Assembly (NCBI GenBank): GCA_021648225.1
Contig: JAKITE010000002.1
Span: forward strand, 5,391 to 69,390
Length of the DNA: 64,000 nt
Reading direction: 5' to 3'
Source of the DNA: Paracoccaceae bacterium
GTDB lineage: Bacteria; Pseudomonadota; Alphaproteobacteria; Rhodobacterales; Rhodobacteraceae
Position numbers and translations under genes: made by a program. A model generated the notes under the pieces. It was not told the origin of the DNA. It worked only from the letters and a program-made list of their open reading frames with translations, and made no database searches. This document shows positions 1 through 64,000 of this stretch, piece by piece; positions within the stretch are counted from its first letter, which is position 1, and every line of letters starts with the position of its first letter.

Positions 1-1
1 C

Positions 2-1249
2 GAATATCCCGATACAGAAATCTGGGGTTATGATGGCAAGGCTCCCGGCCCGGAAATTCGCGTGCCACAGGCTGCACGTATCCAGCGTAAATTGCTCAAT
101 TCTTTGAATGAGCCAACCACCATTCACTGGCACGGCATTCGCATTGACAATGCCATGGACGGGGTGCCCGGCGTAACCCAGGAAGCGGTGCAACCAAACG
201 GTGAATTCAGCTATGATTTCACGGTGCCGGATGCCGGAACCTATTGGTATCATTCACATTTCAATACTACCGAGCAAATTTCGCGCGGGCTGTATGGCGC
301 TTTGATTGTCGAAGAACCAAACGCCCCCGAGGTCGACCACGACATCACCGTGATTGTCGATGACTGGCGGCTGGATCAAAACGCCCAGATCGACCCCGAT
401 TTCAAACAGGTCCGGGATTGGACCCATGGCGGCCGTTTGGGCAATTTCCTCAAGGCGACGCTGACCCCCGCGTTGAACGAGGTAAAGCAAAACCAGCGCT
501 TGCGGCTGCGGTTTATTTGTGTGGCCACCGATCGCGTTATGCGGCTTGCGCTGGTGGGGATGGCAGGCAAAATCGTGGCGCTGGACGGCATGCCGGTCGA
601 TACCCCGACACCCGTAGAAATGCTGACCTTGGGACCAGCCCAGAGGGCGGATGTGATTGTTGATATAACCGGTGCAACCGGCGAAAAAGCGATGATCGGC
701 TTTGTTGGCCGCGAGCAAACCATCGTGCTTGCCAGCCTAGATATTACCGGTCAGGCCAGCCTTGCACCGCGCCCCGAAATCATGCCTTTGCCTGCAAACC
801 CCATTCAACAACTTGGCACGATTGAAGGCGCGCAGATCACCGCCTTAAATATGGAAGGCGGCGCCATGGGCGGGTTGCAATCAGGCATATACAAAGGCAA
901 ACGCATGACCACCGAGGAGCTGGTGCAAAATGGCCAGATATGGACCTTTAACGGGGTTGCCGGCATGCCCGAATCGCCTTTGGCGGAAATCTCGCTTGGG
1001 GAAACCCTGCGTATCCCGATCATCAATGACACCAGCTTTGCCCATGCCATGCATCTGCACGGCATGCATTTTCAGGAGATATTCGCGGATGGCAGTTTTG
1101 GCCCGCTGCGCGACACCATATTGATCGAACGTCAGGAAACCCGCGAAATCGCCTTTACCGCCAGCAACCCCGGGGATTGGGTTTTCCATTGCCACATGAT
1201 TTCGCATCAGGCCGCCGGAATGATGACCTGGGTCAGGGTCACCGCATGA
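2..1249 (+). CDS. Multicopper oxidase, 5' end cut by window edge
   Basis: The frame is open from nt 2 (EYPDTEIWGYDGKAPGPEIRV...), so the listed GTG at 62 is internal. Copper-site motifs are present: TTIHWHG, HLHGMHF and C-terminal HCHMISHQAAGM. Confidence 0.85.
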   Translation, partial: EYPDTEIWGYDGKAPGPEIRVPQAARIQRKLLNSLNEPTTIHWHGIRIDNAMDGVPGVTQEAVQPNGEFSYDFTVPDAGTYWYHSHFNTTEQISRGLYGALIVEEPNAPEVDHDITVIVDDWRLDQNAQIDPDFKQVRDWTHGGRLGNFLKATLTPALNEVKQNQRLRLRFICVATDRVMRLALVGMAGKIVALDGMPVDTPTPVEMLTLGPAQRADVIVDITGATGEKAMIGFVGREQTIVLASLDITGQASLAPRPEIMPLPANPIQQLGTIEGAQITALNMEGGAMGGLQSGIYKGKRMTTEELVQNGQIWTFNGVAGMPESPLAEISLGETLRIPIINDTSFAHAMHLHGMHFQEIFADGSFGPLRDTILIERQETREIAFTASNPGDWVFHCHMISHQAAGMMTWVRVTA

Positions 1250-1707
1250 AAATCAAAATAGCATTTGCAGCTATTTTCCTGATTGGCGCAGCCGTGCTTG
1301 TCAGCCTGTTTTTGGCCGGAACCCGACAAACCCCTGAAACCGTTCTGCGGGGGCAGGCATTATATGCCGAAAATTGTGCCAGTTGCCACGGGGCAACCCT
1401 GGAGGGCCAACCCGATTGGCGCATTCCCAACCCCGACGGCACATTGCCCGCCCCGCCCCATAATAATGACGGCCACACATGGCACCATGATGACCGCTTA
1501 TTGTTTGATTACACCAAACTTGGCGGCGCACAGGCAATGGCAGCCCGCGGCTTAAGTAATTTCAACAGCGGTATGCCTGCATTTGAGGGAATATTGTCGG
1601 ATGATGAAATCAATAATATCTGGGCCTATATCCGGTCAACCTGGGGCGAAGAAGAACGCGCCGCACAGGCCGAACGCACAGCACTTGATATTGAGGTGAA
1701 CGGCTAA
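1246..1707 (+). CDS. Membrane-anchored mono-haem c-type cytochrome
   Basis: The ATG at 1246 overlaps the oxidase stop (ATGA). There is an N-terminal hydrophobic helix (IAFAAIFLIGAAVLVSLFL) and a single CASCH haem-binding motif. Confidence 0.8.
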   Translation: MKIKIAFAAIFLIGAAVLVSLFLAGTRQTPETVLRGQALYAENCASCHGATLEGQPDWRIPNPDGTLPAPPHNNDGHTWHHDDRLLFDYTKLGGAQAMAARGLSNFNSGMPAFEGILSDDEINNIWAYIRSTWGEEERAAQAERTALDIEVNG

Positions 1708-2504
1708 TCTACAAAAGCCTTTTCAATCACAAAATCTCCCGGTTCGGAATTTGACCCCTCAACCATACCGGCAGCTTCACAAATGGCTTTGTGTTCCTTT
1801 AGCATTTCCATTGACCCGCAAATCATCACGCGATCGGTTTTTGGGTTAAGGGCTGCGCCGGTGGCTGTTGCAAAACGTCCGTCATTTAACCAATCGGTCA
1901 TGCGACCCATTTCTGCGCCTGCTTCGCGCGTAGTCGTGCTGATCAGGCGTAGCTTGTCGCCAACCAGTTCCTGCAACAGCTCGTCCGAGGCAATTTCGGC
2001 CATCAGATGCTTGCCATATTCCAGCTCTGCCACATCGCGGCAAGTATGGGTCAGGATGACTTCTTCAAATTTATCATAGGTTTCGGGGTCACGGATGGTG
2101 CTGGCAAAAGGCGCAATGCCGGTGCCGGTCGAAAACAGGATAAGCCGTTTACCGGCTGTTAGCGCATCATGCACCAAGGTGCCCACCGGTTTGGGGCGAA
2201 TCAAAATATGATCATCAACCTTTAGATGCTGCAAACGGCTGGTCAGCGGGCCATCGGGCACTTTAATGGAATAAAACTCCAATTCCTCGTGCCAGTTGGG
2301 GCTGGCGATGGAATAGGCCCGCGTTAAGGCTTTGTCGCCATTGGGCAAGCCGATCATGGCAAATTCGCCGGAGCGAAACCGGAATCCTTTTGGGCGCTCG
2401 CAGGTGAAGGAAAAGGTTTTGTCGGTCCAGTGGCGCACCGATGTTACCTTTAGATATTCCAACCCGCGATAGATTTTTTGTTCTTCTGCCAGCATCTTGT
2501 CCAT
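1704..2504 (-). CDS. fpr: Ferredoxin-NADP+ reductase
   Basis: 266 aa with the RAYSIAS FAD-binding motif and the GTGIAPF NADP-binding motif. Its stop overlaps the cytochrome c stop (CTAA). Confidence 0.85.
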   Translation of the reverse strand: MDKMLAEEQKIYRGLEYLKVTSVRHWTDKTFSFTCERPKGFRFRSGEFAMIGLPNGDKALTRAYSIASPNWHEELEFYSIKVPDGPLTSRLQHLKVDDHILIRPKPVGTLVHDALTAGKRLILFSTGTGIAPFASTIRDPETYDKFEEVILTHTCRDVAELEYGKHLMAEIASDELLQELVGDKLRLISTTTREAGAEMGRMTDWLNDGRFATATGAALNPKTDRVMICGSMEMLKEHKAICEAAGMVEGSNSEPGDFVIEKAFVD

Positions 2505-2694
2505 TCCTTATTTCATCCGCCCGATATAAGCGTCAAATTGCCTCGTTAAAAGCGGAATAACATTCTTTTTCGTAACGGAGATTGACCTATGTCAGGTAAA
2601 TCGCTAACAAAGCGTCACTATGACAGGCAACAATACGGTTGCCATCGCCGCGTTATCATTGCGGCATATTTTTGACCGCAGTAAACGGAAAAAC

Positions 2695-4650
2695 ATGACA
2701 AAATTTAGTGATCTGGACCTCGACCCGAAGGTTCTAAAAGCAATAGCCGATACCGGCTATGAAACGCCGACCCCCATTCAGGCTCAGGCAATCCCCCATG
2801 CCCTGCAAGGCAGAGACGTGTTGGGCATCGCCCAGACCGGCACCGGTAAAACCGCGTCTTTCACCCTGCCCCTGATTACCATTCTGGCCAAGGGCCGTGC
2901 CCGCGCACGCATGCCGCGCAGCCTGATTCTGTGCCCCACCCGCGAACTCGCGGCGCAAGTGGCCGAGAATTTCGACAATTATTCCAAATATCACCGACTT
3001 TCCAAAGCCCTGCTGATCGGCGGCGTCAGCTTTAAGGATCAGGACCGCCTGATCGATCGCGGCGTTGATGTGCTAATCGCCACGCCGGGCCGCTTGCTCG
3101 ATCATTTTGAGCGCGGCAAATTGATGCTGACCAATGTGCAAATCATGGTAGTAGACGAGGCCGACCGCATGCTGGATATGGGATTCATTCCCGATATCGA
3201 ACGCATCTTCAAGCTGACACCATTCACGCGCCAAACCCTGTTTTTTTCGGCCACGATGGCGCCGGAAATCACCCGCATTACCGAAGAATTCCTGCACAAC
3301 CCTGTGCGGGTCGAGGTCGCGCGTCAAGCCACCACCTCGGAGACAATTACGCAGGCGGTTTGTGAATTCACACCATCACGCAAAGACCGCACCGCCAAGG
3401 AAAAACGCGAGGTTATGCGCGCGATTATGAAGGCCGAGGGCGACGCGCTGACCAACGCGATTATTTTTTGTAATCGCAAAGTAGACGTTGATATTGTTGC
3501 CAAATCCATGAAAAAGCACGGGCTTGATGCCAATCCTATCCACGGCGATCTTGACCAGAACACGCGGATGAAAATCCTCAATTCGTTCCGTGACGGAGAA
3601 TTAAAATTTTTAGTGGCCTCGGATGTGGCGGCGCGCGGGCTTGATATCCCGAATGTTAGCCATATTTTCAATTTTGACGTGCCGATTCACGCCGAAGATT
3701 ACGTGCATCGCATTGGCCGCACCGGCCGCGCGGGGCGCAAAGGCAAAGCCATTACCATTGCCGTGCCGTTTAACAAAAAACATCTGGATGCGATCGAAGC
3801 ATTGGTAAAACAGGAAATCCCGCGCATGGAAAACCCGCTGGCCACGGCTCCGGCTGAAAAACCGGAACAAAAACCCACACCAAAACCTGCGCCACAAGCA
3901 GCCAAGGTTGAAAAACCCGAAGCGCCAAAAGCCGACGCAGCAAAGCCAGAGCAATCTAAACAACGCAGCCCGCGCCAACCGCGCCAGGATAACCGGCGCA
4001 ACAATCGCGGCCCGATGGGTATGGGCGACCATATGCCGGCCTTTATGACAAGGCCGATAAAATTATCAGCAGATCGCGACGGTGCAACGGCTGTTGAAGA
4101 AGTTGTTGAAACAGCCGAGGTTGTTGAAACACCGGCAGTTCAGGAAAAGCCGAAACCAAAGCGCAGATCACGCGCCAAGGCCAAAGCACCTGTTGAAGAG
4201 GCCGTTGTTGAAGCTGTTGAAGAAATGGCCGTTGAAACGGTTACAGAAACAGCCGAACCCGCAGCAGAAAAGCCCAAGCGCAAGCCGCGCACCCGCGCCA
4301 AAGCGCCGGCAGCGGTTGAAGAGGCTAGTGAAACAACGGAAGCCGCGCCGGAAAAGCCCAAGCGCAAATCCCGGGCCAAAGCAAAACCACCGGTTGACGA
4401 AACGGTTGAGGCACCAGCCAAGCCAAAGCGCAAATCACGGGCCAAAACCAAGGCACCAGCCGCTGATGATGCTGCGGCCACCGATGTTGATGCACCGGCG
4501 GAAAAGCCCAAGCGCAAGCCGCGCACCAAAGCAAAGGCAGCGGTTGCTAAACCCCCCGCGCCAGAAGCCCCTGCTCCGGTAGCAAAACCCAAACGCAAGG
4601 CGCGCATTACTCAAAAAGCACCGGTAGCGGCGGCAACTGACGAAGAATAA
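2695..4650 (+). CDS. DEAD-box ATP-dependent RNA helicase with a long Lys/Ala/Pro/Glu-rich C-terminal tail
   Basis: Helicase motifs AQTGTGKT, PTRELA, VVDEADRM, FSATM and HRIGRTGRAG are present. I prefer the internal ATG at 2695 (MTKFSDLDL...) over the ORF-track start at 2620. The tail is about 250 aa and low in complexity. Confidence 0.9.
   Translation: MTKFSDLDLDPKVLKAIADTGYETPTPIQAQAIPHALQGRDVLGIAQTGTGKTASFTLPLITILAKGRARARMPRSLILCPTRELAAQVAENFDNYSKYHRLSKALLIGGVSFKDQDRLIDRGVDVLIATPGRLLDHFERGKLMLTNVQIMVVDEADRMLDMGFIPDIERIFKLTPFTRQTLFFSATMAPEITRITEEFLHNPVRVEVARQATTSETITQAVCEFTPSRKDRTAKEKREVMRAIMKAEGDALTNAIIFCNRKVDVDIVAKSMKKHGLDANPIHGDLDQNTRMKILNSFRDGELKFLVASDVAARGLDIPNVSHIFNFDVPIHAEDYVHRIGRTGRAGRKGKAITIAVPFNKKHLDAIEALVKQEIPRMENPLATAPAEKPEQKPTPKPAPQAAKVEKPEAPKADAAKPEQSKQRSPRQPRQDNRRNNRGPMGMGDHMPAFMTRPIKLSADRDGATAVEEVVETAEVVETPAVQEKPKPKRRSRAKAKAPVEEAVVEAVEEMAVETVTETAEPAAEKPKRKPRTRAKAPAAVEEASETTEAAPEKPKRKSRAKAKPPVDETVEAPAKPKRKSRAKTKAPAADDAAATDVDAPAEKPKRKPRTKAKAAVAKPPAPEAPAPVAKPKRKARITQKAPVAAATDEE
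4140..4620 (+). repeat. Six in-frame degenerate tandem repeats encoding (E/A)KPKRKxRxKAK blocks within the helicase tail
   Basis: GAAAAGCCCAAGCGCAA-type units recur at about 4143, 4267, 4351, 4420, 4501 and 4581. At protein level they read EKPKPKRRSRAKAKA, EKPKRKPRTRAKA, EKPKRKSRAKAKP, AKPKRKSRAKTKA, EKPKRKPRTKAKA and AKPKRKARITQKA. Confidence 0.75.
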
Positions 4651-4721
4651 ATTCGACGTATCGTTGAAAATGGAGTAGGTTCTGCGTTACACCGCAACCT
4701 CTCCATTGGAAACGAACAAGA

Positions 4722-5543
4722 ATGTCGAACAAGAAAGTAACCGCCAAAACCCCTGACCGCAAAATTGCCAACTCGACCTATGAGGCAGAGCTGGAACGCC
4801 TTCAGGTTGAACTTGTCAAAATGCAGGAATGGATAAAAACCCAAGGATTAAAGGTTGTGGTGATCTTTGAAGGGCGCGATGCGGCGGGCAAAGGCGGCAC
4901 CATCAAACGCATTACCGAGCCGCTAAACCCGCGCATTTGCCGCGTGGTTGCCCTGCCCGCCCCGACGGAGCGCGAGACAACCCAATGGTATTTTCAGCGT
5001 TACGTTGCGCACCTGCCATCTGCCGGTGAAATGGTGATTTTGGACCGGTCATGGTATAATCGCGGCGGTGTTGAACGGGTGATGGGGTTCTGCACAGATG
5101 AGGAACATCAGGATTTTCTACGTTCTTGCCCCGAATTTGAACGCATGTTGGTGCGTTCCGGTATCAAAGTCATTAAATACTGGTTTTCTGTCAGCGACGA
5201 GGAACAGGAGCGCCGGTTCCAGAAACGTCTGAAAACTCCGACAAAACGCTGGAAATTGTCACCCATGGACCTTGAATCGCGCAAACGCAGTGTCGATTAT
5301 TCCAAAGCCAAGGACATCATGTTTGCGCATACGGATATCAAACAATCACCGTGGTTTGTGGTGCGTTCCGACGTGAAAAAACACGCGCGCATTAACTGTA
5401 TCACCCACCTGCTTGGCCAAATCCCGTATGAGGACATCACCCCCGAGGAAATTGTGCTAGAGGAACGGCCGCCCCAACAAGGCTATGTTCGCCCGCCGAT
5501 GGACGACCAAACCTTTGTTGAGGAAACCCACCTAACGCTTTAA
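4722..5543 (+). CDS. ppk2: Polyphosphate kinase 2 (single-domain)
   Basis: 273 aa with the Walker A-like motif FEGRDAAGKGGTIKR and the PPK2-typical WYFQRY and DRSWYNR motifs. Confidence 0.85.
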   Translation: MSNKKVTAKTPDRKIANSTYEAELERLQVELVKMQEWIKTQGLKVVVIFEGRDAAGKGGTIKRITEPLNPRICRVVALPAPTERETTQWYFQRYVAHLPSAGEMVILDRSWYNRGGVERVMGFCTDEEHQDFLRSCPEFERMLVRSGIKVIKYWFSVSDEEQERRFQKRLKTPTKRWKLSPMDLESRKRSVDYSKAKDIMFAHTDIKQSPWFVVRSDVKKHARINCITHLLGQIPYEDITPEEIVLEERPPQQGYVRPPMDDQTFVEETHLTL

Positions 5544-7207
5544 TCAATCATTCGATTAATCAACACCGTGCAAACCGGCTTTTTACCAATCGCGGTTTTA
5601 CAAACGCGATTGGTGGCCCGAGCCACAATCATTTCGACCGCCTCGTCGTCATTCAACGCTCCGCGTTTGGCTTTGCGAAGGTCATTCTCAATGGCTTCTT
5701 CCAGCAATCCATCCAGACCGTTGGCTGCATTTTTCACATCGGGCAGCCCATGGCCCTCGGCCCAGACCCCGTCAATAAGGCCCTGATCATCGTCAATCAT
5801 CAGGCTAACCACCACATGGCCGCGCATGGCGAATTGCAAGCGTTGGCGCACTATGCCATCCAGCGCGCCGATCAAAACCGTGCCATCCAGATACAACCGG
5901 CCGGTGTCGATATTTCCAACTGTTTTGGCGTTATTTGTAATATCAACCATCACCCCGTTAGGCGCGATCACGGCTTTGCGGCCATTGCCCTCGGACAGGA
6001 TCACATGTTCGCGCAGATGCCGGTATTCGCCATGCATCGGAATTACCAGATCAGGGTTTAACAGGCGTTGCAGTTCCAGCAAATCAGGCCGGTTGGCGTG
6101 GCCTGATACATGGTAACGGTCATCGCCCGAAACCACGTTGACGCCTTTTTGGGCAAACAGGTTATGAATACGGCCAACGCCGATTTCATTGCCCGGAATG
6201 GTTTTTGAGGAAAACAGAAACGTATCGCCGTCTTTCATTTCCAAGCCACGGTATTTGCCCTGCGCCAGTTGCGCGCTGGCGGCGCGGCGTTCGCCTTGTG
6301 ACCCTGTTGCCAGCACCATCAATTGATTGCGCGGAATGTCTTTGGAATCTTCCAGATCCACAATCGGCGGGAAATCTGTCAGCACACCGGTGCTTTGACC
6401 GGTATTGATCATGGTGCTCATGGCGCGGCCCACAACCACAACCGAGCGCCCCGCATCGACAGCCGCCTGTGCCAGCGTTTTCAGCCGCGCAACATTGCTG
6501 CCAAATGTGGTGGCAACCACCATGCCGGTGGCCTCGCGCATCATTTCGGTGATGGCTGGCGGCAGGCTGGATTCAGACCGGCCCGGTTCGGGCGAAAACA
6601 CATTGGTGCTATCACATACAAATGCCGTGATGCCGTTTTTGGCGATATCCTGCATCAATTTTGCATCAAATGCTTCGCCGACCACGGGGTTGGTATCAAT
6701 TTTGAAATCACCGGAATGGAATATGCGACCTGCCGGTGTGTCGATCACCAGCGCCGATGCCTCGGGGATCGAATGGGATATTGGCACAAAGCCGACCTTA
6801 AACGGGCCGACCTCAACCGTTTCGGGCCACATGGGCGTTTCACGCACCATTTCAGGGTCTTGTCCGGCGCGTTCCATTTTGTTGCGCGCAATCGCGGCGG
6901 TAAACGCGCGACAATAGATGGGAGCCTGCAAACGCGGGAACAAATGCCCCAAAGCGCCGATATGGTCTTCGTGGGCGTGGGTGATGAAAATCCCCTCCAG
7001 CCGGTCTGCGCGATCGGTAATATAGGCGGGGTCTGCCATAATCAGGTCAACGCCGGGGCTGCTTTCCATATCGGGAAAGGCCACGCCTACGTCTACCAGT
7101 ATAAATTTTTCGTTGTTTTTAGGGCCATAGCCATAAAGATACATGTTCATGCCAATCTCGCCTGCGCCACCAAGGGGCAGGTAAATCAACCGGTTATTCT
7201 TAGTCAT
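5540..7207 (-). CDS. rnj: Ribonuclease J (metallo-beta-lactamase / beta-CASP)
   Basis: 555 aa with the HAHEDHIGAL (HxHxDH) motif and a GGAGEIGMN N-terminus. It lies at the end of the conserved nuoN-birA-coaX-rnj arrangement. Confidence 0.85.
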   Translation of the reverse strand: MTKNNRLIYLPLGGAGEIGMNMYLYGYGPKNNEKFILVDVGVAFPDMESSPGVDLIMADPAYITDRADRLEGIFITHAHEDHIGALGHLFPRLQAPIYCRAFTAAIARNKMERAGQDPEMVRETPMWPETVEVGPFKVGFVPISHSIPEASALVIDTPAGRIFHSGDFKIDTNPVVGEAFDAKLMQDIAKNGITAFVCDSTNVFSPEPGRSESSLPPAITEMMREATGMVVATTFGSNVARLKTLAQAAVDAGRSVVVVGRAMSTMINTGQSTGVLTDFPPIVDLEDSKDIPRNQLMVLATGSQGERRAASAQLAQGKYRGLEMKDGDTFLFSSKTIPGNEIGVGRIHNLFAQKGVNVVSGDDRYHVSGHANRPDLLELQRLLNPDLVIPMHGEYRHLREHVILSEGNGRKAVIAPNGVMVDITNNAKTVGNIDTGRLYLDGTVLIGALDGIVRQRLQFAMRGHVVVSLMIDDDQGLIDGVWAEGHGLPDVKNAANGLDGLLEEAIENDLRKAKRGALNDDEAVEMIVARATNRVCKTAIGKKPVCTVLINRMID

Positions 7208-7979
7208 TCATTTTCTTTCTGTTCAGTGCCGCAATCAACACCAGACCATGCACGGTCAAATCCGTGTCCAGATGGTCAAATATATCGGTGCCTTGCGCAA
7301 ATAAGGGTGAGAGGCCGCCAGTGCCGATGATTTTCATCGCTTGCCCGCGTTCCTCTGCGATACGTTTACATATGCCTTCAATGAGGCCAATGTAACCCCA
7401 ATAGATGCCTGATTGCATACAAGCATAGGTATTTGTGCCAACCACGCTATCGGGCTGGGTCACATCGATATGGGGCAATGCGGCAGCGGCGTGATGGAAC
7501 GCCTCAAGGCTGATATTAACCCCGGGGCTGATCACACCACCCACATAGGCACCATCATGATCCGCCACATCAAAGGTCGTGGCGGTGCCAAAATCAACAA
7601 TAATCAGGTTGCCGCCATAACGATCAAACCCTGCCACACAATTAACCAGCCGGTCAGGGCCAACCCCTGCATGCGGGTCCACGCGCGGGGCTGGGCCGAT
7701 GTCAATTTCCGGTTTGCCAACCACCATCGGGCGGCAGCCAAAATAACGGTCACACAGCACCCGCAGGTTATAAACCACACGCGGCACGGTCGATGAGATG
7801 ATAACCCGATTGATTTTTCCGGTAATGCCCGCATGGTTCATCAGGTGTTTCAGCCAGACAAAATATTCATCCGCCGTGCGCGCATGGTCTGTGCTGCAAC
7901 GGAAATCTCCGACAAAGTTATCGCCATCATGCACTGCAAAAACCGCGTTGGTATTGCCCACATCAATTGCCAGTAACAT
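7200..7979 (-). CDS. coaX: Type III pantothenate kinase
   Basis: 259 aa starting MLLAIDVGNTN (ASKHA phosphate-1 motif). It overlaps the rnj start by 8 nt. Confidence 0.85.
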   Translation of the reverse strand: MLLAIDVGNTNAVFAVHDGDNFVGDFRCSTDHARTADEYFVWLKHLMNHAGITGKINRVIISSTVPRVVYNLRVLCDRYFGCRPMVVGKPEIDIGPAPRVDPHAGVGPDRLVNCVAGFDRYGGNLIIVDFGTATTFDVADHDGAYVGGVISPGVNISLEAFHHAAAALPHIDVTQPDSVVGTNTYACMQSGIYWGYIGLIEGICKRIAEERGQAMKIIGTGGLSPLFAQGTDIFDHLDTDLTVHGLVLIAALNRKKMND

Positions 7980-7990
7980 TTTGCTTCCTT

Positions 7991-8713
7991 TCAGAAAAAC
8001 ACATCGGCTGCGGGCAGCACCAGCCGCCCTTTGGCTGTCATAAGCACAAGCGCGCCGGTTTCGTCAATGGTTTCGAATGTGCCGGTCTCGACACGGTTTG
8101 GTAGGCGGGCATAGATAACCTCTCCCAATTTTGCAGCATTGTCCAGCCAGGCGCGGCGGATCGGATCAAAGCCAAAATCGCGCATTTGCTGCTCAAAGCG
8201 CTCAAAACCGGTTGCCAGAGCTGCCAAAAAATCCAACGCGCTGACATGACTGCCAATCACGTTGCTTAGCGCAATTGGCGGCAGCGCATTTGGTTCCAGC
8301 TTTTTAATATCCGGTGCTTTGGCAAGATTAACCCCAATGCCGATAATGATTGCGCCCGACGCGCTGGCCAGCAAAATTCCGGCGATTTTCTGCCCCTTGA
8401 CCAGCACATCATTGGGCCATTTCAGGGTAATATCCGTGGCGCCAAAGCTTTCCAGTGTATCTTGCAAAGCCAGTGCCGCCACAAAAGACCGCTGCGCCAG
8501 TGCTTGCATATCATCCGATGAGTGCATCAACAGGCTGGCGGCAAAATTGCCTTTGGGCATTTCCCAAACCTTGCCGCGCCGTCCGGTTCCGGCGGTTTGT
8601 TTATGGGTTAATATCCACTGATCACCGGTATTTATACGCCGTGCGGCTTCCAGATTGGTGCTGTCAACAGTTTCCAGAATGACCCGCCCCAGATGTGCGG
8701 GCCAATCGGGCAT
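7991..8713 (-). CDS. birA: Biotin-[acetyl-CoA-carboxylase] ligase, no N-terminal HTH
   Basis: 240 aa with the QTAGTGRRGKVW biotin-ligase signature. Its start overlaps the nuoN stop (TAATG). Confidence 0.8.
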   Translation of the reverse strand: MPDWPAHLGRVILETVDSTNLEAARRINTGDQWILTHKQTAGTGRRGKVWEMPKGNFAASLLMHSSDDMQALAQRSFVAALALQDTLESFGATDITLKWPNDVLVKGQKIAGILLASASGAIIIGIGVNLAKAPDIKKLEPNALPPIALSNVIGSHVSALDFLAALATGFERFEQQMRDFGFDPIRRAWLDNAAKLGEVIYARLPNRVETGTFETIDETGALVLMTAKGRLVLPAADVFF

Positions 8714-10155
8714 TAGTTTAACAGGCTGGTTGCGGCTGCCAGTGCCATGCCCTCAACCCCGAACATATTGACGATGCCAAACACCATTGCGCCCGCAGAT
8801 GCGGCCAGAAATACCATGTGCAGCAGTGGCATTTTGCCATCCAGCACTTCGGTTTCCTCCCCAAAATACATGATGTAAATGATACGCAGATAATAAAACG
8901 CCGCAATCACCGAGGCCATCACGCCGGCAATCGCCAGCCATGCCAGATCGGCCTGAATGGCCGCATTCAGCACATAGAATTTACCAAAAAAGCCAACCAG
9001 CGGCGGCAGGCCCATCAGGCTGAACATCAACAGTGTAAGCGCCAATGCCTGCCCCGGTGCGCGTTTTGAAAACATGCCAAGCGCGTTGATGTCGGTTACA
9101 GGCCGACCGTCGCGCTCCATATTCAAAATGAATGCGAACACACCAATATTGGTGACAACATAGATCACCATATAGATCAGCATATTGGTCACGCCCAGTT
9201 GCGTGCCCGCTGCCAGCCCCATCAGCGCAAAGCCCATATGGCCAATGGAAGAATAAGCCATCAGACGTTTGATATTGCGCTGGCCAATCGCGGCGATTGA
9301 GCCGACAAACATCGACAATAGTGCAATAAAGGCAATGATCTGCTGCCAATCGGCAACCGCATAGCCAAAAGCATCAAACAACACCCGCGCAAACATCGCC
9401 ATGGCGGCAACCTTTGGCGCAGTGGCAAAAAACAGGGTAACCGGCGTTGGCGAGCCTTCATAAACATCAGGTGTCCACATATGAAACGGCGCGGCGGATA
9501 CCTTGAATGCCAGCCCTGTTGACATAAACACAAGGCCAAACAACACACCCAGCGACATGCCCTCAGCCGAAATTACCGCTGTGATGGATGTAAATTCAGT
9601 AGCACCGGTATAGCCGTAAACCAGCGACATACCATATAGCAACATACCCGAGGAAAGCGCGCCCAGCACAAAATATTTCAGCCCGGCCTCGGATGATTTC
9701 AGCGAGTCGCGGTTGAAAGATGCAATCACATAAAGCGCCAGCGATTGTAATTCCAACCCCATATAAAGCGACATCAGGTTGCCAGCCGATACCATCATCA
9801 TCATGCCAACCATGGCCAGGGAGATCAGCACCGGAAATTCGAATTTCATCAGGTTTTTGGCAACCAGAAAATTACGTGCCAAAATCAGCATTGCCGCGCC
9901 GGACCACAGCATCAAAACCTTGGCAAACCGCGCAAACGGGTCATCGACAAACATACCGTGAAATGCGGTGTTTGTATCGGCACCGGCAAAGCCGATCCAG
10001 AAACCAAGGCCGACAAAAACCAGCGCGGTTGCCCATAAGACACCTTCGCCCTTTTCGGTTTTGTTAAAGACGCCAAACATCAGCGCCGCCATGGCAAAAC
10101 CAACCAGAATTAGTTCTGGCAGGATAACATTTATGTCGTTGCTTAACATGTTCAT
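8713..10155 (-). CDS. nuoN: NADH-quinone oxidoreductase subunit N
   Basis: 480-aa polytopic antiporter-like protein in the last position of the nuo operon. Confidence 0.9.
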   Translation of the reverse strand: MNMLSNDINVILPELILVGFAMAALMFGVFNKTEKGEGVLWATALVFVGLGFWIGFAGADTNTAFHGMFVDDPFARFAKVLMLWSGAAMLILARNFLVAKNLMKFEFPVLISLAMVGMMMMVSAGNLMSLYMGLELQSLALYVIASFNRDSLKSSEAGLKYFVLGALSSGMLLYGMSLVYGYTGATEFTSITAVISAEGMSLGVLFGLVFMSTGLAFKVSAAPFHMWTPDVYEGSPTPVTLFFATAPKVAAMAMFARVLFDAFGYAVADWQQIIAFIALLSMFVGSIAAIGQRNIKRLMAYSSIGHMGFALMGLAAGTQLGVTNMLIYMVIYVVTNIGVFAFILNMERDGRPVTDINALGMFSKRAPGQALALTLLMFSLMGLPPLVGFFGKFYVLNAAIQADLAWLAIAGVMASVIAAFYYLRIIYIMYFGEETEVLDGKMPLLHMVFLAASAGAMVFGIVNMFGVEGMALAAATSLLN

Positions 10156-10161
10156 ATCACC

Positions 10162-11706
10162 CTAATGCCCAGTTGCAGCCGGCACAGCATCCATCAGATG
10201 TGCCGTTGCCATATTGAAATTTTCCACCAAAACGTCCACTGACGGCCCGATAATATCCAGCAACAATCCGGGCGCGACACCCAGCAGAATTGTTGCGACC
10301 ACCAAGGGCGCAATCAGCCATTTTTCGCGCAGGTCCATATCTTTGATGGATTTCAGGCTTTCTTTGATCAGATCGCCAAACACCACACGGCGATACAGCC
10401 AAAGCGCATAGCCCGCCGAAAGGATCACGCCCAATGTTGCCCCCGCAGCCACCCATGTATTGGCCTGAAACGCGCCTGCCAAGGTCAGGAATTCACCGAT
10501 AAAGCCCGACGTGCCCGGCAAGCCGACATTGCCCATGGTAAACAGCATAAACACCATCGCATAGACCGGCATGCGCACCACAAGCCCGCCATAAGCGTCA
10601 ATTTCCCTTGTGTGCATGCGTTCATAAATGGTGCCGACCAACAGGAACAGCGCACCGGAAATAAAGCCGTGGCTGATCATCTGGAAAATCGCGCCATCAA
10701 GCCCCTGTTTGTTAAAGGTAAATATCCCCATGGTCACAAAACCCATATGCGCCACGGATGAATAGGCGATCAGCTTTTTCATATCGGTCTGCATCAGCGC
10801 AATTAGCGAGGTAATGATAATTGCCGCCACCGAAAGGAAAAACACAAAATCCTGCATGACAAAGCTGGCCACCGGAAACATCGGCAAGCTAAAGCGCAAA
10901 AACCCGTAACCACCCATTTTCAGCAAGATCGCCGCCAGCACCATCGACCCCGCGGTCGGGGCCTGCACATGGGCATCGGGCAGCCAGGTATGCACCGGCC
11001 ACATCGGCATTTTAACCGCAAAGCTTGCGAAAAATGCCAGCCACATCAGGGTTTGCGCGCCGCCAATGATCTGCCAGCCCAGTATTGAAATGGTGCCGGA
11101 ATTAAACTGATGGGTCAGCAAGGTTGGAATATCGGTGGTGCCTGCCTCCATCCACATGGCGATCATGGCGATCAGCATCAAAACCGAGCCAAACAGCGTA
11201 TAGAGGAAGAATTTGAACGAGGCATAAACCCGTTCCTTGCCACCCCAAATGCCGATAATCAGGAACATCGGAATCAGGCCTGCCTCAAAAAATACATAGA
11301 ACAGGAACAGATCAAGCGATACAAAAACCCCGATCATCAGGGTTTCCAGAATAAGGAACGCAATCATATATTCCTTAACCCGATGCTCGACCTTCCAGCT
11401 GGCGCCGATCACAATCGGCATCAACAGGGTGGTCAGCATTACAAACAGAATCGAAATCCCGTCAACGCCCATTTTATAGGTTAAGCCGCCAATCCAACTG
11501 GCTTCTTCAACCATCTGGAAATCGGTATTTTCAGGGTCAAACTGAAACAGAATGCTAAGCGAGGCCAGAAAAGTCACAACCGTAACCGCCAGCGCCACGC
11601 GTTTGGCATTTAGCACTGCAACCGCATCATCGCCGCGCAAAAACACCAGTAACACCGCCGCGCCAATCATGGGCAGAAAGGTAACAAGGGAAAGAAGATT
11701 ATCCAT
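10162..11706 (-). CDS. nuoM: NADH-quinone oxidoreductase subunit M
   Basis: 514-aa antiporter-like subunit with the [14 protein letters not shown] motif, in operon position. Confidence 0.9.
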
Positions 11707-13677
11707 TTATTGCGCCCCTCGGGTAAACACAAACCACGTTATTATTGCACCAACCCCGATGATCATCGCGAAAGCATAGGTAAACACGTATCCCGACTGC
11801 CAACGATTGGCCAGCCGCGTCAGCCACGGAATAATCCCCATAGCCAAACCATTCAAAGCCCCGTCAATCACCACGCCATCAACTTTTTTCCAAAGAAAAG
11901 TGCCAAGACGTTTGGACGGATTAACAATCACCAGATCGATCAGTTCGTCGAAATACCATTTATTGAGCAGAAATTGATAAAGCCCGGGGTTGCGCTTGGC
12001 CAAAGCTTTGGGCGCTTCGGGATTGCGGATATAGAAATAATACGCAGCCAAAAAGCCGGATAGCATGGCGACAAACGGCGATACCTTGACCCATTTTGGC
12101 ACATAATGCGCATCATGAATAACGGTATTGGTTTCATGATTGACATAAACCGCCTCGCCAAACCATGCGGTCACGTTGTCGCCAAAAAATTCCGGATACC
12201 AGAGCATACCGGCAAACGCAGACCCGACCGCCAGCACCAGCAAAGGGATCAGCATGACAAGCGGGCTTTCATGGGCGTGATCATGGGTGTGCTTATCACC
12301 CCTCGGGTCGCCATAAAATGTCATAAACATCAACCGCCAGCTATAAAAACTGGTCATCGCCGCTGAAAACACCAGCATATAAAACGCATAGCTGCCCGCT
12401 GCGGTGCCCGCCGCAAATGTGGTCTCGATAATTGCATCCTTGGAAAGGAACCCTGCAAAACCAATGGTGGTTAGCGGAATGCCAACGCCGGTGATGGCCA
12501 GAGTGCCGATCATCATCGCCCAAAATGTTTTGGGGATTTTATGACGCAAACCGCCGTAATTACGCATATCCTGTTCGTGATGCATGGCGGTAATCACCGA
12601 ACCGGCCCCGAGAAACAACATCGCCTTGAAAAACGCATGGGTGAATAGATGGAATATCGCCACCTGATAGGCACCAACACCGGCAGCGGCAAACATATAG
12701 CCAAGCTGCGACATGGTTGAATAGGCAATCACCCGTTTGATATCGTTTTGAACCAGCCCGATTGTGGCCGCCACAAAGGCCGTGGTTGCGCCAACATAGG
12801 TCACAAAAGCCAGCGTTCCGGGGGCATATTCAAACACCGGCGACATGCGCACCACAAGGAAAACCCCTGCGGTAACCATCGTGGCCGCATGGATCAGCGC
12901 CGAAACAGGGGTCGGGCCTTCCATCGCGTCGGGCAGCCATGTGTGCAGAAACAACTGCGCCGATTTACCCATCGCACCAATAAACAGCAACAATGTCAGA
13001 ATGCCGGCCGCATTCATGGTCATGCCCAGAAATTCCATTTTAACCTGTGACAGTTCATGTCCGGCGGCAAAAATATCATCAAAATTGATACTATCGGTCA
13101 TCAGGAACAAGCCGAATATACCCAGAGCAAAACCAAAATCACCAACCCGATTGACAATAAATGCCTTCATCGCGGCGGCATTGGCCGAGGGTTTGCGGTA
13201 ATAAAACCCGATCAAAAGATACGAGGCAACGCCCACGCCTTCCCAGCCAAAAAACATTTGCAGCAGGTTGTCAGAGGTCACCAGCATCAGCATCGAGAAG
13301 GTGAAAAACGACAGATACGCAAAGAAACGCGGCTCATAGCTTTCGCCTTTGCGCCATTGCGGATCGTCTTTCATATAACCAATCGAATACAGATGCACGA
13401 GCGCGGAAACCGTGGTCACCACCACCAGCATTATTTGCGTCAGACGGTCCATGCGGATCGCCCAGTCAACGCTTAACGAACCGCTTTCCAGCCAGCGCAT
13501 AATGGTGATGGTTTCAGCCACATCATATTGACCGAAAAACACGATCCACGACAAAAATGCCGCCAGAAACAACAGCCCCGTAGAGACAAACTTGGCGTTT
13601 TGCTCGCCAATGATACGCCAGCCAAAACCGGCAATAAGCGCGCCAACCAGCGGAGCAAAGAGGATAATTACCGGCAT
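11707..13677 (-). CDS. nuoL: NADH-quinone oxidoreductase subunit L
   Basis: 656 aa with the [22 protein letters not shown] motif and the long C-terminal extension typical of NuoL. Confidence 0.9.
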
Positions 13678-13680
13678 GAT

Positions 13681-13989
13681 TTACCCCTTCATCACGTTAA
13701 CGTCTTCGACGTCAATCGTGCCACGGTTTCGGAAGAATACAACAAGAATGGCCAAGCCAATCGCAGCCTCGGCGGCAGCGACGGTCAGGATAAACAGCGT
13801 AAATATCTGCCCGACCAAATCGCCAAGATGCACGGAAAAAGCCACCATATTGATATTGACCGCCAGCAGCATCAGCTCGATCGACATCAAAATGACAATG
13901 ATGTTTTTACGGTTCAGGAATATGCCGAATATGCCGATCACAAACAGGATCGCGGCAACGGTTAGGTAATGTTCAAGTCCGATACTCAT
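13681..13989 (-). CDS. nuoK: NADH-quinone oxidoreductase subunit K
   Basis: 102 aa with 3 TM helices, in operon position. Confidence 0.9.
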
Positions 13990-14600
13990 ATGCCCTGCCC
14001 CGGTTTTACGTCGACCATCTCGACGGCTTTGTCTGCGTCGCGGTAAATCTGTTCCACAATATCCTGGCGTTTGATATCCGGGCGGTGGCGCATGGTCAGC
14101 ACAATTGCGCCAATCATTGCCACCAGCAGGATCAGACCGGAGGCCTGAAACAGATATACATATCGGGTATAAATCAGCTGCCCCAACGCCACGGTATTTT
14201 CAACATCCACAGGCAAAGGCGCCACAGCCGCGCGCATATCAGGCGCCAGCCCAGCCGTGGACCAAGCCCCGACAACTAAAACCAATTCAACCAGTAAAAT
14301 AAGGCCCAGCAACGTGCCGATGCGGGCATATTTTGACATGCCGGATTTTAGCGCCGCGAAATCCACATCCATCATCATCACCACAAACAGGAACAGCACC
14401 ATCACCGCGCCCACATATACAATCACCAACAACATGGCGATAAATTCGGCCCCCATCAGCACAAACAGCCCTGCCGCGCTGAAAAATGTCAGGATCAACC
14501 ATAAAACAGCATGCACAGGGTTGCGCGACAGGGTGACCATAAGGCCAGCCGCCACTGCCACACCGGCAAACAAGTAAAAAGCGAGGGTCGCTATGACCAT
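13986..14600 (-). CDS. nuoJ: NADH-quinone oxidoreductase subunit J
   Basis: 204-aa membrane protein that overlaps nuoK by 4 nt. Confidence 0.88.
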
Positions 14601-14615
14601 TTGTCTATCCTTTTC

Positions 14616-15107
14616 TTAGCGGTAAGGCGCATCAAGTTCGATATTGCGGGCAATTTCGGCTTCCCAGCGTTCACCGTTGGCAAGCAATTTTTCTTTGTCG
14701 TAAAACAGTTCTTCGCGGGTTTCTGTGGCGTATTCAAAATTCGGGCCTTCAACAATGGCATCCACAGGACAAGCTTCCTGACAGAAACCGCAAAAAATGC
14801 ATTTGGTCATGTCGATGTCATAACGCGTGGTGCGGCGAGAGCCATCGATCCGCGGTTCTGCATCAATGGTGATGGCCTGCGCGGGGCAAATCGCCTCACA
14901 TAATTTGCAGGCAATGCAGCGTTCTTCACCATTGGGATAGCGACGCAAAGCGTGTTCGCCGCGAAAACGCGGGCTAAGCGGGCCTTTTTCATGGGGGTAG
15001 TTAATGGTGGCTTTGGGGCGGAAAAAATATTTCATACCGGTGCCAAACGCACCAATAAAATCCGTCAGCAAAAACCGCTTGATTACTTTTGAAACTGTAA
15101 CCGTCAT
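14616..15107 (-). CDS. nuoI: NADH-quinone oxidoreductase subunit I (2x[4Fe-4S])
   Basis: Two ferredoxin-type motifs, [12 protein letters not shown] and [12 protein letters not shown]. Confidence 0.92.
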
Positions 15108-15108
15108 A

Positions 15109-16149
15109 TCAGCCCCCTATCGCCCAACGTGCATAGGCAGGAACGCCCATTTGCGCCATTGCCGCCACAAAAACCACCCAACCCAGCGATAGCGGCAGGA
15201 ATACTTTCCAGCCCAGACGCATCAATTGATCATAGCGATAGCGCGGCACCAATGCCTTGACCATGGCAAACATAAAGAACAGTGCAGCCATTTTCAGAAC
15301 CATCCACCAGACCCCGTCGGGCAGGAATTCAACCGGCGACAGCCAACCACCAAAGAACAGGATCGCCATCAGCGCGCACATCAGCACCACGGCCATCAAT
15401 TCGCCGATCATAAACAGCAAAAACGGCGTCGCGGAATATTCGACCTGAAAACCGGCAACCAGTTCGGCCTCGGCCTCGGGCAGATCAAATGGCGGGCGGT
15501 TGGTTTCGGCAAGGGCCGATACAAAAAACAGAATGACCATCGGGAAATGCGGCAGCCAATACCAGCCAAGCGCGCCATAACCGACGTCTTGCGCGTTAAC
15601 AATGGCGCTAAAATTCAATGACCCCGTGGAAATCAATACCCCCACGATGATAAAGCCGATCGAGACCTCGTATGAAATCATCTGCCCGGCCGAACGCAGC
15701 GCCCCCAGAAACGGATATTTGGAATTCGAGGCCCAGCCGCCCAGAATAACCCCGTAAACCTCCAATGATCCAATCGCGAAAATATACAAAACACCGACAT
15801 TAAGGTCCGAAACCACCCAGCCATCGGCAAACGGAATCACCGCCCAGGCCACCACTGCCAGAATAAAGGTCAGCATAGGTGCTATGAAAAACACGGGCTT
15901 GTCAGCCCCCGCAGGCACTACGACTTCTTTGACGATATATTTGATAAAATCAGCAAAGCTTTGCAGCAAGCCAAACGGGCCGACCATGTTTGGCCCTTTG
16001 CGCATCTGCACCGCTGCCCAGATTTTGCGATCTGCATACATAAGGAACGCCAAAGCCACCAGAATAAGCACAACCACCAGCAATGCCTGCCCCAGAATCA
16101 CCAGAAACGTGCCAAAATAGAACCCGAATATATTGATCATAAAGTCCAT
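15109..16149 (-). CDS. nuoH: NADH-quinone oxidoreductase subunit H
   Basis: 346-aa ND1-like polytopic protein, in operon position. Confidence 0.9.
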
Positions 16150-16152
16150 ATT

Positions 16153-18165
16153 CTACTCCGCGGCCATTGGTTTTTGCGCCTGATTCAACTGGCTGAGTTC
16201 TGCCATAGTTTTAGAGGCACGCGCAATCGGATTGGTCAAATAATAGTCAGAAATCGCACAATTAAATGCGCCGCCCTTCAGTTTCTTTGGCTTGGCCTTA
16301 ACCCATTGATTTTCCGGCACAGCGTCCAGTGCTGCCAGATGCGGGAATTCCTTGAAAAGCAGGCTGCGAAGCTGTGCCAGATTGTCAAACGGCAAGGCCG
16401 CACCCAGTTCAGCCGACAGCGCGCGTAGTATCGCCCAGCCTTCGCGGGCATCACCCGGGGCAAACCCAGCGCGATTGGCCATTTGCGGGCGGCCTTCGGT
16501 ATTGACAAAAATACCGGATTCTTCGGTGTAAGCCGCGCTTGGTAAAATCACATCAGCGCGGTGCGCGCCACGATCCCCGTGCGAGCCTTGATAAATCACA
16601 AACGGGCCGGCATCGATATCCAGCTCGTCGGCGCCAAGGTTATAAATCACCTCGGCCCCGTCAAGCGCGTTAATCATGCCACCCTCGGTGTTAAACCCGA
16701 TATCCATGCCGCCAACCCGCGCAGCGGCGGTGTGCAGCACCATGAATTTGGAATTGGTGTTTTCAACCAGCTTTTTGGCGGCTTCCAGAACCGCTTCGCC
16801 GTCTTTGCCGGTTAATGCAGCCTGCCCGATGATCACCACGGCATCCATGTCTTTGGCAGGGCCGGTATCCTGATTGGCCAGTTTTTCCAGCGCGGCACGA
16901 TCATTGCCGACATGGGTATATTCATACGTTAAATCAACGGCTTCGCCAAGCAAACCAACCGTAGCCCCCGCCGCCCAGGCCTTGCGAATACGCGCATTCA
17001 GCACCGGCGATTCCATGCGTGGGTTGGTCCCGATCAATTGAATCATCTGGGCATTGTCAATGTCTTCAATGCTGGCAGTGCCCACATATCCGGCACGATC
17101 ATCAATCGGCAAATAGGCCCCGTCAACCCGGCATTCCAGATTGCCACCGGCACCACCAATCAGCGATTTAAGCGCATACATGGTTTCCACGCTGGCCAGA
17201 TCACCGGCAATCGCGGCGATCTTCTTGCCATCAACCGCATCGACAATAGCCTTGAATGCTTGGTCCCAACTGGCCTTTTGCAGCTTGCCATCAACCCGCA
17301 CATAAGGCGTATCCAGCCGCTGGCTGCGCAAGCCATCCCACACAAAACGGGTTTTGTCGGAAATCCATTCTTCATTGATGCCATCATGATTGCGCGGCAA
17401 TATCCGCATGACTTCGCGGCCTTTGGTATCCACCCGAATGTTTGATCCAAGCGCGTCCATCACGTCAATGGTCTCGGTTTTTCGTAATTCCCAAGGGCGT
17501 GCTGAAAACGCATATGGCTTGCTGGTCAGCGCGCCAACCGGACAAAGATCAATGATATTGCCTTGCAGATTGCTGTCGAGCGTCGCGCCCAGATAGGTGG
17601 TAATTTCCGCATCCTCGCCACGGCCGGTCTGGCCCATGGTCATGATGCCTGCAACCTCGGAAGTAAACCGCACACAGCGGGTGCAGGAAATACAGCGGGT
17701 CATGGTGGTGGCCACCAACGGCCCCAGTTGCAGATCATCGCTGGCGCGTTTGGCCTCGCGAGAGCGGCTGAAATCAACGCCGTAAGCCATGGCCTGATCT
17801 TGTAGATCACATTCGCCGCCCTGATCACAGATCGGGCAATCCAGCGGGTGGTTCAGCAGCAAAAATTCCATCACGCCTTCGCGGGCCTTTTTCACCATAG
17901 GGGATTTGGTTTTCACCACCGGCGGCTGGCCTTCTGGCCCGGGGCGCAGATCACGCACCTGCATGGCGCAAGACGCGGCAGGTTTGGGCGGGCCACCCAC
18001 GACCTCCACCAGACACATGCGGCAGTTGCCGGCAATGCTTAGGCGTTCGTGATAACAAAAACGCGGAATTTCAATTCCGGCAAGCTCCGCGGCCTGAAGA
18101 ATGGTCATCGCGCCATCTACTTCCAGCTCAACGCCGTCGATGATGATTTTTTTAAGGTTTGTCAT
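16153..18165 (-). CDS. nuoG: NADH-quinone oxidoreductase subunit G (75-kDa Fe-S subunit)
   Basis: 670 aa with an N-terminal 2Fe-2S/4Fe-4S cysteine pattern: [33 protein letters not shown] and [10 protein letters not shown]. Confidence 0.92.
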
Positions 18166-18216
18166 TGGCAGATTCCTGCAAAAACCCGACCATTGGCAGG
18201 GTGTTCAAAAAATTAT

Positions 18217-18612
18217 TCATATCGTGTCCCAAGATGCTGCCTCGGGGTCGAGGTCGGAAATACATTCCCATACTTCGCGAAAATCCATAAAGCCGGAAAA
18301 CAGATTGCCGTTAAATACCTGACCGGTCAAACAAATTTCGCTTACGCGACGCGCGCTAATCACAAAAGGATTTTCAAATATTTCAAAAAACGAACGGCTA
18401 ACCCGCTCATTTTGATTGTCAAAAACCTTGGCGTGGACAAGATAGCGCCGCACCAGATAACTGGTTTTTTGAAATTCACGCAAACATTGCTGCTGTGCCA
18501 TCCGGTCAGGCCCGACTTCGGCACGGCAAATTCTTTGCCCCGCATCCGAATGCGTCGCCGCACTGGCCAGTGCGGGGGGCAACAGAAATAGCAATATAAG
18601 CAGGTATTTCAC
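18217..18612 (-). CDS. Hypothetical secreted protein embedded between nuoF and nuoG
   Basis: 131 aa with a signal peptide (MKYLLILLFLLPPALASAATH) and 4 Cys. It is co-oriented and tightly spaced: 3 nt after the nuoF stop and 51 nt before the nuoG start. The region is AT-richer than its flanks by eye. Confidence 0.6.
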   Translation of the reverse strand: MKYLLILLFLLPPALASAATHSDAGQRICRAEVGPDRMAQQQCLREFQKTSYLVRRYLVHAKVFDNQNERVSRSFFEIFENPFVISARRVSEICLTGQVFNGNLFSGFMDFREVWECISDLDPEAASWDTI

Positions 18613-18615
18613 TGG

Positions 18616-19911
18616 TTACTCCGCTGCAACCGCGCTGACGCGGCCGGTTTTTTGATGTTTGATCCGGTCCTCAATCTCATTTCTGAAATGCCGCACCAGC
18701 CCCTGAATTGGCCATGCCGCCGCATCGCCAAGCGCGCAGATCGTGTGGCCTTCAACCTGTTTGGTCACGTCCAGCAACATGTCGATTTCCTCCAGCTCGG
18801 CCTCGCCGGTTACCAAACGGTCCATGACCCGCATCATCCAGCCGGTGCCTTCGCGGCACGGGGTGCATTGGCCGCAGCTTTCGTGTTTGTAAAATTTGCT
18901 CAACCGCCAGATGGCTTTGATTACGTCGGTGGATTGGTCCATCACGATAACCGCCGCTGTGCCCAGCCCTGATCGTTGCTCGCGCAGCCAGTCAAAATCC
19001 ATGATCGCATCATTGCAGATATCCGCAGGCAATAACGGCACCGAAGAACCACCCGGAATCACCGCTTTCAGGTTTTTCCAGCCGCCGCGCACCCCACCGC
19101 AATGCTTATCCAGCAATTCGCGCAACGGAATAGACATGGCTTCTTCAACCACACAAGGGTTAACCACATGTCCCGAAATACCAAACAGCTTTGTGCCCGC
19201 GTTATTTGCGCGGCCAATACCGGCAAACCAATCCGGCCCACGGCGCAAAATGGTGGGCACAACCGCAATCGATTCAACATTGTTTACCGTGGTCGGGCAG
19301 CCATAAAGGCCGACACCGGCGGGAAAAGGCGGTTTCATGCGCGGCATGCCTTTGCGCCCCTCAAGGCTTTCCAGCAAGGCGGTTTCTTCGCCGCAAATAT
19401 ACGCACCCGCGCCATGCACCAGATAAAGATCAAAATCCCAACCGGATTTGGCAGCGTTTTTGCCCAGCAATCCCGCATCATAACATTCATCAATGGCATT
19501 TTGCAGGGCTTCGCGTTCGCGGATAAATTCACCGCGAATATAGATATATCCCGCATGCGCGCCCATGCCAAAACCGGCAATCAAACAGCCCTCGATCAGG
19601 GTATGGGGATCATGGCGCATGATCTCGCGGTCTTTGCAAGTGCCCGGTTCGGATTCGTCGGCATTGACCACCAGATAGCTGGGGCGACCGTCGCTTTCCT
19701 TGGGCATAAACGACCATTTAAGGCCGGTCGGAAAGCCCGCACCACCACGACCGCGCAGGCCGGAACCTTTGACCTGTTCAACAACCCAGTCGCGGCCTTC
19801 CTTGATAAAGCCTGCTGTGCCGTTCCAGTGGCCACGCGATTTTGCGCCCTTAAGCGAACGGTCATGCATGCCGTATAAATTGGTAAAGATCCGGTCTTGG
19901 TCTTTGAGCAT
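18616..19911 (-). CDS. nuoF: NADH-quinone oxidoreductase subunit F (FMN/NADH-binding)
   Basis: 431 aa with the [13 protein letters not shown] motif and the 4Fe-4S motif [12 protein letters not shown]. Confidence 0.93.
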
Positions 19912-19912
19912 T

Positions 19913-20137
19913 TTACTCTCCGCTGTTTTGGCGCGAACGCCAAACCCTAAAAAATACGATCATCGCAAAGGCAAAACCTGCCAAGGCCATGAAATCAATC
20001 AAAAACGCAAAGCGCACCGGCATGCCTAGCTGGCCACCGATCCACGAACCACCCATAAGCAAAACCACTGCAGCAATCATCACATAGGATGCCAGCCGGG
20101 TCTGTTTACGTTGGTTTTCTTCTGCGTTTTTGGTCAT
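19913..20137 (-). CDS. Small two-TM membrane protein (resembles the DUF5337-type ORF found between nuoE and nuoF in Rhodobacterales)
   Basis: 74 aa with two hydrophobic helices. It lies 1 nt upstream of the nuoF start. The family name is from memory and was not searched. Confidence 0.55.
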
Positions 20138-20139
20138 GG

Positions 20140-20694
20140 TTATTTTGCCAGTTCTTTGGCTTGATCTACCCAGTTGTCACGGCTGACACGGCCCTTGAAA
20201 CTAACTAGATTCTGGTCGGCCCACTCTACTTCGGCGCTGCTCCAGCTTGCGATCTGGTCAAAATGAAATACGCCGGCTTTGTTCAGCTCTTTTTCCAGCT
20301 TTGGCCCGACGCCTTTGATTTTTTTCAAATCATCGCCTTTGCCGTCGCGGGCTTCGGTCAGTAATTCGGGCTTGCCATCTGTTGCTGCTGTCACTGGTTC
20401 GGATTCGGGTTCGGATACTTGCTCCGGTTCCGGTGTCGGCTCTGGCGCTGCGGGTGCGGGGGCTGGTGGCGTTTGCGCCGCGGCCGGAGCAACCGGAGCA
20501 CTAACATCGGATGCTTGGCTTTCGGCCTGTGCCTTGCACAAATACGACGATAAAAACCAGCCAACAACCAACAGTACCAGCAACATAAAAATACTTGCTG
20601 TCAAAGACATCCATGGCATTAGAACCACAGTAAATATTACTGAAATAATTGCGGCAATAATAAAATTACGCGTCATACATTTATTATAATCCAT
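20140..20694 (-). CDS. Membrane-anchored protein carrying a copy of the NuoE C-terminal helix-hairpin-helix module
   Basis: 184 aa: N-terminal TM helices, then a Pro/Ala/Glu linker, then a C-terminal block of about 77 aa. By hand alignment, about 58 of those 77 residues are identical to the C-terminus of the adjacent NuoE ([29 protein letters not shown]...NLVSFKGR). Confidence 0.7.
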   Translation of the reverse strand: MDYNKCMTRNFIIAAIISVIFTVVLMPWMSLTASIFMLLVLLVVGWFLSSYLCKAQAESQASDVSAPVAPAAAQTPPAPAPAAPEPTPEPEQVSEPESEPVTAATDGKPELLTEARDGKGDDLKKIKGVGPKLEKELNKAGVFHFDQIASWSSAEVEWADQNLVSFKGRVSRDNWVDQAKELAK

Positions 20695-20706
20695 TATTTT
20701 ATCTCC

Positions 20707-21729
20707 CTATTTCATTAATTCTTTGGCCTGCTTTACCCATTCATCCCGTGTAATTCGCCCCTTGAAGCTGACAAGGTTTTCATCTGCCCAAGCAATTTCC
20801 TTGGCACTCCAGTTTGCGATCTGGTCAAAATGAAACACCCCCGCCCCGTTTAATTCTTTTTCCAGTTTCGGACCAACACCGCTGATTTTTTTCAAATCAT
20901 CGGCGCCGCCATCACGCGGCTTGCTTAACAATACCGGCTTATCCGCATCTGCTGTTGCCACCACAGGTTCGGCGGGCTTTTTTACAGCGGCCTTTTCAGG
21001 TTTTGCCTTGGCTTTTGGTTTTGGTTTCGGGCGTGTCAAAACCGGAACCTCGTCCCCCTGAATACGTTTAACCGTATCCCCCAGCGCAACCGCAATCCCG
21101 ACCGAGCCGTTGAATTCTTCGCCGGTAAAATCTTTTAATGTGGTCAATCCGCCCAGCGGCTCACAAGAAAAACGCCCGTTTTGTGAGCCGGGTTTTGGCA
21201 CGTCGCCACGGGCAAAACCGGCCAATATCTTACGAAAGCTATCGGCAGTCAGGTCCTCGTAATAATCCTTGCCGATCTGGGCCATGGGGGCATTGGCACA
21301 AGCCCCGAGGCATTCGACCTCTTCCCAGCTAAAATTACCGTCCGCAGAAATTTCATGGGGGTTCGGCGCAATGACTTCGCGGCATATCCCGATCAGGTCT
21401 TCAGCGCCGCAAATCATACAGGTTGTGGTACCGCAAACCTGCACATGGGCAATCGCACCCACGGGCTGCAACTGGAACATGAAATAGAAACTGGCAACTT
21501 CCAGCACGCGGATTTCAGCCATGCCAAGCATATTGGCCACATGTTCAATGGCAGGCTGGCTTACCCAGCCTTCTTGTTCCTGTGCGCGCCAAAGCAGCGG
21601 AATAACCGCGCTGGCCTGACGGCCCTCGGGGTATTTGGTGATCTGGCCCTCGGCCCATGCCAGATTGGCTGGGGTAAAGGCAAAGCTTTCAGGCTGGATG
21701 GCGTGTAAACGGCGTAGCATTACCGGCAA
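20707..21729 (-). CDS. nuoE: NADH-quinone oxidoreductase subunit E with Lys/Pro linker and C-terminal HhH extension
   Basis: 340 aa. The thioredoxin-like 2Fe-2S core carries [11 protein letters not shown] and CLGACANAP. It is followed by a [18 protein letters not shown] linker and a [11 protein letters not shown] HhH module. Confidence 0.9.
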
Positions 21730-22970
21730 TTCCCCGCAGTAAGAGTAACAACATCACGGCTTGGGGGCAGTGTAATGACCCCTTCCGCTTCTAATTCGGT
21801 GATCAGGCCAAAGGCCGCATTCTGGTCCAGCCCGTCAACCGGCAGCAAGCTGCTGAATTCACCGGCAGTCATGGTGCAGTTATTGCCACGTAATACCTCG
21901 ATAAAGATATCACGAGGTTCCATCGGGCCGCTGCCAACCGCAACACATAGCGGCGCAAGTATCTGCAAGGTCTGGCCGCCATCGGGCGAGGATGCCCGCC
22001 CGTCATTCATCATGCGCGAAGCAATGCCCATGGCCAGATTATAATCCATACCGGCAGCATCGGTCATATCACGCGCATTGGCCTGCGTGATTTCACACGC
22101 ATTTGCCGCTACCATCCTCAAAAACTGTGCTTCCGGATCATCGGAGGTCTCTGGCGTTGCGACAACAACTTCAGGCGCATCACTGCCAGCTTCAACCGGG
22201 GTTGCCGCCATGGCCAAATCCGTGCAATCAGGGCTGGTGATGATCAAGGTTGTATTGTCTTCGGAATAATAGCCCAAACCAGCCTCAACCAGTTCGTCAG
22301 CAACAAGATAGACGTCTTCCATCATCAGTCCGCTTGCGGGAAACAGTTGACGCGCATCTATTTCGGTCAACCTGCAATCATTTTGCGCCATAACCGACAT
22401 GAAAACCCCCTCAAGGCTACCATTATTTTCAACCGGAGCCGGGCTTTCGCTGGCAACAGGGGTGCAATAATCAGCGTTAATGGTCAGAGACATCCGGTCT
22501 TCCGATACCATAGCAATCCCCAAATCCATCAGCTCGTCAGCCATTTGGTCGCCGGTCCGGGCAGACATGCCATTCTCGGGAAGGGTCGTTTTCATTTGTT
22601 CCTCGGTCATCCGGCACCCCAGTGGTGCCAGAATTCCAATAAACAGTGCTTGATCCGCCGTTAGTTCAATATTCCGCGTTGCTTGGCTATTAATATCGCA
22701 ACTGCCATCAATGATTCTAAGGATTTCGGATTCAAATGCGACAACCCCTTGGTCGATCAGCGCTGTGGCTATTTCGCGGGTCAGGGATTTGTCAAAACCG
22801 TTCGCCGGAAAAATAATTTCAGCCTCGGCTTCGGTCATGGAACAGCCGTTATCGGCAATAAGATCAAGAAAAGCAGAAACCTGCATCGGGTCAGCATCTT
22901 GCGCAGCAGCCGGCTGCACCAGAAATATGCCCAGGCCGGCAATAAAAGCTTTTACAATTTTCATCATCAC
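21720..22970 (-). CDS. Secreted protein built of five ~50-residue Cys-pair modules, embedded between nuoD and nuoE
   Basis: 416 aa with a signal peptide ([25 protein letters not shown]). The ten Cys sit at 43/91, 119/169, 199/249, 292/342 and 365/415, so spacing within each pair is 48-50 residues. Each module has a C-x-(M/L/I)T(E/Q) motif. The ORF overlaps the nuoE start by 10 nt. Confidence 0.7.
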
Positions 22971-22986
22971 ACCCTTTCAAAACAGC

Positions 22987-24201
22987 TCAGCGATCAATTT
23001 CCCCGAACACCACATCCATAGAGCCTATCAACGCAGCAATATCTGCCAATTGATGGCCCTTGCCCATGAAATCCATCGCCGCCAGATGGGCATAGCCCGG
23101 CGCGCGGATTTTGACTTTGTAAGGCATATTGGTGCCATTCGCGATCAGATAGACACCAAATTCGCCTTTGGGGGCCTCCACCGCCACATAAACCTCGCCT
23201 TCGGGCACATGGAACCCTTCGGAATATAGTTTGAAATGATGGATCAATGCCTCCATCGAGGTTTTCATATCGCCGCGTTTAGGCGGTGTCAGCTTGCCCC
23301 GCGCCAGCACATCCTGGCCTTTGCATTCATTCAACTTTTCAATGGCTTGCAGAATGATTTTTACGCTTTCGCGCATTTCGGCCATACGCATTAAATAGCG
23401 ATCATAACAATCACCATTGGTGCCAACCGGAATTTGGAAATCGAATTCATCGTAACATTCATAAGGCTGATTGCGGCGCAAATCCCATGCAATACCGCTG
23501 GAACGCAGCATCACCCCCGTCAAGGCGTAATCCAGCGCGTCTTGCGGTTTCAAAATGCCGATATCGACATTACGTTGCTTGAATATCCGGTTTTCGGTCA
23601 GCAGGCTGGCCATGTCATCAAGGGTTGCCGGAAATTGCTCGGCCCAAATCGCGATATCATCCACCAGCTTTTGCGGCAGGTCCTGATGCACGCCGCCGGG
23701 GCGAAAATAATTGGCGTGCATGCGCGCCCCGCAAGCCCGTTCACAAAAAATCATCAGCGATTCGCGCTGATCAAACCCCCAAAGATTGGGTGTCAGCGCG
23801 CCAACATCCATGCCCTGCGAACCGACATTCATCAGGTGATTCATAATCCGGCCAATTTCGCTGAACAGCACACGAATAAGCGAAGCACGGCGCGGAATTT
23901 CGGTTTTGGTCAGCTTTTCAATCGCCAGACACCAGGCATGTTCCTGATTCATCGGCGCGACATAATCAAGCCGGTCAAAATACGGCAGGCTTTGCAGATA
24001 GGTCCGGCTTTCCATCAGTTTTTCGGTGCCGCGATGCAACAGGCCGACATGCGGGTCGGCGCGCTCGACAATTTCGCCGTCCAGTTCCAGCACCATGCGC
24101 AAAACGCCGTGGGCGCTGGGGTGTTGCGGGCCAAAATTGATATTGAAATTGCGGATTTTATGTTTGCCGGTCAGGGCATCGCCGTTGGAACCGTCCATCA
24201 T
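22987..24201 (-). CDS. nuoD: NADH-quinone oxidoreductase subunit D (49-kDa)
   Basis: 404 aa with the [13 protein letters not shown] motif and a C-terminal DVVFGEIDR. Confidence 0.93.
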
Positions 24202-24803
24202 TTTACGTCTCCCTTTTCATCACCGGGCAGGATATATTCCGCACCCTCCCACGGAGACATGAAATCAAACTGGCGATATTCCTGGGTCAGGGATACCGGT
24301 TCGTATACACAACGCTTTTCAACCTCGTCATAGCGCATTTCCACATAACCCGTGGTCGGGAAATCTTTACGCAGCGGGTGGCCGGTAAAGCCATAATCGG
24401 TCAGCAAACGGCGCAGATCCGGATGGCCGGAAAACCGGATGCCATACATATCAAACACTTCGCGCTCAAACCAGTTTGCCGAGGGGTGGATATCGGTAAT
24501 GGTAGGGGCGTTTTCATTTTCAGACAGGTCCGCCTTGATCCGCACCCGCTGGTTCAGCACCATCGACAGGAAATGATAAACCAGCTCGAACCGCTTTTCA
24601 CGCTCGGGGTAATCCACGGCAGTAATGTCGATCATCATGGTAAACTGGCAAGAGGCATTGGTGCGCAGAAATTCCACAAAACCGGGAATGCTGGCAGGGA
24701 TAATCCAAATCACCAATTCGCCGTTGACCACCTCAAAACGGCGCACCGCGTTGGTTTGCTTGGCCTCGATCAGATTGCCGAGTTCGTTAAGCGCTTCTGA
24801 CAT
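24198..24803 (-). CDS. nuoC: NADH-quinone oxidoreductase subunit C (30-kDa)
   Basis: 201 aa with the ERExxDMxGIxFxGHPDLRR-type motif ([22 protein letters not shown]). It overlaps nuoD by 4 nt. Confidence 0.92.
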
Positions 24804-24809
24804 ATCTTT

Positions 24810-25699
<890 letters not shown>

Positions 25700-26148
25700 A
25701 TTAGCATTCCTTCACAGTCTTGCGCCCAAAATGTTGCAGCGCATAAGAGTCGCAACAGGTTTACCCCCCGCCACTGGGCAGGTCAACCGAACAAGCGTGC
25801 AATTACACATATTCACCTTTCCTGAATTGACCTGAATCAAGCTGGAATTATGGAAAATTAGCGAGGCAAGGTTAACAAGCTGACAAAGCCGGTTTTATCT
25901 TGGCATTCGCGTGATCAAGCCCCGAACGCCACCTTTGCAAATCCGGCATTTATTTCAATTCCCGACAGGTATTCATGTGCCGGATAAGTAAAACAATGGG
26001 TTTTTGACCGAAAACCGGCTAAAATTGTAACATTCATAAAGCAACCGTTATCTCACCGGCTTGTGAATAGCAGTTGATTGGAACTCTGTTTAGCAATTGT
26101 AACGTCCACTGTGACAATGTTTCAATATACCAAAAAGGGAAATAAAAA

Positions 26149-26457
26149 ATGTCTAACACTATTGTAAAAAGCCTTGTAATCGCGTCTTCGGTTGCGGCTG
26201 CTGTTGCCGCAAACACCGGCACGGTTGCTGCGCAAGCTTCGGAAAAATGCTATGGCATTGCGTTGGCTGGCGAAAACGACTGCGCGGCAGGCCCCGGCAC
26301 CACTTGTGCGGGCAGCTCAACCGTTGATTATCAGGGCAATGCCTGGTCGATGGTGCCTGCGGGCACCTGCGAAACCACCAAGGTTGAAGGTATGGATTCC
26401 ATGGGCAACGAACGCATGGGTTCGCTGGAAGCGCTGGAACGCGATGTTCCTGCATAA
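26149..26457 (+). CDS. bufA: DUF2282-type RiPP precursor (bufferin-like)
   Basis: 102 aa with a Sec signal peptide ending VAAQA/SE. The core is EKC-x10-C-x7-C-x20-C and contains [13 protein letters not shown] and DYQGNAW. An AAAGGGAAA RBS lies upstream. Confidence 0.8.
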
Positions 26458-26526
26458 TTTCAGGCCTGTATAAAATAACCGGGCCTGCCATTGGCGGGCC
26501 CGATCCCTTGCTTTGAAAGACCGAAA

Positions 26527-27378
26527 ATGAACAATTATGCCACCCAAAGCAGTATTCCCGCCCTGGCAGGCGTGGGCTATAAACCCCAGCACCTTGACGA
26601 TATCAATGCGGATGCGGGTAATGTAAAATGGCTTGAAATCCATGCCGAGAACTATATGGCCGATGGCGGGCCACCCATCGCCCAGCTGCGCCATTTACGC
26701 GACAGGTTTCCGGTTTCCTGCCACGGCGTCGGCCTGTCCATCGGTGGCGAACTGCCATTAAACAAAGACCATCTGTTGCGGCTGAAAAAGCTGATCGACT
26801 GGCTGCAACCCGGGTTGTTTTCCGAACATCTGGCATGGTCCACCCATGAGGCCGGTTTTTTGAATGACCTGTTGCCCTTGCCCTATAATACCGCAACCGT
26901 AAAACGGGTAGCAGACCATATTGACGAAGTGCAGGAATTTCTGGGCCGGCAAATGTTGCTGGAAAATCCGTCGGCTTATGTGGCGTTCAAATCGACAACC
27001 ATGGATGAAATCGATTTTTTGAACGAAATTGTCGCGCGCACCGGCTGCGGATTGCTGCTGGATGTCAACAATGTGTTTGTTTCAAGCACCAACCAGCAAT
27101 ACTCCCCCGAGGATTATATCGACCGTTTTCCGGTTGAACATATCGGCGAACTGCACCTTGGCGGCCATGCCGAAGATACGGATGATTACGGTGAAAAACT
27201 GTTGATCGACAGCCATGACAACCCCGTGGTTGATCCGGTCTGGAAATTGTTTGACCGGCTTTTGGCGCGCTCCGGCCCCAAACCCGCCTTGATAGAATGG
27301 GATAACGACATCCCCGACTGGCCGGTGCTGGAAAACGAAGCCGCACGGGCAACCGCAGCATTGGGTCGCGCAGCATGA
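26527..27378 (+). CDS. bufB: DUF692 / MNIO family (multinuclear non-haem iron oxidative) RiPP maturase
   Basis: About 283 aa from the ATG at 26527 (the ORF track starts at 26491). It carries the VGYKPQH N-terminus, EIHAENY, LHLGGH and IEWDND motifs typical of DUF692 TIM-barrel proteins. Confidence 0.8.
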   Translation: MNNYATQSSIPALAGVGYKPQHLDDINADAGNVKWLEIHAENYMADGGPPIAQLRHLRDRFPVSCHGVGLSIGGELPLNKDHLLRLKKLIDWLQPGLFSEHLAWSTHEAGFLNDLLPLPYNTATVKRVADHIDEVQEFLGRQMLLENPSAYVAFKSTTMDEIDFLNEIVARTGCGLLLDVNNVFVSSTNQQYSPEDYIDRFPVEHIGELHLGGHAEDTDDYGEKLLIDSHDNPVVDPVWKLFDRLLARSGPKPALIEWDNDIPDWPVLENEAARATAALGRAA

Positions 27379-28124
27379 CCCTGTCCGATTTTGCCCCTGC
27401 ATTATTAAACGTCAAACTTCCGGTTCCCGATGATCTGGTTGGCCCCAAAGGCCGCCCCGCAGGTCGGCGGTTTAATGTGTATCGCAATAATGTAGTGCAT
27501 TCCCTGTCCGAGGCTTTGGCAGCGGCCTATCCGGTTATTAAAAAACTGGTTGGCGATGAATTTTTCAAAGCCATGGCCAATGTTTTTGTGCGCCAGTTTC
27601 CGCCCTCCAGCCCGATGATGTTTCAATTTGCAGCCGAATTTCCGGTGTTTCTGGAGAGCTTTCCACCGGTGGCCCACCTGCCCTATCTGCCCGATGTGGC
27701 GCGCCTTGAACGCGCAAGGCGGCAATCCTATAATGCCGCTGACGCGAACCCGATTGATGGCGCGGTTCTGGCGATTGCCAGCCCCGAACAGTTGATGGGC
27801 GCGCAGCTTGGCTTGCACCCGAGCATGCGGGTTGTGATTTCAAAATATCCAATTCTGACCATTTGGGAAAACAACAATTCCGACAGTCAAAAACCGCTGC
27901 CAGGCGGCGGGCAGGATGTTTTGATCTGCCGCCCGAAAGACACGCTCGAGATGCGAATTCTACCCAAAGGCGGTGCTGGATTTTTGCGGGCATTGTTTGA
28001 AAACAAAACCTTGGCCAAGGCCAATGAAACGGCCGAGCAAACCAACGGGTTTGACCTGACACAAAACATAAGCGGCCTGCTGGCGGCGCAATTATTAATA
28101 AAAACAACATTAAAAGGGACTTGA
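27375..28124 (+). CDS. bufC: DUF2063 partner protein of the MNIO enzyme
   Basis: 249 aa. An ATGA overlap couples it to the upstream gene. It has the FNVYRNNV and GDEFF motifs typical of DUF2063. Confidence 0.75.
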   Translation: MTLSDFAPALLNVKLPVPDDLVGPKGRPAGRRFNVYRNNVVHSLSEALAAAYPVIKKLVGDEFFKAMANVFVRQFPPSSPMMFQFAAEFPVFLESFPPVAHLPYLPDVARLERARRQSYNAADANPIDGAVLAIASPEQLMGAQLGLHPSMRVVISKYPILTIWENNNSDSQKPLPGGGQDVLICRPKDTLEMRILPKGGAGFLRALFENKTLAKANETAEQTNGFDLTQNISGLLAAQLLIKTTLKGT

Positions 28125-28126
28125 AA

Positions 28127-28663
28127 ATGCGTGCATTAATCGGATTACATAACGGGGTTTTCTCTGCGATATCAACGCTTACCGGCCCATGGCTGTTACC
28201 AACACTGATGCGGTTTACATTCGCTGCCACCTTGTTGCAATATTTCTGGAACTCGGCCCAGACCAAACTGGATGGCGGGCTGTTTTCGCTTAGCTTCGGT
28301 GCCTATGCACAGGTATTACCGCGCAAATATGAATCGCTGGGTTACGACCCGAGCCTGTTAAGCTTTTTCGACAAAGCCGTTGTTTTTGCAGGCACATATG
28401 CAGAATTTATCCTGCCTGCGCTAATTGTGATCGGCTTGTTTACGCGGCTTGCCTCGATCGGCATGATCGGCTTTATCGCGGTGCTGACCTATGTGGATAT
28501 ATACGGCCATATGGCGGATCCGGTGACCATCGGCACATGGTTTGATCGTATTCAGGATAGCCAGATCATGGATCAACGGCTGTTCTGGATTGTGGTTTTG
28601 ATCACGCTTGTTGTCAAAGGCGCGGGGCCGGTCTCGGTTGACCGGTTGATCAAGCTCAAGTGA
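28127..28663 (+). CDS. DoxX family membrane protein (fourth gene of the bufferin-type operon)
   Basis: About 178 aa with 4 TM helices. The start is either the ATG at 28127 or the TTG at 28121, which overlaps the upstream stop. Confidence 0.7.
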   Translation: MRALIGLHNGVFSAISTLTGPWLLPTLMRFTFAATLLQYFWNSAQTKLDGGLFSLSFGAYAQVLPRKYESLGYDPSLLSFFDKAVVFAGTYAEFILPALIVIGLFTRLASIGMIGFIAVLTYVDIYGHMADPVTIGTWFDRIQDSQIMDQRLFWIVVLITLVVKGAGPVSVDRLIKLK

Positions 28664-28684
28664 CGGTGGGTGTGGGCGCCCGCC

Positions 28685-29125
28685 CTACAGCTCGTCACTT
28701 AACAACACATTGCTTTCTACCTCCCCGACCCCGGGGAGGGTCATGATACGACGCCGCAATATACGTTCAAAATCCGACAGATCCCGTGCCACGACTTTTA
28801 GACGATAATCATATACCCCCAGCACATGTTGCACCAGTTGCACCTCGGGAATGGCGCAAACCGCCCGTTCAAAATCCTCCAGCCCGACACGGCCTTTGGC
28901 GGCCAGTTTCACCCCCAGATAAACCACCACATCAAAGCCCAGCTTAAACCGGTCCAGCACGATCTGCCGCCCAAGGATAATCCCCGCATCCTCCAACCGT
29001 TTGACCCGCCGCCAAGCACTGGGCTGGGTCAAACCGGTCAACTTGCCAAGCGCAGCCGCGCTTAACCCGCCATCCTGTTGCAATGCCCGCAAAATCGCGC
29101 GGTCGGTATCATCCAGATCAATCAT
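28685..29125 (-). CDS. Lrp/AsnC family transcriptional regulator
   Basis: 146 aa with an N-terminal HTH (DDTDRAILRALQQDGGLS) and a C-terminal RAM-type domain. Confidence 0.85.
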   Translation of the reverse strand: MIDLDDTDRAILRALQQDGGLSAAALGKLTGLTQPSAWRRVKRLEDAGIILGRQIVLDRFKLGFDVVVYLGVKLAAKGRVGLEDFERAVCAIPEVQLVQHVLGVYDYRLKVVARDLSDFERILRRRIMTLPGVGEVESNVLLSDEL

Positions 29126-29580
29126 ATCGGCAATGCCTCGCTGTTTTTGACCTCGGCCACCAGCATCAGCGATTCGACCTCCGACATATGGGGCAGCGCC
29201 AATATACGTTCACGGTAAATCTGCTGATAATGGGCCAGATCACGGGCCCGCACATCCATGCGAATATCCACCCGCCCAAGCAGGGTTTGAATGGCGTGGA
29301 CCTCGGGGATTTGACGCGCGGCGGCGATAAATTCATCAAAAGCATTGCTGCGGGTTTTATCCAGCGTTATGCGTAAAAACACCTCTACCGCCAACCCGAG
29401 CGCACGGTGATTGATAATAACCGCCCGCCCTTTGATCACGCCGGCAGATTCAAGCCGCGCCAGCCGCCGCGCACAAGGGCTGACCGACATGCCGGCTTGT
29501 AATGCCAGCTCTGCCATGGGCATCACAGCATTGCCTTGCAAAAGCCGTAAAATCTTTCGGTCTGTGCTGTCAATTTGCAT
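29122..29580 (-). CDS. Lrp/AsnC family transcriptional regulator
   Basis: 152 aa with the DSTDRKILRLLQGNAVMP HTH. It overlaps the downstream paralogue by 4 nt and is divergent from ilvC. Confidence 0.85.
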   Translation of the reverse strand: MQIDSTDRKILRLLQGNAVMPMAELALQAGMSVSPCARRLARLESAGVIKGRAVIINHRALGLAVEVFLRITLDKTRSNAFDEFIAAARQIPEVHAIQTLLGRVDIRMDVRARDLAHYQQIYRERILALPHMSEVESLMLVAEVKNSEALPI

Positions 29581-29648
29581 GATTTACCTGTATTTTTGAT
29601 CGAACGCGCATGAAACACCCCTTTACCAGCAAAATCCCCAAAAAGTAA

Positions 29649-30731
<1,083 letters not shown>

Positions 30732-30752
30732 TTTCTTAGTTGCAAAAATAAT

Positions 30753-30780
30753 CTGACGCGCCCCGTTTGGGGCGTGTCAG
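30753..30780. terminator. 12-bp GC-rich hairpin after ilvC (no U-tract on the + strand)
   Basis: CTGACGCGCCCC-gttt-GGGGCGTGTCAG. A T-run follows only on the minus-strand reading. Confidence 0.4.
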
Positions 30781-30798
30781 CAAGGAAAAGGAACACAG

Positions 30799-31440
30799 GT
30801 GTTTGACTATATAGACAACTACTGCGAACGCCTCGACCCGTCCTTCTGGGCCGAACCGCTGAATGCGTTTTCCAACCTGTCCTTCATCCTGTCGGGCCTG
30901 CTGGTTTTGCTGATGTTGAAAAATCGCCACATTCTTTCCAGCAAGCTTCTGGTCACGATATTATTAAGCATCGGTGTCGGGTCCTTTCTATTCCACACAT
31001 TCGCGCAAACATGGGCGGCCATCGCTGATGTTGTGCCGATATTGCTGTTTATTCTGGTATATATCTATTTTTCCACCCGTGTGTATTTGCAGCAATCCAG
31101 ATTAATCTCGGCCCTGTCGGTGCTTGGCTTTTTCCCTTTTGCCTTTGGCAGCTCGGCCGTGATCAGCGCGGTTTTTGGCCCCTTAAACGGTTCTACTTTA
31201 TATGTAAGCGTAGCGCTGCTTATCGGGCTTTATGCCTTGGCCATGATCCGCAAAAACCGCAAAACCGCCATTGGACTGGCAATCGGGGCGGCAACGCTTG
31301 GCGTTTCGATTGCGTTTCGCAGCATTGATCAGGCGCTTTGCCAAAGCATCCCGCAAGGCACACATTTTATGTGGCATATCCTGAATGGCCTCATGCTGGG
31401 CTGGATGATCCTGGTTTTGCACAATGCAACAAAAGCGTGA
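30799..31440 (+). CDS. Alkaline-ceramidase-like 7-TM membrane protein
   Basis: 213 aa with a GTG start. The N-terminal YCERLDPSFWAEPLNAFSNLSF resembles the ceramidase-family YCE...AEP.N..SN motif. The protein is polytopic. Confidence 0.55.
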   Translation: MFDYIDNYCERLDPSFWAEPLNAFSNLSFILSGLLVLLMLKNRHILSSKLLVTILLSIGVGSFLFHTFAQTWAAIADVVPILLFILVYIYFSTRVYLQQSRLISALSVLGFFPFAFGSSAVISAVFGPLNGSTLYVSVALLIGLYALAMIRKNRKTAIGLAIGAATLGVSIAFRSIDQALCQSIPQGTHFMWHILNGLMLGWMILVLHNATKA

Positions 31441-31515
31441 CAATCATTTGCTTGCGCCGATGCCTTGCCCGTTATAAAACCCCGCAAAACAGACGTTCAT
31501 AAATCAGGATTATCC

Positions 31516-31803
31516 ATGTCGATTGACATCAAAACCGCGAAAAAAGTCGCGCATCTGGCCCGTATCGAGGTTGCAGAATCCGCGCTGCAACCCCTCGCCG
31601 AAGAGCTTTCCAACATCCTGAATTTTATGGAACAGCTTAACGAGGTCGATATTTCAGGTGTTGAACCCATGACCTCGGTAACCCCTATGGCCCTGAAAAA
31701 ACGCTGTGATGTGGTTTCCGACGGCAATATCCAGGCCAAAATCCTGAAAAACGCCCCCGATACCCGCGAAGGTTTTTTCGCAGTGCCGAAAGTGGTGGAA
31801 TAG
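31516..31803 (+). CDS. gatC: Asp-tRNA(Asn)/Glu-tRNA(Gln) amidotransferase subunit C
   Basis: 95 aa from the internal ATG (MSIDIKTAKKVAHLARIEV). It lies directly upstream of gatA. Confidence 0.85.
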   Translation: MSIDIKTAKKVAHLARIEVAESALQPLAEELSNILNFMEQLNEVDISGVEPMTSVTPMALKKRCDVVSDGNIQAKILKNAPDTREGFFAVPKVVE

Positions 31804-31806
31804 AAC

Positions 31807-33294
31807 ATGACCGATCTAGCAAAACTGACCATCGCAACCGCGCGCGACGCCATGCGCGCCGGTGACTTTACCAGCGTTGAACTGACACAATCCTGTCTTG
31901 ATGCCATTGATAATGCCAAAGCCCTGAACGCTTTTTCCACCAACACCCCCGAAATTGCGCTGGACCAAGCCGCCAAAGCCGACACCCGCATTCAGGCAGG
32001 CGATGCCCCCGATATGTGCGGCATTCCGCTTGGCATCAAAGACCTGTTTTGCACCAAAGGCGTGCAAACCCAGGCCGGCAGCCATATTCTGGACGGGTTC
32101 AAACCCGAATACGAAAGCACAATTACCAGCCAGCTGTTTGATCGCGGCGCGGTGATGCTGGGCAAGTTGAACATGGATGAATTTGCCATGGGGTCCAGCA
32201 ACGAGACCTCTTATTACGGCCCTGTCACCAGCCCTTGGCGGCGCGAAAATGACACCACGGCGCTTACACCGGGCGGTTCATCGGGCGGTTCTGCATCTGC
32301 GGTCTCGGCTGACTTATGCTTGGGTGCCACAGGCACCGATACCGGCGGCTCCATCCGTCAACCGGCAGCATTTACAGGCATTGTTGGCGTGAAACCCACC
32401 TATGGCCGCGCCTCGCGCTGGGGGGTTGTGGCTTTTGCCAGCTCGCTAGATCAAGCCGGACCAATGGTTAAAACCGTGCGCGATTCAGCCATAATGCTGG
32501 AAGCCATGTGTGGCCATGACCCAAAGGATTCCACATCCGCCGATATGGCCGTGCCCGATTTCGAGGCGGCGTTATCAGGTGATATTCGCGGCAAAAAAAT
32601 CGGCATCCCGAAAGAATACCGGCTTGACGGCATGCCTGCGGAAATCGAAACCCTTTGGGCCGAGGGCGCAGAAAAGCTCCGCGATGCGGGGGCGGAAATT
32701 GTCGATATTTCCCTGCCCCACACCAAATACGCCCTGCCCGCCTATTATGTGATTGCCCCGGCCGAGGCCTCCAGCAATCTGGCGCGCTATGACGGCGTAA
32801 AATACGGCCACCGCGCCAAAATCACCAGCGGCGAAGGCATTACCGAAATGTATGAACGCACAAGGGCCGAGGGTTTCGGCCCCGAGGTCCAGCGCCGCAT
32901 CATGATCGGCGCTTATGTGCTTTCGGCAGGGTTTTACGATGCCTATTACATCCGCGCCCAAAAGGTCCGCACCCTGATCAAACAGGACTTTGAGACCGTA
33001 TTTGCCAGCGGGGTTGATGCGATTTTAACCCCAGCCACACCGTCAGCAGCATTTGGCCTTGGCGAAATGGCCGATGCGGACCCGATCAAGATGTATCTGA
33101 ATGATGTGTTCACGGTAACCGTTAATCTGGCCGGTCTGCCGGGGGTTTCGGTGCCAACAGGCATGGACAAAAGCGGACTTCCGCTTGGGCTGCAAATAAT
33201 TGGCCGGCCCTGGGGTGAGGCTGATATGCTGAATGTTGCTTATGCGCTTGAAACCGCAAGCAAGTTTGACAGTAAACCGATAAAATGGTGGTAG
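31807..33294 (+). CDS. gatA: Asp-tRNA(Asn)/Glu-tRNA(Gln) amidotransferase subunit A
   Basis: 495 aa with the amidase signature [11 protein letters not shown] and the [12 protein letters not shown] motif. Confidence 0.92.
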
Positions 33295-33303
33295 GAGAAT
33301 AGC

Positions 33304-33990
33304 ATGCGTTACGTATCTTTCGGGCTTTTGGGGCTGGCGGCAATCGCCATTTCCGGCTGTGATATCGAGGCTGGTTCAAGCGTGAATTTCCCCCCGATTG
33401 GCGGGGTGCAACAACCTGTTTATCAATCCCCTGATACGTTTATGCCTGAGCCGCAAGCACCCTCCGAACAAGATATGACCGCCAGCCTGACCGATGCGGT
33501 TGACGCAGCACTTGCCGCTACCAACGATGTTAATGCGGTTGTACCGGTTACGCCGGTTGCAAATGTGCAGATTGATCCGGTCACCGGCGAAACCATTGCC
33601 TCGGATGACGGGGTGCTGAACCTTGCTGAACAATCGCAGGCAGAACAGCTGGTATTGCGCAATGCAGATGCCGCAGCGCTTGCCGCTGCCGCCGCCCAAC
33701 GGGTGGTAATTGCACCCGGCGAAATGCCCGAAGTAATCGCAGGGGTTAATATCATCGCCTATGCGCGCTCTACCACAAATGTGGTTGGCAATCGTATCAT
33801 CCGCCGACCTGCCATCCGGCGCACCAATAACCGTGCCCAATGTGCCAAATTTGACACCCAGGACAATGCCCAGCGTAATTTTCTGGCCAATGGCGGCCCG
33901 CAAGAAGATCCGCTAAACCTTGACCCTGACGGCGACGGTTTTGCCTGCAGATGGTCCCCCGATGCGTATCGGGCGCTGAACTTGAATTAA
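33304..33990 (+). CDS. Lipoprotein with C-terminal Excalibur-like calcium-binding motif
   Basis: 228 aa with a lipobox (AIAISGC) and a C-terminal DPDGDGFAC (DxDxDGxxC) motif. Confidence 0.6.
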   Translation: MRYVSFGLLGLAAIAISGCDIEAGSSVNFPPIGGVQQPVYQSPDTFMPEPQAPSEQDMTASLTDAVDAALAATNDVNAVVPVTPVANVQIDPVTGETIASDDGVLNLAEQSQAEQLVLRNADAAALAAAAAQRVVIAPGEMPEVIAGVNIIAYARSTTNVVGNRIIRRPAIRRTNNRAQCAKFDTQDNAQRNFLANGGPQEDPLNLDPDGDGFACRWSPDAYRALNLN

Positions 33991-34076
33991 TAGATTGATC
34001 AGCCGCACCAAGGTTATGCTTGCGGAAAAGCTGAAATTATGCCTTTCTGCGCCAAATTATTTTCAGGAGCATTTTT

Positions 34077-34871
34077 ATGATTGATCTATTAACCTTTGGC
34101 AACCTTGCCAATCTGGTCATTTTATTATTTCTTCAGGCCGTGCTTGGCTTTGACAATCTTTTATATATCTCGATTGAATCGCGCCGCGCACCGGCTGAAC
34201 ATCAGGCAAAGGTTCGCAAATGGGGCATCATCATTGCGGTAGCGCTGCGGGTTGTGCTGCTGTTTGTGATGATCCAGCTGATTGAAACCCTGAAAGCGCC
34301 GTTCTTTTCGCTAAATATCTCCGGCATTGTCGAGGGCAATTTCAATTTTGCCACGCTGGTATTTTTGTTTGGCGGGGTGTTTATTATGTATACCGCCGTT
34401 AAGGAAATCAGCCATATGCTGGCGATTGAACATCTGGAAGAAGGTGTCGCAAAACGCAAACATAAATCGGCATTTCAGGTTATCATGATGATTGTATTCA
34501 TGAATTTAATCTTCAGCTTTGATTCCGTGCTGTCAGCACTGGCCATTACCGATGTGTTTCCGGTGCTGGCCACAGCCATTTTACTGTCGGGGCTGGCAAT
34601 GGTTTTGCTGGCCGACGGTGTTGCCGAATTTATCAAGAAAAACCGTATGTATGAGGTGCTGGGCCTGTTTATCCTGCTGATCGTTGGCATTGTATTGCTG
34701 GGCGAGGCTGGCCATGAGGGGCAGATCAAACTGTTTGGTTTCGCGGTAGAACCGATTAGCAAAACCACCTTCTATTTCTCGATCGCGGTGTTGGTCGTGG
34801 TGGAAATCATCCAGTCAAAATACAAGAAAAAGCTGGCCTATGAACGGGCACGCCAACAAGCAAAACAATAA
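34077..34871 (+). CDS. TerC family integral membrane protein
   Basis: 264 aa, polytopic, with an N-terminal LQAVLGFDNLLYISIE motif typical of TerC/Alx/YkoY-type proteins. Confidence 0.75.
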   Translation: MIDLLTFGNLANLVILLFLQAVLGFDNLLYISIESRRAPAEHQAKVRKWGIIIAVALRVVLLFVMIQLIETLKAPFFSLNISGIVEGNFNFATLVFLFGGVFIMYTAVKEISHMLAIEHLEEGVAKRKHKSAFQVIMMIVFMNLIFSFDSVLSALAITDVFPVLATAILLSGLAMVLLADGVAEFIKKNRMYEVLGLFILLIVGIVLLGEAGHEGQIKLFGFAVEPISKTTFYFSIAVLVVVEIIQSKYKKKLAYERARQQAKQ

Positions 34872-34945
34872 GGTAGGCTCTGGCTTTTAAGTAAAACCGC
34901 ACTATATTAACAATTATCTGCGCATTCAGCGCCAAGGAAAAATAC

Positions 34946-35038
34946 ATGTCGGGTAAAACCCTGCAATTGATTGCATATCTTGTGCTGGTCAGCCTTATCT
35001 GGGTGGTTGCCGCCGGTTCTTACGGGTGGATTTCCTGA
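34946..35038 (+). CDS. 30-codon hydrophobic micro-ORF translationally coupled to the XpaC-like gene
   Basis: It encodes MSGKTLQLIAYLVLVSLIWVVAAGSYGWIS. An AAGGA RBS lies about 7 nt upstream of the ATG, and the TGA stop shares its A with the next ATG (TGATG). It is too short to appear in the ORF track. Confidence 0.45.
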   Translation: MSGKTLQLIAYLVLVSLIWVVAAGSYGWIS

Positions 35039-35958
35039 TGGCAGTCAAACGTTTCAGGGGGGCCAACAGCCCCGATGCAAAACCGGATGAAGCGGTTATA
35101 ATGGCGGATGCGCCGGTTAATCCATTGGCCGGCAAATCCATCAAGGTCAGCAATTTTCGCGCAAATCTGTTGTTTTTTGTGCCCCTGCCCTTGCTGTTGA
35201 ACGGGTTTTCCAAAATGGCGGATGCCGCGCCGCTTTCGATGCTGGCATCTTTTGGCGCCTTTGCCTTGCTTGTTCTTTCCGCATGGCTACTGCGCGAAGG
35301 GTTAAAGGCCGAAGCCGCCTATAATGCCCGCAAGGTTGCGCGCCCGCCGATGCCACGAAAAATCATCGCCGCCGATCTTTCCGGTATCGGGGTTGGCATG
35401 GCCGCGTGGCTTAGCTGGGGCCAGCCGCTCTGGAGCGCGGTGGTGTTTGGCGTGGTTACGGTTGTGGCTTTTCTGGCGGCTTTCGGGCTGGACCCGTTAC
35501 GCAAAAAAGGCATGGAAGGCTTTAACGAATTTGAAGCCAACCGCGTTGCCAAGGCGGTTGGCAAAGCCGAAAAACTGCTGGCCCAAATCAGCGACGCCGC
35601 GGCGCGTATTGGTGACCGGCGCATCGAATCCAAGGTGAATGATCTGACCGCTGCGGCGGCTGAAATGCTGCGGGTTGTTGAAGACGACCCACGGGATTTG
35701 ACATCGGCACGTAAATTCATGACGGTATATTTAATGGGTGCGCGCGATGCGACGGTAAAATTTGCCGATGTTTATTCGCGATCCCAAAATCAGGAAGCAC
35801 GATCGGAATACGAGACTTTATTAAAAGACCTGCAAACAAGTTTTGAAGGTAAAAAACAAGCATTATTGCAAGATGACCACACCGATCTGGATGTGGAGAT
35901 CGAAGTCTTGCGCGAAAGATTACAACGCGAAGGGCATTTGCCCAAAGAGGGAGAATAA
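35038..35958 (+). CDS. XpaC-like (5-bromo-4-chloroindolyl phosphate hydrolysis family) membrane protein
   Basis: About 306 aa: four TM helices followed by a helical C-terminal domain with the DPRDLTSARKFMTVYL motif. It lies immediately upstream of telA, as in the Bacillus xpaC-yaaN pair. Confidence 0.65.
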   Translation: MAVKRFRGANSPDAKPDEAVIMADAPVNPLAGKSIKVSNFRANLLFFVPLPLLLNGFSKMADAAPLSMLASFGAFALLVLSAWLLREGLKAEAAYNARKVARPPMPRKIIAADLSGIGVGMAAWLSWGQPLWSAVVFGVVTVVAFLAAFGLDPLRKKGMEGFNEFEANRVAKAVGKAEKLLAQISDAAARIGDRRIESKVNDLTAAAAEMLRVVEDDPRDLTSARKFMTVYLMGARDATVKFADVYSRSQNQEARSEYETLLKDLQTSFEGKKQALLQDDHTDLDVEIEVLRERLQREGHLPKEGE

Positions 35959-35959
35959 C

Positions 35960-37147
35960 ATGACCGAGGATATCAGAGCCAAAGCAGAAAGCACCTTGAA
36001 AGAGGTTGAAAAAGTCACCTCGGTGCTGCTGCCGGAACCAAAAGGCGAATTGATCGTGATTGATCAGGCCAGCGCTGCCGAAAAAGCACAAATCGACACT
36101 GCCATTGGCGAGCTGGATATGGGAGACACCCAGTCGATCATCCGGTTCGGGTCATCCGCACAGGCCGAATTGCAGGTAATTTCGCAAGAAATGCTGGCCG
36201 GTGTGCGCAATCAGGATGCTGGCCCTGCGGGCGATGCGCTGCGCGAAATGGTGACCTCCATTCGTGGTTTCTCGGTTGATGAACTGAACCCGAACCGCAC
36301 CCAAAGCTGGTGGGATAAATTGCTGGGCCGCGCCAAACCGATTGCCATGTTCATGGCCAAATACGAAACCGTGCAAGGCCAGATTGATAAAATTACCGAA
36401 GAATTATTGCAGCACGAACATATCTTGCTTAAAGACATCAAATCGCTTGATAAGCTGTATGAAAAAACCCTTGAATTTTACGACCAACTGGCGATTTATA
36501 TCGCGGCTGGCGAAGAAAAAATCAAAAGCCTTGATGATGTGGATATTCCGGCAAAACAAAAAGCCGTGGATGACGCGCCTGAGGATGACAAGGTTATTAT
36601 CGCACAGGAACTGCGTGATCTGCGCGCCGCACGCGATGATCTGGAACGCCGGGTGCATGATTTGAAACTGACCCGTCAGGTCACCATGCAAAGCCTGCCC
36701 AGCATTCGTCTGGTGCAGGAAAACGATAAATCTCTGGTTACCAAGATCAATTCCACCATGGTCAACACTGTGCCGCTTTGGGAAACCCAACTGGCGCAGG
36801 CTGTCACCATCCATCGTTCCCGCGAGGCTGCAAAAGTAGTGCGCGAGGCCAATGATCTGACCAATGAATTGCTGACTGCCAATGCGGAAAACCTGAAAAT
36901 CGCCAATAAGGAAATCCGCACCGAAATGGAACGCGGCGTGTTTGACATCGAGGCTATCAAAAAGGCCAATGCGGCCCTGATTGAAACCATCGAGGACAGC
37001 CTGCGCATCGCTGACGAGGGCAAAGCCAAACGTCTTGAGGCCGAAAAAGAGCTGGACATTATGGAGCGCGAGCTGACCAACACGCTGGCAGCGGCCAAAG
37101 CCAAAGATACGGCCTCTAGCCATAATATCGGCAGCAGCGTCGAATAG
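35960..37147 (+). CDS. telA: TelA / toxic-anion-resistance family protein
   Basis: 395 aa from the ATG at 35960 after a GAGGGAGA RBS (the ORF track starts at 35843). It is helical and coiled-coil rich, with an IIRFGSSAQAELQVISQEML N-terminal region. Confidence 0.8.
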   Translation: MTEDIRAKAESTLKEVEKVTSVLLPEPKGELIVIDQASAAEKAQIDTAIGELDMGDTQSIIRFGSSAQAELQVISQEMLAGVRNQDAGPAGDALREMVTSIRGFSVDELNPNRTQSWWDKLLGRAKPIAMFMAKYETVQGQIDKITEELLQHEHILLKDIKSLDKLYEKTLEFYDQLAIYIAAGEEKIKSLDDVDIPAKQKAVDDAPEDDKVIIAQELRDLRAARDDLERRVHDLKLTRQVTMQSLPSIRLVQENDKSLVTKINSTMVNTVPLWETQLAQAVTIHRSREAAKVVREANDLTNELLTANAENLKIANKEIRTEMERGVFDIEAIKKANAALIETIEDSLRIADEGKAKRLEAEKELDIMERELTNTLAAAKAKDTASSHNIGSSVE

Positions 37148-37169
37148 GAGACAAACATGGGTATTTTCG
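37143..37169 (+). repeat. Direct repeat copy 1 (telA stop + RBS + first 13 nt of the SPFH-type coding sequence)
   Basis: AATAGGAGACAAACATGGGTATTTTCG matches 26 of 27 positions at 38027-38053. Confidence 0.9.
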
Positions 37170-37189
37170 GGCTTAGGAGACGTAATTGA
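37157..37189 (+). other. 10-codon stub (MGIFGLRRRN*) duplicating the first four codons of the SPFH gene
   Basis: The start codon and codons 1-4 (MGIF) equal those of the gene at 38041. The reading frame then diverges and stops 1 nt before the GTG of the next ORF. Confidence 0.6.
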
Positions 37190-37190
37190 A

Positions 37191-37847
37191 GTGTTTATAG
37201 ATTTGTTGAAACCTGAAACCTTTGATTTCGTCGCTAAGTTTTTTCTGGCCGGATACATAGTCATTGTCATACGATCCCGATTTGTAGTCGGAGAGCGACC
37301 TAAGGCAGCCCATGTAGTCGCTGAAGCCGTAATTCTTAGCCTAATTAACCAATTAATATTTCAAACCATAAGTCAGATTTTCATATGGATCGTCCCTACT
37401 GAATACAGCCAGTGGGTTTGGATGCGCTTCCCATTTTATATTGAAGTTGTATTTCTCCCATTATTGTGGGGTTTACTGATTGGAGCAAACTTATCCAAAG
37501 GCTGGAAACATGCGGTTTTCCGGCGGCTCTCGATGCCTATCGTTAGCCCAATTCAAAGAGCTCACGATTTTGCTTTTGGTTTTAACAGAGAGCCCTGCCT
37601 TGTAATAGTTACATATGAAGATGAAACGATAGTGAGGGGCCATTTTGGCACCGAATCCTTAGCCGCCAGTGATCCCGAACGTAGCGATTTGTACTTGGAA
37701 CGCCTATATACTGTAGATAACACTGACCAATGGATAGAAACAATGCCGGGCAGGTCGGCTTTGTTAAGTTTGAATAATGTGCGTTCGATCGAATTTTTAG
37801 ATCAGATCACAAATGATACTAATTCAGAAGGAAAAGGAAATGCCTAA
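37191..37847 (+). CDS. Hypothetical membrane protein (cargo of the AT-rich insertion)
   Basis: 218 aa with a GTG start 10 nt after an AGGAGA. There are about 4 N-terminal TM helices and a soluble C-terminal domain of about 100 aa. Nucleotide composition is clearly AT-richer than the flanks by eye. The architecture reminds me of DUF6338-type proteins, but this is unverified. Confidence 0.55.
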   Translation: MFIDLLKPETFDFVAKFFLAGYIVIVIRSRFVVGERPKAAHVVAEAVILSLINQLIFQTISQIFIWIVPTEYSQWVWMRFPFYIEVVFLPLLWGLLIGANLSKGWKHAVFRRLSMPIVSPIQRAHDFAFGFNREPCLVIVTYEDETIVRGHFGTESLAASDPERSDLYLERLYTVDNTDQWIETMPGRSALLSLNNVRSIEFLDQITNDTNSEGKGNA

Positions 37848-38031
37848 ATCAGGACGAACGCTGTTAGTTGACGGCTATCAGGCCAAACCTAAGCTCAGGG
37901 CAATTACTAAAATCGGAGCTAATAGTCGCGGTTATCAAGGGTTAAAAAAACCTAGTTCTCTATCAAGTGCCGGTAACACAGCAAAATTACCAAAAACGAC
38001 ATCCGCAGTTCAAAAGCCTGCCAAAAAATAG
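37840..38031 (+). CDS. Hypothetical small basic protein (second cargo ORF)
   Basis: 63 aa from the ATG at 37840 (MPKSGRTLL...KPAKK). It overlaps the upstream stop by 8 nt, and its own stop is the TAG inside direct repeat copy 2. It is Lys-rich and likely disordered. Confidence 0.35.
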   Translation: MPKSGRTLLVDGYQAKPKLRAITKIGANSRGYQGLKKPSSLSSAGNTAKLPKTTSAVQKPAKK

Positions 38032-38053
38032 GAGACAAACATGGGAATTTTCG
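38027..38053 (+). repeat. Direct repeat copy 2
   Basis: AATAGGAGACAAACATGGGAATTTTCG. It contains the functional RBS and start of the SPFH gene. Confidence 0.9.
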
Positions 38054-39141
38054 ATTTTTTAACCGGCCAGTTTATAGATGTCATCCACCATACGGATGAC
38101 ACGCAAGATACGCTGGTCTGGCGGTTTGAACGTCAGGGCCATGAAATTAAATATGGCGCGAAATTAACGGTTCGCGAAGGCCAAGCGGCGGTTTTCATCC
38201 ATGAGGGCCAGATGGCGGATGTATTTTCGCCCGGGCTTTATATGTTGGAAACCAACAATATGCCGATCATGACCAGCCTGCAACACTGGGATCACGGTTT
38301 TCAAAGCCCGTTCAAGTCGGAAATATATTATGTCAACACCACCCGTTTTCAAGACCTGAAATGGGGCACCAAAAATCCGATCATGTGCCGCGACCCGGAA
38401 TTTGGCGTGGTGCGTATTCGCGCTTTTGGCACCTATACCATTCGGGTTTCTGACCCTGCGGTGTTTATGCGTGAAATTGTTGGCACCGATGGTGAATTCA
38501 CCACCGATGAAATCTCCAGCCAGATCCGCAATATCATTGTGTCGCGTTTTACCAATGCGGTGGCAAAATCCGGCATTCCGGTGCTGGATATGGCCGCAAA
38601 TATGGACGAGCTGAGCAATATTATTGCTGATCTTGTCTCGCCACAACTGGCGGAATACGGCCTTGAAATGCCGATGCTGATGATCGAAAACATCTCGCTG
38701 CCCGCAGCGGTAGAAGAGGCCATGGACAAACGCACCTCGATGGGTGTGGTGGGCGATTTGAACAAATATACTCAATTCTCCGCAGCCGAAGCCATGACCG
38801 CAGCCGCCTCCAACCCCGGTGGTTCGGGCATGGGTGACGGGCTTGGCATGGGTATGGGCATGGCGATGGCGCAAAACATGGCTGGTATGGGCGCTGCTGC
38901 ACCCGCCGCTGCCGCGCCGCCGCCTCCGCCGGCTGAAAAGGTCTGGCATCTTGCTGAAAACGGCAAAACCACCGGTCCGTTTTCAAAAGCCGCCCTTGGC
39001 CGCATGGCCAGCGATGGCAGCCTGAAACGCGGTTCAACCGTTTGGACTGCGGGTCAGGATGGCTGGATAGCAGCGGGTGATATTGATGAATTGGCACAGC
39101 TGTTTACGGTTATGCCGCCGCCTCCACCACCAGCTGGCTAG
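38041..39141 (+). CDS. SPFH/band-7-like protein (YdjI / 'virion core protein' type) with Gly/Met/Ala/Pro low-complexity linker and C-terminal GYF_2-like domain
   Basis: 366 aa with an MGIFDFLTGQFIDVI N-terminus and the WRFERQG...LTVREGQAAVF motif. The linker reads GGSGMGDGLGMGMGMAMAQNMAGMGAAAPAAAAPPPPP. The C-terminal part reads WHLAENGKTTGPFS...VWTAGQDGW. Confidence 0.65.
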   Translation: MGIFDFLTGQFIDVIHHTDDTQDTLVWRFERQGHEIKYGAKLTVREGQAAVFIHEGQMADVFSPGLYMLETNNMPIMTSLQHWDHGFQSPFKSEIYYVNTTRFQDLKWGTKNPIMCRDPEFGVVRIRAFGTYTIRVSDPAVFMREIVGTDGEFTTDEISSQIRNIIVSRFTNAVAKSGIPVLDMAANMDELSNIIADLVSPQLAEYGLEMPMLMIENISLPAAVEEAMDKRTSMGVVGDLNKYTQFSAAEAMTAAASNPGGSGMGDGLGMGMGMAMAQNMAGMGAAAPAAAAPPPPPAEKVWHLAENGKTTGPFSKAALGRMASDGSLKRGSTVWTAGQDGWIAAGDIDELAQLFTVMPPPPPPAG

Positions 39142-39147
39142 GCTTGT

Positions 39148-40248
39148 ATGGTTGAAACACCCTCTGAAGAAGAACACCGCTTTCCCTGTGGGGATTGCGG
39201 CTCTGACATGCGTTTTGACGCAGCTAAATCTTTGTTGGTATGCGATTTTTGTGGCAATACCGAACCCGTTGCAGCGCGCGAAAGCGCCAATTGGCAAATC
39301 ACCGAGCAGGATTTCAACAAAGCCCTGCGCGATGAATTGCCCGAATCGGAAATGGAAACCACACGGGTTGCCAAATGCGAAAATTGCGGCGCTCAGGTAG
39401 ATTTTGCCAAGGATAGCCATGCCACCGAATGCCCGTTTTGCGCCAGCCCGATCGTGCTGGATACCGGCACCAACAAACATATCAAACCCAAGGGTGTTTT
39501 GCCTTTTTCTGTGGCTGAAAAAGCCGCGCGCGGGGCCATGACCGACTGGTTGGGCAAATTGTGGTTTGCCCCTAATAACCTGAAAGAATACGCCCGAAAA
39601 GACCGCAAAATGCAGGGGGTCTATGTGCCCTACTGGACCTATGACAGCCAATCGGAATCCGATTATCGCGGCCAGCGCGGTGATGCCTATTATGTGACAC
39701 GAACCGTGGTGGTAAACGGCAAAACCGAAACAAGACGCGAACGCAAAATCCGCTGGCGGCCGGCAGCGGGCCATATCTCAAAGTTTTTTGACGATATTCT
39801 GATTCTGGCCTCAAAAAGCCTGCCGAAAAAATACACCGACCGGCTGGCGCCTTGGGATCTGTCGGAACTGGAGGCCTATAGCCCCGATTATCTGGCAGGC
39901 TTTAACGCCGAGGCCTATTCGGTGCAGCTGGCCGACGGGTTTATCGAGGCCAAAATCCTGATGGAGCGTGAAATACGCCAGCTGGTGCGCCACGATATTG
40001 GCGGTGATGAACAACGCATTTCACGGCTTGATACCCGGCTAAGCGACATCACCTATAAGCACGTGCTGCTGCCGGTCTGGCTGGCGGCCTATAAATATAA
40101 CGGTAAAACCTTTCGCTTTGTGGTCAATGGCCGCACCGGCAAGGTGCAAGGCGAACGCCCTTGGTCCAAAATCAAAATCGCGCTGGCGGTTGTGGCTGGC
40201 CTGATTGTTGCTGGTGCAGCGGTTTATTTTATTCAGGCCAATCAATAA
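39148..40248 (+). CDS. Double zinc-ribbon protein with C-terminal TM anchor (YdjG-like)
   Basis: 366 aa with two CxxC-x15-16-CxxC ribbons (CGDCGSDMRFDAAKSLLVCDFCG and CENCGAQVDFAKDSHATECPFCAS) and a C-terminal helix (IALAVVAGLIVAGAAVYFI). Confidence 0.6.
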   Translation: MVETPSEEEHRFPCGDCGSDMRFDAAKSLLVCDFCGNTEPVAARESANWQITEQDFNKALRDELPESEMETTRVAKCENCGAQVDFAKDSHATECPFCASPIVLDTGTNKHIKPKGVLPFSVAEKAARGAMTDWLGKLWFAPNNLKEYARKDRKMQGVYVPYWTYDSQSESDYRGQRGDAYYVTRTVVVNGKTETRRERKIRWRPAAGHISKFFDDILILASKSLPKKYTDRLAPWDLSELEAYSPDYLAGFNAEAYSVQLADGFIEAKILMEREIRQLVRHDIGGDEQRISRLDTRLSDITYKHVLLPVWLAAYKYNGKTFRFVVNGRTGKVQGERPWSKIKIALAVVAGLIVAGAAVYFIQANQ

Positions 40249-40254
40249 GGCATA

Positions 40255-40291
40255 AAAAACCGCCTAAGCTAACATGCTTCGGCGGTTTTTT
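40255..40291 (+). terminator. Rho-independent terminator of the envelope-stress operon
   Basis: AAAAACCGCCtAAGC-taacat-GCTTcGGCGGTTTTTT lies 7 nt after the stop. Confidence 0.85.
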
Positions 40292-40596
40292 AATTTGTCA
40301 ATCAACTATGAATAAGTACGCACAAGGCGAAATAATTACACGGCGGCACTCGATACGTTTGCCTTGTGCGTATCTACGTTATGCCAGATGATTTGGTTTG
40401 AAATGTGGCGAAAATTGACATTTACCGCCAAAAACACCTGCACCTTACGTAAGGTAACGTTGATTTTTGGCCATTTTTTGCCACTCGGACCAAAAACAAC
40501 TGTAGCTTACGCAGCCTGATTCCTGCGTTTTCAAATCAAAGTTGGTTTGTTTTGTCAAAACTCGGGATGATTCTTTTGGCCTCTGAATCAACAATA

Positions 40597-40615
40597 AATG
40601 CCGACATCCGGCATT
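40597..40615 (-). terminator. Candidate terminator hairpin for the 141-aa ORF
   Basis: On the minus strand it reads AATGCCG-gatgt-CGGCATT followed by TATTGTTGATT. It lies about 100 nt after the stop at 40713. Confidence 0.4.
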
Positions 40616-40712
40616 GGCTGGTTTGGCAAATCATCGCGCAAAAATCAACTGGACAGGTTTTTGCCCTTTCCTGCCTGAGGAAAATCTGACAATTCCAAAA
40701 ATATTGCCAAGC

Positions 40713-41138
40713 CTATCGGTTAAACAGCCCTTTTATATCATTCAGCAGATAAGGGCTGGGTTCGCGGGCTGCAACATCCGGCGTGATAATTTCTTCATAT
40801 GCTTCCTGATCGCGGTCGCCATACCAGTTCAGGTTGGGGTGGCGTTCTGCATCCCGGTCAAACAGGATAAAACTGCAATCAAGTTTTAATGCCAAACCAT
40901 AACAATCAATAATATCCGAAGGGTATGGCTTGCCCGATATGCTGCGTTCGGCGGCGTCGCGCACATCGATAAACCAGCCATAGCTGCTGCCTTTTACGGC
41001 AAATGGCAGGCTGCACGGTTTTCCGATAAAGAAATTCACCGAATCCTCACCAAGCCGTTTTCGGGTATCTTCGGTTAAATGCCCTGTGGAAATATCCAGC
41101 ATATATCGAATAAAAAGCGACATCCGTTTACCATCCAA
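40713..41138 (-). CDS. Hypothetical cytoplasmic protein (orphan)
   Basis: 141 aa with no signal peptide or TM helix. It is a single gene between the convergent spacer and the ushA-like gene. The start is uncertain because three Met codons lie within the first 13 codons. Confidence 0.5.
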   Translation of the reverse strand: MDGKRMSLFIRYMLDISTGHLTEDTRKRLGEDSVNFFIGKPCSLPFAVKGSSYGWFIDVRDAAERSISGKPYPSDIIDCYGLALKLDCSFILFDRDAERHPNLNWYGDRDQEAYEEIITPDVAAREPSPYLLNDIKGLFNR

Positions 41139-41269
41139 TGATCCGTTGACTTAGGTTCAACATCCAAGGTTACGGTAAGCAAAGCGTTAATCGGGCAAGA
41201 TTGTTTGCTGTAAAATTTGCTAAAATTTATAGAAAACCCCGCCAGCGAACCGGCGGGGCAGATCAAAGA

Positions 41270-42835
41270 TTATTGGCTGATACGGCCGTCAAGATAAGGC
41301 GTATACGCCCCCTGTGCCAGCATGTAATCGGCAACCACGTTTTCAAGGCTCGGGCCATAGTCATAAGCGTTCATGCCATCGCTGGAGAACATCTTGTAGC
41401 CATCACCGCCACCGCGCACATAGTTGTTGGTGACCACCCCGTAAACCGCGTTTGGATCAATCAAGGAACCATCCGCAAGGGTGACTTCCATGATGCGCGA
41501 ACCAGGCGTTGCGTTTGCATCCCACACGAACCGGATACCGGCAACCTGCGGAAACCGCCCTGCGCCGTCTTCAACTGCGCTAACCCCGTTTTCAAGTGCA
41601 GCAATAATGCCGGCACCTGTCATCTGGAAAGTCGCAAGCGTGTTCTGGAATGGCAAAACCGTCAGAACTTCGCCCATGGTTACCGGGCCTGCATCAATGC
41701 TGGAACGCAAACCGCCGCCGTTTTGGATGGCAATGGTTACGCCCTGCCCGGCAACACGGTCAAGCATGGCGTCGGCAACCAGATTACCCATCTGGCACTC
41801 AACTGCACGACAACTGCCACGGTCTCCGTCGATCATTTCGGTGGTTTCAGCAACCACACGATTACGGATTTCTTCCAGCGGAGCCGCCAGTTCAGCAATA
41901 CGGGCAACCGCGCTTGCGTCTTCGGCAACAGCGCCATCCATGGCTATTGGCCCGCCAGAGGTCGACATGATAACACCGTCATCATCAAACACGATGTTCA
42001 GCTCGCCCAGATATTTACCATAAGCATAAGCCGAAACAATCGCGGTGGTGCCAACCATGGTCGGGTATGGGCCTTCGGCTCGGTCGCTTTCATTGGAAAG
42101 GAAGGTGTTGGTATGGCCACCGACAATCACATCAACAGCCGGAACCGCAGCCGCAACCGCCTGATCAACGCCGTAACCGGAATGGGAAAGAACGATAATT
42201 TTGTTAACGCCCATTGCTTCCAGAATGGCAACTTCAGCCGCTACTGCATCGGCAGGGTCGGTGAAAATAACGCCCGGTCCGGGGCTTGCCAGAATATCGG
42301 TATCTTGCGGTGTTAACCCGATCAGGCCGATTTTCTCACCGCCAACTTCGATCACGGTGGATTTGGCCAATTTACCCGCCAGCAATTCTTCGCCGCTGAC
42401 ATCGGCATTGGTCATCAGAACCGGAAATTCAAGCGCATCCATAAACCCGCGCAATACTTCGGGACCATCGTCAAATTCGTGGTTGCCCACGGTCATGGCG
42501 TCATAGCCCAGCAGATTCATGAATTCAGCCGCCATTGCGCCTTTATAATAAGTATAGAACAAAGTGCCTTGGAACTGGTCACCACCCGAAACAAGGATGG
42601 AATTTTCAGCGCGCGCGCGGGCTTCGGCCACTGCGGTTACCAAACGGGCCGAACCACCAAAGCATTTGCCTTCGGTATTGTCTTCGGCAGAACACGGGCT
42701 ATCGTATTTGCTGATCGGTTCGAAACGGGCGTGGAAATCATTGGTGTGCAAGACGGTCAGGCTATATTGGGCCATTGCCGCCCCTGCTGTCAGCGTCAAT
42801 GCAGCCGCCGAAAGCAGAATCGATTTATAGGACAT
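41270..42835 (-). CDS. Periplasmic bifunctional metallophosphatase / 5'-nucleotidase (UshA family)
   Basis: 521 aa from the ATG at 42835 after an AGGAGA RBS (the ORF track extends to 43042). It has a signal peptide (MSYKSILLSAAALTLTAGAAMA) and the HTNDFHARF and VGNHEFD motifs. Confidence 0.85.
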   Translation of the reverse strand: MSYKSILLSAAALTLTAGAAMAQYSLTVLHTNDFHARFEPISKYDSPCSAEDNTEGKCFGGSARLVTAVAEARARAENSILVSGGDQFQGTLFYTYYKGAMAAEFMNLLGYDAMTVGNHEFDDGPEVLRGFMDALEFPVLMTNADVSGEELLAGKLAKSTVIEVGGEKIGLIGLTPQDTDILASPGPGVIFTDPADAVAAEVAILEAMGVNKIIVLSHSGYGVDQAVAAAVPAVDVIVGGHTNTFLSNESDRAEGPYPTMVGTTAIVSAYAYGKYLGELNIVFDDDGVIMSTSGGPIAMDGAVAEDASAVARIAELAAPLEEIRNRVVAETTEMIDGDRGSCRAVECQMGNLVADAMLDRVAGQGVTIAIQNGGGLRSSIDAGPVTMGEVLTVLPFQNTLATFQMTGAGIIAALENGVSAVEDGAGRFPQVAGIRFVWDANATPGSRIMEVTLADGSLIDPNAVYGVVTNNYVRGGGDGYKMFSSDGMNAYDYGPSLENVVADYMLAQGAYTPYLDGRISQ

Positions 42836-42940
42836 GTTTTTCTCCTGTTGGTTATTATCGGGGAATGTTAGAGCATTCACAAAGCTGCGACAAACACGAA
42901 ATGCGCTTTGGCTGGTTAAATTGGGGCAAAGATCAGGAAT

Positions 42941-43276
42941 ATGGAAATTTACAAGATTTTTACGACAAATGAATGGGCCGGGTTGCACATAAATGGCACC
43001 ACAAAAGGCGCGGCGATTGACCTGACCGACGGATATATCCATTTTTCAACCGCCGAAACCGTGGCCGAAACCGCTGCGAAATATTTTGCCAATGTCAGCG
43101 GGCTGATGATTTTGGCGGTTGAATCGGATCATTGCACCGATTTAAAATGGGAAGCCTCGCGCGGTGGCATATTATTCCCGCATCTTTATCGCGATTTAAC
43201 CATGGCAGATGTGTTATGGGCCAAGCCCCTGCCCTGCAATGCTGATGGCCATAATTTCCCCGCAGGTATCTTGTGA
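42941..43276 (+). CDS. DUF952 family protein
   Basis: 111 aa with the MEIYKIFT...W...G......D..DGYIHFST...FPHLY pattern typical of DUF952. Confidence 0.7.
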
Positions 43277-44334
43277 AAGCCATGCTTGAAAAACTGGGCC
43301 TGCCCTTTGTGCATCGGCTTGACCCCGAAACTGCACATGGGCTGGCCTTGCGTGCCATGCGCATGGGGCTAAGCGCCACACCGGGGGTGATTACATCGTC
43401 GCGGTTAAAATGCGAAATTGCCGGTCTAAGCCTGCCCAATCCGGTGGGGCTGGCAGCAGGGTTTGATAAAAATGCGGTGGCGATTGCACCGCTGTTGCAA
43501 ACCGGATTCGGTTTTATCGAGGTCGGCGCCGCCACGCCAAAACCCCAACCGGGCAACCCTAAACCGCGCCTGTTTCGCCTTGATGCGGATCGCGCCGCGA
43601 TCAACCGTTTTGGCTTTAACAATCAGGGCGCTGATGCCATTGCCGCGCGGCTGGCGCAGCGGCCCGAAAAAGGCATTGTCGGCATTAATCTGGGTGCCAA
43701 TAAAACCAGCAAAGACAAATCGGCCGATTTTGCCTCGGTGTTGAAAACCACGGGGCCATTTGTTGATTTTGCCACGGTAAATGTTTCCTCGCCCAACACC
43801 GAGCGCCTGCGCGATCTGCAAGGCAAAGCCGCCCTGACCGCGCTGTTAAACGGCGTGATGGCCGCGCGCGACACGCTTGAAAAACCCGTCCCGATATTTT
43901 TGAAAATCGCGCCGGATCTAAGCCTGGCGGAACTGCAAGACATTACCGAAGCCGCGCTTTTGACCGGAATTTCCGGCATTATTGCCACCAACACCACCCT
44001 GTCGCGCGATGGTTTGCAAAGCCCGCAAAAGGATCAGGCGGGCGGGCTTTCGGGTGCGCCTTTGTTTGACAGGTCCACACAGGTTCTGGCCCAGCTTTAT
44101 CAATTGCTGGAGGGCCGCATTCCGCTGATCGGCGTAGGCGGCATCAGCACCGCGCAGGATGCTTATGCAAAAATCTGTGCGGGGGCCAGTATTGTCCAGC
44201 TTTATACCGCGATGGTTTTTGAGGGCACACAAGTAGTGCGCGATGTTATCCACGGGCTAGAAGACCTTTTGCAACAAGACGGATACGCCAATATCGCCGA
44301 GGCAGTCGGCACAAAAACCAAGGAATGGCTATGA
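43273..44334 (+). CDS. pyrD: Dihydroorotate dehydrogenase (quinone), class 2
   Basis: 353 aa with the GFDKN, NVSSPNT, GGLSG and IGVGGI motifs. Its GTG start overlaps the DUF952 stop. Confidence 0.9.
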
Positions 44335-44678
44335 GCAATGTAAAAATCTGGCATAATCCAAAATGTTCCAAATCCCGCGCCACCATGGCGCTGTTGCTGG
44401 AAAACGGCATTGAACCAGAGGTAATGGATTACCAGAAAACCCCGCCCAGCGCTGATGAATTGCAACAAGTGATTACGGCGCTGGATATCCGCGCCATTGA
44501 TCTGGTCCGCACCAACGAGGCAGCGTTTAAGCAAAGTAACCTTAGCAAAAACAGCAGCGACGCCACCCTGATTGCCGCCATGGTTGCCACGCCAAAACTG
44601 ATCGAGCGCCCCGTGGTTCTGAACGGCCAAAAAGCCGCCATTGGCCGCCCGCCGGAATCCGTGCTGAAAATCCTTTAG
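44325..44678 (+). CDS. arsC: ArsC-family (glutaredoxin-type) arsenate reductase-like protein
   Basis: 117 aa with the [11 protein letters not shown] catalytic-Cys motif. It overlaps pyrD by 10 nt. Confidence 0.7.
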
Positions 44679-44766
44679 GATATGGCATCCTCCAAATATC
44701 TTGCAACGCTTTTGCTGCTCGGTTAGCATTTGGAAAGATTTTCAAATCGTTAACCGGGGGCGCAAT

Positions 44767-45372
44767 ATGAAACATTATTACCGTATCATCACCGCACTGG
44801 TTGCCTGGGCCGGGGTTTTTTTGCAAACATGGCTGGTGATCGAAGCCGCAGCCGATGGCGGCATTCCGGACGCGATCCTGCGATTGTTCAGTTATTTCAC
44901 CATCCAGACCAACCTGCTGATTGCGGTAATATCAACTCTGTCGGTGATCCGGCCGAATGGTTTTGCCGGCAAAGCCGTCTGGCGCGGGGCCATCACGGTT
45001 TATATCGCGCTGGTGGCGGGGGTGTATCACGCGGTGCTGGCACAGCTTTTTGACCTACAAGGGCTGGCAGCTGTTGCCGATCTGTTGCTGCATACCATCG
45101 TGCCGATCCTGTTTATCCTTGACTGGGTAATATTTGCCGATAAATCGGGCCTGCGTATCAAGCATCCGTTTATATGGCTGGTTTTTCCGGTGGCGTTTTG
45201 CCTTTACTCATTGGTTCGCGGTGCAATCATCGGCTGGTATCCATACCCGTTTCTGGATGTCATAACATTGGGATACCCTATGGTAGCAGCCAATATCGCA
45301 GGGCTGGTGGCAGCATTTTTGCTGGTTGGCATGCTGGTATACTGGCTGCGGCCCAAATCCGCGCGCCTATGA
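44767..45372 (+). CDS. Pr6Pr (FAR-17a/AIG1-like) family membrane protein
   Basis: About 201 aa from the ATG at 44767, with 6 TM helices and the FSYFTIQTNLL motif. Confidence 0.5.
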   Translation: MKHYYRIITALVAWAGVFLQTWLVIEAAADGGIPDAILRLFSYFTIQTNLLIAVISTLSVIRPNGFAGKAVWRGAITVYIALVAGVYHAVLAQLFDLQGLAAVADLLLHTIVPILFILDWVIFADKSGLRIKHPFIWLVFPVAFCLYSLVRGAIIGWYPYPFLDVITLGYPMVAANIAGLVAAFLLVGMLVYWLRPKSARL

Positions 45373-46683
45373 TTTATCTGCCGCAGCTTCCAGCGCCGGA
45401 TAATAGCGCATCAAGGTTATCGCCCGCGCCACATAGCTGATTAACAATGCCAGCCAAATGCCATGATTGCCCATCAAGGGCATCAACAAAACCACCGCCA
45501 GAGCAAACACCAGCGCTGACTGGAACATGGCATTACGCATGTCGCGGGTTCGGGTCGCGCCGATAAAAATGCCATCCAGCACCCAGCTGGCAAAGCCGAT
45601 GATTGGCGAAATCACCATCCAGGGCAGATAAAGCGCCGCCGCTTGTTGCACCTCGACCGAGGTCGCCATTAGTTTTATCAGCCACATCCCGAAAAACCCG
45701 AAAAATCCGGCCATCAGCAATGAACCAACTGCCGACCAAAGCCCCGTCATCAACGCCACGCGCCGAATATCCCTGCGGGACTTTGCCCCCATCGACACCC
45801 CGATCAGGGATTCCGCCGCAATGGCAAACCCGTCCAGCCCATAGGCAGTAATATTGACAAACTGGATCAAAATCTGGTTGGCCGCCAAGGTAACATCGCC
45901 GCGCGAGGCGCTGATAAACATGAACCCGATCAAAATCATCTGCAACAACAAGGATCGCAGCATAATATTGCCGTTCACCGTGGCCATGGCCCTGATTTTC
46001 ACCCGATCGAATATCCGCACCCAATCGCGCCACTGATCGCCCTTGAACACCGCCCTGCACAGATATAATGCCAGAAAAAACCCGCTCCATTCAGCGATTA
46101 GCGTGGCAATGGCAACACCCTCCACGCCCCAGCCAAGGCCCAGCACAAACCACAGATCCAGACCAATGTTCAGCCCGTTCATCCAAAGCTGCAACAATAA
46201 CATCGCGCCGGTGCGCTCATGGGCAATCAGCCAGCCCGAAAGCGCATAAAACATAATCGCGGCAGGGGCGCTCCAGATGCGAATGCCCATATAGCTGCGC
46301 GCCATGGTTTCGACCTCTGCACTGGCAGGGGTTGCGGCAAACACACCCCAGAAAATCGGCAATTGCAACAAAAGCAGGGCAAATCCGGCAATGGCAGCAA
46401 CAATCAAAGCCCGCATTACCAAAGCGCCGGTTTCTGCCTGATCACCCGCGCCGCGCGCCTGTGCCACCAAGCCCGTGGTGCCCATGCGCAAAAAACCGAA
46501 TATCCAGTACAGCGCGCCAATCACAATGGCGCCAATGCCCACCGCACCAATCGGTGCCGCCAGCCCAAGTTGCCCGACAACACCGGTATCCACCGCGCCC
46601 AGTATCGGCACCGTGGCATTTGAAATCACCACCGGAATTGCGATTTTCAGAACGCGTTTATGGGTAATATCCCTGCTAATCAT
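45367..46683 (-). CDS. MATE family efflux transporter
   Basis: 438 aa with 12 predicted TM helices and an N-terminal PVVISNATVPILGAVDTGVVG motif. Confidence 0.8.
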   Translation of the reverse strand: MISRDITHKRVLKIAIPVVISNATVPILGAVDTGVVGQLGLAAPIGAVGIGAIVIGALYWIFGFLRMGTTGLVAQARGAGDQAETGALVMRALIVAAIAGFALLLLQLPIFWGVFAATPASAEVETMARSYMGIRIWSAPAAIMFYALSGWLIAHERTGAMLLLQLWMNGLNIGLDLWFVLGLGWGVEGVAIATLIAEWSGFFLALYLCRAVFKGDQWRDWVRIFDRVKIRAMATVNGNIMLRSLLLQMILIGFMFISASRGDVTLAANQILIQFVNITAYGLDGFAIAAESLIGVSMGAKSRRDIRRVALMTGLWSAVGSLLMAGFFGFFGMWLIKLMATSVEVQQAAALYLPWMVISPIIGFASWVLDGIFIGATRTRDMRNAMFQSALVFALAVVLLMPLMGNHGIWLALLISYVARAITLMRYYPALEAAADKS

Positions 46684-47155
46684 CCTTTTGCGGCATCAGG
46701 AAATGCCCTGTTGCCTGTGCAAACAGTTTTTGGCGATTATCCTGCCATGCCTCCACATGCACAGAGGCAAACCGCCGGCCAGAGCGGTTAACCGTAGCGC
46801 GCGCATACGCATCACGCGGCAGGCCCGAACGCAGATAATCAATGGTGAAATCAATGGTTTTGGGCATGGCACGCGGGCCGGTTGCGCCGGCTTCCATTTG
46901 CGGCCAGTAAATCGCCCATGCCAGTTCGATCTGTGCGGCAATTTCCAGAAACGCGCCGACCGCACCGCCGTGCAGGGCCGGCAATATCGGATTGCCGATC
47001 AGTTTTTGTGAAAACGGCAACATCGCGGTCAGCTCGTCTCCGCGCCGATCGAACACAATGCCCATATGTTTGATATAGGGAATGCCACCGGCAAGCTGCG
47101 CCAGCGCGGTATCGCGCCGTTGTTTGATCACCTGCACCGGTTCGGGTTTAATCAT
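46676..47155 (-). CDS. PaaI-family hotdog-fold thioesterase
   Basis: 159 aa with a [11 protein letters not shown] motif. It overlaps the MATE start by 8 nt. Confidence 0.7.
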
Positions 47156-47585
47156 TTTTACGCCCCTCTACGGTAAATGCCCCTGCGGCCATGGCCACCG
47201 GGTCTTCGCCCTCGTCAAACGCACTGGCCCGCACAAACGCGACCGAGCGTGTAACGCGATAACATTCCGCCTTGGCTGTTATGCGCTGCCCCGCCGTGGC
47301 CGGTCGCATATAGTCAATGCGTAAATCAATGGTGGCGGTGCCGCCGGTTGATTGCGGGTGCGAAACCACCGCCGCCCCTGCGGCGGTATCCATCAATGCG
47401 GTAACAACGCCGCCATGCAGCACGCCGGTTTCGGGGTCTCCGATAAAGCGTTTATCATAGGCGATTGACATGGTGGCCTTGCCCGGTGCCACCGCATCCA
47501 CCTGCATGCCCAGATCAACCGCATGGGGCAAGGCGGAGATAAACTGCCGCGCCAGTTTTAATTTCTGATCTATAGAATCGGCCAT
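47148..47585 (-). CDS. PaaI-family hotdog-fold thioesterase
   Basis: 145 aa from the ATG at 47585 (MADSIDQKL...) with a [16 protein letters not shown] motif. It overlaps its downstream paralogue by 8 nt. Confidence 0.7.
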
Positions 47586-47693
47586 ACCAGCCCCTTGCTT
47601 GTTGCTTTTGTGGATTTGGCCACAAAGCCTTTGCAATTTCCAGCGCAATCGCTTAACTGCAATTGAGAACAATTCGCAATCGCAGGAAAAACA

Positions 47694-48833
47694 ATGCATC
47701 CCGTCAATATTTCACCCCGGTCAAGCAGCCTGCCAGAGCGCATCGGGCCATTCAAAGGCAAGCGCCTTCCGGTGGTTTTAATTCTGTTGACCCTTGCCAT
47801 TTTCCCCGGCGAAATCGGCGCATTGACCCGCGGCCTGATGACCGACGCCTATGTGCAGGTCAGCGCCTTTGTCGCAACAACACTGTTGATATTTTACGGA
47901 GTTGAACGCATTTTCAAGTTTGAGCTTGGCGCTGCGCTCAAAAATTCCAAACATTTCCAAATTCCGCTTTCTGCCCTGTTGGGCACCACGCCCGGCTGTG
48001 GTGGCGCGGTGGTTGTGGTTGCTGCCTATTCATCGGGTAATGTCAGCTTTGGCGCGGTGGTTGCCGCATTAACCGCCACCATGGGCGATGCGGCATTTCT
48101 GTTAATTGCAGTGCGCCCCGATGTGGCGATTGTTATTTTACCGCTTTCTTTTACGGTCGGTATCGCCACCGGTTTTATTGTTGATAAGTTCAACAAGACC
48201 GATTATCGCGGCACGGCTTCTGCAAAATGCGAATTTGCACCCCTGATCGGGCGATTGCGCGCAAAAGATATGCTTTTTGTGGCTTTGGTTATCCCCGGGC
48301 TGGCCATGGGCATCACTCAAATCATGCAATTTGATCTTGAGCTAACCTGGGGCATATGGCTGCCGGTTGTTGGCCTGACAGGCACGGCAATTGGTCTTTG
48401 GATGTGGTCGACATCCACCATTCAGGCCATGACAAACGTCAATGACACCCCCCTGACCCGCGCTGCCGAGGAAACCAGTTTTATCGCAATCTGGGTGATC
48501 GGGGCTTATCTGGCCTATGATTATATCGTGCTTTTTTCCGGCCTTGATCTTGCGGCACTGTTTTCATCCATTGCGCCGCTATTGCCCTTGATGGGCATCA
48601 TCATTGGCCTGATTCCGGGCTGCGGCCCTCAGGTTCTGGTAACAACCATGTATGTTAACGGGCTGATCCCGTTTTCAGCCCTGCTTGGCAACGCGATATC
48701 AAATGACGGCGACGCGTTGTTTCCGGCGATTGCCCTGAACCCCAAAGCCGCTGTTATGGCCACGCTTTACTCCACGGTTCCGGCATTTTTTCTGGCCTAC
48801 GGGTTTTATTTCTTTGCGCCCAACTTCATGTAA
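47694..48833 (+). CDS. ~10-TM putative metal(loid) exporter (ArsP_2 / 'putative manganese transporter'-like)
   Basis: 379 aa, polytopic. The motifs [12 protein letters not shown] and [11 protein letters not shown] are duplicated across the two halves, and [12 protein letters not shown] is also present. The family assignment is from memory only. Confidence 0.45.
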
Positions 48834-48879
48834 CCCCTTGGGTTGCAAGGGATAACCTTATAAGCCTCACCTTACTTAC

Positions 48880-48891
48880 GTTGACGTCAAC
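48880..48891. promoter_or_regulatory. Perfect 12-bp palindrome GTTGACGTCAAC upstream of the MerR-family gene
   Basis: Read directly from the sequence. It lies 9 nt upstream of a TTGAAA-N17-TATACA promoter-like element. Confidence 0.45.
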
Positions 48892-48899
48892 TTCCCCTC

Positions 48900-48928
48900 T
48901 TGAAAAGGTTGCCTTTTTCGAGTATACA
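48900..48928 (+). promoter_or_regulatory. Candidate sigma70-type promoter of the MerR / beta-oxidation operon
   Basis: TTGAAA (48900-48905), a 17-nt spacer, then TATACA (48923-48928), about 35 nt upstream of the ATG at 48963. Confidence 0.4.
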
Positions 48929-48962
48929 CCCTTCATCCTGTAACAAGGCTGAGGAAATTGAA

Positions 48963-49361
48963 ATGTCTGATGCAACTTTTACAATCGGCGAAATGTGTGA
49001 TGCTTTTGACGTCACCCCCCGGACTTTGCGCTTTTACGAGGCCAAAGAGCTGCTTTTCCCGATCCGCGAGGGCCAGAAACGTCTATTCACCAAATCCGAC
49101 CGCGCCCGGCTGAAACTGATTTTGCAAGGCAAACGGTTTGGTTTCAGCCTTGAGGAAATCCGCCAATTGCTGAATCTGTATCATATCGGTGACCAGCAAA
49201 CCACACAGCTTACCCGCACTTATGAATTGGCGCTGGAGCATCTGGCAACCATGGAAGCCCAGCGCGACGAGCTGGATAACGCAATCGAAGACCTGAAAGA
49301 ACAGCTCCGCTGGGGCGAAAAAGTATTACAAGACCGTGGCGTAAAAGCCGCTGCAGAATAG
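48963..49361 (+). CDS. MerR family transcriptional regulator (LiuR-like, heads an acyl-CoA catabolic operon)
   Basis: 132 aa from the ATG at 48963 after a GAGGAA RBS. It has the FTIGEMCDAFDVTPRTLRFYE HTH and a C-terminal coiled coil. Confidence 0.8.
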   Translation: MSDATFTIGEMCDAFDVTPRTLRFYEAKELLFPIREGQKRLFTKSDRARLKLILQGKRFGFSLEEIRQLLNLYHIGDQQTTQLTRTYELALEHLATMEAQRDELDNAIEDLKEQLRWGEKVLQDRGVKAAAE

Positions 49362-49370
49362 GAAAACATC

Positions 49371-51149
49371 ATGGCAATTTACACCCCCCCGCTCAAAGAC
49401 ATGGAATTTATTCTGCACGATGTGCTGAAAATCCAGGATTCAGACATCCCCGGTTATAGCGACCTTGACCGTGATTTTTCCGGTGCCATTCTGGAAGAGG
49501 CCGGTAAAATCGCCCGCGATGTGCTGCTGCCGCTGAATGCAGTTGGTGATTCCGAGGGGTGCAAGCTGGAAAACGGTGTTGTCCGCACCCCATCGGGTTT
49601 TCAACAGGCATTTGACATGATGCGGGATGGCGAATGGACAGGCCTTGGCGCTGACCCCGAATATGGCGGCCAAGGCATGCCTTATCTGGTGCATACTGCG
49701 GTCAGCGAGGTCTTTGTCTCGGCCAATATGGCGTTTAACATGTATCAAGGCCTGACCCTTGGCGCTTATGAGGCCATCCATGCCCATGCATCTGATGACC
49801 TAAAGCAAAAATTCCTGCCCAAAATGGTAACCTGCGAATGGACAGGCACCATGAACCTGACCGAACCCCATTGCGGCACCGATCTGGGCCTGCTGCGCTC
49901 CAAAGCCGAACCGCAAGATGACGGATCATTCAGGATCACCGGCCAAAAGATATTTATCTCGGCCGGTGAACATGATTTGGCAGAAAACATCATCCATCTG
50001 GTATTGGCCAAAATCCCCGGTGGGCCTGAGGGCGTTAAGGGCATATCGCTGTTTATCGTGCCTAAGTTCATTGTTAATGACGATGGTTCGCTTGGCGCAC
50101 GCAACGGGGTTTCCTGTGGCAATCTTGAAGAAAAAATGGGCATCCACGGCAATTCGACCTGTGTGATGAATTTTGACGAAGCAACCGGATATCTGGTTGG
50201 CCAGGAACACAAAGGCCTGCGCGCCATGTTCACCATGATGAACGCCGCACGGCTTGGCGTTGGTTTGCAAGGCTTGTCGCAAGCCTCGATCGCTTATCAA
50301 AACGCGGTTGAATATGCGCGGGACCGCTTGCAAGGCCGCGCGGTTACCGGCACGCAAAACCCTGACGGCCCTGCGGACCCGATCATTGTGCATCCGGATG
50401 TGCGCCGCGCCTTGATGGACCAGAAAGCCTTTGTCGAGGGTGGCCGTGCATTTTTGTTATGGGGCGCAATGCTGCTGGATGATGGCCACCTGAACGGTAA
50501 CAAGGATTCCGAGGGGGTGCTTTCCTTGATGACGCCGGTGATCAAAGGGTTCTTGACCGACAAAGGTTTTGATTGCACCGTGCAGGCCCAGCAAATATTC
50601 GGCGGCCATGGCTATATCGAGGAACAAGGCATGTCGCAATATGTGCGCGATGCCCGCATTGCCATGATATACGAGGGCGCAAACGGCGTGCAGGCGCTGG
50701 ACCTTGTCGGGCGCAAGCTGGCGACAGATGGCGGCAAACATGTGCTGGCATTTTTCGATATCGTAAAAACCTTTATCAAGGAAAACGAAGCGGATGCGGC
50801 GTTAAATGACGATTTCCTCCTGCCTTTGAAATCCGCCTCGAAAGACATGCAGGCGGCGGGGATGTATTTTATGCAAAACGGCATGAAAAACCCCGATGCG
50901 GCCTTGGCCGGTTCGGTAGATTTCATGCATCTTTTCGGGCATGTCTGTTTAGGCTTGATGTGGGCGCGCATGGCAAAAGCCTCGATTGAAGCCTTGGCAA
51001 ACGGCACATCCGACCCTAATTTCCATGAGACCAAGCTGACCACCGGCCGCTATTACATGGCGCGCCTGTTGCCCGAAACCGCATTGCGACTGGCGCGCAT
51101 CAACACGGGCGCAGATCCGGTTATGAATTTGGCGGCGGAAAATTTCTAA
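49371..51149 (+). CDS. Long-form acyl-CoA dehydrogenase (with extra C-terminal domain)
   Basis: 592 aa with the ACAD signature [10 protein letters not shown] and the QIFGGHGYI motif. Confidence 0.85.
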
Positions 51150-51161
51150 AAAGGTGCAGAA

Positions 51162-52322
51162 ATGACATTTACCAACCTGCCATCATCATGGATGAGTGAC
51201 GAACATAGAATGGTCGATGAAATGACCTTTCAGTTCATCACTGAAAAATGGCAGCCAAGGTTTGAAAAATGGCGCAAGCAGGGCATGATGGACCGCGACG
51301 CATGGTTTGAGGCCGGCGAAATGGGCCTGCTTTGTGCATCCATCCCCGAGGAATACGGCGGCGCTGGGGGCGATTTTGGCTTTGATGCCGCGATATATAT
51401 GGCGGCTGGCCGCGCGAATTACGCCAGCTGGGGCAACGGCATCCATTCCGGCATTGTCGCCCATTATATTCTGGCCTATGGCACCGAAGACCAAAAACAA
51501 CGCTGGCTGCCCAAAATGGCCACCGGAGAATTGGTGGCCGCCTTGGCAATGACCGAACCATCCTGCGGGTCGGACCTGCAAAACCTCAAAACCCGCGCCG
51601 TCAAAACCGGCAATAGCTATGTTATGAACGGGGCCAAGACCTTTATTACCAACGGCCAAGTGGCTGATCTGATACTGGTGGCCTGCAAAACCGACCCGTC
51701 AGAAAAATCCAAAGGGGTTTCGTTGATGATGGTCGAGGCGGCAGATGCCGAGGGCAAGGGTTTCACCCGTGGGCGTAATCTTGATAAAATCGGTCTGAAA
51801 ATGGCGGATACATCCGAACTGTTTTTCGAAGACCTCGAAATCCGCCCTGATAACCTGTTGGGGGCTGAAGAGGGCCAAGGTTTTTACCAGATGATGCAGC
51901 AATTACCGCAAGAACGCCTGATCATCGGCTGCGGCGCCGTGGGTGCCATGGAGGCCGCCGTAACCCAAACCATTGAATATTGCAAAACCCGCGAAGCATT
52001 TGGCGGTCCGCTTACCCAGTTTCAAAACACCCGTTTCAAGCTGGCCGAATGCAAAACCAACACCGTGGTGGCGCGCTGTTTTCTGGATAGCTGCATCGAC
52101 GCCCTTATCAAAGGCAATCTGGATGTCGAAACCGCTGCGATGAACAAATACTGGTTGTCGGACCTGCAAGGGCAAGTGCTGGATGAATGCCTGCAACTGT
52201 TTGGCGGCTATGGCTATATGATGGAATATCCGATTGCCGAAATGTGGACAGATGCCCGTGTGCAGCGTATTTATGGCGGCACAAACGAGATCATGAAAGA
52301 CCTGATCGCGAGGGGGTTGTGA
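51162..52322 (+). CDS. Acyl-CoA dehydrogenase
   Basis: 386 aa with the [19 protein letters not shown] and IYGGTNEIM motifs. Confidence 0.88.
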
Positions 52323-52602
52323 TGGGTTCCGGATTAAAACTATTATGCCTCCGGCGGGAGTATTTAAGCAACAAAGAAAAAGATGCGCCCCTGTCGTTAA
52401 ACAGGAGCGGCTTGGTCTTCTTCGTTGACGGCCATCGGCTCTCCAGCCTGTGCCGCGAGGCAAACATAGAAAAATTTTGGTTAACAAACCGTTACTTACC
52501 TTCTTTGTTTCTTAAATACTCAAATCCCGCCCGATCCGCCAATTGCCCAACGGGAACCCCCCCTACGATTTAATGCAGGGCCACCCTATCTAGGAGAATA
52601 CC

Positions 52603-53814
52603 ATGAACGAAGCCTATATATATGACGCAGTGCGCTCCCCGCGCGGCAAAGGCCGCAAAGACGGCGCGCTAAACGAGGTCACATCCGTGCGCCTTTCCGC
52701 TGATGTGCTGAACGCATTGGCCGAGCGTAATAATCTTGATACCGAAGCGGTGGAAGACGTGATTTGGGGCAATGTCACCCAAGTGATGGAACAAGGCGGC
52801 TGTCTGGCGCGCTCGGCCGTTTTGCTGTCAAATTACGCTGAAAGCGTGCCGGGCCTGTCGATCAACCGGTTTTGCGCGTCAGGTATGGAGGCCACCAATA
52901 TAGGTGCCATGCAAATTCGCGGTGGTGCCGGGCAGGCTTATGTGACCGGCGGCGTTGAAATGATGGGCCGCGTGCCGATGGGTTCTGACGGTGCTGCCAT
53001 TGCGGTGGACCCTGAACTGGCCATGAAAGTCTATTTTGTGCCCCAAGGTATTTCGGCGGATATCATCGCCACTGAATACGGGTTTTCGCGTGAGGATGTG
53101 GATGCCTATGCCATGGAAAGCCAGATCCGTTCGGCCACGGCCATCAAGGAAGGCCGGTTTGACAAATCCCTGATCACCATCAAGGATCGAAATGGATTAA
53201 CCATTCTGGATCATGACGAATTCCCCCGCCCCGGCACCGATATGCAATCTTTGGGCGGGCTAAAAGCCGCGTTCAAAGACATTGGCGAAAACATGCCCGG
53301 ATTTGACGCCGTGGCAATGTTGAAATACCCGCATCTGGAGCGCATAAACCACGTGCATCACGCAGGCAATTCATCAGGTATTGTTGACGGAGCCGCCGCC
53401 ATTCTGGTTGGCTCAAAAGAATTTGGCGAAAAATACGGCCTGAAACCCCGCGCCCGCATTCGCGCGGCTGCCAAAATCGGGTCGGACCCGACCATCAACC
53501 TGACCGGTCCGGTTCCCGTTACCGAAAAAATCCTTGCCGAAGCTGGCATGAACATCAATGACATCGACCTGTTCGAGGTTAACGAGGCATTTGCCGCAGT
53601 TGTGTTGCGCTTCATGCAGGCCTTCAACGTCGATCATTCCAAGGTTAACGTCAACGGCGGCGCCATCAGCCTTGGCCACCCGCTGGGGGCCACGGGTGCG
53701 ATGATCATCGGCACCGCACTGGACGAGCTGGAGCGCAGCGGCAAAGGCACCGCCTTGGCCACGTTATGCGTGGCATCCGGCATGGGCGCGGCAACCATTA
53801 TCGAAAGAATATAA
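52603..53814 (+). CDS. fadA: Acetyl-CoA C-acyltransferase (thiolase)
   Basis: 403 aa with NRFCASGME (active-site Cys), [17 protein letters not shown] and CVASGMG. Confidence 0.9.
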
Positions 53815-53815
53815 C

Positions 53816-56017
53816 ATGACCCAACAATTTTTCTATGATCTAGACAATGACGGCGTAGCCACCATTACCTGGAACCAGCCAGAAACCAGCTTGAATGTAA
53901 TGACAGCCGAGGGCTTTCGGCAGCTTAACGGATTTGTTGACGATGCGCTGGCGGATGATGCCGTTAAGGGCGTGATTATTACCTCTGCTAAAAATGATTT
54001 TGCGGGCGGCATGGACCTGAAAGTCTTGGCTAAAATGCGTGAAGACGCGGGCGATGATCCCGCGCAGGGCGTGTTTGACGGGGTGATGGCCATCCATCAA
54101 ATTCTGCGCAAAATTGAACGCGCCGGTATGGACCCGAAAACCAATAAAGGCGGTAAACCTTTTGCTTGGGCCAGCCCCGGCACCAGTGCCGGTATTGGCA
54201 TGGAAATCGCGCTGGCTTGTCATCGTCGCATTGTTGCCGATAATCCAAAAGCCAAGCTGGGCCTGCCCGAAATTCTGGTGGGTATTTTCCCCGGATCAGG
54301 CGGCACCACGCGGCTGGTTCGCATGATGGGGCCAATGATGGCCGCGCCGCATTTGCTGGAGGGCAAAATGCTGCCCCCTGCCAAATCAAAGGCTGCTGGC
54401 GTGATTGACGAAGTGGTTCCGGCGGACCAATTGCAGGCCCGCGCCAAGGAATGGGTTTTGAATGCCACCGACAAAGACATCCTGAAACCATGGGATGCCA
54501 AGGGTTATAAAATGCCCGGCGGCGCGCCTTATCACCCTGCCGGTTTCATGACCTTTGTCGGCGCAGCTGCCATGGTGCATGGCCGCACCCAAGGCGTGTA
54601 TCCCGCCGCCAAAGCCATGCTTTCCGCCATTTACGAGGGCGCTCTGGTGCCCTTTGATACCGCCATCCGGATCGAGGCGCGCTGGTTTACCTCGGTGATG
54701 CTTAACCCGTCATCAGCCGCAATGATCCGTTCTATATTTGTCAATAAAGGCGCGTTGGAAAAAGGTGCGGTGCGGCCTAAATCCGTGCCCGATCAAAGCG
54801 TTAAAAAACTCGGCATCATGGGTGCGGGCATGATGGGCGCCGGCATTGCCATTGTTTCGGCCATGGCGGGGATCGAGGTTGTTTTGATCGACCAGACCCA
54901 GGAAAGCGCTGACAAAGGCCGCGATTATGTCGAGGGGTATCTTGACAAAGGTATCAAGCGCAAAAAGACCACAGCCGAGAAAAAAGCGGCCGTGATGGCG
55001 CTGATCACCGCCACCACCGATTATAACGCGCTCAAAGGCGCGGACCTGATTGTCGAGGCGGTGTTCGAGGACGTAGCGGTTAAAGCCGAAGTCACCAAAA
55101 AGGTTCAAGCCGTCGTTGGGCCGGAGTGCATTTTTGCCACCAATACCTCTACCCTGCCAATTTCCGAGCTGGCCAAAGCCAGCAATAATGCGGAGCAATT
55201 CATCGGCATCCATTTTTTCAGCCCCGTTGAGCGCATGGCTTTGGTAGAGATCATCAAAGGCAAAAAAACCGGAGACCGCGCCGTGGCCAAGGCGCTGGAT
55301 TTTGTGCGCCAAATTCGCAAAACCCCGATTGTGGTCAATGACGCGCGGTTCTTTTATGCCAATCGCTGCATCATCCCCTATATCAACGAGGGCCTGCGTA
55401 TGGTGCGTGAAGGCGTTATCCCTGCCACGATTGAAAATGCTGCCAAACAGCTTGGTTTTCCGCTGGGGCCTTTGCAATTAAACGATGAAACCTCGATTGA
55501 TCTGGGCGTTAAAATTGCCAAAGCCACCAAGCTGGCCATGGGGGACGCCTATGACAATAGCGCCGACGAAGTGCTGTTCAAACTGTTTGACGAGGGCCGT
55601 CTGGGGCGCAAATCAAACGCCGGTTTTTATGATTATGATGAAAAAGGCAAGCGCACCGGATTATGGGGTGGCTTGGCCAAAAACTGGCCGGTTGCTGCCA
55701 AACAACCGGAATTTATCGACGTGCAACACCGGCTTGCCATGGTGCAAACCCTTGAGGCCGTGCGCGCCTATGAGCAGGGCGTGCTGGAAGACATCCGCGA
55801 GGGTGACGTCGGCGCCATTCTTGGCTGGGGCTTTATGCCATGGTCGGGCGGGCCGTTTAGCTGGCTGGATATTCTGGGCGCTGACAAAGCGGTCGAGATT
55901 TGCGACAGCCTGACGGAACGTTTTGGCGAACGCTTTACTGCACCGGATATTTTGCGTGATCTGGCCAAAGACAATCAGGGGTTCTATGAACGGGTTGCCA
56001 AAAGCGTTGCTGCCTGA
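53816..56017 (+). CDS. fadB: Multifunctional enoyl-CoA hydratase / 3-hydroxyacyl-CoA dehydrogenase
   Basis: 733 aa with an N-terminal crotonase fold (DFAGGMDL), a central Rossmann motif ([13 protein letters not shown]) and the HFFSPV motif. Confidence 0.9.
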
Positions 56018-56034
56018 AACCTGCGGCCCCGTCT

Positions 56035-56056
56035 TGCGACGGGGCCAAAACAAAAC
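56035..56056 (+). terminator. Perfect 9-bp GC hairpin after fadB (no U-tract)
   Basis: GGCCCCGTC-ttgc-GACGGGGCC lies 18 nt after the stop and is followed by AAAACAAAAC. Confidence 0.4.
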
Positions 56057-56113
56057 CCTTTTAATGCACCTGAAAATCGTCAACACTTGACCAAAAATTC
56101 AGGGAACCATTAA

Positions 56114-56353
56114 ATGCAAGCCACCATACAGGAATTTCCGCTTCGCGTTAGCGAAATCATTGATCATACGGCAGTGGTGCAGCGATATCTGAAAGAAAAC
56201 CACGATGCGGTGGATCCGCAGGGATGGTTTGACACCGGCGATATTGTTTTTATGCATGAAATCCCCCATACGGCGACTGGCAAAATATCCAGACTTCTGT
56301 TACGCAAAAAAAGCTGGCAGATCAAGGATGTGCGCTGCCCTTGTAACCGGTGA
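56114..56353 (+). pseudogene. Collapsed remnant of an acyl-CoA synthetase (AMP-binding enzyme) C-terminus
   Basis: The 79-aa ORF contains GWFDTGD (the A8-type GWxxTGD motif) followed almost directly by IPHTATGKISRLLLRKK (the A10-type PxTxxGKIxR motif). The roughly 100 residues that normally separate them, and the whole N-terminal domain, are missing. Confidence 0.6.
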
Positions 56354-56365
56354 AAGAATTTTGAC

Positions 56366-57337
56366 ATGACCGCGATCGACAAATATATCCGGCTAGAAGC
56401 CATCGGCCAATGGCGCCCTGCCCCTGATGAACCAACCCAAGAAGTCGTGGTTTCATTTGGCAATGCAACCCTGCAATTGACCAGCCTTGAGGATACTCCG
56501 CTAACCCATTGGGCCTTGCGGGCGGTAAAACGCATCGGGTCAACAGGCAATGCCATTATATATTCGACCGATAGCCAAGGCGATGAAACCCTGTTGATCG
56601 ACGATGCTGAAATGATCCGCGCCATCACCGCGGTCACCCGTGAAGTCGGGCAGCAAGAACCCAAAAAGAAAAGCCGCAAAAAATTTGTGTGGCTGGGTTT
56701 TCTGATTGTTATTCTGGGTTTGCTTAGCCAGTCTCCGCCGCTTATTTATGCATGGGCGACAAAGCTGACATCACCGCTGCGGTTGCAGAATTTTTCTAAA
56801 GAAATGCAAACCCAACTGTTTCCTGATAATGATTTTGCCTGCACCGATAGCCGCGCCAGCCGCGCGCTTGCAGATTTTTTACAAGCCATGTTTGATGCCT
56901 ATCCGCCACATGTTTTTGTAGTGAATCAAAGCAGCATACAATCATATGGTCTAGCCAATACATTGATCTACCTGCCGTTAGACACAGTTTTGGCCGCAAA
57001 AAACCCTGAAACACTGGCGGCTGAAATTGCCTTGAATTACGCCATGTCAGACCGGCGCGCCCTGCTGTATCAAACCCTTGAAACCGCAGGGCCATTGGCT
57101 GCCATCCAGCATATTTTTGGCAAAAACGTCACGCCGGAATTGCCAATCACCAATGCCAGCCCCAATGGCGAAGACTTTGTCGCGGCGCGCGACCGGCTGC
57201 AAAACTTGCGTATTGATACCACACCGCTTCAGGAATTGGCAGCGCAGCACGGCTTTGGCCTGCCGCTTAATACCGCCACACCCGAGGCTTTTGAACCCGA
57301 CAGCTTTGCCACGCTGCAACAATATTGCCGGATTTAA
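56366..57337 (+). CDS. Single-pass membrane protein with M48-peptidase-like region lacking the HExxH zinc site
   Basis: 323 aa. A basic stretch (KKKSRKKF) precedes the TM helix (VWLGFLIVILGLL). The segment VFVVNQSSIQSYGLANTLIYLPLDTVLAAKNPETLAAEIALNYAM aligns by eye to the M48 consensus ...NAFA..GG.I.....L......E.LAAVLAHE.GH, with H/E/H replaced by L/N/M. Confidence 0.5.
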   Translation: MTAIDKYIRLEAIGQWRPAPDEPTQEVVVSFGNATLQLTSLEDTPLTHWALRAVKRIGSTGNAIIYSTDSQGDETLLIDDAEMIRAITAVTREVGQQEPKKKSRKKFVWLGFLIVILGLLSQSPPLIYAWATKLTSPLRLQNFSKEMQTQLFPDNDFACTDSRASRALADFLQAMFDAYPPHVFVVNQSSIQSYGLANTLIYLPLDTVLAAKNPETLAAEIALNYAMSDRRALLYQTLETAGPLAAIQHIFGKNVTPELPITNASPNGEDFVAARDRLQNLRIDTTPLQELAAQHGFGLPLNTATPEAFEPDSFATLQQYCRI

Positions 57338-57344
57338 CAACAGG

Positions 57345-57372
57345 TTGACATATTCGTATTTTTAGATATCTT
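57345..57372 (+). promoter_or_regulatory. Candidate sigma70 promoter for the DUF2892 gene
   Basis: TTGACA (57345-57350), a 16-nt spacer, then TATCTT (57367-57372). Confidence 0.4.
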
Positions 57373-57410
57373 GATCAAAACCTGTAAACCTTATGTATTG
57401 GACCTGAAAA

Positions 57411-57614
57411 ATGACCGCACAACGTTTAACCATGACCATCGCCGGCGCATTTGTGCTGGTCAGCCTGTTTATGGGCCATATCAACGGCCAGTTTGACCTG
57501 ACCAAATTCGGCTGGTCTTGGATGTTGTTATTTGTTGGCGCCAACCTGTTTCAATCGGGCCTAACCAAATTTTGCCTGATGACCAATATTTTGCGTAAAT
57601 TCGGCGCTAAATAA
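57411..57614 (+). CDS. DUF2892 (YgaP-like) small membrane protein
   Basis: 67 aa with two TM helices and the NLFQSGLTKFC motif typical of DUF2892. Confidence 0.7.
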   Translation: MTAQRLTMTIAGAFVLVSLFMGHINGQFDLTKFGWSWMLLFVGANLFQSGLTKFCLMTNILRKFGAK

Positions 57615-57616
57615 CC

Positions 57617-59215
57617 CTAAACATCCTCTAGAATATGGTCAGCAGCCTTTTCGCCAACCATAATCGACGGTGCATTCAGATTGCCATTGGTTATGCGCGG
57701 AAAGATCGAGCTATCCGCAAGGCGCAGCCGCTCAACCCCGATCACTTTGCAGGCCGGATCAACCACCGCCATCGGGTCATCGCGCTGGCCCATGCGGGCT
57801 GTACCACACGGGTGAAACGCGCTTTCCGCATGTTGGCGGATAAACCCGTCCAGCTCTGAATCGCTTTGCAGATATTTCCCGGGCTGGATTTCCGTGCCTG
57901 CAAATTCCGCAAAGGCTTTTTGGCCAAAAATCTGACGCGTTAGCCGGATGCAATGGCGAAACTCGGCCCAGTCATCATCGTGGCTCATGTAATTGAACCG
58001 AATGTTTGGCGCGACATTCGGGTCGCTACTGGCCAGCGTCACCGCACCACGGGATTTGGAGCGCATCGGCCCGACATGGGCCTGAAACCCGTGGCCCTCA
58101 GCGGCGATTTTACCGTCATAACGCACCGCAATCGGGATGAAATGAAACTGGATATCGGGGTAATCCGCTGCACCAGATCGTAAAAATGCAGCACTTTCAA
58201 ACTGGTTAGAGGTGCCAAGACCGGTTTTTTGAAACAGCCATTCAGCACCGATACGCGCCTTTGAAATCAGGTTCCAATAGCGATACAGCGTGATCGGTTT
58301 CAGGCTGGCCTGCTGGATATACAGCTCCAGATGGTCTTGCAGATTTTGCCCCACACCACCCCGATCAGCCAGCACCGGAATGCCGTGTTTGGCCAGATGT
58401 GCCGCTGGGCCAATGCCCGACAACATCAGGATTTTGGGCGAGTTTATCGAGGATGCGGAGATAACCACTTCGCGCCTAGCATGAATAATTTCAATGCGGC
58501 CTTTGCGTTCAACTTCCACCCCGATTGCGCTACCGTTTTCAATCAAAACCTTGCGAACAAAACAGCGTAACAGCTTGCAATTACGGCGTTTTAGCGCAGG
58601 CCGGATATAGGCATTGGCGGTGGACCAACGCCGGCCTTTCCAAACCGTCTGCTCCATCGGACCAAAGCCCTCTTGGTGTTCACCGTTATAATCCTGCGTA
58701 AGCGGAAAGCCCATTTCGGCCCCAGCTTTCACAAAAGCAGAATGCAACGGGTTGTCGCGCGGGCCTCGGGTGACATGCACAGGGCCGTCATTACCGCGCC
58801 AATCCGATTGGCCGCCATGCCATGTTTCCATACGCTTGAAATAGGGCAAAACCGACGCATAATCCCAGCCGGTCGCGCCCATTCTGGCCCAATGGTCATA
58901 ATCGCCAGCATTGCCGCGCACATAAACCATGCCGTTAATACTGCTGGACCCGCCAACAACCTTGCCACGCGGGGTAACCAACCGCCTGCCCCCCAAGTGC
59001 GGTTCGGGTTGGGTTTTGAATCCCCAGTCATAGCGTTTCATGTTCATCGGATAAGAAAGCGCCGCTGGCATCTGGATAAACGGCCCCAGATCAGAGCCGC
59101 CATATTCCAGCACCAAAACCGAATATTTACCGCTTTCGCCAAGCCGATAGGCCAGCGCCGCACCAGCAGAACCGGACCCGATGATAACAAAATCGGCGCT
59201 TTTCGTATTGGTCAT
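57617..59215 (-). CDS. betA: Choline dehydrogenase (GMC oxidoreductase)
   Basis: 532 aa from the ATG at 59215, which overlaps the betI stop (ATGA). It has the [21 protein letters not shown] motif and GMC signatures ([23 protein letters not shown]). Confidence 0.88.
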
Positions 59216-59790
59216 GCCACGATGCTCAACCGCCAATACCGGTTGATAATCCCGATCATTTCATCCCGTTGCAAAGCATGGCCCTGCAAGGCGTGACGAA
59301 TATAAAACCCGTCGATCATGGCCCCGACCGCTTTGGCCGTTTCATCTGCCCTGCCCGGTCCGGTCAGCTTTTTCAGATCATACACCAGATTGGAATGTAG
59401 CCGCTTTGTATACACTCGCAACAACCGCGCCGCCCGAACTGAGCTTTGGGCCTGCACATAAAAACTAAGCCATGCGGAAACCGTCGCTTTTGAAAATTGC
59501 GAATCTGCAAAACTGGCATTGATAATGGCTGCCAAACGCTGTTCGGGGCTGTGCGCCTGTTTTAATTCAGCCGCAACCGAAAGCCCGAGCTGCATCAAAA
59601 GATGCCGCATTGCCGCCAATAGCAAATCGTCTTTGCCGCCAAAATAATGATGCGCCAAAGCCGAGCTAACCCCCGCCCGTTTGGCGATTTTACCCATGGT
59701 GACATCCAGCGACCCCAAGGCCCCGATTTCAGCAATGGTTGCCCCGATCAGGGCTTTGCGGCGAATAGGCTCCATTCCGGTTTTAGGCAT
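59212..59790 (-). CDS. betI: TetR-family choline-responsive repressor BetI
   Basis: 192 aa from [23 protein letters not shown] (compare the E. coli BetI N-terminus MPKLGMQ...). It lies directly upstream of betA. Confidence 0.85.
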
Positions 59791-59810
59791 TTTATCCCCA
59801 CAGGTTTTTA

Positions 59811-59830
59811 TTAACTGACCAGTCAATCAA
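59811..59830. promoter_or_regulatory. Candidate BetI operator (imperfect inverted repeat)
   Basis: TTAACTGAC-CA-GTCAATCAA has 7 of 9 arm matches and lies 21 nt upstream of the betI start. It resembles the TTGATTGA...TCAATCAA-type BetI boxes I recall. Confidence 0.45.
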
Positions 59831-59843
59831 AAACGATTTAGGC

Positions 59844-59868
59844 TAAAAAAATACCCGCGTCAAGCGGG
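59844..59868 (-). terminator. Rho-independent terminator downstream of tRNA-Asp copy 1
   Basis: On the minus strand it reads CCCGC-ttgac-GCGGG followed by TATTTTTTT. Confidence 0.7.
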
Positions 59869-59955
59869 AGCCACCCAAAGGCGCGACCGCGCCTCGGCCG
59901 GTCAGGCCGCCCCATCGGAGCGCCTTGCGCGTGAGATCAATAATAATTATAAAAC

Positions 59956-60032
<77 letters not shown>

Positions 60033-60119
60033 GCAGTTAGCGGTTGGATATGCCAAGCCCGCAGCCGCGTCAATGTCAAAAACACCGCAATTACCGGCAT
60101 AACCAAAGTTTCTGGTTTC

Positions 60120-60833
60120 TCACCAGCCAGCCAGAAATTCATTCCAGTCACGGCGTGCAAAACTTACACCGGAACCATATTTTTTGTTAAGATAAACCCC
60201 GAAACCCCGATGATTGTCATTATCAGAAAACTGCGAAACTTTCACCCCCAGGGCAAGCCGGTTTTCAAACCGGTATTCAGCACCAACAACGGTTAGCACA
60301 CCGGCAGTATCGCCAGAAAAACTGACCAAAGCCGCATTCAGGGACAAGCCGTTTTCCATGGTGTATTCTACCGCCCCGCCCAGACCATCAAATGCATACC
60401 CAACGTCTTGAACCCCCTCTTCACGCACCCAGAACAGCTCTGCCGAAACAGGCACTGCATCAAAATCATAGCGGGCCTCTAGCCCGTAATTATTATAAAT
60501 CGAGTTTTCGCCTGCATCGATCCAGTCTTCTGTAACCAAAAACGCCCCCACCCTGAGGTTATCCGAAATCCGGTAAATTCCATGCAGCCCGAATGTCGGT
60601 GCAAAACCGTCCGCATCATATTCAGATATCGAACCATCAATCTGCACCGAAAAATCACCAAACCCCAATTCCACAGAACCGGAAAAAGACCGGGCGACCC
60701 AATCTTGCAAATCATCGCTATTGGTAACATATTTATACTGAATATCCGCGCCTAGAAATTCCTGCGCCGATACTTTGGTTGCAATCTGGGTTGCAGCAAA
60801 TGCCAAAACCATTGCTATTATTCGAGTTTTCAT
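60120..60833 (-). CDS. Outer-membrane beta-barrel (porin-family) protein
   Basis: 237 aa with a signal peptide (MKTRIIAMVLAFAATQIATKVSA/QE), alternating amphipathic beta-strand pattern, Gly/Asp-rich turns and an aromatic C-terminus (...FLAGW). Confidence 0.7.
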   Translation of the reverse strand: MKTRIIAMVLAFAATQIATKVSAQEFLGADIQYKYVTNSDDLQDWVARSFSGSVELGFGDFSVQIDGSISEYDADGFAPTFGLHGIYRISDNLRVGAFLVTEDWIDAGENSIYNNYGLEARYDFDAVPVSAELFWVREEGVQDVGYAFDGLGGAVEYTMENGLSLNAALVSFSGDTAGVLTVVGAEYRFENRLALGVKVSQFSDNDNHRGFGVYLNKKYGSGVSFARRDWNEFLAGW

Positions 60834-60934
60834 TTCACACCAACCAATTTGACTTATGACAATATGCCACCAGCCCCGCTTAGCACAAATTTGCGCAAGC
60901 GTCGAAAACTAATTCCGGTTTTTTGAAAATGTAG

Positions 60935-61011
<77 letters not shown>

Positions 61012-61096
61012 CAGCTACTCGGGCGTTTTAGGGCGCGGCGACGGGGCCGTCAAGCGGTTCTCGCCCTATGTTTTCAAAAGTTTTCAAAAAAACTTC

Positions 61097-61127
61097 TTGA
61101 AGCTCTAGTCCCTTGAGATTCCATAAT
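61097..61127 (+). promoter_or_regulatory. MerR-type promoter (19-nt spacer with internal dyad) upstream of the P-type ATPase
   Basis: TTGAAG (61097-61102), a 19-nt spacer, then CATAAT (61122-61127). The spacer contains CTCTAG-tcc-CTTGAG (arms match 5 of 6). A tandem GTTTTCAAAA x2 lies at 61070-61089. Confidence 0.5.
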
Positions 61128-61161
61128 CCCCCGAATCAAAAATAACCTGCGGGAGCGCAAA

Positions 61162-63246
61162 ATGGCCGAACAATTAACCCTGAATATCGAAGGCATGGAT
61201 TGCCCGAGCTGCACCAGTAAAATCGAAGGTGCGATCTGTGCCTTGCCGGGGGTTGGCAATGTGTCGCTTAACTATACCAACCAGAAACTGAAACTGGAAA
61301 TTGGCGCAGGCGGCAGCGCCGCCAGCGTTCAAAAGGTGATCGAAAAGCTGGGCTATAAAGTCAGGGTAAATGCCGCACCCGAAGCCCCCAAAAGATGGTA
61401 TCAAACAGGCAAAGGCCGGTTGGTGATTTTGGCAGGGTCTATTCTGGCACTGGCGACGGTGCTGTCATTTTTGCTGCCTGAATATGCGGGTTATGTATTT
61501 GCCACTGGCGCATTGATTGCCCTTGCCCCCTTGGCGCGCAAAGCTTATGCCGCCGCGCGCATGGGCCAGCCTTTTACCATTGAAACGCTGGTAACCATTG
61601 CGGTGATCGGCGCAATCGTCATCGACGAAGCCGCCGAGGCCTCGGTGGTGGTGTTTTTATTCCTGATCGGTGAATTGCTGGAAATGATGGCCGCCGCAAA
61701 AGCCCGCCGATCGGTGCAGGCATTGGCCGATCTGGTGCCGAAATCGGCTTATCTGGTGGTCGGCGATGCCGTGTCCGAGGTCGAGGCCGATACCCTGAAA
61801 ATCGGGGATATTATCGAGGTCCGCCCCGGGGGCCGTGTGCCAGCCGACGGCACCCTGACCATGGGCGAAACCGCCATTGACGAGGCCGCCGTAACCGGCG
61901 AATCCATGCCGCGCCACAAAACCGTTGGTGACGGGGTTTTTGCCGGCTCCATCAACACTGATGGTTTGATCCGCATGGAGGTCACCCAGGCTGCTGAAAA
62001 CAACATGATCGCGCGGATATTGCAAATGGTCGAAGATGCCGAAGCCTCCAAAGCGCCTACCGCAAGGTTCATCGACCGGTTTAGCAAATATTACACCCCC
62101 GGCGTCATTGTTGTCGCTGCCATGATCGCGTTTTTACCGCCACTTTTGGTCGGGGCCGATCTGGGATTATGGGTCTATAAAGGTTTGGCAATTTTGCTGA
62201 TCGGCTGCCCCTGTGCGCTGGTGCTTTCGACCCCCGCGGCAATCACATCGGGTATTTCCACCGGTGCGCGCCAAGGGTTGCTAATGAAAGGCGGCGCAGT
62301 GCTGGAGGCCATCGGCAAGGTCAAAACCGTGGCTTTTGACAAAACCGGCACCCTGTCGGCAGGCACGCCCAAGGTTACCGATCTGGTGGTATTCAGCGGC
62401 GAGGAAAGCAAGATGCTGGCGCTGGCGGCGGCCGTCGAGGCCGGGTCTTCGCACCCGTTGGCCAAAGCGATTACCGAACGCGCGGAGGGGCTGGAAATTC
62501 CGCTCGCAACCGATTCCGAAGCCCTGCGCGGGCGCGGGGTGCGGGCCATGGTTGGCAAGGTTGACGTTATCGTGGCCTCGCCGCGTTATGCTGCGGAAAT
62601 CACCCCGTTGAAACCTGCCGAGATTGACCAGATCACAGCATTGGAAACCGACGGTAAAACCGTGGCAGCGGTGCTGGCGAATGGCAAGATGCTGGGCATC
62701 ATCGCCATGCGGGATGAATTGCGGCCAGACGCGGTGAAATCCATGCAGACCCTGAAAGAAATGGGGGTTACCGCGATTATGCTAACCGGCGACAATGCCC
62801 GCACAGGGGCCGCTTTGGGCGCGCAACTGGGCATGGAGGTCCGCGCGGAACTGATGCCCGAAGACAAGCTGAAGATCATCGAGGAACTGCGCGAAAAAGG
62901 CGGCGTAGCCATGGTTGGCGATGGCATTAATGACGCCCCAGCCCTTGCCCGCGCCGATGTGGGCATTGCTATGGGTGGCGGCACCGATGTGGCGCTGGAA
63001 ACCGCCGATGCGGCGCTGTTGCACGAACAGGTTGGCGATGTGCCTGCCCTGATTGACCTGTCGCGAACCACCATGGACAATATTTACCAGAACATCACCA
63101 TAGCGCTGGGTCTAAAGGCGGTATTTCTGCTGACCACCCTGTTTGGCATCACAACCCTGTGGATGGCCATTCTGGCCGATACCGGTGCTACGGTTCTGGT
63201 AACGCTTAATGCCTTGCGGCTGCTGGGGTATAAACCCAAACGATAA
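61162..63246 (+). CDS. Heavy-metal (Zn/Cd/Pb-type) translocating P1B-type ATPase
   Basis: 694 aa with an N-terminal HMA domain (GMDCPSC), the TM6 CPC motif (IGCPCALV), DKTGTLS, and GDGINDAPAL. Confidence 0.9.
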   Translation: MAEQLTLNIEGMDCPSCTSKIEGAICALPGVGNVSLNYTNQKLKLEIGAGGSAASVQKVIEKLGYKVRVNAAPEAPKRWYQTGKGRLVILAGSILALATVLSFLLPEYAGYVFATGALIALAPLARKAYAAARMGQPFTIETLVTIAVIGAIVIDEAAEASVVVFLFLIGELLEMMAAAKARRSVQALADLVPKSAYLVVGDAVSEVEADTLKIGDIIEVRPGGRVPADGTLTMGETAIDEAAVTGESMPRHKTVGDGVFAGSINTDGLIRMEVTQAAENNMIARILQMVEDAEASKAPTARFIDRFSKYYTPGVIVVAAMIAFLPPLLVGADLGLWVYKGLAILLIGCPCALVLSTPAAITSGISTGARQGLLMKGGAVLEAIGKVKTVAFDKTGTLSAGTPKVTDLVVFSGEESKMLALAAAVEAGSSHPLAKAITERAEGLEIPLATDSEALRGRGVRAMVGKVDVIVASPRYAAEITPLKPAEIDQITALETDGKTVAAVLANGKMLGIIAMRDELRPDAVKSMQTLKEMGVTAIMLTGDNARTGAALGAQLGMEVRAELMPEDKLKIIEELREKGGVAMVGDGINDAPALARADVGIAMGGGTDVALETADAALLHEQVGDVPALIDLSRTTMDNIYQNITIALGLKAVFLLTTLFGITTLWMAILADTGATVLVTLNALRLLGYKPKR

Positions 63247-63332
63247 ACAAACCGGGCAAGGGGCGCAGGCTCCTTGCAAAGCGTTTTGTCATTGCCTATC
63301 TAAATGCCTCAACCTAACCAATCGAGGTCCTT

Positions 63333-63680
63333 ATGAAAATCAAAGCATCGCTTTTGCTTGTTCTGCTTGCCGCCGCTTCTGGCGTTCACGCTCAAACCCT
63401 TGGCACCTATTTGCGTGACGGAACCGAGCCTGTGCGTGTTTTTATAGAAAATAACCAGCTTTTTTGCACACGCATTTCCGATGGTTTTGAAATATGTAAT
63501 GGCATGGAATCACAAGGAAACAATACCTGGCAAGGAGACAAGCTGAAAAACCCCGATGGTCCGCGCTGGATCAGCGCCAAAGGTACCATTATCATTTCGG
63601 ATTCAGAAATGGCGCTTGAAGGCTGTATGGTGGGCGGAACCATATGCAAATCCATGACATGGCCAGCGCAAACCGAATAA
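63333..63680 (+). CDS. Small secreted protein, DUF2147-like
   Basis: 115 aa with a signal peptide (MKIKASLLLVLLAAASGVHA/Q) and a C-terminal WQGDKLKNPDG...LEGCMVGGTICKSMTW region resembling the DUF2147 pattern. Confidence 0.5.
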   Translation: MKIKASLLLVLLAAASGVHAQTLGTYLRDGTEPVRVFIENNQLFCTRISDGFEICNGMESQGNNTWQGDKLKNPDGPRWISAKGTIIISDSEMALEGCMVGGTICKSMTWPAQTE

Positions 63681-63687
63681 GGGTAAA

Positions 63688-63763
<76 letters not shown>

Positions 63764-63862
63764 GCCATGGCCGTGTAACTAATTGGCAAACGCCGCCACT
63801 GCAAGCCCTGTTTTCGGGAATTTTGCATATTTATGCGGTTTATTAAAAAACCGGCCATGCAA

Positions 63863-63907
63863 TAAAAAACGGCGCCTTTGCATTAGCAAAAGCGCCGCTT
63901 GTTTTTT
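63863..63907. terminator. Bidirectional Rho-independent terminator
   Basis: AAAAAAC-GGCGCCTTTGC-atta-GCAAAAGCGCC-GCTTGTTTTTT has an A-run on one side and a T-run on the other. It lies just downstream of the minus-strand partial CDS. Confidence 0.75.
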
Positions 63908-63918
63908 ATAAAACCGGA

Positions 63919-64000
63919 TTAATGCGCGGTGGCTGCGCCGCCCTCAACGGGTTTGATTGCCGCTGCGGCAGCGGCTGCCTCGGCGACCTCGTCCCATTCA
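63919..64000 (-). CDS. 3' end of an unidentified minus-strand gene (cut by window edge)
   Basis: The frame is open to the window edge and ends ...EWDEVAEAAAAAAAIKPVEGGAATAH*. The terminator above follows it. There is too little sequence to name it. Confidence 0.4.
   Translation of the reverse strand, partial: EWDEVAEAAAAAAAIKPVEGGAATAH

Follow-up and report, generated by a model that had tools for sequence, protein, structure and literature searches.

The nuo operons of the Rhodobacteraceae, a family that includes Paracoccus and Rhodobacter, the bacteria usually taken as models of mitochondrial-type complex I, hold more reading frames than subunit genes: six or seven URFs are present in the nuo operon of Rhodobacter capsulatus and the nqo operon of Paracoccus denitrificans, and to our knowledge these extra reading frames have been without explanation since the 1990s. 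One extra frame, here called gene X, separates nuoD from nuoE in the 64,000-nucleotide stretch of Paracoccaceae bacterium DNA that we analyzed (the window), and it raises the questions of (i) whether it is a functional gene; (ii) what its product looks like and where in the cell it resides; and (iii) whether that product works with complex I or only shares its operon.

As the original prediction had it, a reading frame, of 416 codons, does occupy the space between the two subunit genes (Table 1). The GAAAGGG sequence at 22978-22972 lies 4 and 7 nt upstream of two ATG codons, a placement which suggests that translation starts at one of these (22967 or 22964) and not at the GTG at 22970. At the other end, the stop codon TAA (21722-21720) and the nuoE start codon ATG (21720-21718) have one base in common. 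An overlap of 10 nt had been proposed, but nuoE starts at this ATG and not at an upstream TTG in homologous loci, so the overlap is a single nucleotide. The same TAATG junction was found again in five homologous loci, consistent with the proposed coupling of gene X to nuoE. The promoter and terminator scan gave counts no higher than in shuffled sequences, with no noteworthy terminator from nuoD through X to nuoE, and an Rfam scan of positions 15000-27000 matched no RNA family.

Table 1. Gene X, its neighbors and its parts (window coordinates)
Feature	Position	Strand	Remarks
nuoD (49-kDa subunit), upstream neighbor	22987..24201	-	stop 16 nt before the GTG of X
Shine-Dalgarno-like site GAAAGGG	22972..22978	-	read from sequence
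Gene X, exported five-module protein (export predicted)	21720..22970	-	true start likely ATG 22967 or 22964
Signal peptide, residues 1-23, Sec type, predicted cleavage before Q24	22902..22970	-	by inspection
Module 1 (type A), residues 30-92, Cys43/Cys91, predicted winged-helix fold	22695..22883	-	alignment, AF2/Foldseek
Module 2 (type B), residues 106-170, Cys119/Cys169	22461..22655	-	
Module 3 (type C), residues 186-250, Cys199/Cys249	22221..22415	-	
Module 4 (type D), residues 279-343, Cys292/Cys342, conserved wing SPDGGQTL	21942..22136	-	in 22/23 clade proteins analyzed
Module 5 (type E), residues 352-416, Cys365/Cys415, most conserved	21723..21917	-	in 23/23 clade proteins analyzed
TAATG junction, X stop and nuoE ATG sharing one base, putative translational coupling	21718..21722	-	sequence and homologous loci
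nuoE (2Fe-2S thioredoxin-like, helix-hairpin-helix tail), downstream neighbor	20707..21720	-	counted from ATG

Gene X is a genuine gene under selection. We identified 22 close homologues, and dN/dS for X is 0.19-0.29 as compared with 0.01-0.09 for the core nuo genes, while dS is similar to that of the neighboring nuo genes; selection on X is thus roughly 2-14 times more relaxed than on the core genes. Neither of two outcomes named in the original prediction as arguing against it, disruption of the frame in close relatives and loss of the cysteine pairs from homologues, was observed: the frame is intact and the pairs are retained.

The protein has ten cysteines, all of them in the five pairs listed in Table 1, exactly at the residues first proposed. 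The five modules align with one another pairwise (z = 5.9-16.1; no score was reached in 300 shuffles), and each comprises about 62 residues, the modules following one another like beads on a string with linkers rich in proline, alanine and glutamate. The motif first suggested for them agrees with the consensus of 76 modules, ...NGCxxTxxxAxxxLxxxG...LxxxGxA...LxL....C, in which the cysteine pair is invariant (76 of 76 modules, as well as all 22 close homologues) at a spacing of 48-51; the further proposal that each domain is closed by its own pair is therefore well in line with the sequences, and DsbA-made disulfides would staple each domain in the periplasm. Since Tandem Repeats Finder detected no DNA-level tandem repeat, the repeats are old; a recent duplication of DNA can be rejected, modules being only 24-29% identical to module 1 and lacking any nucleotide repeat.

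The repeat architecture had initially been unfamiliar, and structure prediction followed by a Foldseek search, as then recommended, indicates that it is a string of winged-helix (WH) domains. AlphaFold2 (AF2) models a single module with high confidence (pLDDT 94.9, pTM 0.78) in the order H1-b1-H2-H3-b2-b3, that is, H-E-H-H-E-E, with one cysteine directly before strand b1 and the other a few residues past strand b3. In the full-length model (pTM 0.29) the modules have pLDDT >90 and the linkers <50, and DSSP assigns the same order to four of the five modules, the exception being module 4, whose strand b2 is just two residues long (cut-off three residues). All of the 50 top PDB matches to the single module were WH domains (TM 0.49-0.73, mostly about 0.6-0.7; rmsd mostly about 2-3 Å), with E-values of just 0.03-0.16 because the domain is short. 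The full chain matched the tandem-WH proteins UFL1/DDRGK1 (E 7.6e-6), TFIIIC tauB and SelB. As the modeled modules have the element order of the fold, H1-b1-H2-H3-b2-wing-b3, and superpose on solved WH domains, we assign the X module to the winged-helix fold on the strength of these models. In a PDB sequence search, the module profile gave weak hints to the winged helices of SelB, AraR and TFE, the best overall match being a de novo designed protein (E 1.9e-4).

The N-terminus of X (residues 1-24, by inspection) has the n-h-c pattern of a signal peptide with an AxA site followed by QD, which bears out the signal peptide originally called. It is the sole hydrophobic segment of the protein. As it contains no twin-arginine motif, Tat export was rejected; a lipoprotein reading was likewise rejected, the lipobox cysteine being absent from X, although some distant relatives have one. 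Of the family proteins whose sequence begins with M, 86% have a hydrophobic N-terminal segment; one member occurs as a fusion with Sel1/TPR repeats and a peptidoglycan-binding domain (PG_binding_1). These sequence features agree with the export proposed at the outset, and the product of X would be delivered to the periplasm via the Sec pathway. Mature X is strongly acidic (pI 4.05, charge about -46 at pH 7, 64 Asp+Glu vs 20 Lys+Arg), as is every one of its modules (pI 4.05-4.33) and the family as a whole (median pI 4.15, with pI >7 in only 1% of members).

Searches of X against Pfam and NCBIfam yielded no family at E<=1, and its single match in PHROGs was noise (E 0.45). Among single-module relatives, too, no Pfam hit passed the curated threshold in searches extended to E<=10 (best DSBA, E 0.007, 16.6 bits, cut-off 25.6), and database annotation of the family does not go beyond 'hypothetical protein'. 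A module profile search of 1.84 billion proteins returned 570 cluster representatives with 1-11 modules each. In profile searches of genomes, the module family was found in 73 of 401 Rhodobacteraceae and in none of 397 genomes of other alphaproteobacterial families. Our literature searches yielded no description of an X protein or of a URF of its type, nor of exported winged-helix arrays with an invariant cysteine pair. By these searches, the family appears to be previously undescribed and restricted to the Rhodobacteraceae.

In 64 of the 73 carrier genomes (about 88%), spanning many genera, modules are encoded between nuoD and nuoE, and this position is kept while sequence identity drops to 20-30%. 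The remaining nine have a module solely outside nuo; overall, about 12 genomes have module genes elsewhere than in nuo, and the neighborhoods of these copies share no common theme. The nuoD-nuoE gap of other genera holds unrelated small secreted cysteine-containing proteins, and in four of ten sampled non-carrier genomes nuoD directly abuts nuoE. Within the clade of the window, proteins follow the scheme A-B-(0-6 variable modules)-C-D-E, of which X is the minimal form (A-B-C-D-E) in a clade-specific expansion, and the stop codons of their genes overlap the start of nuoE. Close relatives differ through clean gain or loss of modules (one has two extra modules immediately upstream of module 3), and each position retains its own orthologous type, [A/J]-[B/K]-(variable)-[C/O]-D-E. 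Invariant residues concentrate in modules D and E, which are tightly constrained over their entire surface and have near-invariant residues in helices, wing and loops.

Comparison with known systems places X apart from each of them. Tandem-WH proteins such as SelB (C-terminal WH1-4), ScpB/JetB, STK19, RPC62, UFL1-DDRGK1 and ESCRT-II VPS25 also contain serial WH domains of 60-70 residues, which they use mostly for binding protein or RNA; however, they are cytoplasmic or nuclear and without stapling disulfides, whereas X is acidic, predicted to be exported and equipped with a cysteine pair per domain. Their scores in the PDB profile search went no lower than E 0.08, and none has significant sequence similarity to X. 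The URFs of the R. capsulatus nuo and P. denitrificans nqo operons, among them Urf1/protein-3h/protein-O, resemble X in being extra, interleaved, membrane-targeted genes of the same bacterial family. Urf1, though, is encoded between nuoE and nuoF and consists of a U-shaped transmembrane helix pair with a helix-hairpin-helix tail, while X lies between nuoD and nuoE, has no hydrophobic segment other than its signal peptide, would be soluble after cleavage and is built of WH modules; we therefore do not assign X to the Urf1/protein-3h type. A match to that type is found elsewhere in the window, in orf184, one of four extra reading frames in the soluble-arm part of the operon. All four are membrane-targeted: X and orf131 by signal peptides, orf184 by transmembrane helices and a 74-residue DUF5337 frame by two transmembrane helices.

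On the side of mitochondrial complex I that is equivalent to the bacterial periplasm, small helical subunits (NDUFA8, NDUFS5, NDUFB7 and NDUFB10) are held together by disulfides. These are CHCH (twin Cx9C) helix hairpins, in contrast to the WH modules of X with cysteines 48-50 residues apart in each pair; the family's spacing of 48-51 and the lack of a Cx9C motif rule X out as a CHCH-domain subunit, and the likeness would be one of analogy only, not homology. Nor did X match the family of any core or known supernumerary complex I subunit (Nuo/Nqo 1-14, NDUFS4, NDUFS6, NDUFA12, PIMT). In P. denitrificans, bacterial loops take the place of NDUFA8 and NDUFS5 according to the structural study. The 2.3 Å structure of that complex contains no periplasmic extra subunit and none derived from an operon URF, in a genus that may or may not carry the module.

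Taken together, these results lead us to propose, with a probability of about 0.5, that X serves as a protein-binding scaffold in the periplasm and is produced along with complex I; it would be neither a nucleic-acid binder nor a core subunit. Synthesis of X on the nuo mRNA would keep pace with that of complex I, the near-invariant modules D and E of X would hold a conserved partner, such as the membrane arm of complex I at its periplasmic face or a different component of the respiratory chain, and its N-terminal and middle modules vary by lineage. A more specific version is that members of the family serve complex I of the Rhodobacteraceae as lineage-specific accessory subunits or assembly factors in the periplasm, disulfide-stapled, docking via D and E on that face of the membrane arm and functionally equivalent to the disulfide-stapled subunits of the mitochondrial intermembrane space despite an unrelated WH fold; in this detailed form we hold the proposal to be unlikely.

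Several observations sit uneasily with a scaffold. The family is patchy, being limited to 73 of 401 Rhodobacteraceae, and nuoD abuts nuoE in four of ten sampled non-carriers; a range of 1-11 module copies and relaxed selection are both odd for a stoichiometric partner; nine carriers have the module outside nuo only; and the Paracoccus structure lacks such a subunit.

X may instead be a periplasmic or envelope protein unrelated to complex I that makes use of steady nuo transcription, inserted in a gap that tolerates insertions, its task being, for example, cation binding by the acidic surface or envelope- or peptidoglycan-associated scaffolding. The unrelated secreted proteins in the same gap of other genera, the module genes away from nuo, the peptidoglycan-binding fusion and the fast evolution of the family, with its clean module gains and losses, are all in keeping with such a passenger, for which the urf1 product, located in the photosynthetic LH1-RC complex and not in complex I, offers a precedent. 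However, if the site were no more than neutral parking, one fold family would hardly have persisted there for so long, across many genera and at 20-30% identity, and the conserved stop/start coupling to nuoE and the tight constraint on the entire surface of D and E point the same way; we consider the passenger reading possible, if somewhat unlikely. The gene might also act in cis: co-translational export of any signal-peptide ORF among the soluble peripheral-arm genes would anchor the polycistronic nuo transcript at the membrane (transertion), allowing NuoE, NuoF and NuoG to be made beside the membrane arm, and the mature domain of X would need only to fold harmlessly. The membrane targeting of all four extra frames, the different secreted proteins filling the gap in different genera and the freely varying module number would suit this role. 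Yet the near-invariant D and E residues argue for a specific trans-acting interaction, each position retains its own module type, the gap is devoid of an ORF in four of ten sampled relatives and module genes are present outside nuo too, all of which makes a role in cis improbable.

The two remaining readings fare worse. The winged helix is a classical DNA/RNA-binding fold, and X could on that ground be a periplasmic nucleic-acid-binding protein acting, for instance, in DNA uptake or on gene-transfer-agent DNA. Members of that class have a basic recognition helix or wing and a positive surface, whereas all modules of X are acidic and a basic pI is rare in the family; given the pI and net charge of mature X, nucleic-acid binding is highly improbable. 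Similarly, the lack of a database family, with annotation at most as 'hypothetical protein', might suggest a chance ORF or a decaying remnant, but this reading has a negligible probability in view of intact orthologues with dN/dS of 0.19-0.29, invariant cysteine pairs, a confidently predicted fold, conserved synteny and 570 cluster representatives; as far as sequence evidence reaches, conservation and selection exclude a spurious ORF.

The reading frame between nuoD and nuoE has thus been given a predicted fold, a predicted cellular address and a defined family. Because the family has cultured carriers (Abyssibius alkaniclasticus, with three modules, Roseovarius carneus, Neogemmobacter tilapiae, Shimia ponticola and Profundibacterium mesophilum), the relation of X to complex I is open to direct testing. 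Should X contact complex I or a different respiratory complex on the periplasmic side, it would represent a bacterial accessory factor of a new kind; otherwise, the nuoD-nuoE gap would clearly exemplify how a space within an operon can act as a nursery for secreted proteins.

The original prediction placed a gene of 416 codons, here called X, between nuoD and nuoE of the complex I operon, and the ORF listing bears this out, with X inside a same-strand nuoA-nuoG array (see the table). The overlap with nuoE, however, is 1 nt rather than the 10 nt first claimed, because gene calls in five homologous loci start nuoE at an ATG that shares one base with the stop codon of X (TAATG). The GTG of X is followed by two ATGs, and a GAAAGGG motif stands 4 and 7 nt upstream of these, so one of the two is probably the true start. 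No DNA-level tandem repeat underlies the modules of X, and positions 15000-27000 of the window gave no Rfam match. The genome is 85% complete and assembled into 130 contigs.

Coordinates of X, its neighbors, the other extra ORFs of the operon, and a second secreted family found in the nuoD-nuoE gap of other genera
Feature	Position	Strand	Basis or remark
X, 416-codon ORF	21720..22970	-	ORF listing
X stop, TAA	21722-21720	-	read from sequence
nuoE ATG	21720-21718	-	start used by gene calls in five homologous loci
nuoD, neighbor of X on the side away from nuoE	22987..24201	-	ORF listing
orf184, 184-aa ORF between nuoE and nuoF	20140-20694	-	ORF listing
74-aa ORF just before nuoF, two hydrophobic helices	19913-20137	-	ORF listing
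orf131, 131-aa ORF between nuoF and nuoG	18217-18612	-	ORF listing
172-188-aa four-Cys secreted family	L015 1749-2267; L019 79-639; L105 97-663; L109 69-602		L105 and L109 on re-oriented copies

A clear signal peptide and five related modules, each with one cysteine pair, had also been predicted, and both features were recovered. The translation contains exactly ten cysteines, at 43/91, 119/169, 199/249, 292/342 and 365/415. Pairwise alignment of five segments, each running from 13 residues before the first cysteine through the second, gave z values of 5.9-16.1 against 300 shuffles, none of which reached an observed score. By inspection, the N-terminus has n-, h- and c-regions of the Sec type, with QDADP following the predicted cleavage site, and has neither a lipobox nor a twin-arginine motif (signal peptides were assessed by eye and with a hydropathy window rather than with a trained predictor). 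Mature X has 392 residues (about 41.6 kDa), a pI of 4.05 and a net charge of about -46; the individual modules have pI values of 4.05-4.33, and the linkers are rich in Pro, Ala, Glu and Val.

For the full chain, AlphaFold2 with a 22-row alignment gave a pLDDT above 90 in the modules and below 50 in the linkers, with a pTM of 0.29, which means that X is predicted to consist of well-defined beads on a flexible string. The elements of each module follow the order H1-b1-H2-H3-b2-b3 (b2 is just two residues in module 4), an order unchanged when module 1 was modeled alone with a 76-module alignment (pLDDT 94.9, pTM 0.78). With a single module as Foldseek query against the PDB, all 50 of the 50 best matches were winged-helix domains, including IclR, MarR/OhrR, Z-alpha, cullin WHB, MCM WH and Rpa2 WH (TM 0.49-0.73, mostly about 0.6-0.7; rmsd mostly about 2-3 Å; E 0.03-0.16, modest values being expected for 60 residues). 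The top full-chain matches carry several such domains in series: UFL1/DDRGK1 (E 7.6e-6), TFIIIC tauB, the SelB C-terminus, RPC62, STK19, JetB/ScpB and VPS25. The modules are thus confidently predicted to adopt the winged-helix fold; sequence searches of Pfam, NCBIfam, PHROGs and the PDB gave no significant match. The first cysteine directly precedes b1, and the second comes 4-5 residues after b3; b1 and b3 are paired strands in a winged helix, so a stapling disulfide in each module is plausible.

Among 5.8 billion proteins, a word-indexed search picked out 22 of 236-727 aa, the window's own included, none with a Pfam domain. These homologues keep the cysteine pairs on which the original prediction hinged: in all 22 the pairs are 48-51 residues apart, apart from one truncated module (35), and each protein has 3-8 pairs, the shortest proteins being fragments. 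Relative to the closest relative, L025 (dS 0.17), Nei-Gojobori dN/dS is 0.19 for X, with 0.018 (nuoD), 0.09 (nuoE) and 0.014 (nuoF) for the core genes; in comparisons with two more distant loci the value for X is 0.25-0.29. These ratios indicate purifying selection on X, relaxed roughly 2-14-fold relative to the core subunits. X differs between L025 and the window by a clean, in-frame change of two whole modules. At the level of sequence, X is a real, selected gene.

A profile of 64 positions, built from 76 modules and scored against 1.84 billion cluster representatives, matched 570 proteins at E<=1e-3, of which 272 pass E<=1e-10; the number of modules matched per protein ranges from 1 to 11. 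Databases name the proteins of this family 'hypothetical protein' throughout. For 158 retrieved M-starting proteins, almost all of which belong to the family, pI has a median of 4.15 (below 5 in 92%, above 7 in 1%), and 86% have a hydrophobic N-terminal window. Nucleic-acid binding, despite the fold, is strongly disfavored by this acidity of X and its family. One member from a metagenome-assembled Pseudomonadota genome (P0101, 1012 aa) joins three modules to TPR/Sel1 repeats and, at its C-terminus, to PG_binding_1, a peptidoglycan-binding domain that is consistent with a periplasmic location.

We sampled 401 genomes: one for each of 400 genera of Rhodobacteraceae/Paracoccaceae, whose kinship makes them non-independent, and the window's own. 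By profile 73 are carriers (62 of 355 when only high-quality genomes are counted); whole-protein search with X matched 28. A sample of 397 alphaproteobacterial genomes outside the family, drawn from some 207 families, gave no match at E<=1e-4, so that the modules are, on these searches, restricted to Rhodobacteraceae. Carriers in culture are, among others, Neogemmobacter tilapiae, Shimia ponticola, Profundibacterium mesophilum, Abyssibius alkaniclasticus and Roseovarius carneus; of the window's own clade, only metagenome-assembled genomes are known.

Every matched locus was fetched, and nuoD and nuoE were placed by tblastn. In 64 of the 73 carriers modules lie between these genes (in a few, abutting nuoE at a contig end); nine have them solely outside nuo, three of these being weak matches, and three genomes have a second copy besides that in nuo. 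In some gaps (L014, for example) there are one to three separate genes of one module, all with signal peptides of their own; others hold fusions of 2, 3, 5 or 10 modules, and another genome of the window's genus (L086) has 11 modules in total. Ten non-carriers were inspected: in four nuoD abuts nuoE (gaps of 39-134 nt), and six have other small ORFs there, mostly secreted and cysteine-containing. These include at least one divergent relative with an insertion, so the carrier share of 18% of genera is a lower bound. Small exported cysteine proteins seem to have a hot spot in this gap.

Other loci add further variety. A separate single-module gene precedes the big multi-module gene after nuoD in L004 (7634-7954) and L086 (4195-4407), another secreted family (172-188 aa) occupies the gap in other genera, and longer winged-helix-like variants have cysteines 65-68 apart (L108 89-445; L019 682-1367). 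A sulfotransferase gene (Sulfotransfer_1/3) is inserted between nuoC and nuoD in two relatives of the window, L001 (5328-6182) and L003 (5764-6639); the window lacks it, and its nuoC and nuoD overlap.

Clustering of 140 modules from 23 proteins of the window's clade revealed a fixed frame, [A or J]-[B or K]-(0-6 variable modules)-[C or O]-D-E, of which X is the minimal form, A-B-C-D-E; the modules are thus positionally orthologous rather than homogenised. In the full-length alignment, invariant residues fall mostly in D and E (helices, H2-H3 loop and wing; for example SPDGGQTL and LP..RDVVTL), which suggests that this C-terminal pair holds a specific conserved interaction and that the remaining chain would be adjustable. 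Signs of very recent amplification occur elsewhere, as three modules with identical scores in genome G117 (L046 5117-5704) and four nearly identical modules in protein P0055, whereas the modules of X are old and diverged.

Every additional ORF among the soluble-arm genes of the operon is membrane-targeted. The product of orf184 combines TM helices and an Ala/Pro linker with a helix-hairpin-helix domain at its C-terminus, a copy of that in the NuoE tail; this C-terminal part gives a below-threshold match to the NuoE model PRK12373 (NCBIfam). orf184 matches the 'Urf1' type, to which X does not belong. The N-terminal fragment of Urf1 is protein-3h/protein-O, recently found in LH1-RC photosynthetic complexes (PMC13066640). 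ORFs at the position of the 74-aa ORF in related loci carry Pfam DUF5337. orf131 has a signal peptide, four cysteines and no family match, and its position is conserved in L025 and L026 (dN/dS about 0.25).

That X is a real, selected gene for an acidic protein with export signals and a confidently predicted winged-helix fold, that its family is restricted to Rhodobacteraceae, and that its position and its junction with nuoE are conserved, we regard as near certain. The fuller reading, in which it would also form its disulfides, reside in the periplasm, be co-expressed with complex I and act as a protein-binding scaffold, has a probability of about 0.5; that its partner is a respiratory-chain component is a tentative proposal, against which we would sooner bet. 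The patchy distribution, the range of 1-11 modules and the relaxed selection on X all point against stoichiometric membership of complex I, as does the 2.3 Å structure from Paracoccus denitrificans, which has no periplasmic or URF-encoded subunit (Paracoccus is not an established carrier).

The main rival to the scaffold reading, namely that X merely hitch-hikes in the operon and has an unrelated envelope role, draws on module copies outside nuo, the fusion to a peptidoglycan-binding domain, the mixed content of the gap and the Urf1 precedent; we consider it less likely than the scaffold reading, if the strongest of the alternatives. More speculatively, co-translational export might keep nuo mRNA at the membrane, in keeping with putative Sec/SRP targeting of four out of four extra soluble-arm ORFs; a purely cis role sits poorly with the tight conservation of D and E, and we judge it improbable.

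X matches no curated family. It resembles tandem winged-helix proteins in fold but lacks the basic surface that is the functional hallmark of those binding nucleic acids. In location it belongs with the URFs long known, but still uncharacterised, from the complex I operons of Rhodobacter and Paracoccus (six or seven URFs in Paracoccus and R. capsulatus), and it recalls, by analogy only, the disulfide-stapled intermembrane-space subunits of mitochondrial complex I. What is new is the setting: a winged-helix domain that is predicted to be exported and cysteine-stapled and that occurs in arrays, encoded at a constant position within the complex I operon.

Follow-up and report, generated by a model that had tools for sequence, protein, structure and literature searches.

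The four genes at positions 26149-28663 of the analysed DNA (the window, 64,000 nt long) very probably form bufABCD, a canonical operon of the buf1 type for a bufferin (captophorin), in an uncultured marine member of the Rhodobacteraceae. This identification relies on the Pfam matches of all four products, an equivalog match of BufB, its nine iron ligands, the fold of BufC, the cysteine pattern of the precursor and the conserved order of the genes. The original prediction had named a bufferin-type RiPP cluster, and this is supported, as the architecture equals that of the buf1 and gig operons (PMC11626156); the refutation checks proposed with it that could be made on the sequence were all passed. 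The function and chemistry of the family were established experimentally (PMC11626156), and the 5-thiooxazole assignment has been re-confirmed (PMC13097082; bioRxiv 10.64898/2026.06.05.730506).

The four co-directional reading frames were all found in the window where they had been predicted, together with the ATGA overlap (27375-27378) that couples bufB to bufC (Table 1). An SD-like AGGGA lies 10 nt 5' of the bufA start. For bufB, the ATG at 26527 is most likely the start rather than the TTG at 26491, because the Pfam match starts only at residue 26 of the long ORF, a separate gene prediction for an identical contig also gave 283 aa, and the TTG sits within a 10-bp hairpin, so that the gap between bufA and bufB would be 69 nt. 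The start of bufD is most likely the ATG at 28127, which is preceded by AAGGGA and lies 2 nt past the bufC stop. Antisense ORFs within the cluster gave no Pfam match. A stem-loop that covers the stop codons of bufD and of a convergent Lrp/AsnC gene may act as a bidirectional terminator, although it has no U-tract (MFE -23.3 kcal/mol, z = -2.45 for the copy in the window).

Table 1. Positions of the buf1-type operon and of the associated features in the window
Feature	Position	Strand	Details
Putative operator	26027..26070	+	GTAAC (26027-26031), then tandem-dyad element 26037-26070, TAAAGCAACCGTTATCTCACCGGCTTGTGAATAG
Weak candidate sigma70-type promoter	26068..26097	+	-35-like TAGCAG 26068-26073, -10-like TAGCAA(T) 26091-26097
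bufA (BufA1/DUF2282 precursor)	26149-26457	+	102 aa; PF10048
BufA signal peptide, residues 1-30	26149-26238	+	predicted cleavage between AQA and SE
BufA core	26239-26454	+	72 aa
BufA CysI codon	26248-26250	+	
BufA CysII codon	26281-26283	+	
BufA CysIII codon	26305-26307	+	
BufA CysIV codon	26368-26370	+	
GC-rich hairpin, bufA-bufB spacer	26480..26502	+	10-bp stem, 3-nt loop, no U-tract
bufB (MNIO/DUF692 bufferin maturase)	26527-27378	+	283 aa; NF050167, PF05114
bufB, long ORF variant	26491-27378	+	TTG start at 26491
bufC (PME type 1 partner, N-terminal DUF2063 and C-terminal RRE-type domain)	27375-28124	+	249 aa; PF09836
bufD (DoxX-family membrane protein)	28127-28663	+	178 aa; PF07681
bufD, long ORF variant	28121-28663	+	as listed among ORFs
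Possible bidirectional terminator	28658..28700	.	stem-loop, no U-tract; covers stop codons of bufD and convergent Lrp/AsnC gene

The hairpin between bufA and bufB is stable (centroid energy -22 kcal/mol, z = -2.39), and a structured spacer is common among the relatives: in 79 related loci the median z is -2.85 and 80% of the spacers have z < -2, while the stem sequences are unrelated. It is likely that the hairpin serves as an attenuator or an mRNA stabiliser that sets the ratio of precursor to enzyme.

The first gene was predicted to encode a Sec signal followed by a four-cysteine core of the DUF2282 family, and both parts of this prediction held. BufA matches DUF2282 (PF10048) in Pfam with 86 bits over residues 32-79 (cut-off 22.4, E 1.7e-24), and more than 7,958 homologues exist, several of which are named 'BufA1 family periplasmic bufferin-type metallophore'. 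The cysteines at positions 34, 45, 53 and 74 give the pattern C-x10-C-x7-C-x20-C, and all four are invariant in alignments of 45 and 81 sequences; further invariant columns include R89, G91, R98 and D99. The precursor fits bufferin 1, which is defined by four conserved cysteines (CysI-IV) in a precursor of 80-120 residues (PMC11626156 and PMC12452194). The signal peptide was recognized heuristically: Lys7 precedes a hydrophobic core that spans residues 8-21, with Kyte-Doolittle values of up to 2.0, and the sequence A-Q-A-S at 28-31 has the predicted cut before its Ser. For the core, residues 31-102, an average mass of about 7351 Da was calculated. The residue after CysII is Ala, while Lys occupies this place in Caulobacter (PMC11626156) and in the homologue on an E. 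coli plasmid. No meaningful match to BufA was found among PDB sequences, and the AlphaFold model built from the 45-sequence alignment has low confidence (pLDDT 55), with a helix at residues 4-22. The tail past the last cysteine had been put at about 27 residues and set apart as a feature of this precursor; the length is about right (28), but the tail is conserved throughout the clade. Its motif here, R89-x-G-S-L-E-x-L-x-R-D-x-P101, corresponds to a Rhodobacterales-wide consensus of R-x-G-S-L-E-x-L-x-R-D-L-P, and a related C-terminal tail is present in BufA1 of the E. coli plasmid and of Azotobacter.

BufB was correctly predicted to be a DUF692 enzyme. It scores 346 bits (E 1.3e-103) against MbnB_TglH_ChrH, formerly DUF692 (PF05114), and 373.5 bits against the NCBIfam equivalog NF050167 MNIO_BufB ('MNIO family bufferin maturase'), for which the cut-off is 310. 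In contrast, it stays below the cut-offs of the NCBIfam models of HvfB, ApyH, MbnB and ChrH. The matches among PDB sequences are 3bww, TglH and MbnB. All nine iron ligands are kept: H66, H101, E146, D179, N182, H210, D228, H230 and E257 align with H54, H90, E133, D163, N166, H192, D208, H210 and E239 of MbnB, as listed in PMC9060507. It is highly unlikely that BufB installs oxazolone/thioamide pairs as in methanobactin instead of 5-thiooxazoles. Oxazolin, the product of a related MNIO enzyme, was first assigned as oxazolone/thioamide (PMC11252979), and the two modifications are equal in mass. However, oxazolin was reassigned to 5-thiooxazole by two groups (PMC13097082; bioRxiv 10.64898/2026.06.05.730506), and the score of BufB on the BufB model compares with 56.5 bits on that of MbnB.

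The third and fourth genes had been assigned to DUF2063 and DoxX, and both products exceed the Pfam gathering cut-offs; with them, all four proteins of the operon pass curated Pfam thresholds in the profile search that had been suggested for this locus. BufC matches DUF2063 (PF09836) over residues 5-93 with 85.8 bits (cut-off 27.2), and at 249 aa it is close to the usual length of PME type 1 proteins, 250-260 aa (PMC12452194). Searches of the PDB sequences with BufC alone or with a profile of 30 sequences gave no match, and only the fold search succeeded. In a Foldseek search of the PDB with the AF2 model of BufC (pLDDT 91.8, pTM 0.87), the significant matches were restricted to TglI (8hi7_A/8hci_A, E ~5e-6) and NGO1945 (3dee, E 1.8e-4), with 226-236 aligned columns. 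The structures of both are PME references in PMC12452194. Stand-alone RRE proteins (TbiB1, a lasso-peptide B1 protein) match the model at a non-significant E of ~3.

The older annotation of these families describes something different: an integral membrane protein for DUF2282, a DNA-binding transcription factor for DUF2063 and no RiPP pathway at all. It is still found in the Pfam texts ('predicted integral membrane protein' for PF10048, 'putative DNA-binding domain' for PF09836) and in the name of an identical GenBank protein, 'DNA-binding domain-containing protein'. Hardly any credence can be given to this annotation. The only hydrophobic stretch of BufA, at residues 6-21, is the N-terminal signal sequence, the fold of BufC matches peptide-chaperone partners of MNIO enzymes, and RiPP maturation was shown by biochemistry on homologues (PMC11626156), which contradicts the older labels.

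The match of BufD to DoxX (PF07681), at 29 bits against a cut-off of 23.6, is the weakest of the four family matches, about 5 bits over the threshold. Homologues of BufD are found at the same position in 76 of the 80 related loci, and a 'DoxX family protein' is annotated there on two plasmids. Its hydrophobic segments lie at ~84-126 and 145-171, and its similarity to HvfX is weak (31.6 bits, cut-off 80). A DoxX gene is often the fourth member of bufferin 1 clusters but is not required there.

The proposals on chemistry, export and metal specificity draw on homology with the buf1 operon of Caulobacter vibrioides. BufA would be made as a precursor of 102 aa. In the cytoplasm, the iron-dependent oxidase BufB would use O2 to convert the central Cys45 and Cys53 into 5-thiooxazole heterocycles, with the DUF2063-RRE partner BufC holding BufB on its substrate. 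The Sec system would then export BufA, signal peptidase would cut after Ala30, and Cys34 and Cys74 would form a disulfide. The resulting periplasmic mini-protein of 72 residues is expected to chelate Cu(I)/Cu(II) via its thiooxazoles and thereby buffer against copper excess. The DoxX protein would be an accessory membrane protein that is dispensable for the modification.

In this marine lineage, the same periplasmic thiooxazole peptide might serve primarily for something other than copper buffering, either the handling of a different metal (Cd, Cr, Au, Hg, Zn) or protection from oxidants such as hypochlorite. Chromate and cadmium induce the Caulobacter operon through sigmaF (PMC3511200), the gig operons owe their name to gold induction (PMC11626156), and fusions of MerC with bufferin suggest functions that involve further metals (PMC12452194). 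The homologous locus of Azotobacter has an ECF sigma, a zf-HC2 anti-sigma and MsrP, which together are associated with oxidant stress. The upstream element of the Rhodobacterales loci is a different one, specific to the lineage, and an ArsC-family gene is usually next to the operon there. Nevertheless, every member tested so far showed a copper phenotype and tight copper binding (PMC11626156, PMC13097082), and the sequence holds no sign of a metal other than copper. A primary role apart from copper is considered unlikely.

The surroundings of the operon were compared with those of 80 related Rhodobacterales loci. The bufABCD order is common to all 80 and is also found on E. coli and Azotobacter plasmids, and the conserved neighbours are thrS, an ArsC-family gene, a small membrane protein and thyX. 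The predicted divergence of the operon from the complex I genes is real, but it applies only to the window and its small subclade (L003, L005, L007, L014), whereas most relatives have thrS upstream (62 of the 80 loci). The multicopper oxidase, P1B ATPase, TerC and TelA genes from which a metal-stress theme had been drawn do exist in the window. However, since they sit 5-33 kb away between housekeeping genes, reading the window as a metal island is not supported.

An adjacent regulator had been ruled out in the original prediction. With respect to sigma and anti-sigma factors this was right: no ECF sigma/NrsF anti-sigma pair flanks the operon in the window or occurs among the conserved neighbours of the 80 loci, and no copper-responsive regulator adjoins the operon in the same two sets. 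A sigma/anti-sigma pair of this type occurs in some Buf1 clusters and does not define them. The general claim does not stand, as two Lrp/AsnC-family genes lie directly downstream, convergent to the operon. Of the relatives, only the closest one, L003, has them conserved, and nothing ties them to buf.

A candidate for the control of the operon was found upstream of bufA. A PWM/EM motif search on 66 non-redundant Rhodobacterales upstream regions returned the motif T(G/C/A)AC-N6-GTGA-N2-3-CAC-N6-GTGA(A/G)T at -103 to -130 from the bufA ATG. In 67 of 78 loci this element is the top PWM match of the entire ~10-kb locus, and 71 of the 78 sites fall inside one 30-nt position window with a median of 27.8 bits, compared with 14-15 of 78 and ~9 bits in shuffles. 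The copy in the analysed DNA, at -112, scores 20.2 bits where the median of the relatives is 28; its promoter-proximal dyad TCAC-N6-GTGA (26053-26066) is intact and the distal dyad is degenerate. A second match at 11849 on the minus strand lies within a nuoL-like coding sequence and was judged to be due to chance. The tandem-dyad element upstream of bufA in most Rhodobacterales loci is likely the operator of some regulator. Judged from these sequences, buf in the Rhodobacterales is probably not controlled via an adjacent ECF sigma/anti-sigma pair, and control via a factor that acts on the tandem TCAC-N6-GTGA element ~110 nt upstream of bufA is more likely.

The weaker element could indicate that the cluster is silent or decaying in this organism, which is considered very unlikely: none of the four ORFs is disrupted, the catalytic residues are kept, as are all family-invariant residues of the precursor, and near-identical copies of the cluster were obtained in two independent sequencing runs.

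Several known elements were compared with the upstream region. The Caulobacter sigmaF promoter is GTAACC-N16-CGAA (PMC3511200), whereas the window has GTAACA-N13-CGTT and GTAACG-N16-TTCA; the AC-to-CGT spacers are 13-15 or 20 nt, and 15 or 20 in the clade consensus, and the fit was rejected. A MerR-type promoter, with the dyad centred in a 20-nt spacer (T-x-AC-G to GTGAAT), was not adopted, because GTGAAT lacks key -10 positions. The Iron-Rhodo-box/IscR site consists, by published description, of one 19-bp palindrome (PMC4618611), and no match to it was established. An Rfam scan of 25300-29700 at E <= 1 returned nothing, neither a known riboswitch nor a leader. An extended alignment showed a conserved 'TAnnnT' at +55 to +60 of the element and T-x-G-C 17-18 nt upstream of it; by this alignment, the weak candidate promoter of the window is 1 nt off and a poor match.

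A broader, tentative proposal combines the operator with the precursor tail. It holds that buf1 of the Rhodobacterales replaced the sigmaF/NrsF control of Caulobacter by a transcription factor that binds the tandem TCAC-N6-GTGA operator a short way upstream of the promoter. The conserved tail would be a module with a function of its own, such as follower-type docking to the RRE domain of BufC, and this would account for modification that does not need the signal peptide. As a whole, the combination is considered rather doubtful.

The operon is ordinary, being one among tens of thousands of bufferin operons catalogued in bacteria, and conceptually it adds nothing new. More than 24,000 MNIO-partner loci are known, and they occur in about half of the Pseudomonadota reference genomes (PMC13097082). 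The main value of the analysis is a correct annotation, as the labels in GenBank and Pfam are still the legacy ones; the bufferin family was characterised in 2024-2026. Two minor leads apply to marine roseobacters, which are numerous in coastal waters of varying copper content. With the conserved upstream element one could look for the regulator, and through it for the signal that truly induces the operon, and the conserved BufA tail is a testable candidate for a substrate-recognition determinant.

Among the closest known systems is buf1 of Caulobacter vibrioides (CCNA_03363-03366; bufferin 1), with identical gene content and order. The two share the DUF2282 precursor with its Sec signal, four cysteines and x7 spacing between CysII and CysIII, as well as the MNIO enzyme and its DUF2063-RRE partner followed by DoxX (PMC11626156). 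A Trp 13 residues past CysIII and a Met two residues further (W66, M68) correspond to Trp44 and Met46 of Caulobacter, where CysIII is residue 31 (PMC11626156). In contrast to Caulobacter, there is no sigF-nrsF pair beside the operon and the sigmaF promoter does not fit. The N-terminus of the core is shorter here, with CysII at core position 15 instead of 23, and the C-terminal tail is longer, at 28 residues against ~16 (estimated from the 68-aa core of Caulobacter); the Lys that adjoins CysII in Caulobacter is Ala here. The gig operon of Cupriavidus metallidurans (Rmet_4682-4685 / RMET_RS24090-24075) has the same DUF2282-DUF692-DUF2063-DoxX composition by published description (PMC11626156). 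With precursors on betaproteobacterial plasmids (Burkholderia, Ralstonia), the alignment ends at about residue 80 of BufA, so these lack the tail of the Rhodobacterales type.

Further related systems are hvfABCX of Haemophilus influenzae (oxazolin) and the fontiphorin of Fontimonas ('captophorins'), which also combine an MNIO enzyme, a DUF2063-RRE protein, DoxX and a precursor with a Sec signal, and whose products carry 5-thiooxazoles and bind copper (PMC13097082). Unlike oxazolin, BufA has no EGKCG repeats, and BufB scores 244.6 on the HvfB model (cut-off 360), BufC 49.5 on HvfC (142) and the DoxX protein 31.6 on HvfX (80). The operon thus represents a sister subfamily rather than a member of Hvf. 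The enzyme of methanobactin biosynthesis (MbnABC) likewise belongs to the MNIO superfamily and has the same iron ligands (PMC9060507), and the product is also a copper-chelating peptide. However, BufB reaches 56.5 bits on the MbnB model against a cut-off of 325, and its partner is a DUF2063 protein, not MbnC. Methanobactin is a small secreted chalkophore built by oxazolone/thioamide chemistry, whereas the bufferin would be a periplasmic mini-protein.

The four co-directional genes at 26149-28663 (plus strand) form a bufferin cluster, and the original prediction, which had read it as such from the sequence alone, is correct. The open reading frames were found at the coordinates it had given, and it survived all of the attempts at refutation that it had itself proposed and that can be made in silico. 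In Pfam, the product of bufA matches DUF2282/BufA1 (86 bits against a gathering score of 22.4), that of bufB MbnB_TglH_ChrH (formerly DUF692/MNIO, 346 bits), that of bufC DUF2063 (85.8 bits) and that of bufD DoxX (29 bits against 23.6); the two middle matches also exceed their gathering scores. The ATGA overlap between bufB and bufC was likewise recovered. Antisense ORFs within the cluster had no family matches, nor did the cluster region match any family in Rfam.

BufB scored 373.5 bits with the NCBIfam equivalog "MNIO family bufferin maturase" (cut-off 310) and fell well short of the cut-offs of the sister models HvfB (244.6 against 360), ApyH, MbnB (56.5 against 325) and ChrH. Crystallography of MbnB identified nine iron ligands, His54, His90, Glu133, Asp163, Asn166, His192, Asp208, His210 and Glu239 (PMC9060507). 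An alignment of BufB with solved MNIOs (3bww, TglH 8hci, MbnB 7dz9 and 7tcr) revealed that all nine are kept, as H66, H101, E146, D179, N182, H210, D228, H230 and E257.

The precursor BufA has a single hydrophobic stretch, at its N-terminus, closing with A-Q-A↓S; this fits a Sec signal peptide and not the old Pfam description "integral membrane protein". The predicted pattern C-x10-C-x7-C-x20-C was found, with cysteines at residues 34, 45, 53 and 74 (CysI-CysIV). The protein collection contains more than 7,958 homologues; among those with names the nearest come from Rhodobacteraceae/Paracoccaceae, and several bear the NCBI name "BufA1 family periplasmic bufferin-type metallophore". The tail, put at about 27 residues in the original prediction, is present (28 residues follow the last Cys) but is not peculiar to this locus, as its motif R-x-G-S-L-E-x-L-x-R-D-[LIV]-P is conserved across Rhodobacterales. 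R89, G91, R98 and D99 are invariant in a 45-sequence alignment. In the precursors encoded on an E. coli and an Azotobacter plasmid the tail is 20-25 residues long and its core, G-x-L-E-A-[LF], is related, whereas the alignment with BufA homologues of Burkholderia, Ralstonia and Legionella stops at about residue 80.

No relative of BufC was found among PDB sequences, even by profile search. An AlphaFold model built with 56 homologues was confident (pLDDT 91.8, pTM 0.87), and its only significant fold matches were TglI of the TglHI complex (8hi7/8hci, E ~5e-6) and NGO1945 (3dee, E 1.8e-4), the structures that define MNIO partner proteins (PMC12452194). "PME type 1" DUF2063-RRE fusions are 250-260 aa long (PMC12452194), a size that BufC fits with 249 aa. 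The legacy label "DNA-binding domain-containing protein" persists on a GenBank protein 100% identical to BufC, which an NCBI MAG named "Rhodobacteraceae bacterium" encodes on a contig of 73.5 kb; Pfam, too, describes PF10048 and PF09836 in outdated terms.

The start of bufB is most likely better placed at ATG 26527, since a separate gene call on the identical public contig gives the same 283 aa and the alternative TTG 26491 sits within a strong hairpin. For bufD, ATG 28127 is most likely the better start, because it is preceded by the Shine-Dalgarno-like AAGGGA. Across 79 loci the bufA-bufB spacers have a median folding z of -2.85 (80% below -2); the hairpin is kept as a structure, with unrelated stem sequences. 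We infer that it terminates transcription in part, or stabilises the mRNA, and so raises the amount of precursor relative to enzyme, as commonly happens in RiPP operons.

A scan of species-representative genomes yielded 80 Rhodobacterales loci, and the order bufA-bufB-bufC-bufD is kept in every one that spans the region. The four genes are also carried by an E. coli IncFIA plasmid (L083, 1603-4973), where a TetR/AcrR gene precedes them, and by the Azotobacter chroococcum plasmid pAcX50e (L084, 4896-9350), where ECF sigma, zf-HC2 anti-sigma and msrP genes follow; both plasmids are mobilisable or conjugative. The genomic position of the operon varies among clades: it lies after thrS, or divergent from nuoA in the subclade of the window. 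thrS is the upstream gene in 62 of the 80 loci and an ArsC-family gene lies downstream, in thrS-type loci beside a small membrane protein gene and thyX. The divergence from complex I that had been described is true in the window, but elsewhere it was seen only in the near relatives L003, L005, L007 and L014 and in two short Logan contigs. The claim that no regulator is adjacent holds in that an ECF sigma/NrsF pair is not among the conserved neighbours, but two Lrp/AsnC genes lie directly downstream, a pair common only to the window and its closest relative, L003. A stem-loop at 28658-28700 (-23.3 kcal/mol, z -2.45) takes in the stop codon of bufD and that of the convergent Lrp-like gene, and may be a bidirectional terminator without a U-tract.

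The upstream element is the sole part of the locus that lacks a prior description. EM/PWM refinement on 66 non-redundant bufA upstream regions from Rhodobacterales gave the consensus GTnAC ... T(G/C/A)AC-N6-GTGA-N2-3-CAC-N6-GTGA(A/G)T, a tandem dyad located 103-130 nt ahead of the bufA ATG in most Rhodobacterales loci. In 67 of 78 loci it outscores every other match on either strand of the entire ~10 kb, and one 30-nt position window holds 71 of the 78 sites (median 27.8 bits), compared with 14-15 of 78 at about 9 bits in shuffled sequences. The element accompanies bufA whether thrS or nuoA is upstream. It was not found at the E. coli-plasmid and Azotobacter loci, where the TetR gene or the ECF sigma/zf-HC2 pair, respectively, is present instead; the regulators of bufABCD have evidently been swapped from lineage to lineage. 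In the alignment, a TAnnnT box lies ~20 nt downstream of the element with T-x-G-C 17-18 nt before the box, which suggests that the dyads are immediately upstream of, and overlap, a -35 box. Judged by its conservation, the element is likely to be an operator for a regulator. The window copy keeps the proximal dyad, and its distal dyad is degenerate. A Caulobacter-type sigmaF promoter was also considered and rejected, as the element does not fit GTAACC-N16-CGAA (PMC3511200). Another PWM match (11849-11882, minus strand, ~20 bits) lies inside a nuoL-like coding sequence and was judged to be a chance hit.

Features located in the window
Feature	Position	Strand	Remarks
Multicopper oxidase	62-1249		three Cu-oxidase domains; N-terminus cut by window start
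Upstream flank	25334-25699		compared with flanks of the Rhodobacterales loci L003-L082
Window copy of element	26037-26070		20.2 bits; preceded by GTAAC 26027-26031
GC hairpin	26480-26502		bufA-bufB spacer; 10-bp stem, no U-tract; z = -2.4
Two tandem overlapping Lrp/AsnC-family genes	28685-29125, 29122-29580	minus	convergent with bufD, divergent from ilvC
TerC	34077-34871		in stress-associated gene run 34077-37847
Halogen_Hydrol/XpaC-like protein	35026-35958		same run as TerC
TelA	35843-37147		same run; start overlaps preceding gene
DUF6338	37191-37847		last of the run
SPFH/Band-7-GYF protein and zinc-ribbon protein	38041-40248		after DUF6338
ArsP_2 "10TM heavy-metal exporter" family protein	47694-48833		E 1.9e-107; absent from the original prediction's list
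GMC oxidoreductase (Pfam), then 204-aa protein	57617-59826	minus
237-aa protein with signal peptide	60120-60833	minus	upstream of P1B ATPase, divergent
P1B-type ATPase	61162-63246		single N-terminal HMA domain (GMDCPSC); CPC membrane motif

A metal-stress theme had been suggested for the window. The multicopper oxidase, TerC, TelA and P1B ATPase genes are real, but there is no metal island, because the nuo operon, ilvC, pyrD and fatty-acid oxidation genes separate the metal genes from the cluster. By eye, the 204-aa protein after the GMC oxidoreductase looks like a TetR/BetI-type regulator, and the pair resembles the betA-betI choline-oxidation pair.

The locus belongs to the already described bufferin family and is no surprise to a specialist. 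The family was described in 2024, a survey followed in 2025 (PMC12452194), and in 2026 it was united under the name "captophorins", with more than 24,000 MNIO-partner loci in about half of the Pseudomonadota reference genomes (PMC13097082); curated NCBI models for bufferins already exist. The leads that the locus leaves are the putative operator specific to Rhodobacterales and the conserved precursor tail.

The proposed mechanism is that of the homologous Caulobacter system, which has been characterised (PMC11626156). By this analogy, BufB and BufC would oxidise CysII and CysIII (C45, C53) to 5-thiooxazoles in the cytoplasm, a step expected to proceed without DoxX. BufA would then be exported by Sec with removal of residues 1-30 by signal peptidase, a disulfide would join CysI and CysIV (C34, C74), and the periplasmic 72-residue product would bind Cu(I)/Cu(II). 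For related products the 5-thiooxazole chemistry was at one time contested; later work has confirmed and extended it (PMC13097082; bioRxiv 10.64898/2026.06.05.730506). Agreement at the level of residues supports the transfer: the Caulobacter bufferin and BufA alike have x7 between CysII and CysIII, and in both a Trp-x-Met strand begins 13 residues after CysIII. In Caulobacter, where this strand has been implicated in contacting copper, the residues are Trp44 and Met46, with CysIII at position 31 (PMC11626156); here they are W66 and M68, with C53 as CysIII.

Follow-up and report, generated by a model that had tools for sequence, protein, structure and literature searches.

Campbell-type integration duplicates the segment of homology at which it occurs, and phage 21, e14 (icd) and tRNA-gene islands bring along an extra copy of one end of the gene that they target. 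Flexible genomic islets are transfer hotspots between conserved core genes that lack mobile-element genes. The attC site of integron gene cassettes is an imperfect inverted repeat with RYYYAAC and GTTRRRY cores. In the attI1 site of class 1 integrons, ORF-11 acts as a leader ORF that is translationally coupled to the first cassette (PMC8876359). At ORF-11 and ORF-18, a resident SD sequence and ATG at the insertion site open a non-functional peptide of 10-18 codons, the inserted cassette supplies the tail and the stop of this peptide at or near the start of the cassette gene, and ribosomes reinitiate there.

We analyzed a window of 64 kb, meaning the whole stretch of DNA under study, from a marine Rhodobacteraceae bacterium. 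Its locus of interest is called WIN here, and the loci of relatives are labelled L001 and so on. As at attI1, a resident SD and ATG in WIN open a short peptide that is completed by an inserted cassette, which also resembles integron cassettes in having no promoter of its own. Unlike in class 1 integrons, there is no IntI, attI, attC or GTTRRRY core. Moreover, unlike at attI1, the resident initiation region is that of a genuine gene, for an SPFH protein; therefore, the cassette must bring a replacement, and this produces a direct repeat. As in Campbell-type and icd elements, the direct repeats flank the insert, one being host-derived and the other element-borne, the element supplies the displaced part of a target that stays intact, and precise excision would restore a single copy. 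The icd and tRNA elements have an integrase gene and in most cases substitute for the 3' end of the target, whereas in WIN a cassette of just 0.86 kb without a recombinase gene substitutes for the 5' end (SD and first codons). The locus shares with flexible genomic islets one fixed slot, presence/absence, alternative contents, AT-rich cargo and the lack of mobility genes, but exchange is bounded here by a duplication of 11-29 nt where one gene begins, not by long core genes, and the slot sits within an operon.

According to Pfam, the genes at 34.0-41.2 kb encode TerC, XpaC-like, TelA, DUF6338, SPFH, Zn-ribbon and DUF5983 proteins. They belong to a putative membrane-stress operon whose order TerC-XpaC-TelA-(DUF2927)-SPFH-Zn-ribbon is conserved in Rhodobacteraceae, with the cassette slot always directly 5' of the SPFH gene. 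On the left flank lies telA (35960-37147, + strand; 395 aa; PF05816, E = 6.5e-105), whose product is 93% identical to that of L001 and 96% (partial) to that of L084. On the right flank lies the target gene (38041-39141, + strand), encoding a 366-aa protein with Band_7_1 and GYF_2 domains (PF13421, E = 1.5e-101; PF14237, E = 1.2e-18). The last gene of the operon (39148-40248, + strand) encodes a protein with Pfam zinc-ribbon matches, and it comes after the SPFH gene in 78/80 related loci. The C-terminal segment of this protein is hydrophobic, a putative membrane anchor judging from sequence only. A hairpin followed by a T-run is located 3' of this gene (40253-40292), where the inverted repeat I3 spans 17 nt with 94% complementarity.

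The telA/SPFH junction contains the 27-mer AATAGGAGACAAACATGGG(T/A)ATTTTCG twice on the + strand, at 37143-37169 (copy 1) and 38027-38053 (copy 2), with 26/27 positions identical. No third site was found in the 64 kb on either strand with up to 3 mismatches, and dinucleotide-preserving shuffles gave matches in 0/100 cases; none is expected by chance. Copy 1 comprises the telA stop TAG (37145-37147), the SD AGGAG (37146-37150), an ATG at 37157 spaced 6 nt from it, and the first 13 coding nt. This ATG opens a stub, or leader mini-ORF, MGIFGLRRRN* (37157-37189, + strand), which ends with TGA at 37187-37189, separated by 1 nt from the GTG start of the DUF6338 gene. Copy 2 comprises the stop TAG of the second cargo ORF (38029-38031), AGGAG (38030-38034) and the SPFH start ATG (38041). 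In all these points, our results agree with the initial annotation, which had reported the 27-bp direct repeats, the 10-codon stub opened by copy 1 after the telA stop, the real RBS and start of the SPFH gene in copy 2, and the stop that the repeat provides for the second cargo ORF.

The 857 bp between the copies have a GC content of 0.422, compared with a mean of 0.529 (sd 0.029) for same-size windows over the 64 kb; z is -3.7, and just 0.2% of these windows are equally low. The insert had been described as AT-richer than its flanks by eye, and sliding-window GC (0.42 vs 0.53) confirmed that it is clearly deviant. In WIN, GC3 is 0.40 for the DUF6338 gene and 0.31 for the small ORF, versus 0.60 for telA and 0.58 for the SPFH gene. 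Across hosts, the DUF6338 gene has a GC3 of 0.35-0.40, while that of its flanking genes is 0.58-0.73.

The closest relative found, L001, is 93% identical to WIN at the amino acid level in both TelA and SPFH. Its orthologous telA-SPFH junction (...GGATAGGAGAAAACCATGGGTATTTTCGATTTT) is an empty site, where the cassette is absent, the 27-mer is present in a single copy, and the telA stop, the SD and the SPFH ATG occur once each, with a 9-nt gap. Further empty sites include L003 and L004. In other genomes, the slot holds a globin, a lactate permease, GSCFA or genes of no known function. The proposal that a cassette sits exactly at the telA/SPFH junction was sustained, as it behaves like one placed precisely at the SPFH start. 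Presence/absence, alternative contents, deviant composition (z = -3.7; GC3 0.40 vs 0.58-0.60) and incongruent identity matrices are what is seen in a flexible islet.

The architecture of stub, DUF6338 gene and small ORF directly upstream of the SPFH gene is common to WIN and L084, L082/L083, L081, L097, L085/L086 and L100/L101, a sample of seven distinct stub-bearing loci in four groups. In the six other lineages, DUF6338 is 63-88% identical to that of WIN, and the orthologous stubs have 10-15 codons and start with MGIF or MGIL. The distance from the stub ATG to the DUF6338 start is constant at 34-38 nt in 7/7 loci. Behind a canonical SD and ATG, as expected for leader-ORF coupling, the stub stop lies within a few nucleotides of the DUF6338 start or overlaps it in 7/7 lineages: at -4 in WIN, L084, L085 and L100, as an ATGA overlap in L082 and L097, and at +8 in L081. 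For the four loci with -4, a stop came equally near in only 3.5-5% of shuffled sequences. A stub-less form occurs in L087, L088, L090, L091, L102 and L050, where the DUF6338 gene is coupled straight to the DUF2927 stop; plausibly, this form is the older one and the source of the stub-bearing form.

The repeat copies differ in origin: the left one is the native start region of the host, and the SD on the right is that of the cassette. In WIN, copy 1 is the native region for the initiation of SPFH translation and, with its upstream spacer, aligns collinearly with the telA-SPFH junction of L001, which has a single copy. The left copy and its upstream spacer likewise align collinearly with empty sites in the closest relatives for L085 and L100 (L003 and L004) and for L081 (L074 and L052), which together with WIN makes three different backbones, and the left-copy SD of L082 resembles that of L012. 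On the right, the SD regions are alike across cassettes, most clearly in L082 and also in L085, L097 and L100, and unlike the native spacers of the hosts; the right-copy SD is of the cassette type, not a host copy, in L082, L085, L100 and L081. The repeat homology extends to +11 to +13 in L085, L100 and WIN, to +19 to +20 in L081 and L097, and to +27 in L082. Within one genome, the copies match at 26/27 positions in WIN, 29/29 in L082, 20/20 in L097 and 13/27 in L084.

The first cargo gene (37191-37847, + strand, GTG start) encodes a 218-aa membrane protein of the DUF6338 family. It matches PF19865 with 126.1 bits against a cutoff of 26.5 bits (E = 1.8e-36) and nearly at full length, with residues 7-204 on profile positions 4-201 of 205. 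We found 148 homologues, and all those listed carry PF19865. In its AlphaFold2 model (pLDDT 81.6), three long helices at the N-terminus, presumed to be transmembrane, accompany a small C-terminal beta-barrel. The second cargo gene (37840-38031, + strand) encodes a conserved, small Lys/Pro-rich protein of 63 aa (MPKSGRTLLVDGYQAKP...KLPKTTSAVQKPAKK) that belongs to no Pfam family. This protein is conserved in 11 loci with in-frame indels and has the motif R-T-x-L-V-[ED]-G-Y-Q...G-Y-Q...K-L-P-K-T-x-S-A-V-Q-K-P. Its start had been placed at 37813; ATG 37840 is most likely the correct one, because it overlaps the DUF6338 stop (ATGCCTAA) and the orthologues begin there. The cargo had also been regarded as unrelated to the operon, which was not the case, as wherever this DUF6338 subfamily occurred in the related loci fetched, it occupied this position.

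YdjI is a member of Pfam Band_7_1. YdjI-type SPFH proteins require membrane partners (PMC8581546), and pspA-ydjGHI (samGHI) of B. subtilis forms a membrane-stress module (PMC8581546; bioRxiv 10.64898/2026.02.06.704340). As in pspA-ydjGHI, where a soluble SPFH protein stands beside the membrane proteins that recruit it, the window pairs a Band_7_1 protein (E = 1.5e-101) with a zinc-ribbon protein of hydrophobic C-terminus and, optionally, with DUF6338 and its three-helix model, a likeness in gene content. Unlike pspA-ydjGHI, the operon has no PspA. By analogy, a soluble SPFH scaffold may have DUF6338 and the small protein as accessory partners in the membrane.

Between WIN and L084, third-position identity is 0.72 for the DUF6338 gene, 0.79 for the 3' part of telA and 0.62 for the 5' part of the SPFH gene, and protein identity is 88% for DUF6338 and 95-96% for the flanks. 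Divergence between the WIN and L084 cassettes is thus similar to that of their flanks, and the cassette therefore predates the WIN/L084 split. In the 3' part of telA, WIN is nearer to L084, and in the 5' part of the SPFH gene it is nearer to L001; this mosaic trichotomy leaves gain and loss unpolarised. The L081 backbone clusters with L087 and L091 (TelA 78% to L087; SPFH 80-81% to both), and its DUF6338 clusters with those of WIN and L082 (78-80%), apart from L087 and L091 (58-60%). L081 has flanks of 68-75% identity and a DUF6338 of 78%, and the opposite incongruence is seen in L085 (flanks 81-83%, DUF6338 66%). Since cargo and backbone phylogenies conflict, the cassette has moved between backbones, and this part of the earlier insertion reading stands. 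Already in the first 90-nt window, the 5' end of the SPFH gene resembles the backbone in WIN, L081, L082 and L085, and the left flanks of cassette loci do so too; therefore, the exchanged DNA is bounded by the repeats. Donor DNA extending into the flanks was not seen in 90-nt identity windows, a scan that is blind to donor tracts below about 45-90 nt.

Pfam revealed no transposase or integrase domain in the cassette (DUF6338 in ORF1, nothing in ORF2), and no terminal inverted repeats join the insert ends, both as first reported. The repeat has no dyad symmetry. In the region, Rfam gave no known RNA family. The cassette was never found at another locus among the related loci searched, and phage and viral collections yielded no relatives. 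An IS, transposon or MITE is rejected on the lack of a transposase and of an inverted repeat linking the insert ends. A fixed-length target-site duplication does not fit either, given 27 nt here, homology from +11 to +27 elsewhere, a stub spacing constant at 34-38 nt and a cassette-type right SD. The boundaries TTTTCG/GGCTTAGG and GCCTGCCAAAA/AATAGGAG have no GTTRRRY core or hairpin-forming repeat, which speaks against an integron gene cassette (attC), and no intI with an attI stands among the genes that Pfam identified at 34.0-41.2 kb. An integrase-dependent integrative element is rejected too, as there is no recombinase domain in the 0.86-kb insert or the adjacent genes, though direct repeats are present. 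Judging by the related genomes, the cassette is old and not a fresh transposon insertion, and its gain, loss and exchange have apparently all taken place at one spot with no recombinase gene in the cassette. The suggestion of a recent target-site duplication fails, since seven diverged lineages share the module and the cassette predates the L084 split. Nor is an undescribed element class called for, as ordinary recombination at short duplicated homology can explain the pattern.

The explanation we favor, to which we give about an even chance of being right, is that recombination at the duplicated start of the SPFH gene exchanges or removes a cassette that encodes no recombinase, and that the native copy has taken on a new role as a leader ORF with coupling to DUF6338. 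The 0.86-kb segment is a facultative two-gene cassette for the DUF6338 membrane protein and its partner of ~60 aa, in a variant that carries its own SD and a copy of the first SPFH codons at its 3' end. Situated inside the SPFH 5' end, it leaves the native initiation region on the left (copy 1) and restores the SPFH gene on the right with a second one (copy 2), the two copies being the putative recombination joints. Gain would occur through recombination within the SPFH start, which is short and highly conserved, possibly by Campbell-like integration of a looped-out circle or by an equivalent short-homology exchange after DNA uptake. Loss would proceed by direct-repeat recombination, precisely, leaving a single-copy site as in L001. 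The left copy may have been co-opted to drive the leader ORF of 10-15 codons ahead of DUF6338. From the stub stops that abut or overlap the DUF6338 start, we infer that DUF6338 may be translated by termination-reinitiation from an SPFH-type initiation region. With just 11-29 nt, the homology is close to or under the length commonly given as the lower limit for efficient RecA recombination. A simple crossover does not predict near-identical copies in one genome, so some extra homogenisation, for example by gene conversion or re-integration, is needed.

Near-identical copies (WIN, L082, L097), an exact insertion point that recurs across backbones with the native sequence retained on the left, and flanks without visible donor DNA are also what a true mobile element of an undescribed kind would leave, if a recombinase or transposase encoded elsewhere targeted the SPFH start and made a long, variable duplication. 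We consider such an element quite unlikely: neither a recombinase in or beside the cassette nor terminal inverted repeats or dyad symmetry were found, the right-copy SD is of the cassette type in L082, L085, L100 and L081, and the searches found the cassette at no other locus and no relative of it in the phage or viral collections. Moreover, a constant stub length with a variable homology boundary is the opposite of what independent duplications beside a fixed cassette end would give. The constant stub geometry (34-38 nt, 7/7 loci) suits an old, immobile resident arrangement, in which a single ancient local duplication of the SPFH start before DUF6338 was followed by vertical descent, with repeat-mediated deletion in some lineages (L001), occasional gene conversion that keeps the copies alike, and uneven rates behind the incongruence. 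L081 and L097 share a stub-specific base at position 20 and have a position 19 that co-varies in both copies, a pattern that fits orthologous stubs with gene conversion; the cassette and flanks of WIN and L084 co-diverge; and the L001 junction is the exact product of a deletion between the WIN repeats. This explanation is nevertheless rather unlikely in our judgement. It has to accommodate the large two-way incongruence of L081 and L085 for a DUF6338 that normally evolves faster than the flanks (WIN-L084), and a backbone clade of L081 (L087, L091) with the other, stub-less cassette type. A GC3 near 0.40 beside host flanks of 0.58-0.73 is also hard to square with long vertical residence.

Selection could instead keep the copies alike if the SPFH initiation region is recognised by a regulator acting in trans, for example an sRNA or RNA-binding protein, and DUF6338 has to respond to the same signal. 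Some silent or synonymous variants common to stub and SPFH start within a lineage point that way: GAC and ACT (L082), CTT (L081, L097) and GGC (L085). However, the stubs of L084, L085 and L100 do not follow their own SPFH start, and that of L084 matches its own at just 13/27 positions while 40 other loci match better. No complementary sequence or known RNA family was found in the region, and no candidate regulator emerged, so that we regard this regulatory mimicry as very improbable.

It is doubtful, although conceivable, that this is a self-contained mobile cassette, free of any recombinase gene, with the conserved translation-initiation region of one host gene as its attachment site, or alternatively that some trans-acting recombinase targets gene starts; gene transfer agents might then ferry the cassette between cells. 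If so, its spare initiation region would allow the cassette into any SPFH operon of Rhodobacteraceae, irrespective of the gene upstream. The target gene would stay functional, its native initiation region would be captured for cargo expression, and excision would be precise. This would represent a new mode of gene movement within operons.

Two copies of the 27-mer AATAGGAGACAAACATGGG(T/A)ATTTTCG were found (37143-37169 and 38027-38053), and they agree at 26 of 27 positions. A search of both strands of the window with up to 3 mismatches returned these two sites only, and 0/100 dinucleotide-preserving shuffles contained a match, bearing out the direct repeat reported in the initial annotation. 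The left copy contains the telA stop (TAG, 37145-37147), the Shine-Dalgarno (SD) sequence AGGAG and an ATG at 37157. This ATG opens a stub ORF (MGIFGLRRRN*) that ends at TGA 37187-37189, one base ahead of the GTG start of the DUF6338 gene. The right copy contains an identical AGGAG, the SPFH start at 38041 and, as previously described, the TAG (38029-38031) that ends the second cargo ORF. An assembly artefact was ruled out: the longest exact run common to both copies is 19 nt, shorter than the k-mers presumed for such assemblers, and the architecture recurs in independent assemblies.

The surrounding genes were assigned by Pfam as TerC (34077-34871), an XpaC-like protein (35026-35958), TelA (35960-37147), DUF6338 (37191-37847, E = 1.8e-36), SPFH/Band_7_1 with GYF_2 (38041-39141) and a zinc-ribbon protein (39148-40248), with a hairpin and T-run 3' of the last gene (40253-40292). 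Taken at its longest, the telA ORF begins at TTG 35843, inside the final part of the XpaC-like gene (35843-35959); the start agreeing with homologues is ATG 35960, one base past the XpaC-like stop, giving a TelA of 395 aa. Directly past the operon terminator lies a second AT-rich stretch (40200-41140, GC 0.41-0.44). After it comes a minus-strand DUF5983 gene (40713-41138); L085, a related cassette locus, likewise has a DUF5983 gene 3' of the operon.

The AT-richness first judged by eye was confirmed by calculation. GC between the copies (857 bp) was 0.422, against 0.529 +/- 0.029 for same-size windows over the 64 kb (z = -3.7; 0.2% of windows equally low), and GC3 was 0.40 for DUF6338 and 0.31 for the small ORF, versus 0.58-0.60 for telA and SPFH. 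The small ORF matched no Pfam family but is a real gene all the same: eleven loci conserve its protein, which varies by in-frame indels and shows the motif RTxLV[ED]GYQ...GYQ...KLPKTxSAVQKP. It likely starts at ATG 37840, overlapping the DUF6338 stop. The AlphaFold2 model of DUF6338 (pLDDT 81.6) comprises three long N-terminal helices, presumably transmembrane, and a small C-terminal beta-barrel (about residues 125-205) with weak Sm/LSm/Hfq-like Foldseek matches (best E = 7e-3; target-normalised TM-score 0.5-0.64).

We found no transposase or integrase domain in the cargo proteins by Pfam and no terminal inverted repeats of the insert, in agreement with the initial annotation; neither cargo protein matched a PADLOC defence model. 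Integron, IS and integrase readings of the cassette were ruled out on their defining features. An Rfam scan of the region gave nothing relevant at E <= 1. Scans returned 6 promoter-like sites (9.8 expected) and 18 terminator-like sites (11.4 expected); within the cassette, a weak promoter-like site (37582-37609) and a weak terminator-like site (37745-37759) were both unconvincing.

Exact-sequence look-ups with the window DUF6338 and SPFH proteins returned no match, and relatives were taken as 80 Rhodobacteraceae loci with an SPFH orthologue. The initial annotation had proposed looking for an empty site, and the closest locus, L001 (TelA and SPFH both 93% identical), is one: telA abuts SPFH, without a cassette, and the motif is single-copy (...GGATAGGAGAAAACCATGGGTATTTTCGATTTT). 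Most other relatives carry, between telA and SPFH, a resident gene of about 320 aa whose GC equals that of the flanks; in every typed locus it is DUF2927. The site directly upstream of SPFH is a variable slot. With SPFH placed at 6001 and DUF2927 upstream, its occupants (about 4400-5990 in each locus) are additional, mutually unrelated genes: a globin (L065), a lactate permease (L039), a GSCFA protein (L077) and unknown ORFs (L069, L027, L008). A search for a duplicated SPFH start beside these occupants and in all 80 loci gave chance-level matches only. The gap between SPFH, which ends near 7100, and the zinc-ribbon gene, which starts at 7100-9300 (L006, L018, L026, L029, L037, L041, L043, L044, L050, L065 and others), ranges from about 10 nt to >2 kb, suggesting a second variable slot in the same operon.

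All placeable homologues of the window DUF6338 lie between TelA or DUF2927 and SPFH, and they take two forms. In the stub-less form (L087, L088, L090, L091-L096, L102, L050; DUF6338 36-65% identical to that of the window), DUF6338 starts 0-5 nt past the DUF2927 stop. In the stub-bearing form (the window, L084, L082/L083, L081, L097, L085/L086 and L100/L101; 63-88% identical), a short ORF opening with the first SPFH codons, MGIF or MGIL, precedes DUF6338, and the distance from stub ATG to DUF6338 start is 34-38 nt in every locus. The stub stop falls one base before the DUF6338 start in the window, L084, L085 and L100, where only 3.5-5% of shuffles at each locus place a stop equally close; in L082 and L097 stop and start overlap as ATGA, and in L081 the stop sits 8 nt into the DUF6338 gene. 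As this architecture is common to the stub-bearing loci, the stub is an inherited part of one cassette lineage and did not arise de novo in the window. A longer duplication or fusion, in which the DUF6338 N-terminus (GTG TTT ATA GAT) would derive from SPFH codons 10-13, was rejected because stub-less DUF6338 proteins have homologous N-termini, e.g. MAQFLTPETFEF.

In stub-less L088 (Salinihabitans flavidus FODS01000017.1, 4806-5690), the gene call for SPFH, downstream of the cassette, spans just 193 aa. A DDE_Tnp_1 transposase gene comes next on the opposite strand at the contig end, so SPFH was probably disrupted there by an IS. A distant DUF6338 homologue (26% identity) on Mesorhizobium mediterraneum plasmid NZ_CP088154.1 (L099, 3352-4564) immediately follows genes for a nucleotidyltransferase and a SLATT-domain protein, a context like that of conflict or defence systems. 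No phage or viral DUF6338 reservoir appeared in IMG/VR, and INPHARED gave one weak partial match.

The two copies are not equivalent. Backbone by backbone, the left copy and its upstream spacer show collinearity with empty sites in the nearest relatives: the window's matches the L001 junction, those of L085 and L100 correspond to the DUF2927-spacer-SD-SPFH junctions in L003 and L004, and that of L081 matches L074 and L052, while the stub SD of L082 (AAGAGGTAACCC) resembles the native SD of L012, ACGAGGTAACAC. Upstream of the right copy lies the end of the small ORF; the SD region of this copy resembles those of other cassettes, most clearly the right-hand region of L082 and also those of L085, L097 and L100. 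The cassette thus lies within the first SPFH codons and carries a replacement initiation region for SPFH. The telA-adjacent cassette locus L082 also has a G+C-rich hairpin (GGCCCGCACCCGCGCGGGCC) between the telA stop and the stub (4906-4962), absent from the window and L084.

The likeness of the copies within one genome varied. The window's SPFH start is the unique best match to its stub among 75 loci; the copies agree at 27/27 coding nt in L082 (29 nt in all), lineage-specific synonymous variants included, at 20/20 in L097 and at 18/19 in L081, while the stubs of L084 (13/27), L085 and L100 have drifted. The stub clearly matched its own SPFH start best in the window, L082 and L097; L081 ranked near the top for +1 to +20 and +1 to +27 only, and behind 15 loci for -14 to +13, and the test failed for L084 and L085. 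Concerted evolution of the copies is therefore real, though not universal. L081 and L097 have a stub-specific base in common at position 20, and position 19 co-varies in both copies, which looks like orthologous stubs homogenised now and then. Taking our estimate of about 20% per-site divergence since the window-L084 split, the probability of <=1 difference in 27 nt is about 0.02, so the window's copies were likely homogenised by a later event in its lineage.

Third-position identity between the window and L084 was 0.72 for DUF6338, compared with 0.79 for the 3' part of telA and 0.62 for the 5' part of SPFH, so the cassette is older than their split. The window, L084 and L001 lie at about equal distances from one another (85-91% nt), and the signal is mosaic, so gain and loss cannot be polarised among them. 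In deeper lineages, cargo and backbone are in conflict. The L081 backbone groups with L087 and L091 (TelA 78% to L087; SPFH 80-81% to both), whereas its DUF6338 groups with the window and L082 (78-80%), away from L087 and L091 (58-60%). Conversely, TelA and SPFH place L085 with the window (81-83%), yet identity in DUF6338 is just 66%. Since DUF6338 normally evolves faster than its flanks (88% versus 95-96% between the window and L084), this cargo-backbone incongruence indicates that the cassette was transferred between backbones. GC3 of DUF6338 stays at 0.35-0.40 across hosts with flank GC3 of 0.58 to 0.73. A double crossover in long flanks would leave a donor-derived stretch; in a sliding-window comparison, SPFH was backbone-like from its first 90 nt in the window, L081, L082 and L085, with no donor-derived tract at its 5' end at 90-nt resolution. 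The left flanks are likewise backbone-like, and thus the repeats bound the exchanged DNA.

The best-supported reading is a cassette without its own recombinase gene, whose joints are the duplicated SPFH start. In the founding event, which would have started from a stub-less operon, about 27 nt of SPFH was probably joined to a point about 11 nt upstream of DUF6338; this would have created a unit bracketed by direct repeats. Recombination in the short, highly conserved SPFH start could then insert the unit into empty operons behind any upstream gene, and recombination between the repeats could delete it precisely, leaving an L001-like site, or homogenise the copies. The native left copy, in which AGGAG precedes the ATG by 6 nt, would be reused as a leader ORF, and its termination at the start of DUF6338 should deliver ribosomes to that site. 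We infer both this recombination route and the leader-DUF6338 coupling.

A purely vertical history of one ancient duplication, losses and gene conversion would also give constant stub geometry, but it is at odds with the two-way incongruence and the unameliorated composition, and we consider it rather unlikely. The exact, recurrent position would suit a true mobile element served by a trans-acting enzyme; this is improbable, however: contradicting it are a homology boundary that varies while stub length stays constant, a cassette-type right SD, the lack of any recombinase and the fact that the cassette is never found elsewhere. Selection for one regulator common to both initiation regions is very improbable; it lacks a candidate regulator and fails in L084, L085 and L100. 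As for the initial annotation's own proposals, the cassette at the telA/SPFH junction and its empty site were largely right, and a fresh target-site duplication made by an undescribed element class found no support.

The ingredients of a cassette joined through the duplicated SPFH start are already known, namely transfer hotspots without mobile-element genes, Campbell-like short-homology duplication and leader-ORF coupling; what sets the cassette apart is the duplicated segment itself, namely the downstream gene's translation-initiation region. The leader-ORF logic proposed for the cassette has been demonstrated by experiment with ORF-11 and ORF-18 of the class 1 integron attI1 site (PMC8876359).

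The SPFH protein of the operon belongs to Pfam Band_7_1, as does B. subtilis YdjI. YdjI is a soluble SPFH protein whose membrane localisation requires the membrane proteins YdjG and YdjH (PMC8581546). By analogy, we speculate that the two cargo proteins, DUF6338 and the small one, could act as accessory partners in the membrane.

Taken together, the locus offers a sequence-level example of an accessory gene pair slotted into the middle of a conserved operon that is left unbroken: the insert supplies a replacement ribosome-binding site and first codons for the downstream gene, and the resident copy would become a leader ORF for the newcomer. The clade is known for gene transfer agents. If exchange truly occurs at a duplicated gene start of 11-29 nt, conserved coding stretches as short as this could serve as portable recombination sites for flexible genes, which would be relevant to such a clade. 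The work also links the uncharacterised DUF6338 and a new partner protein of about 60 aa to SPFH/TelA membrane-stress operons, and this linkage suggests a role for both as membrane partners of a soluble SPFH scaffold.
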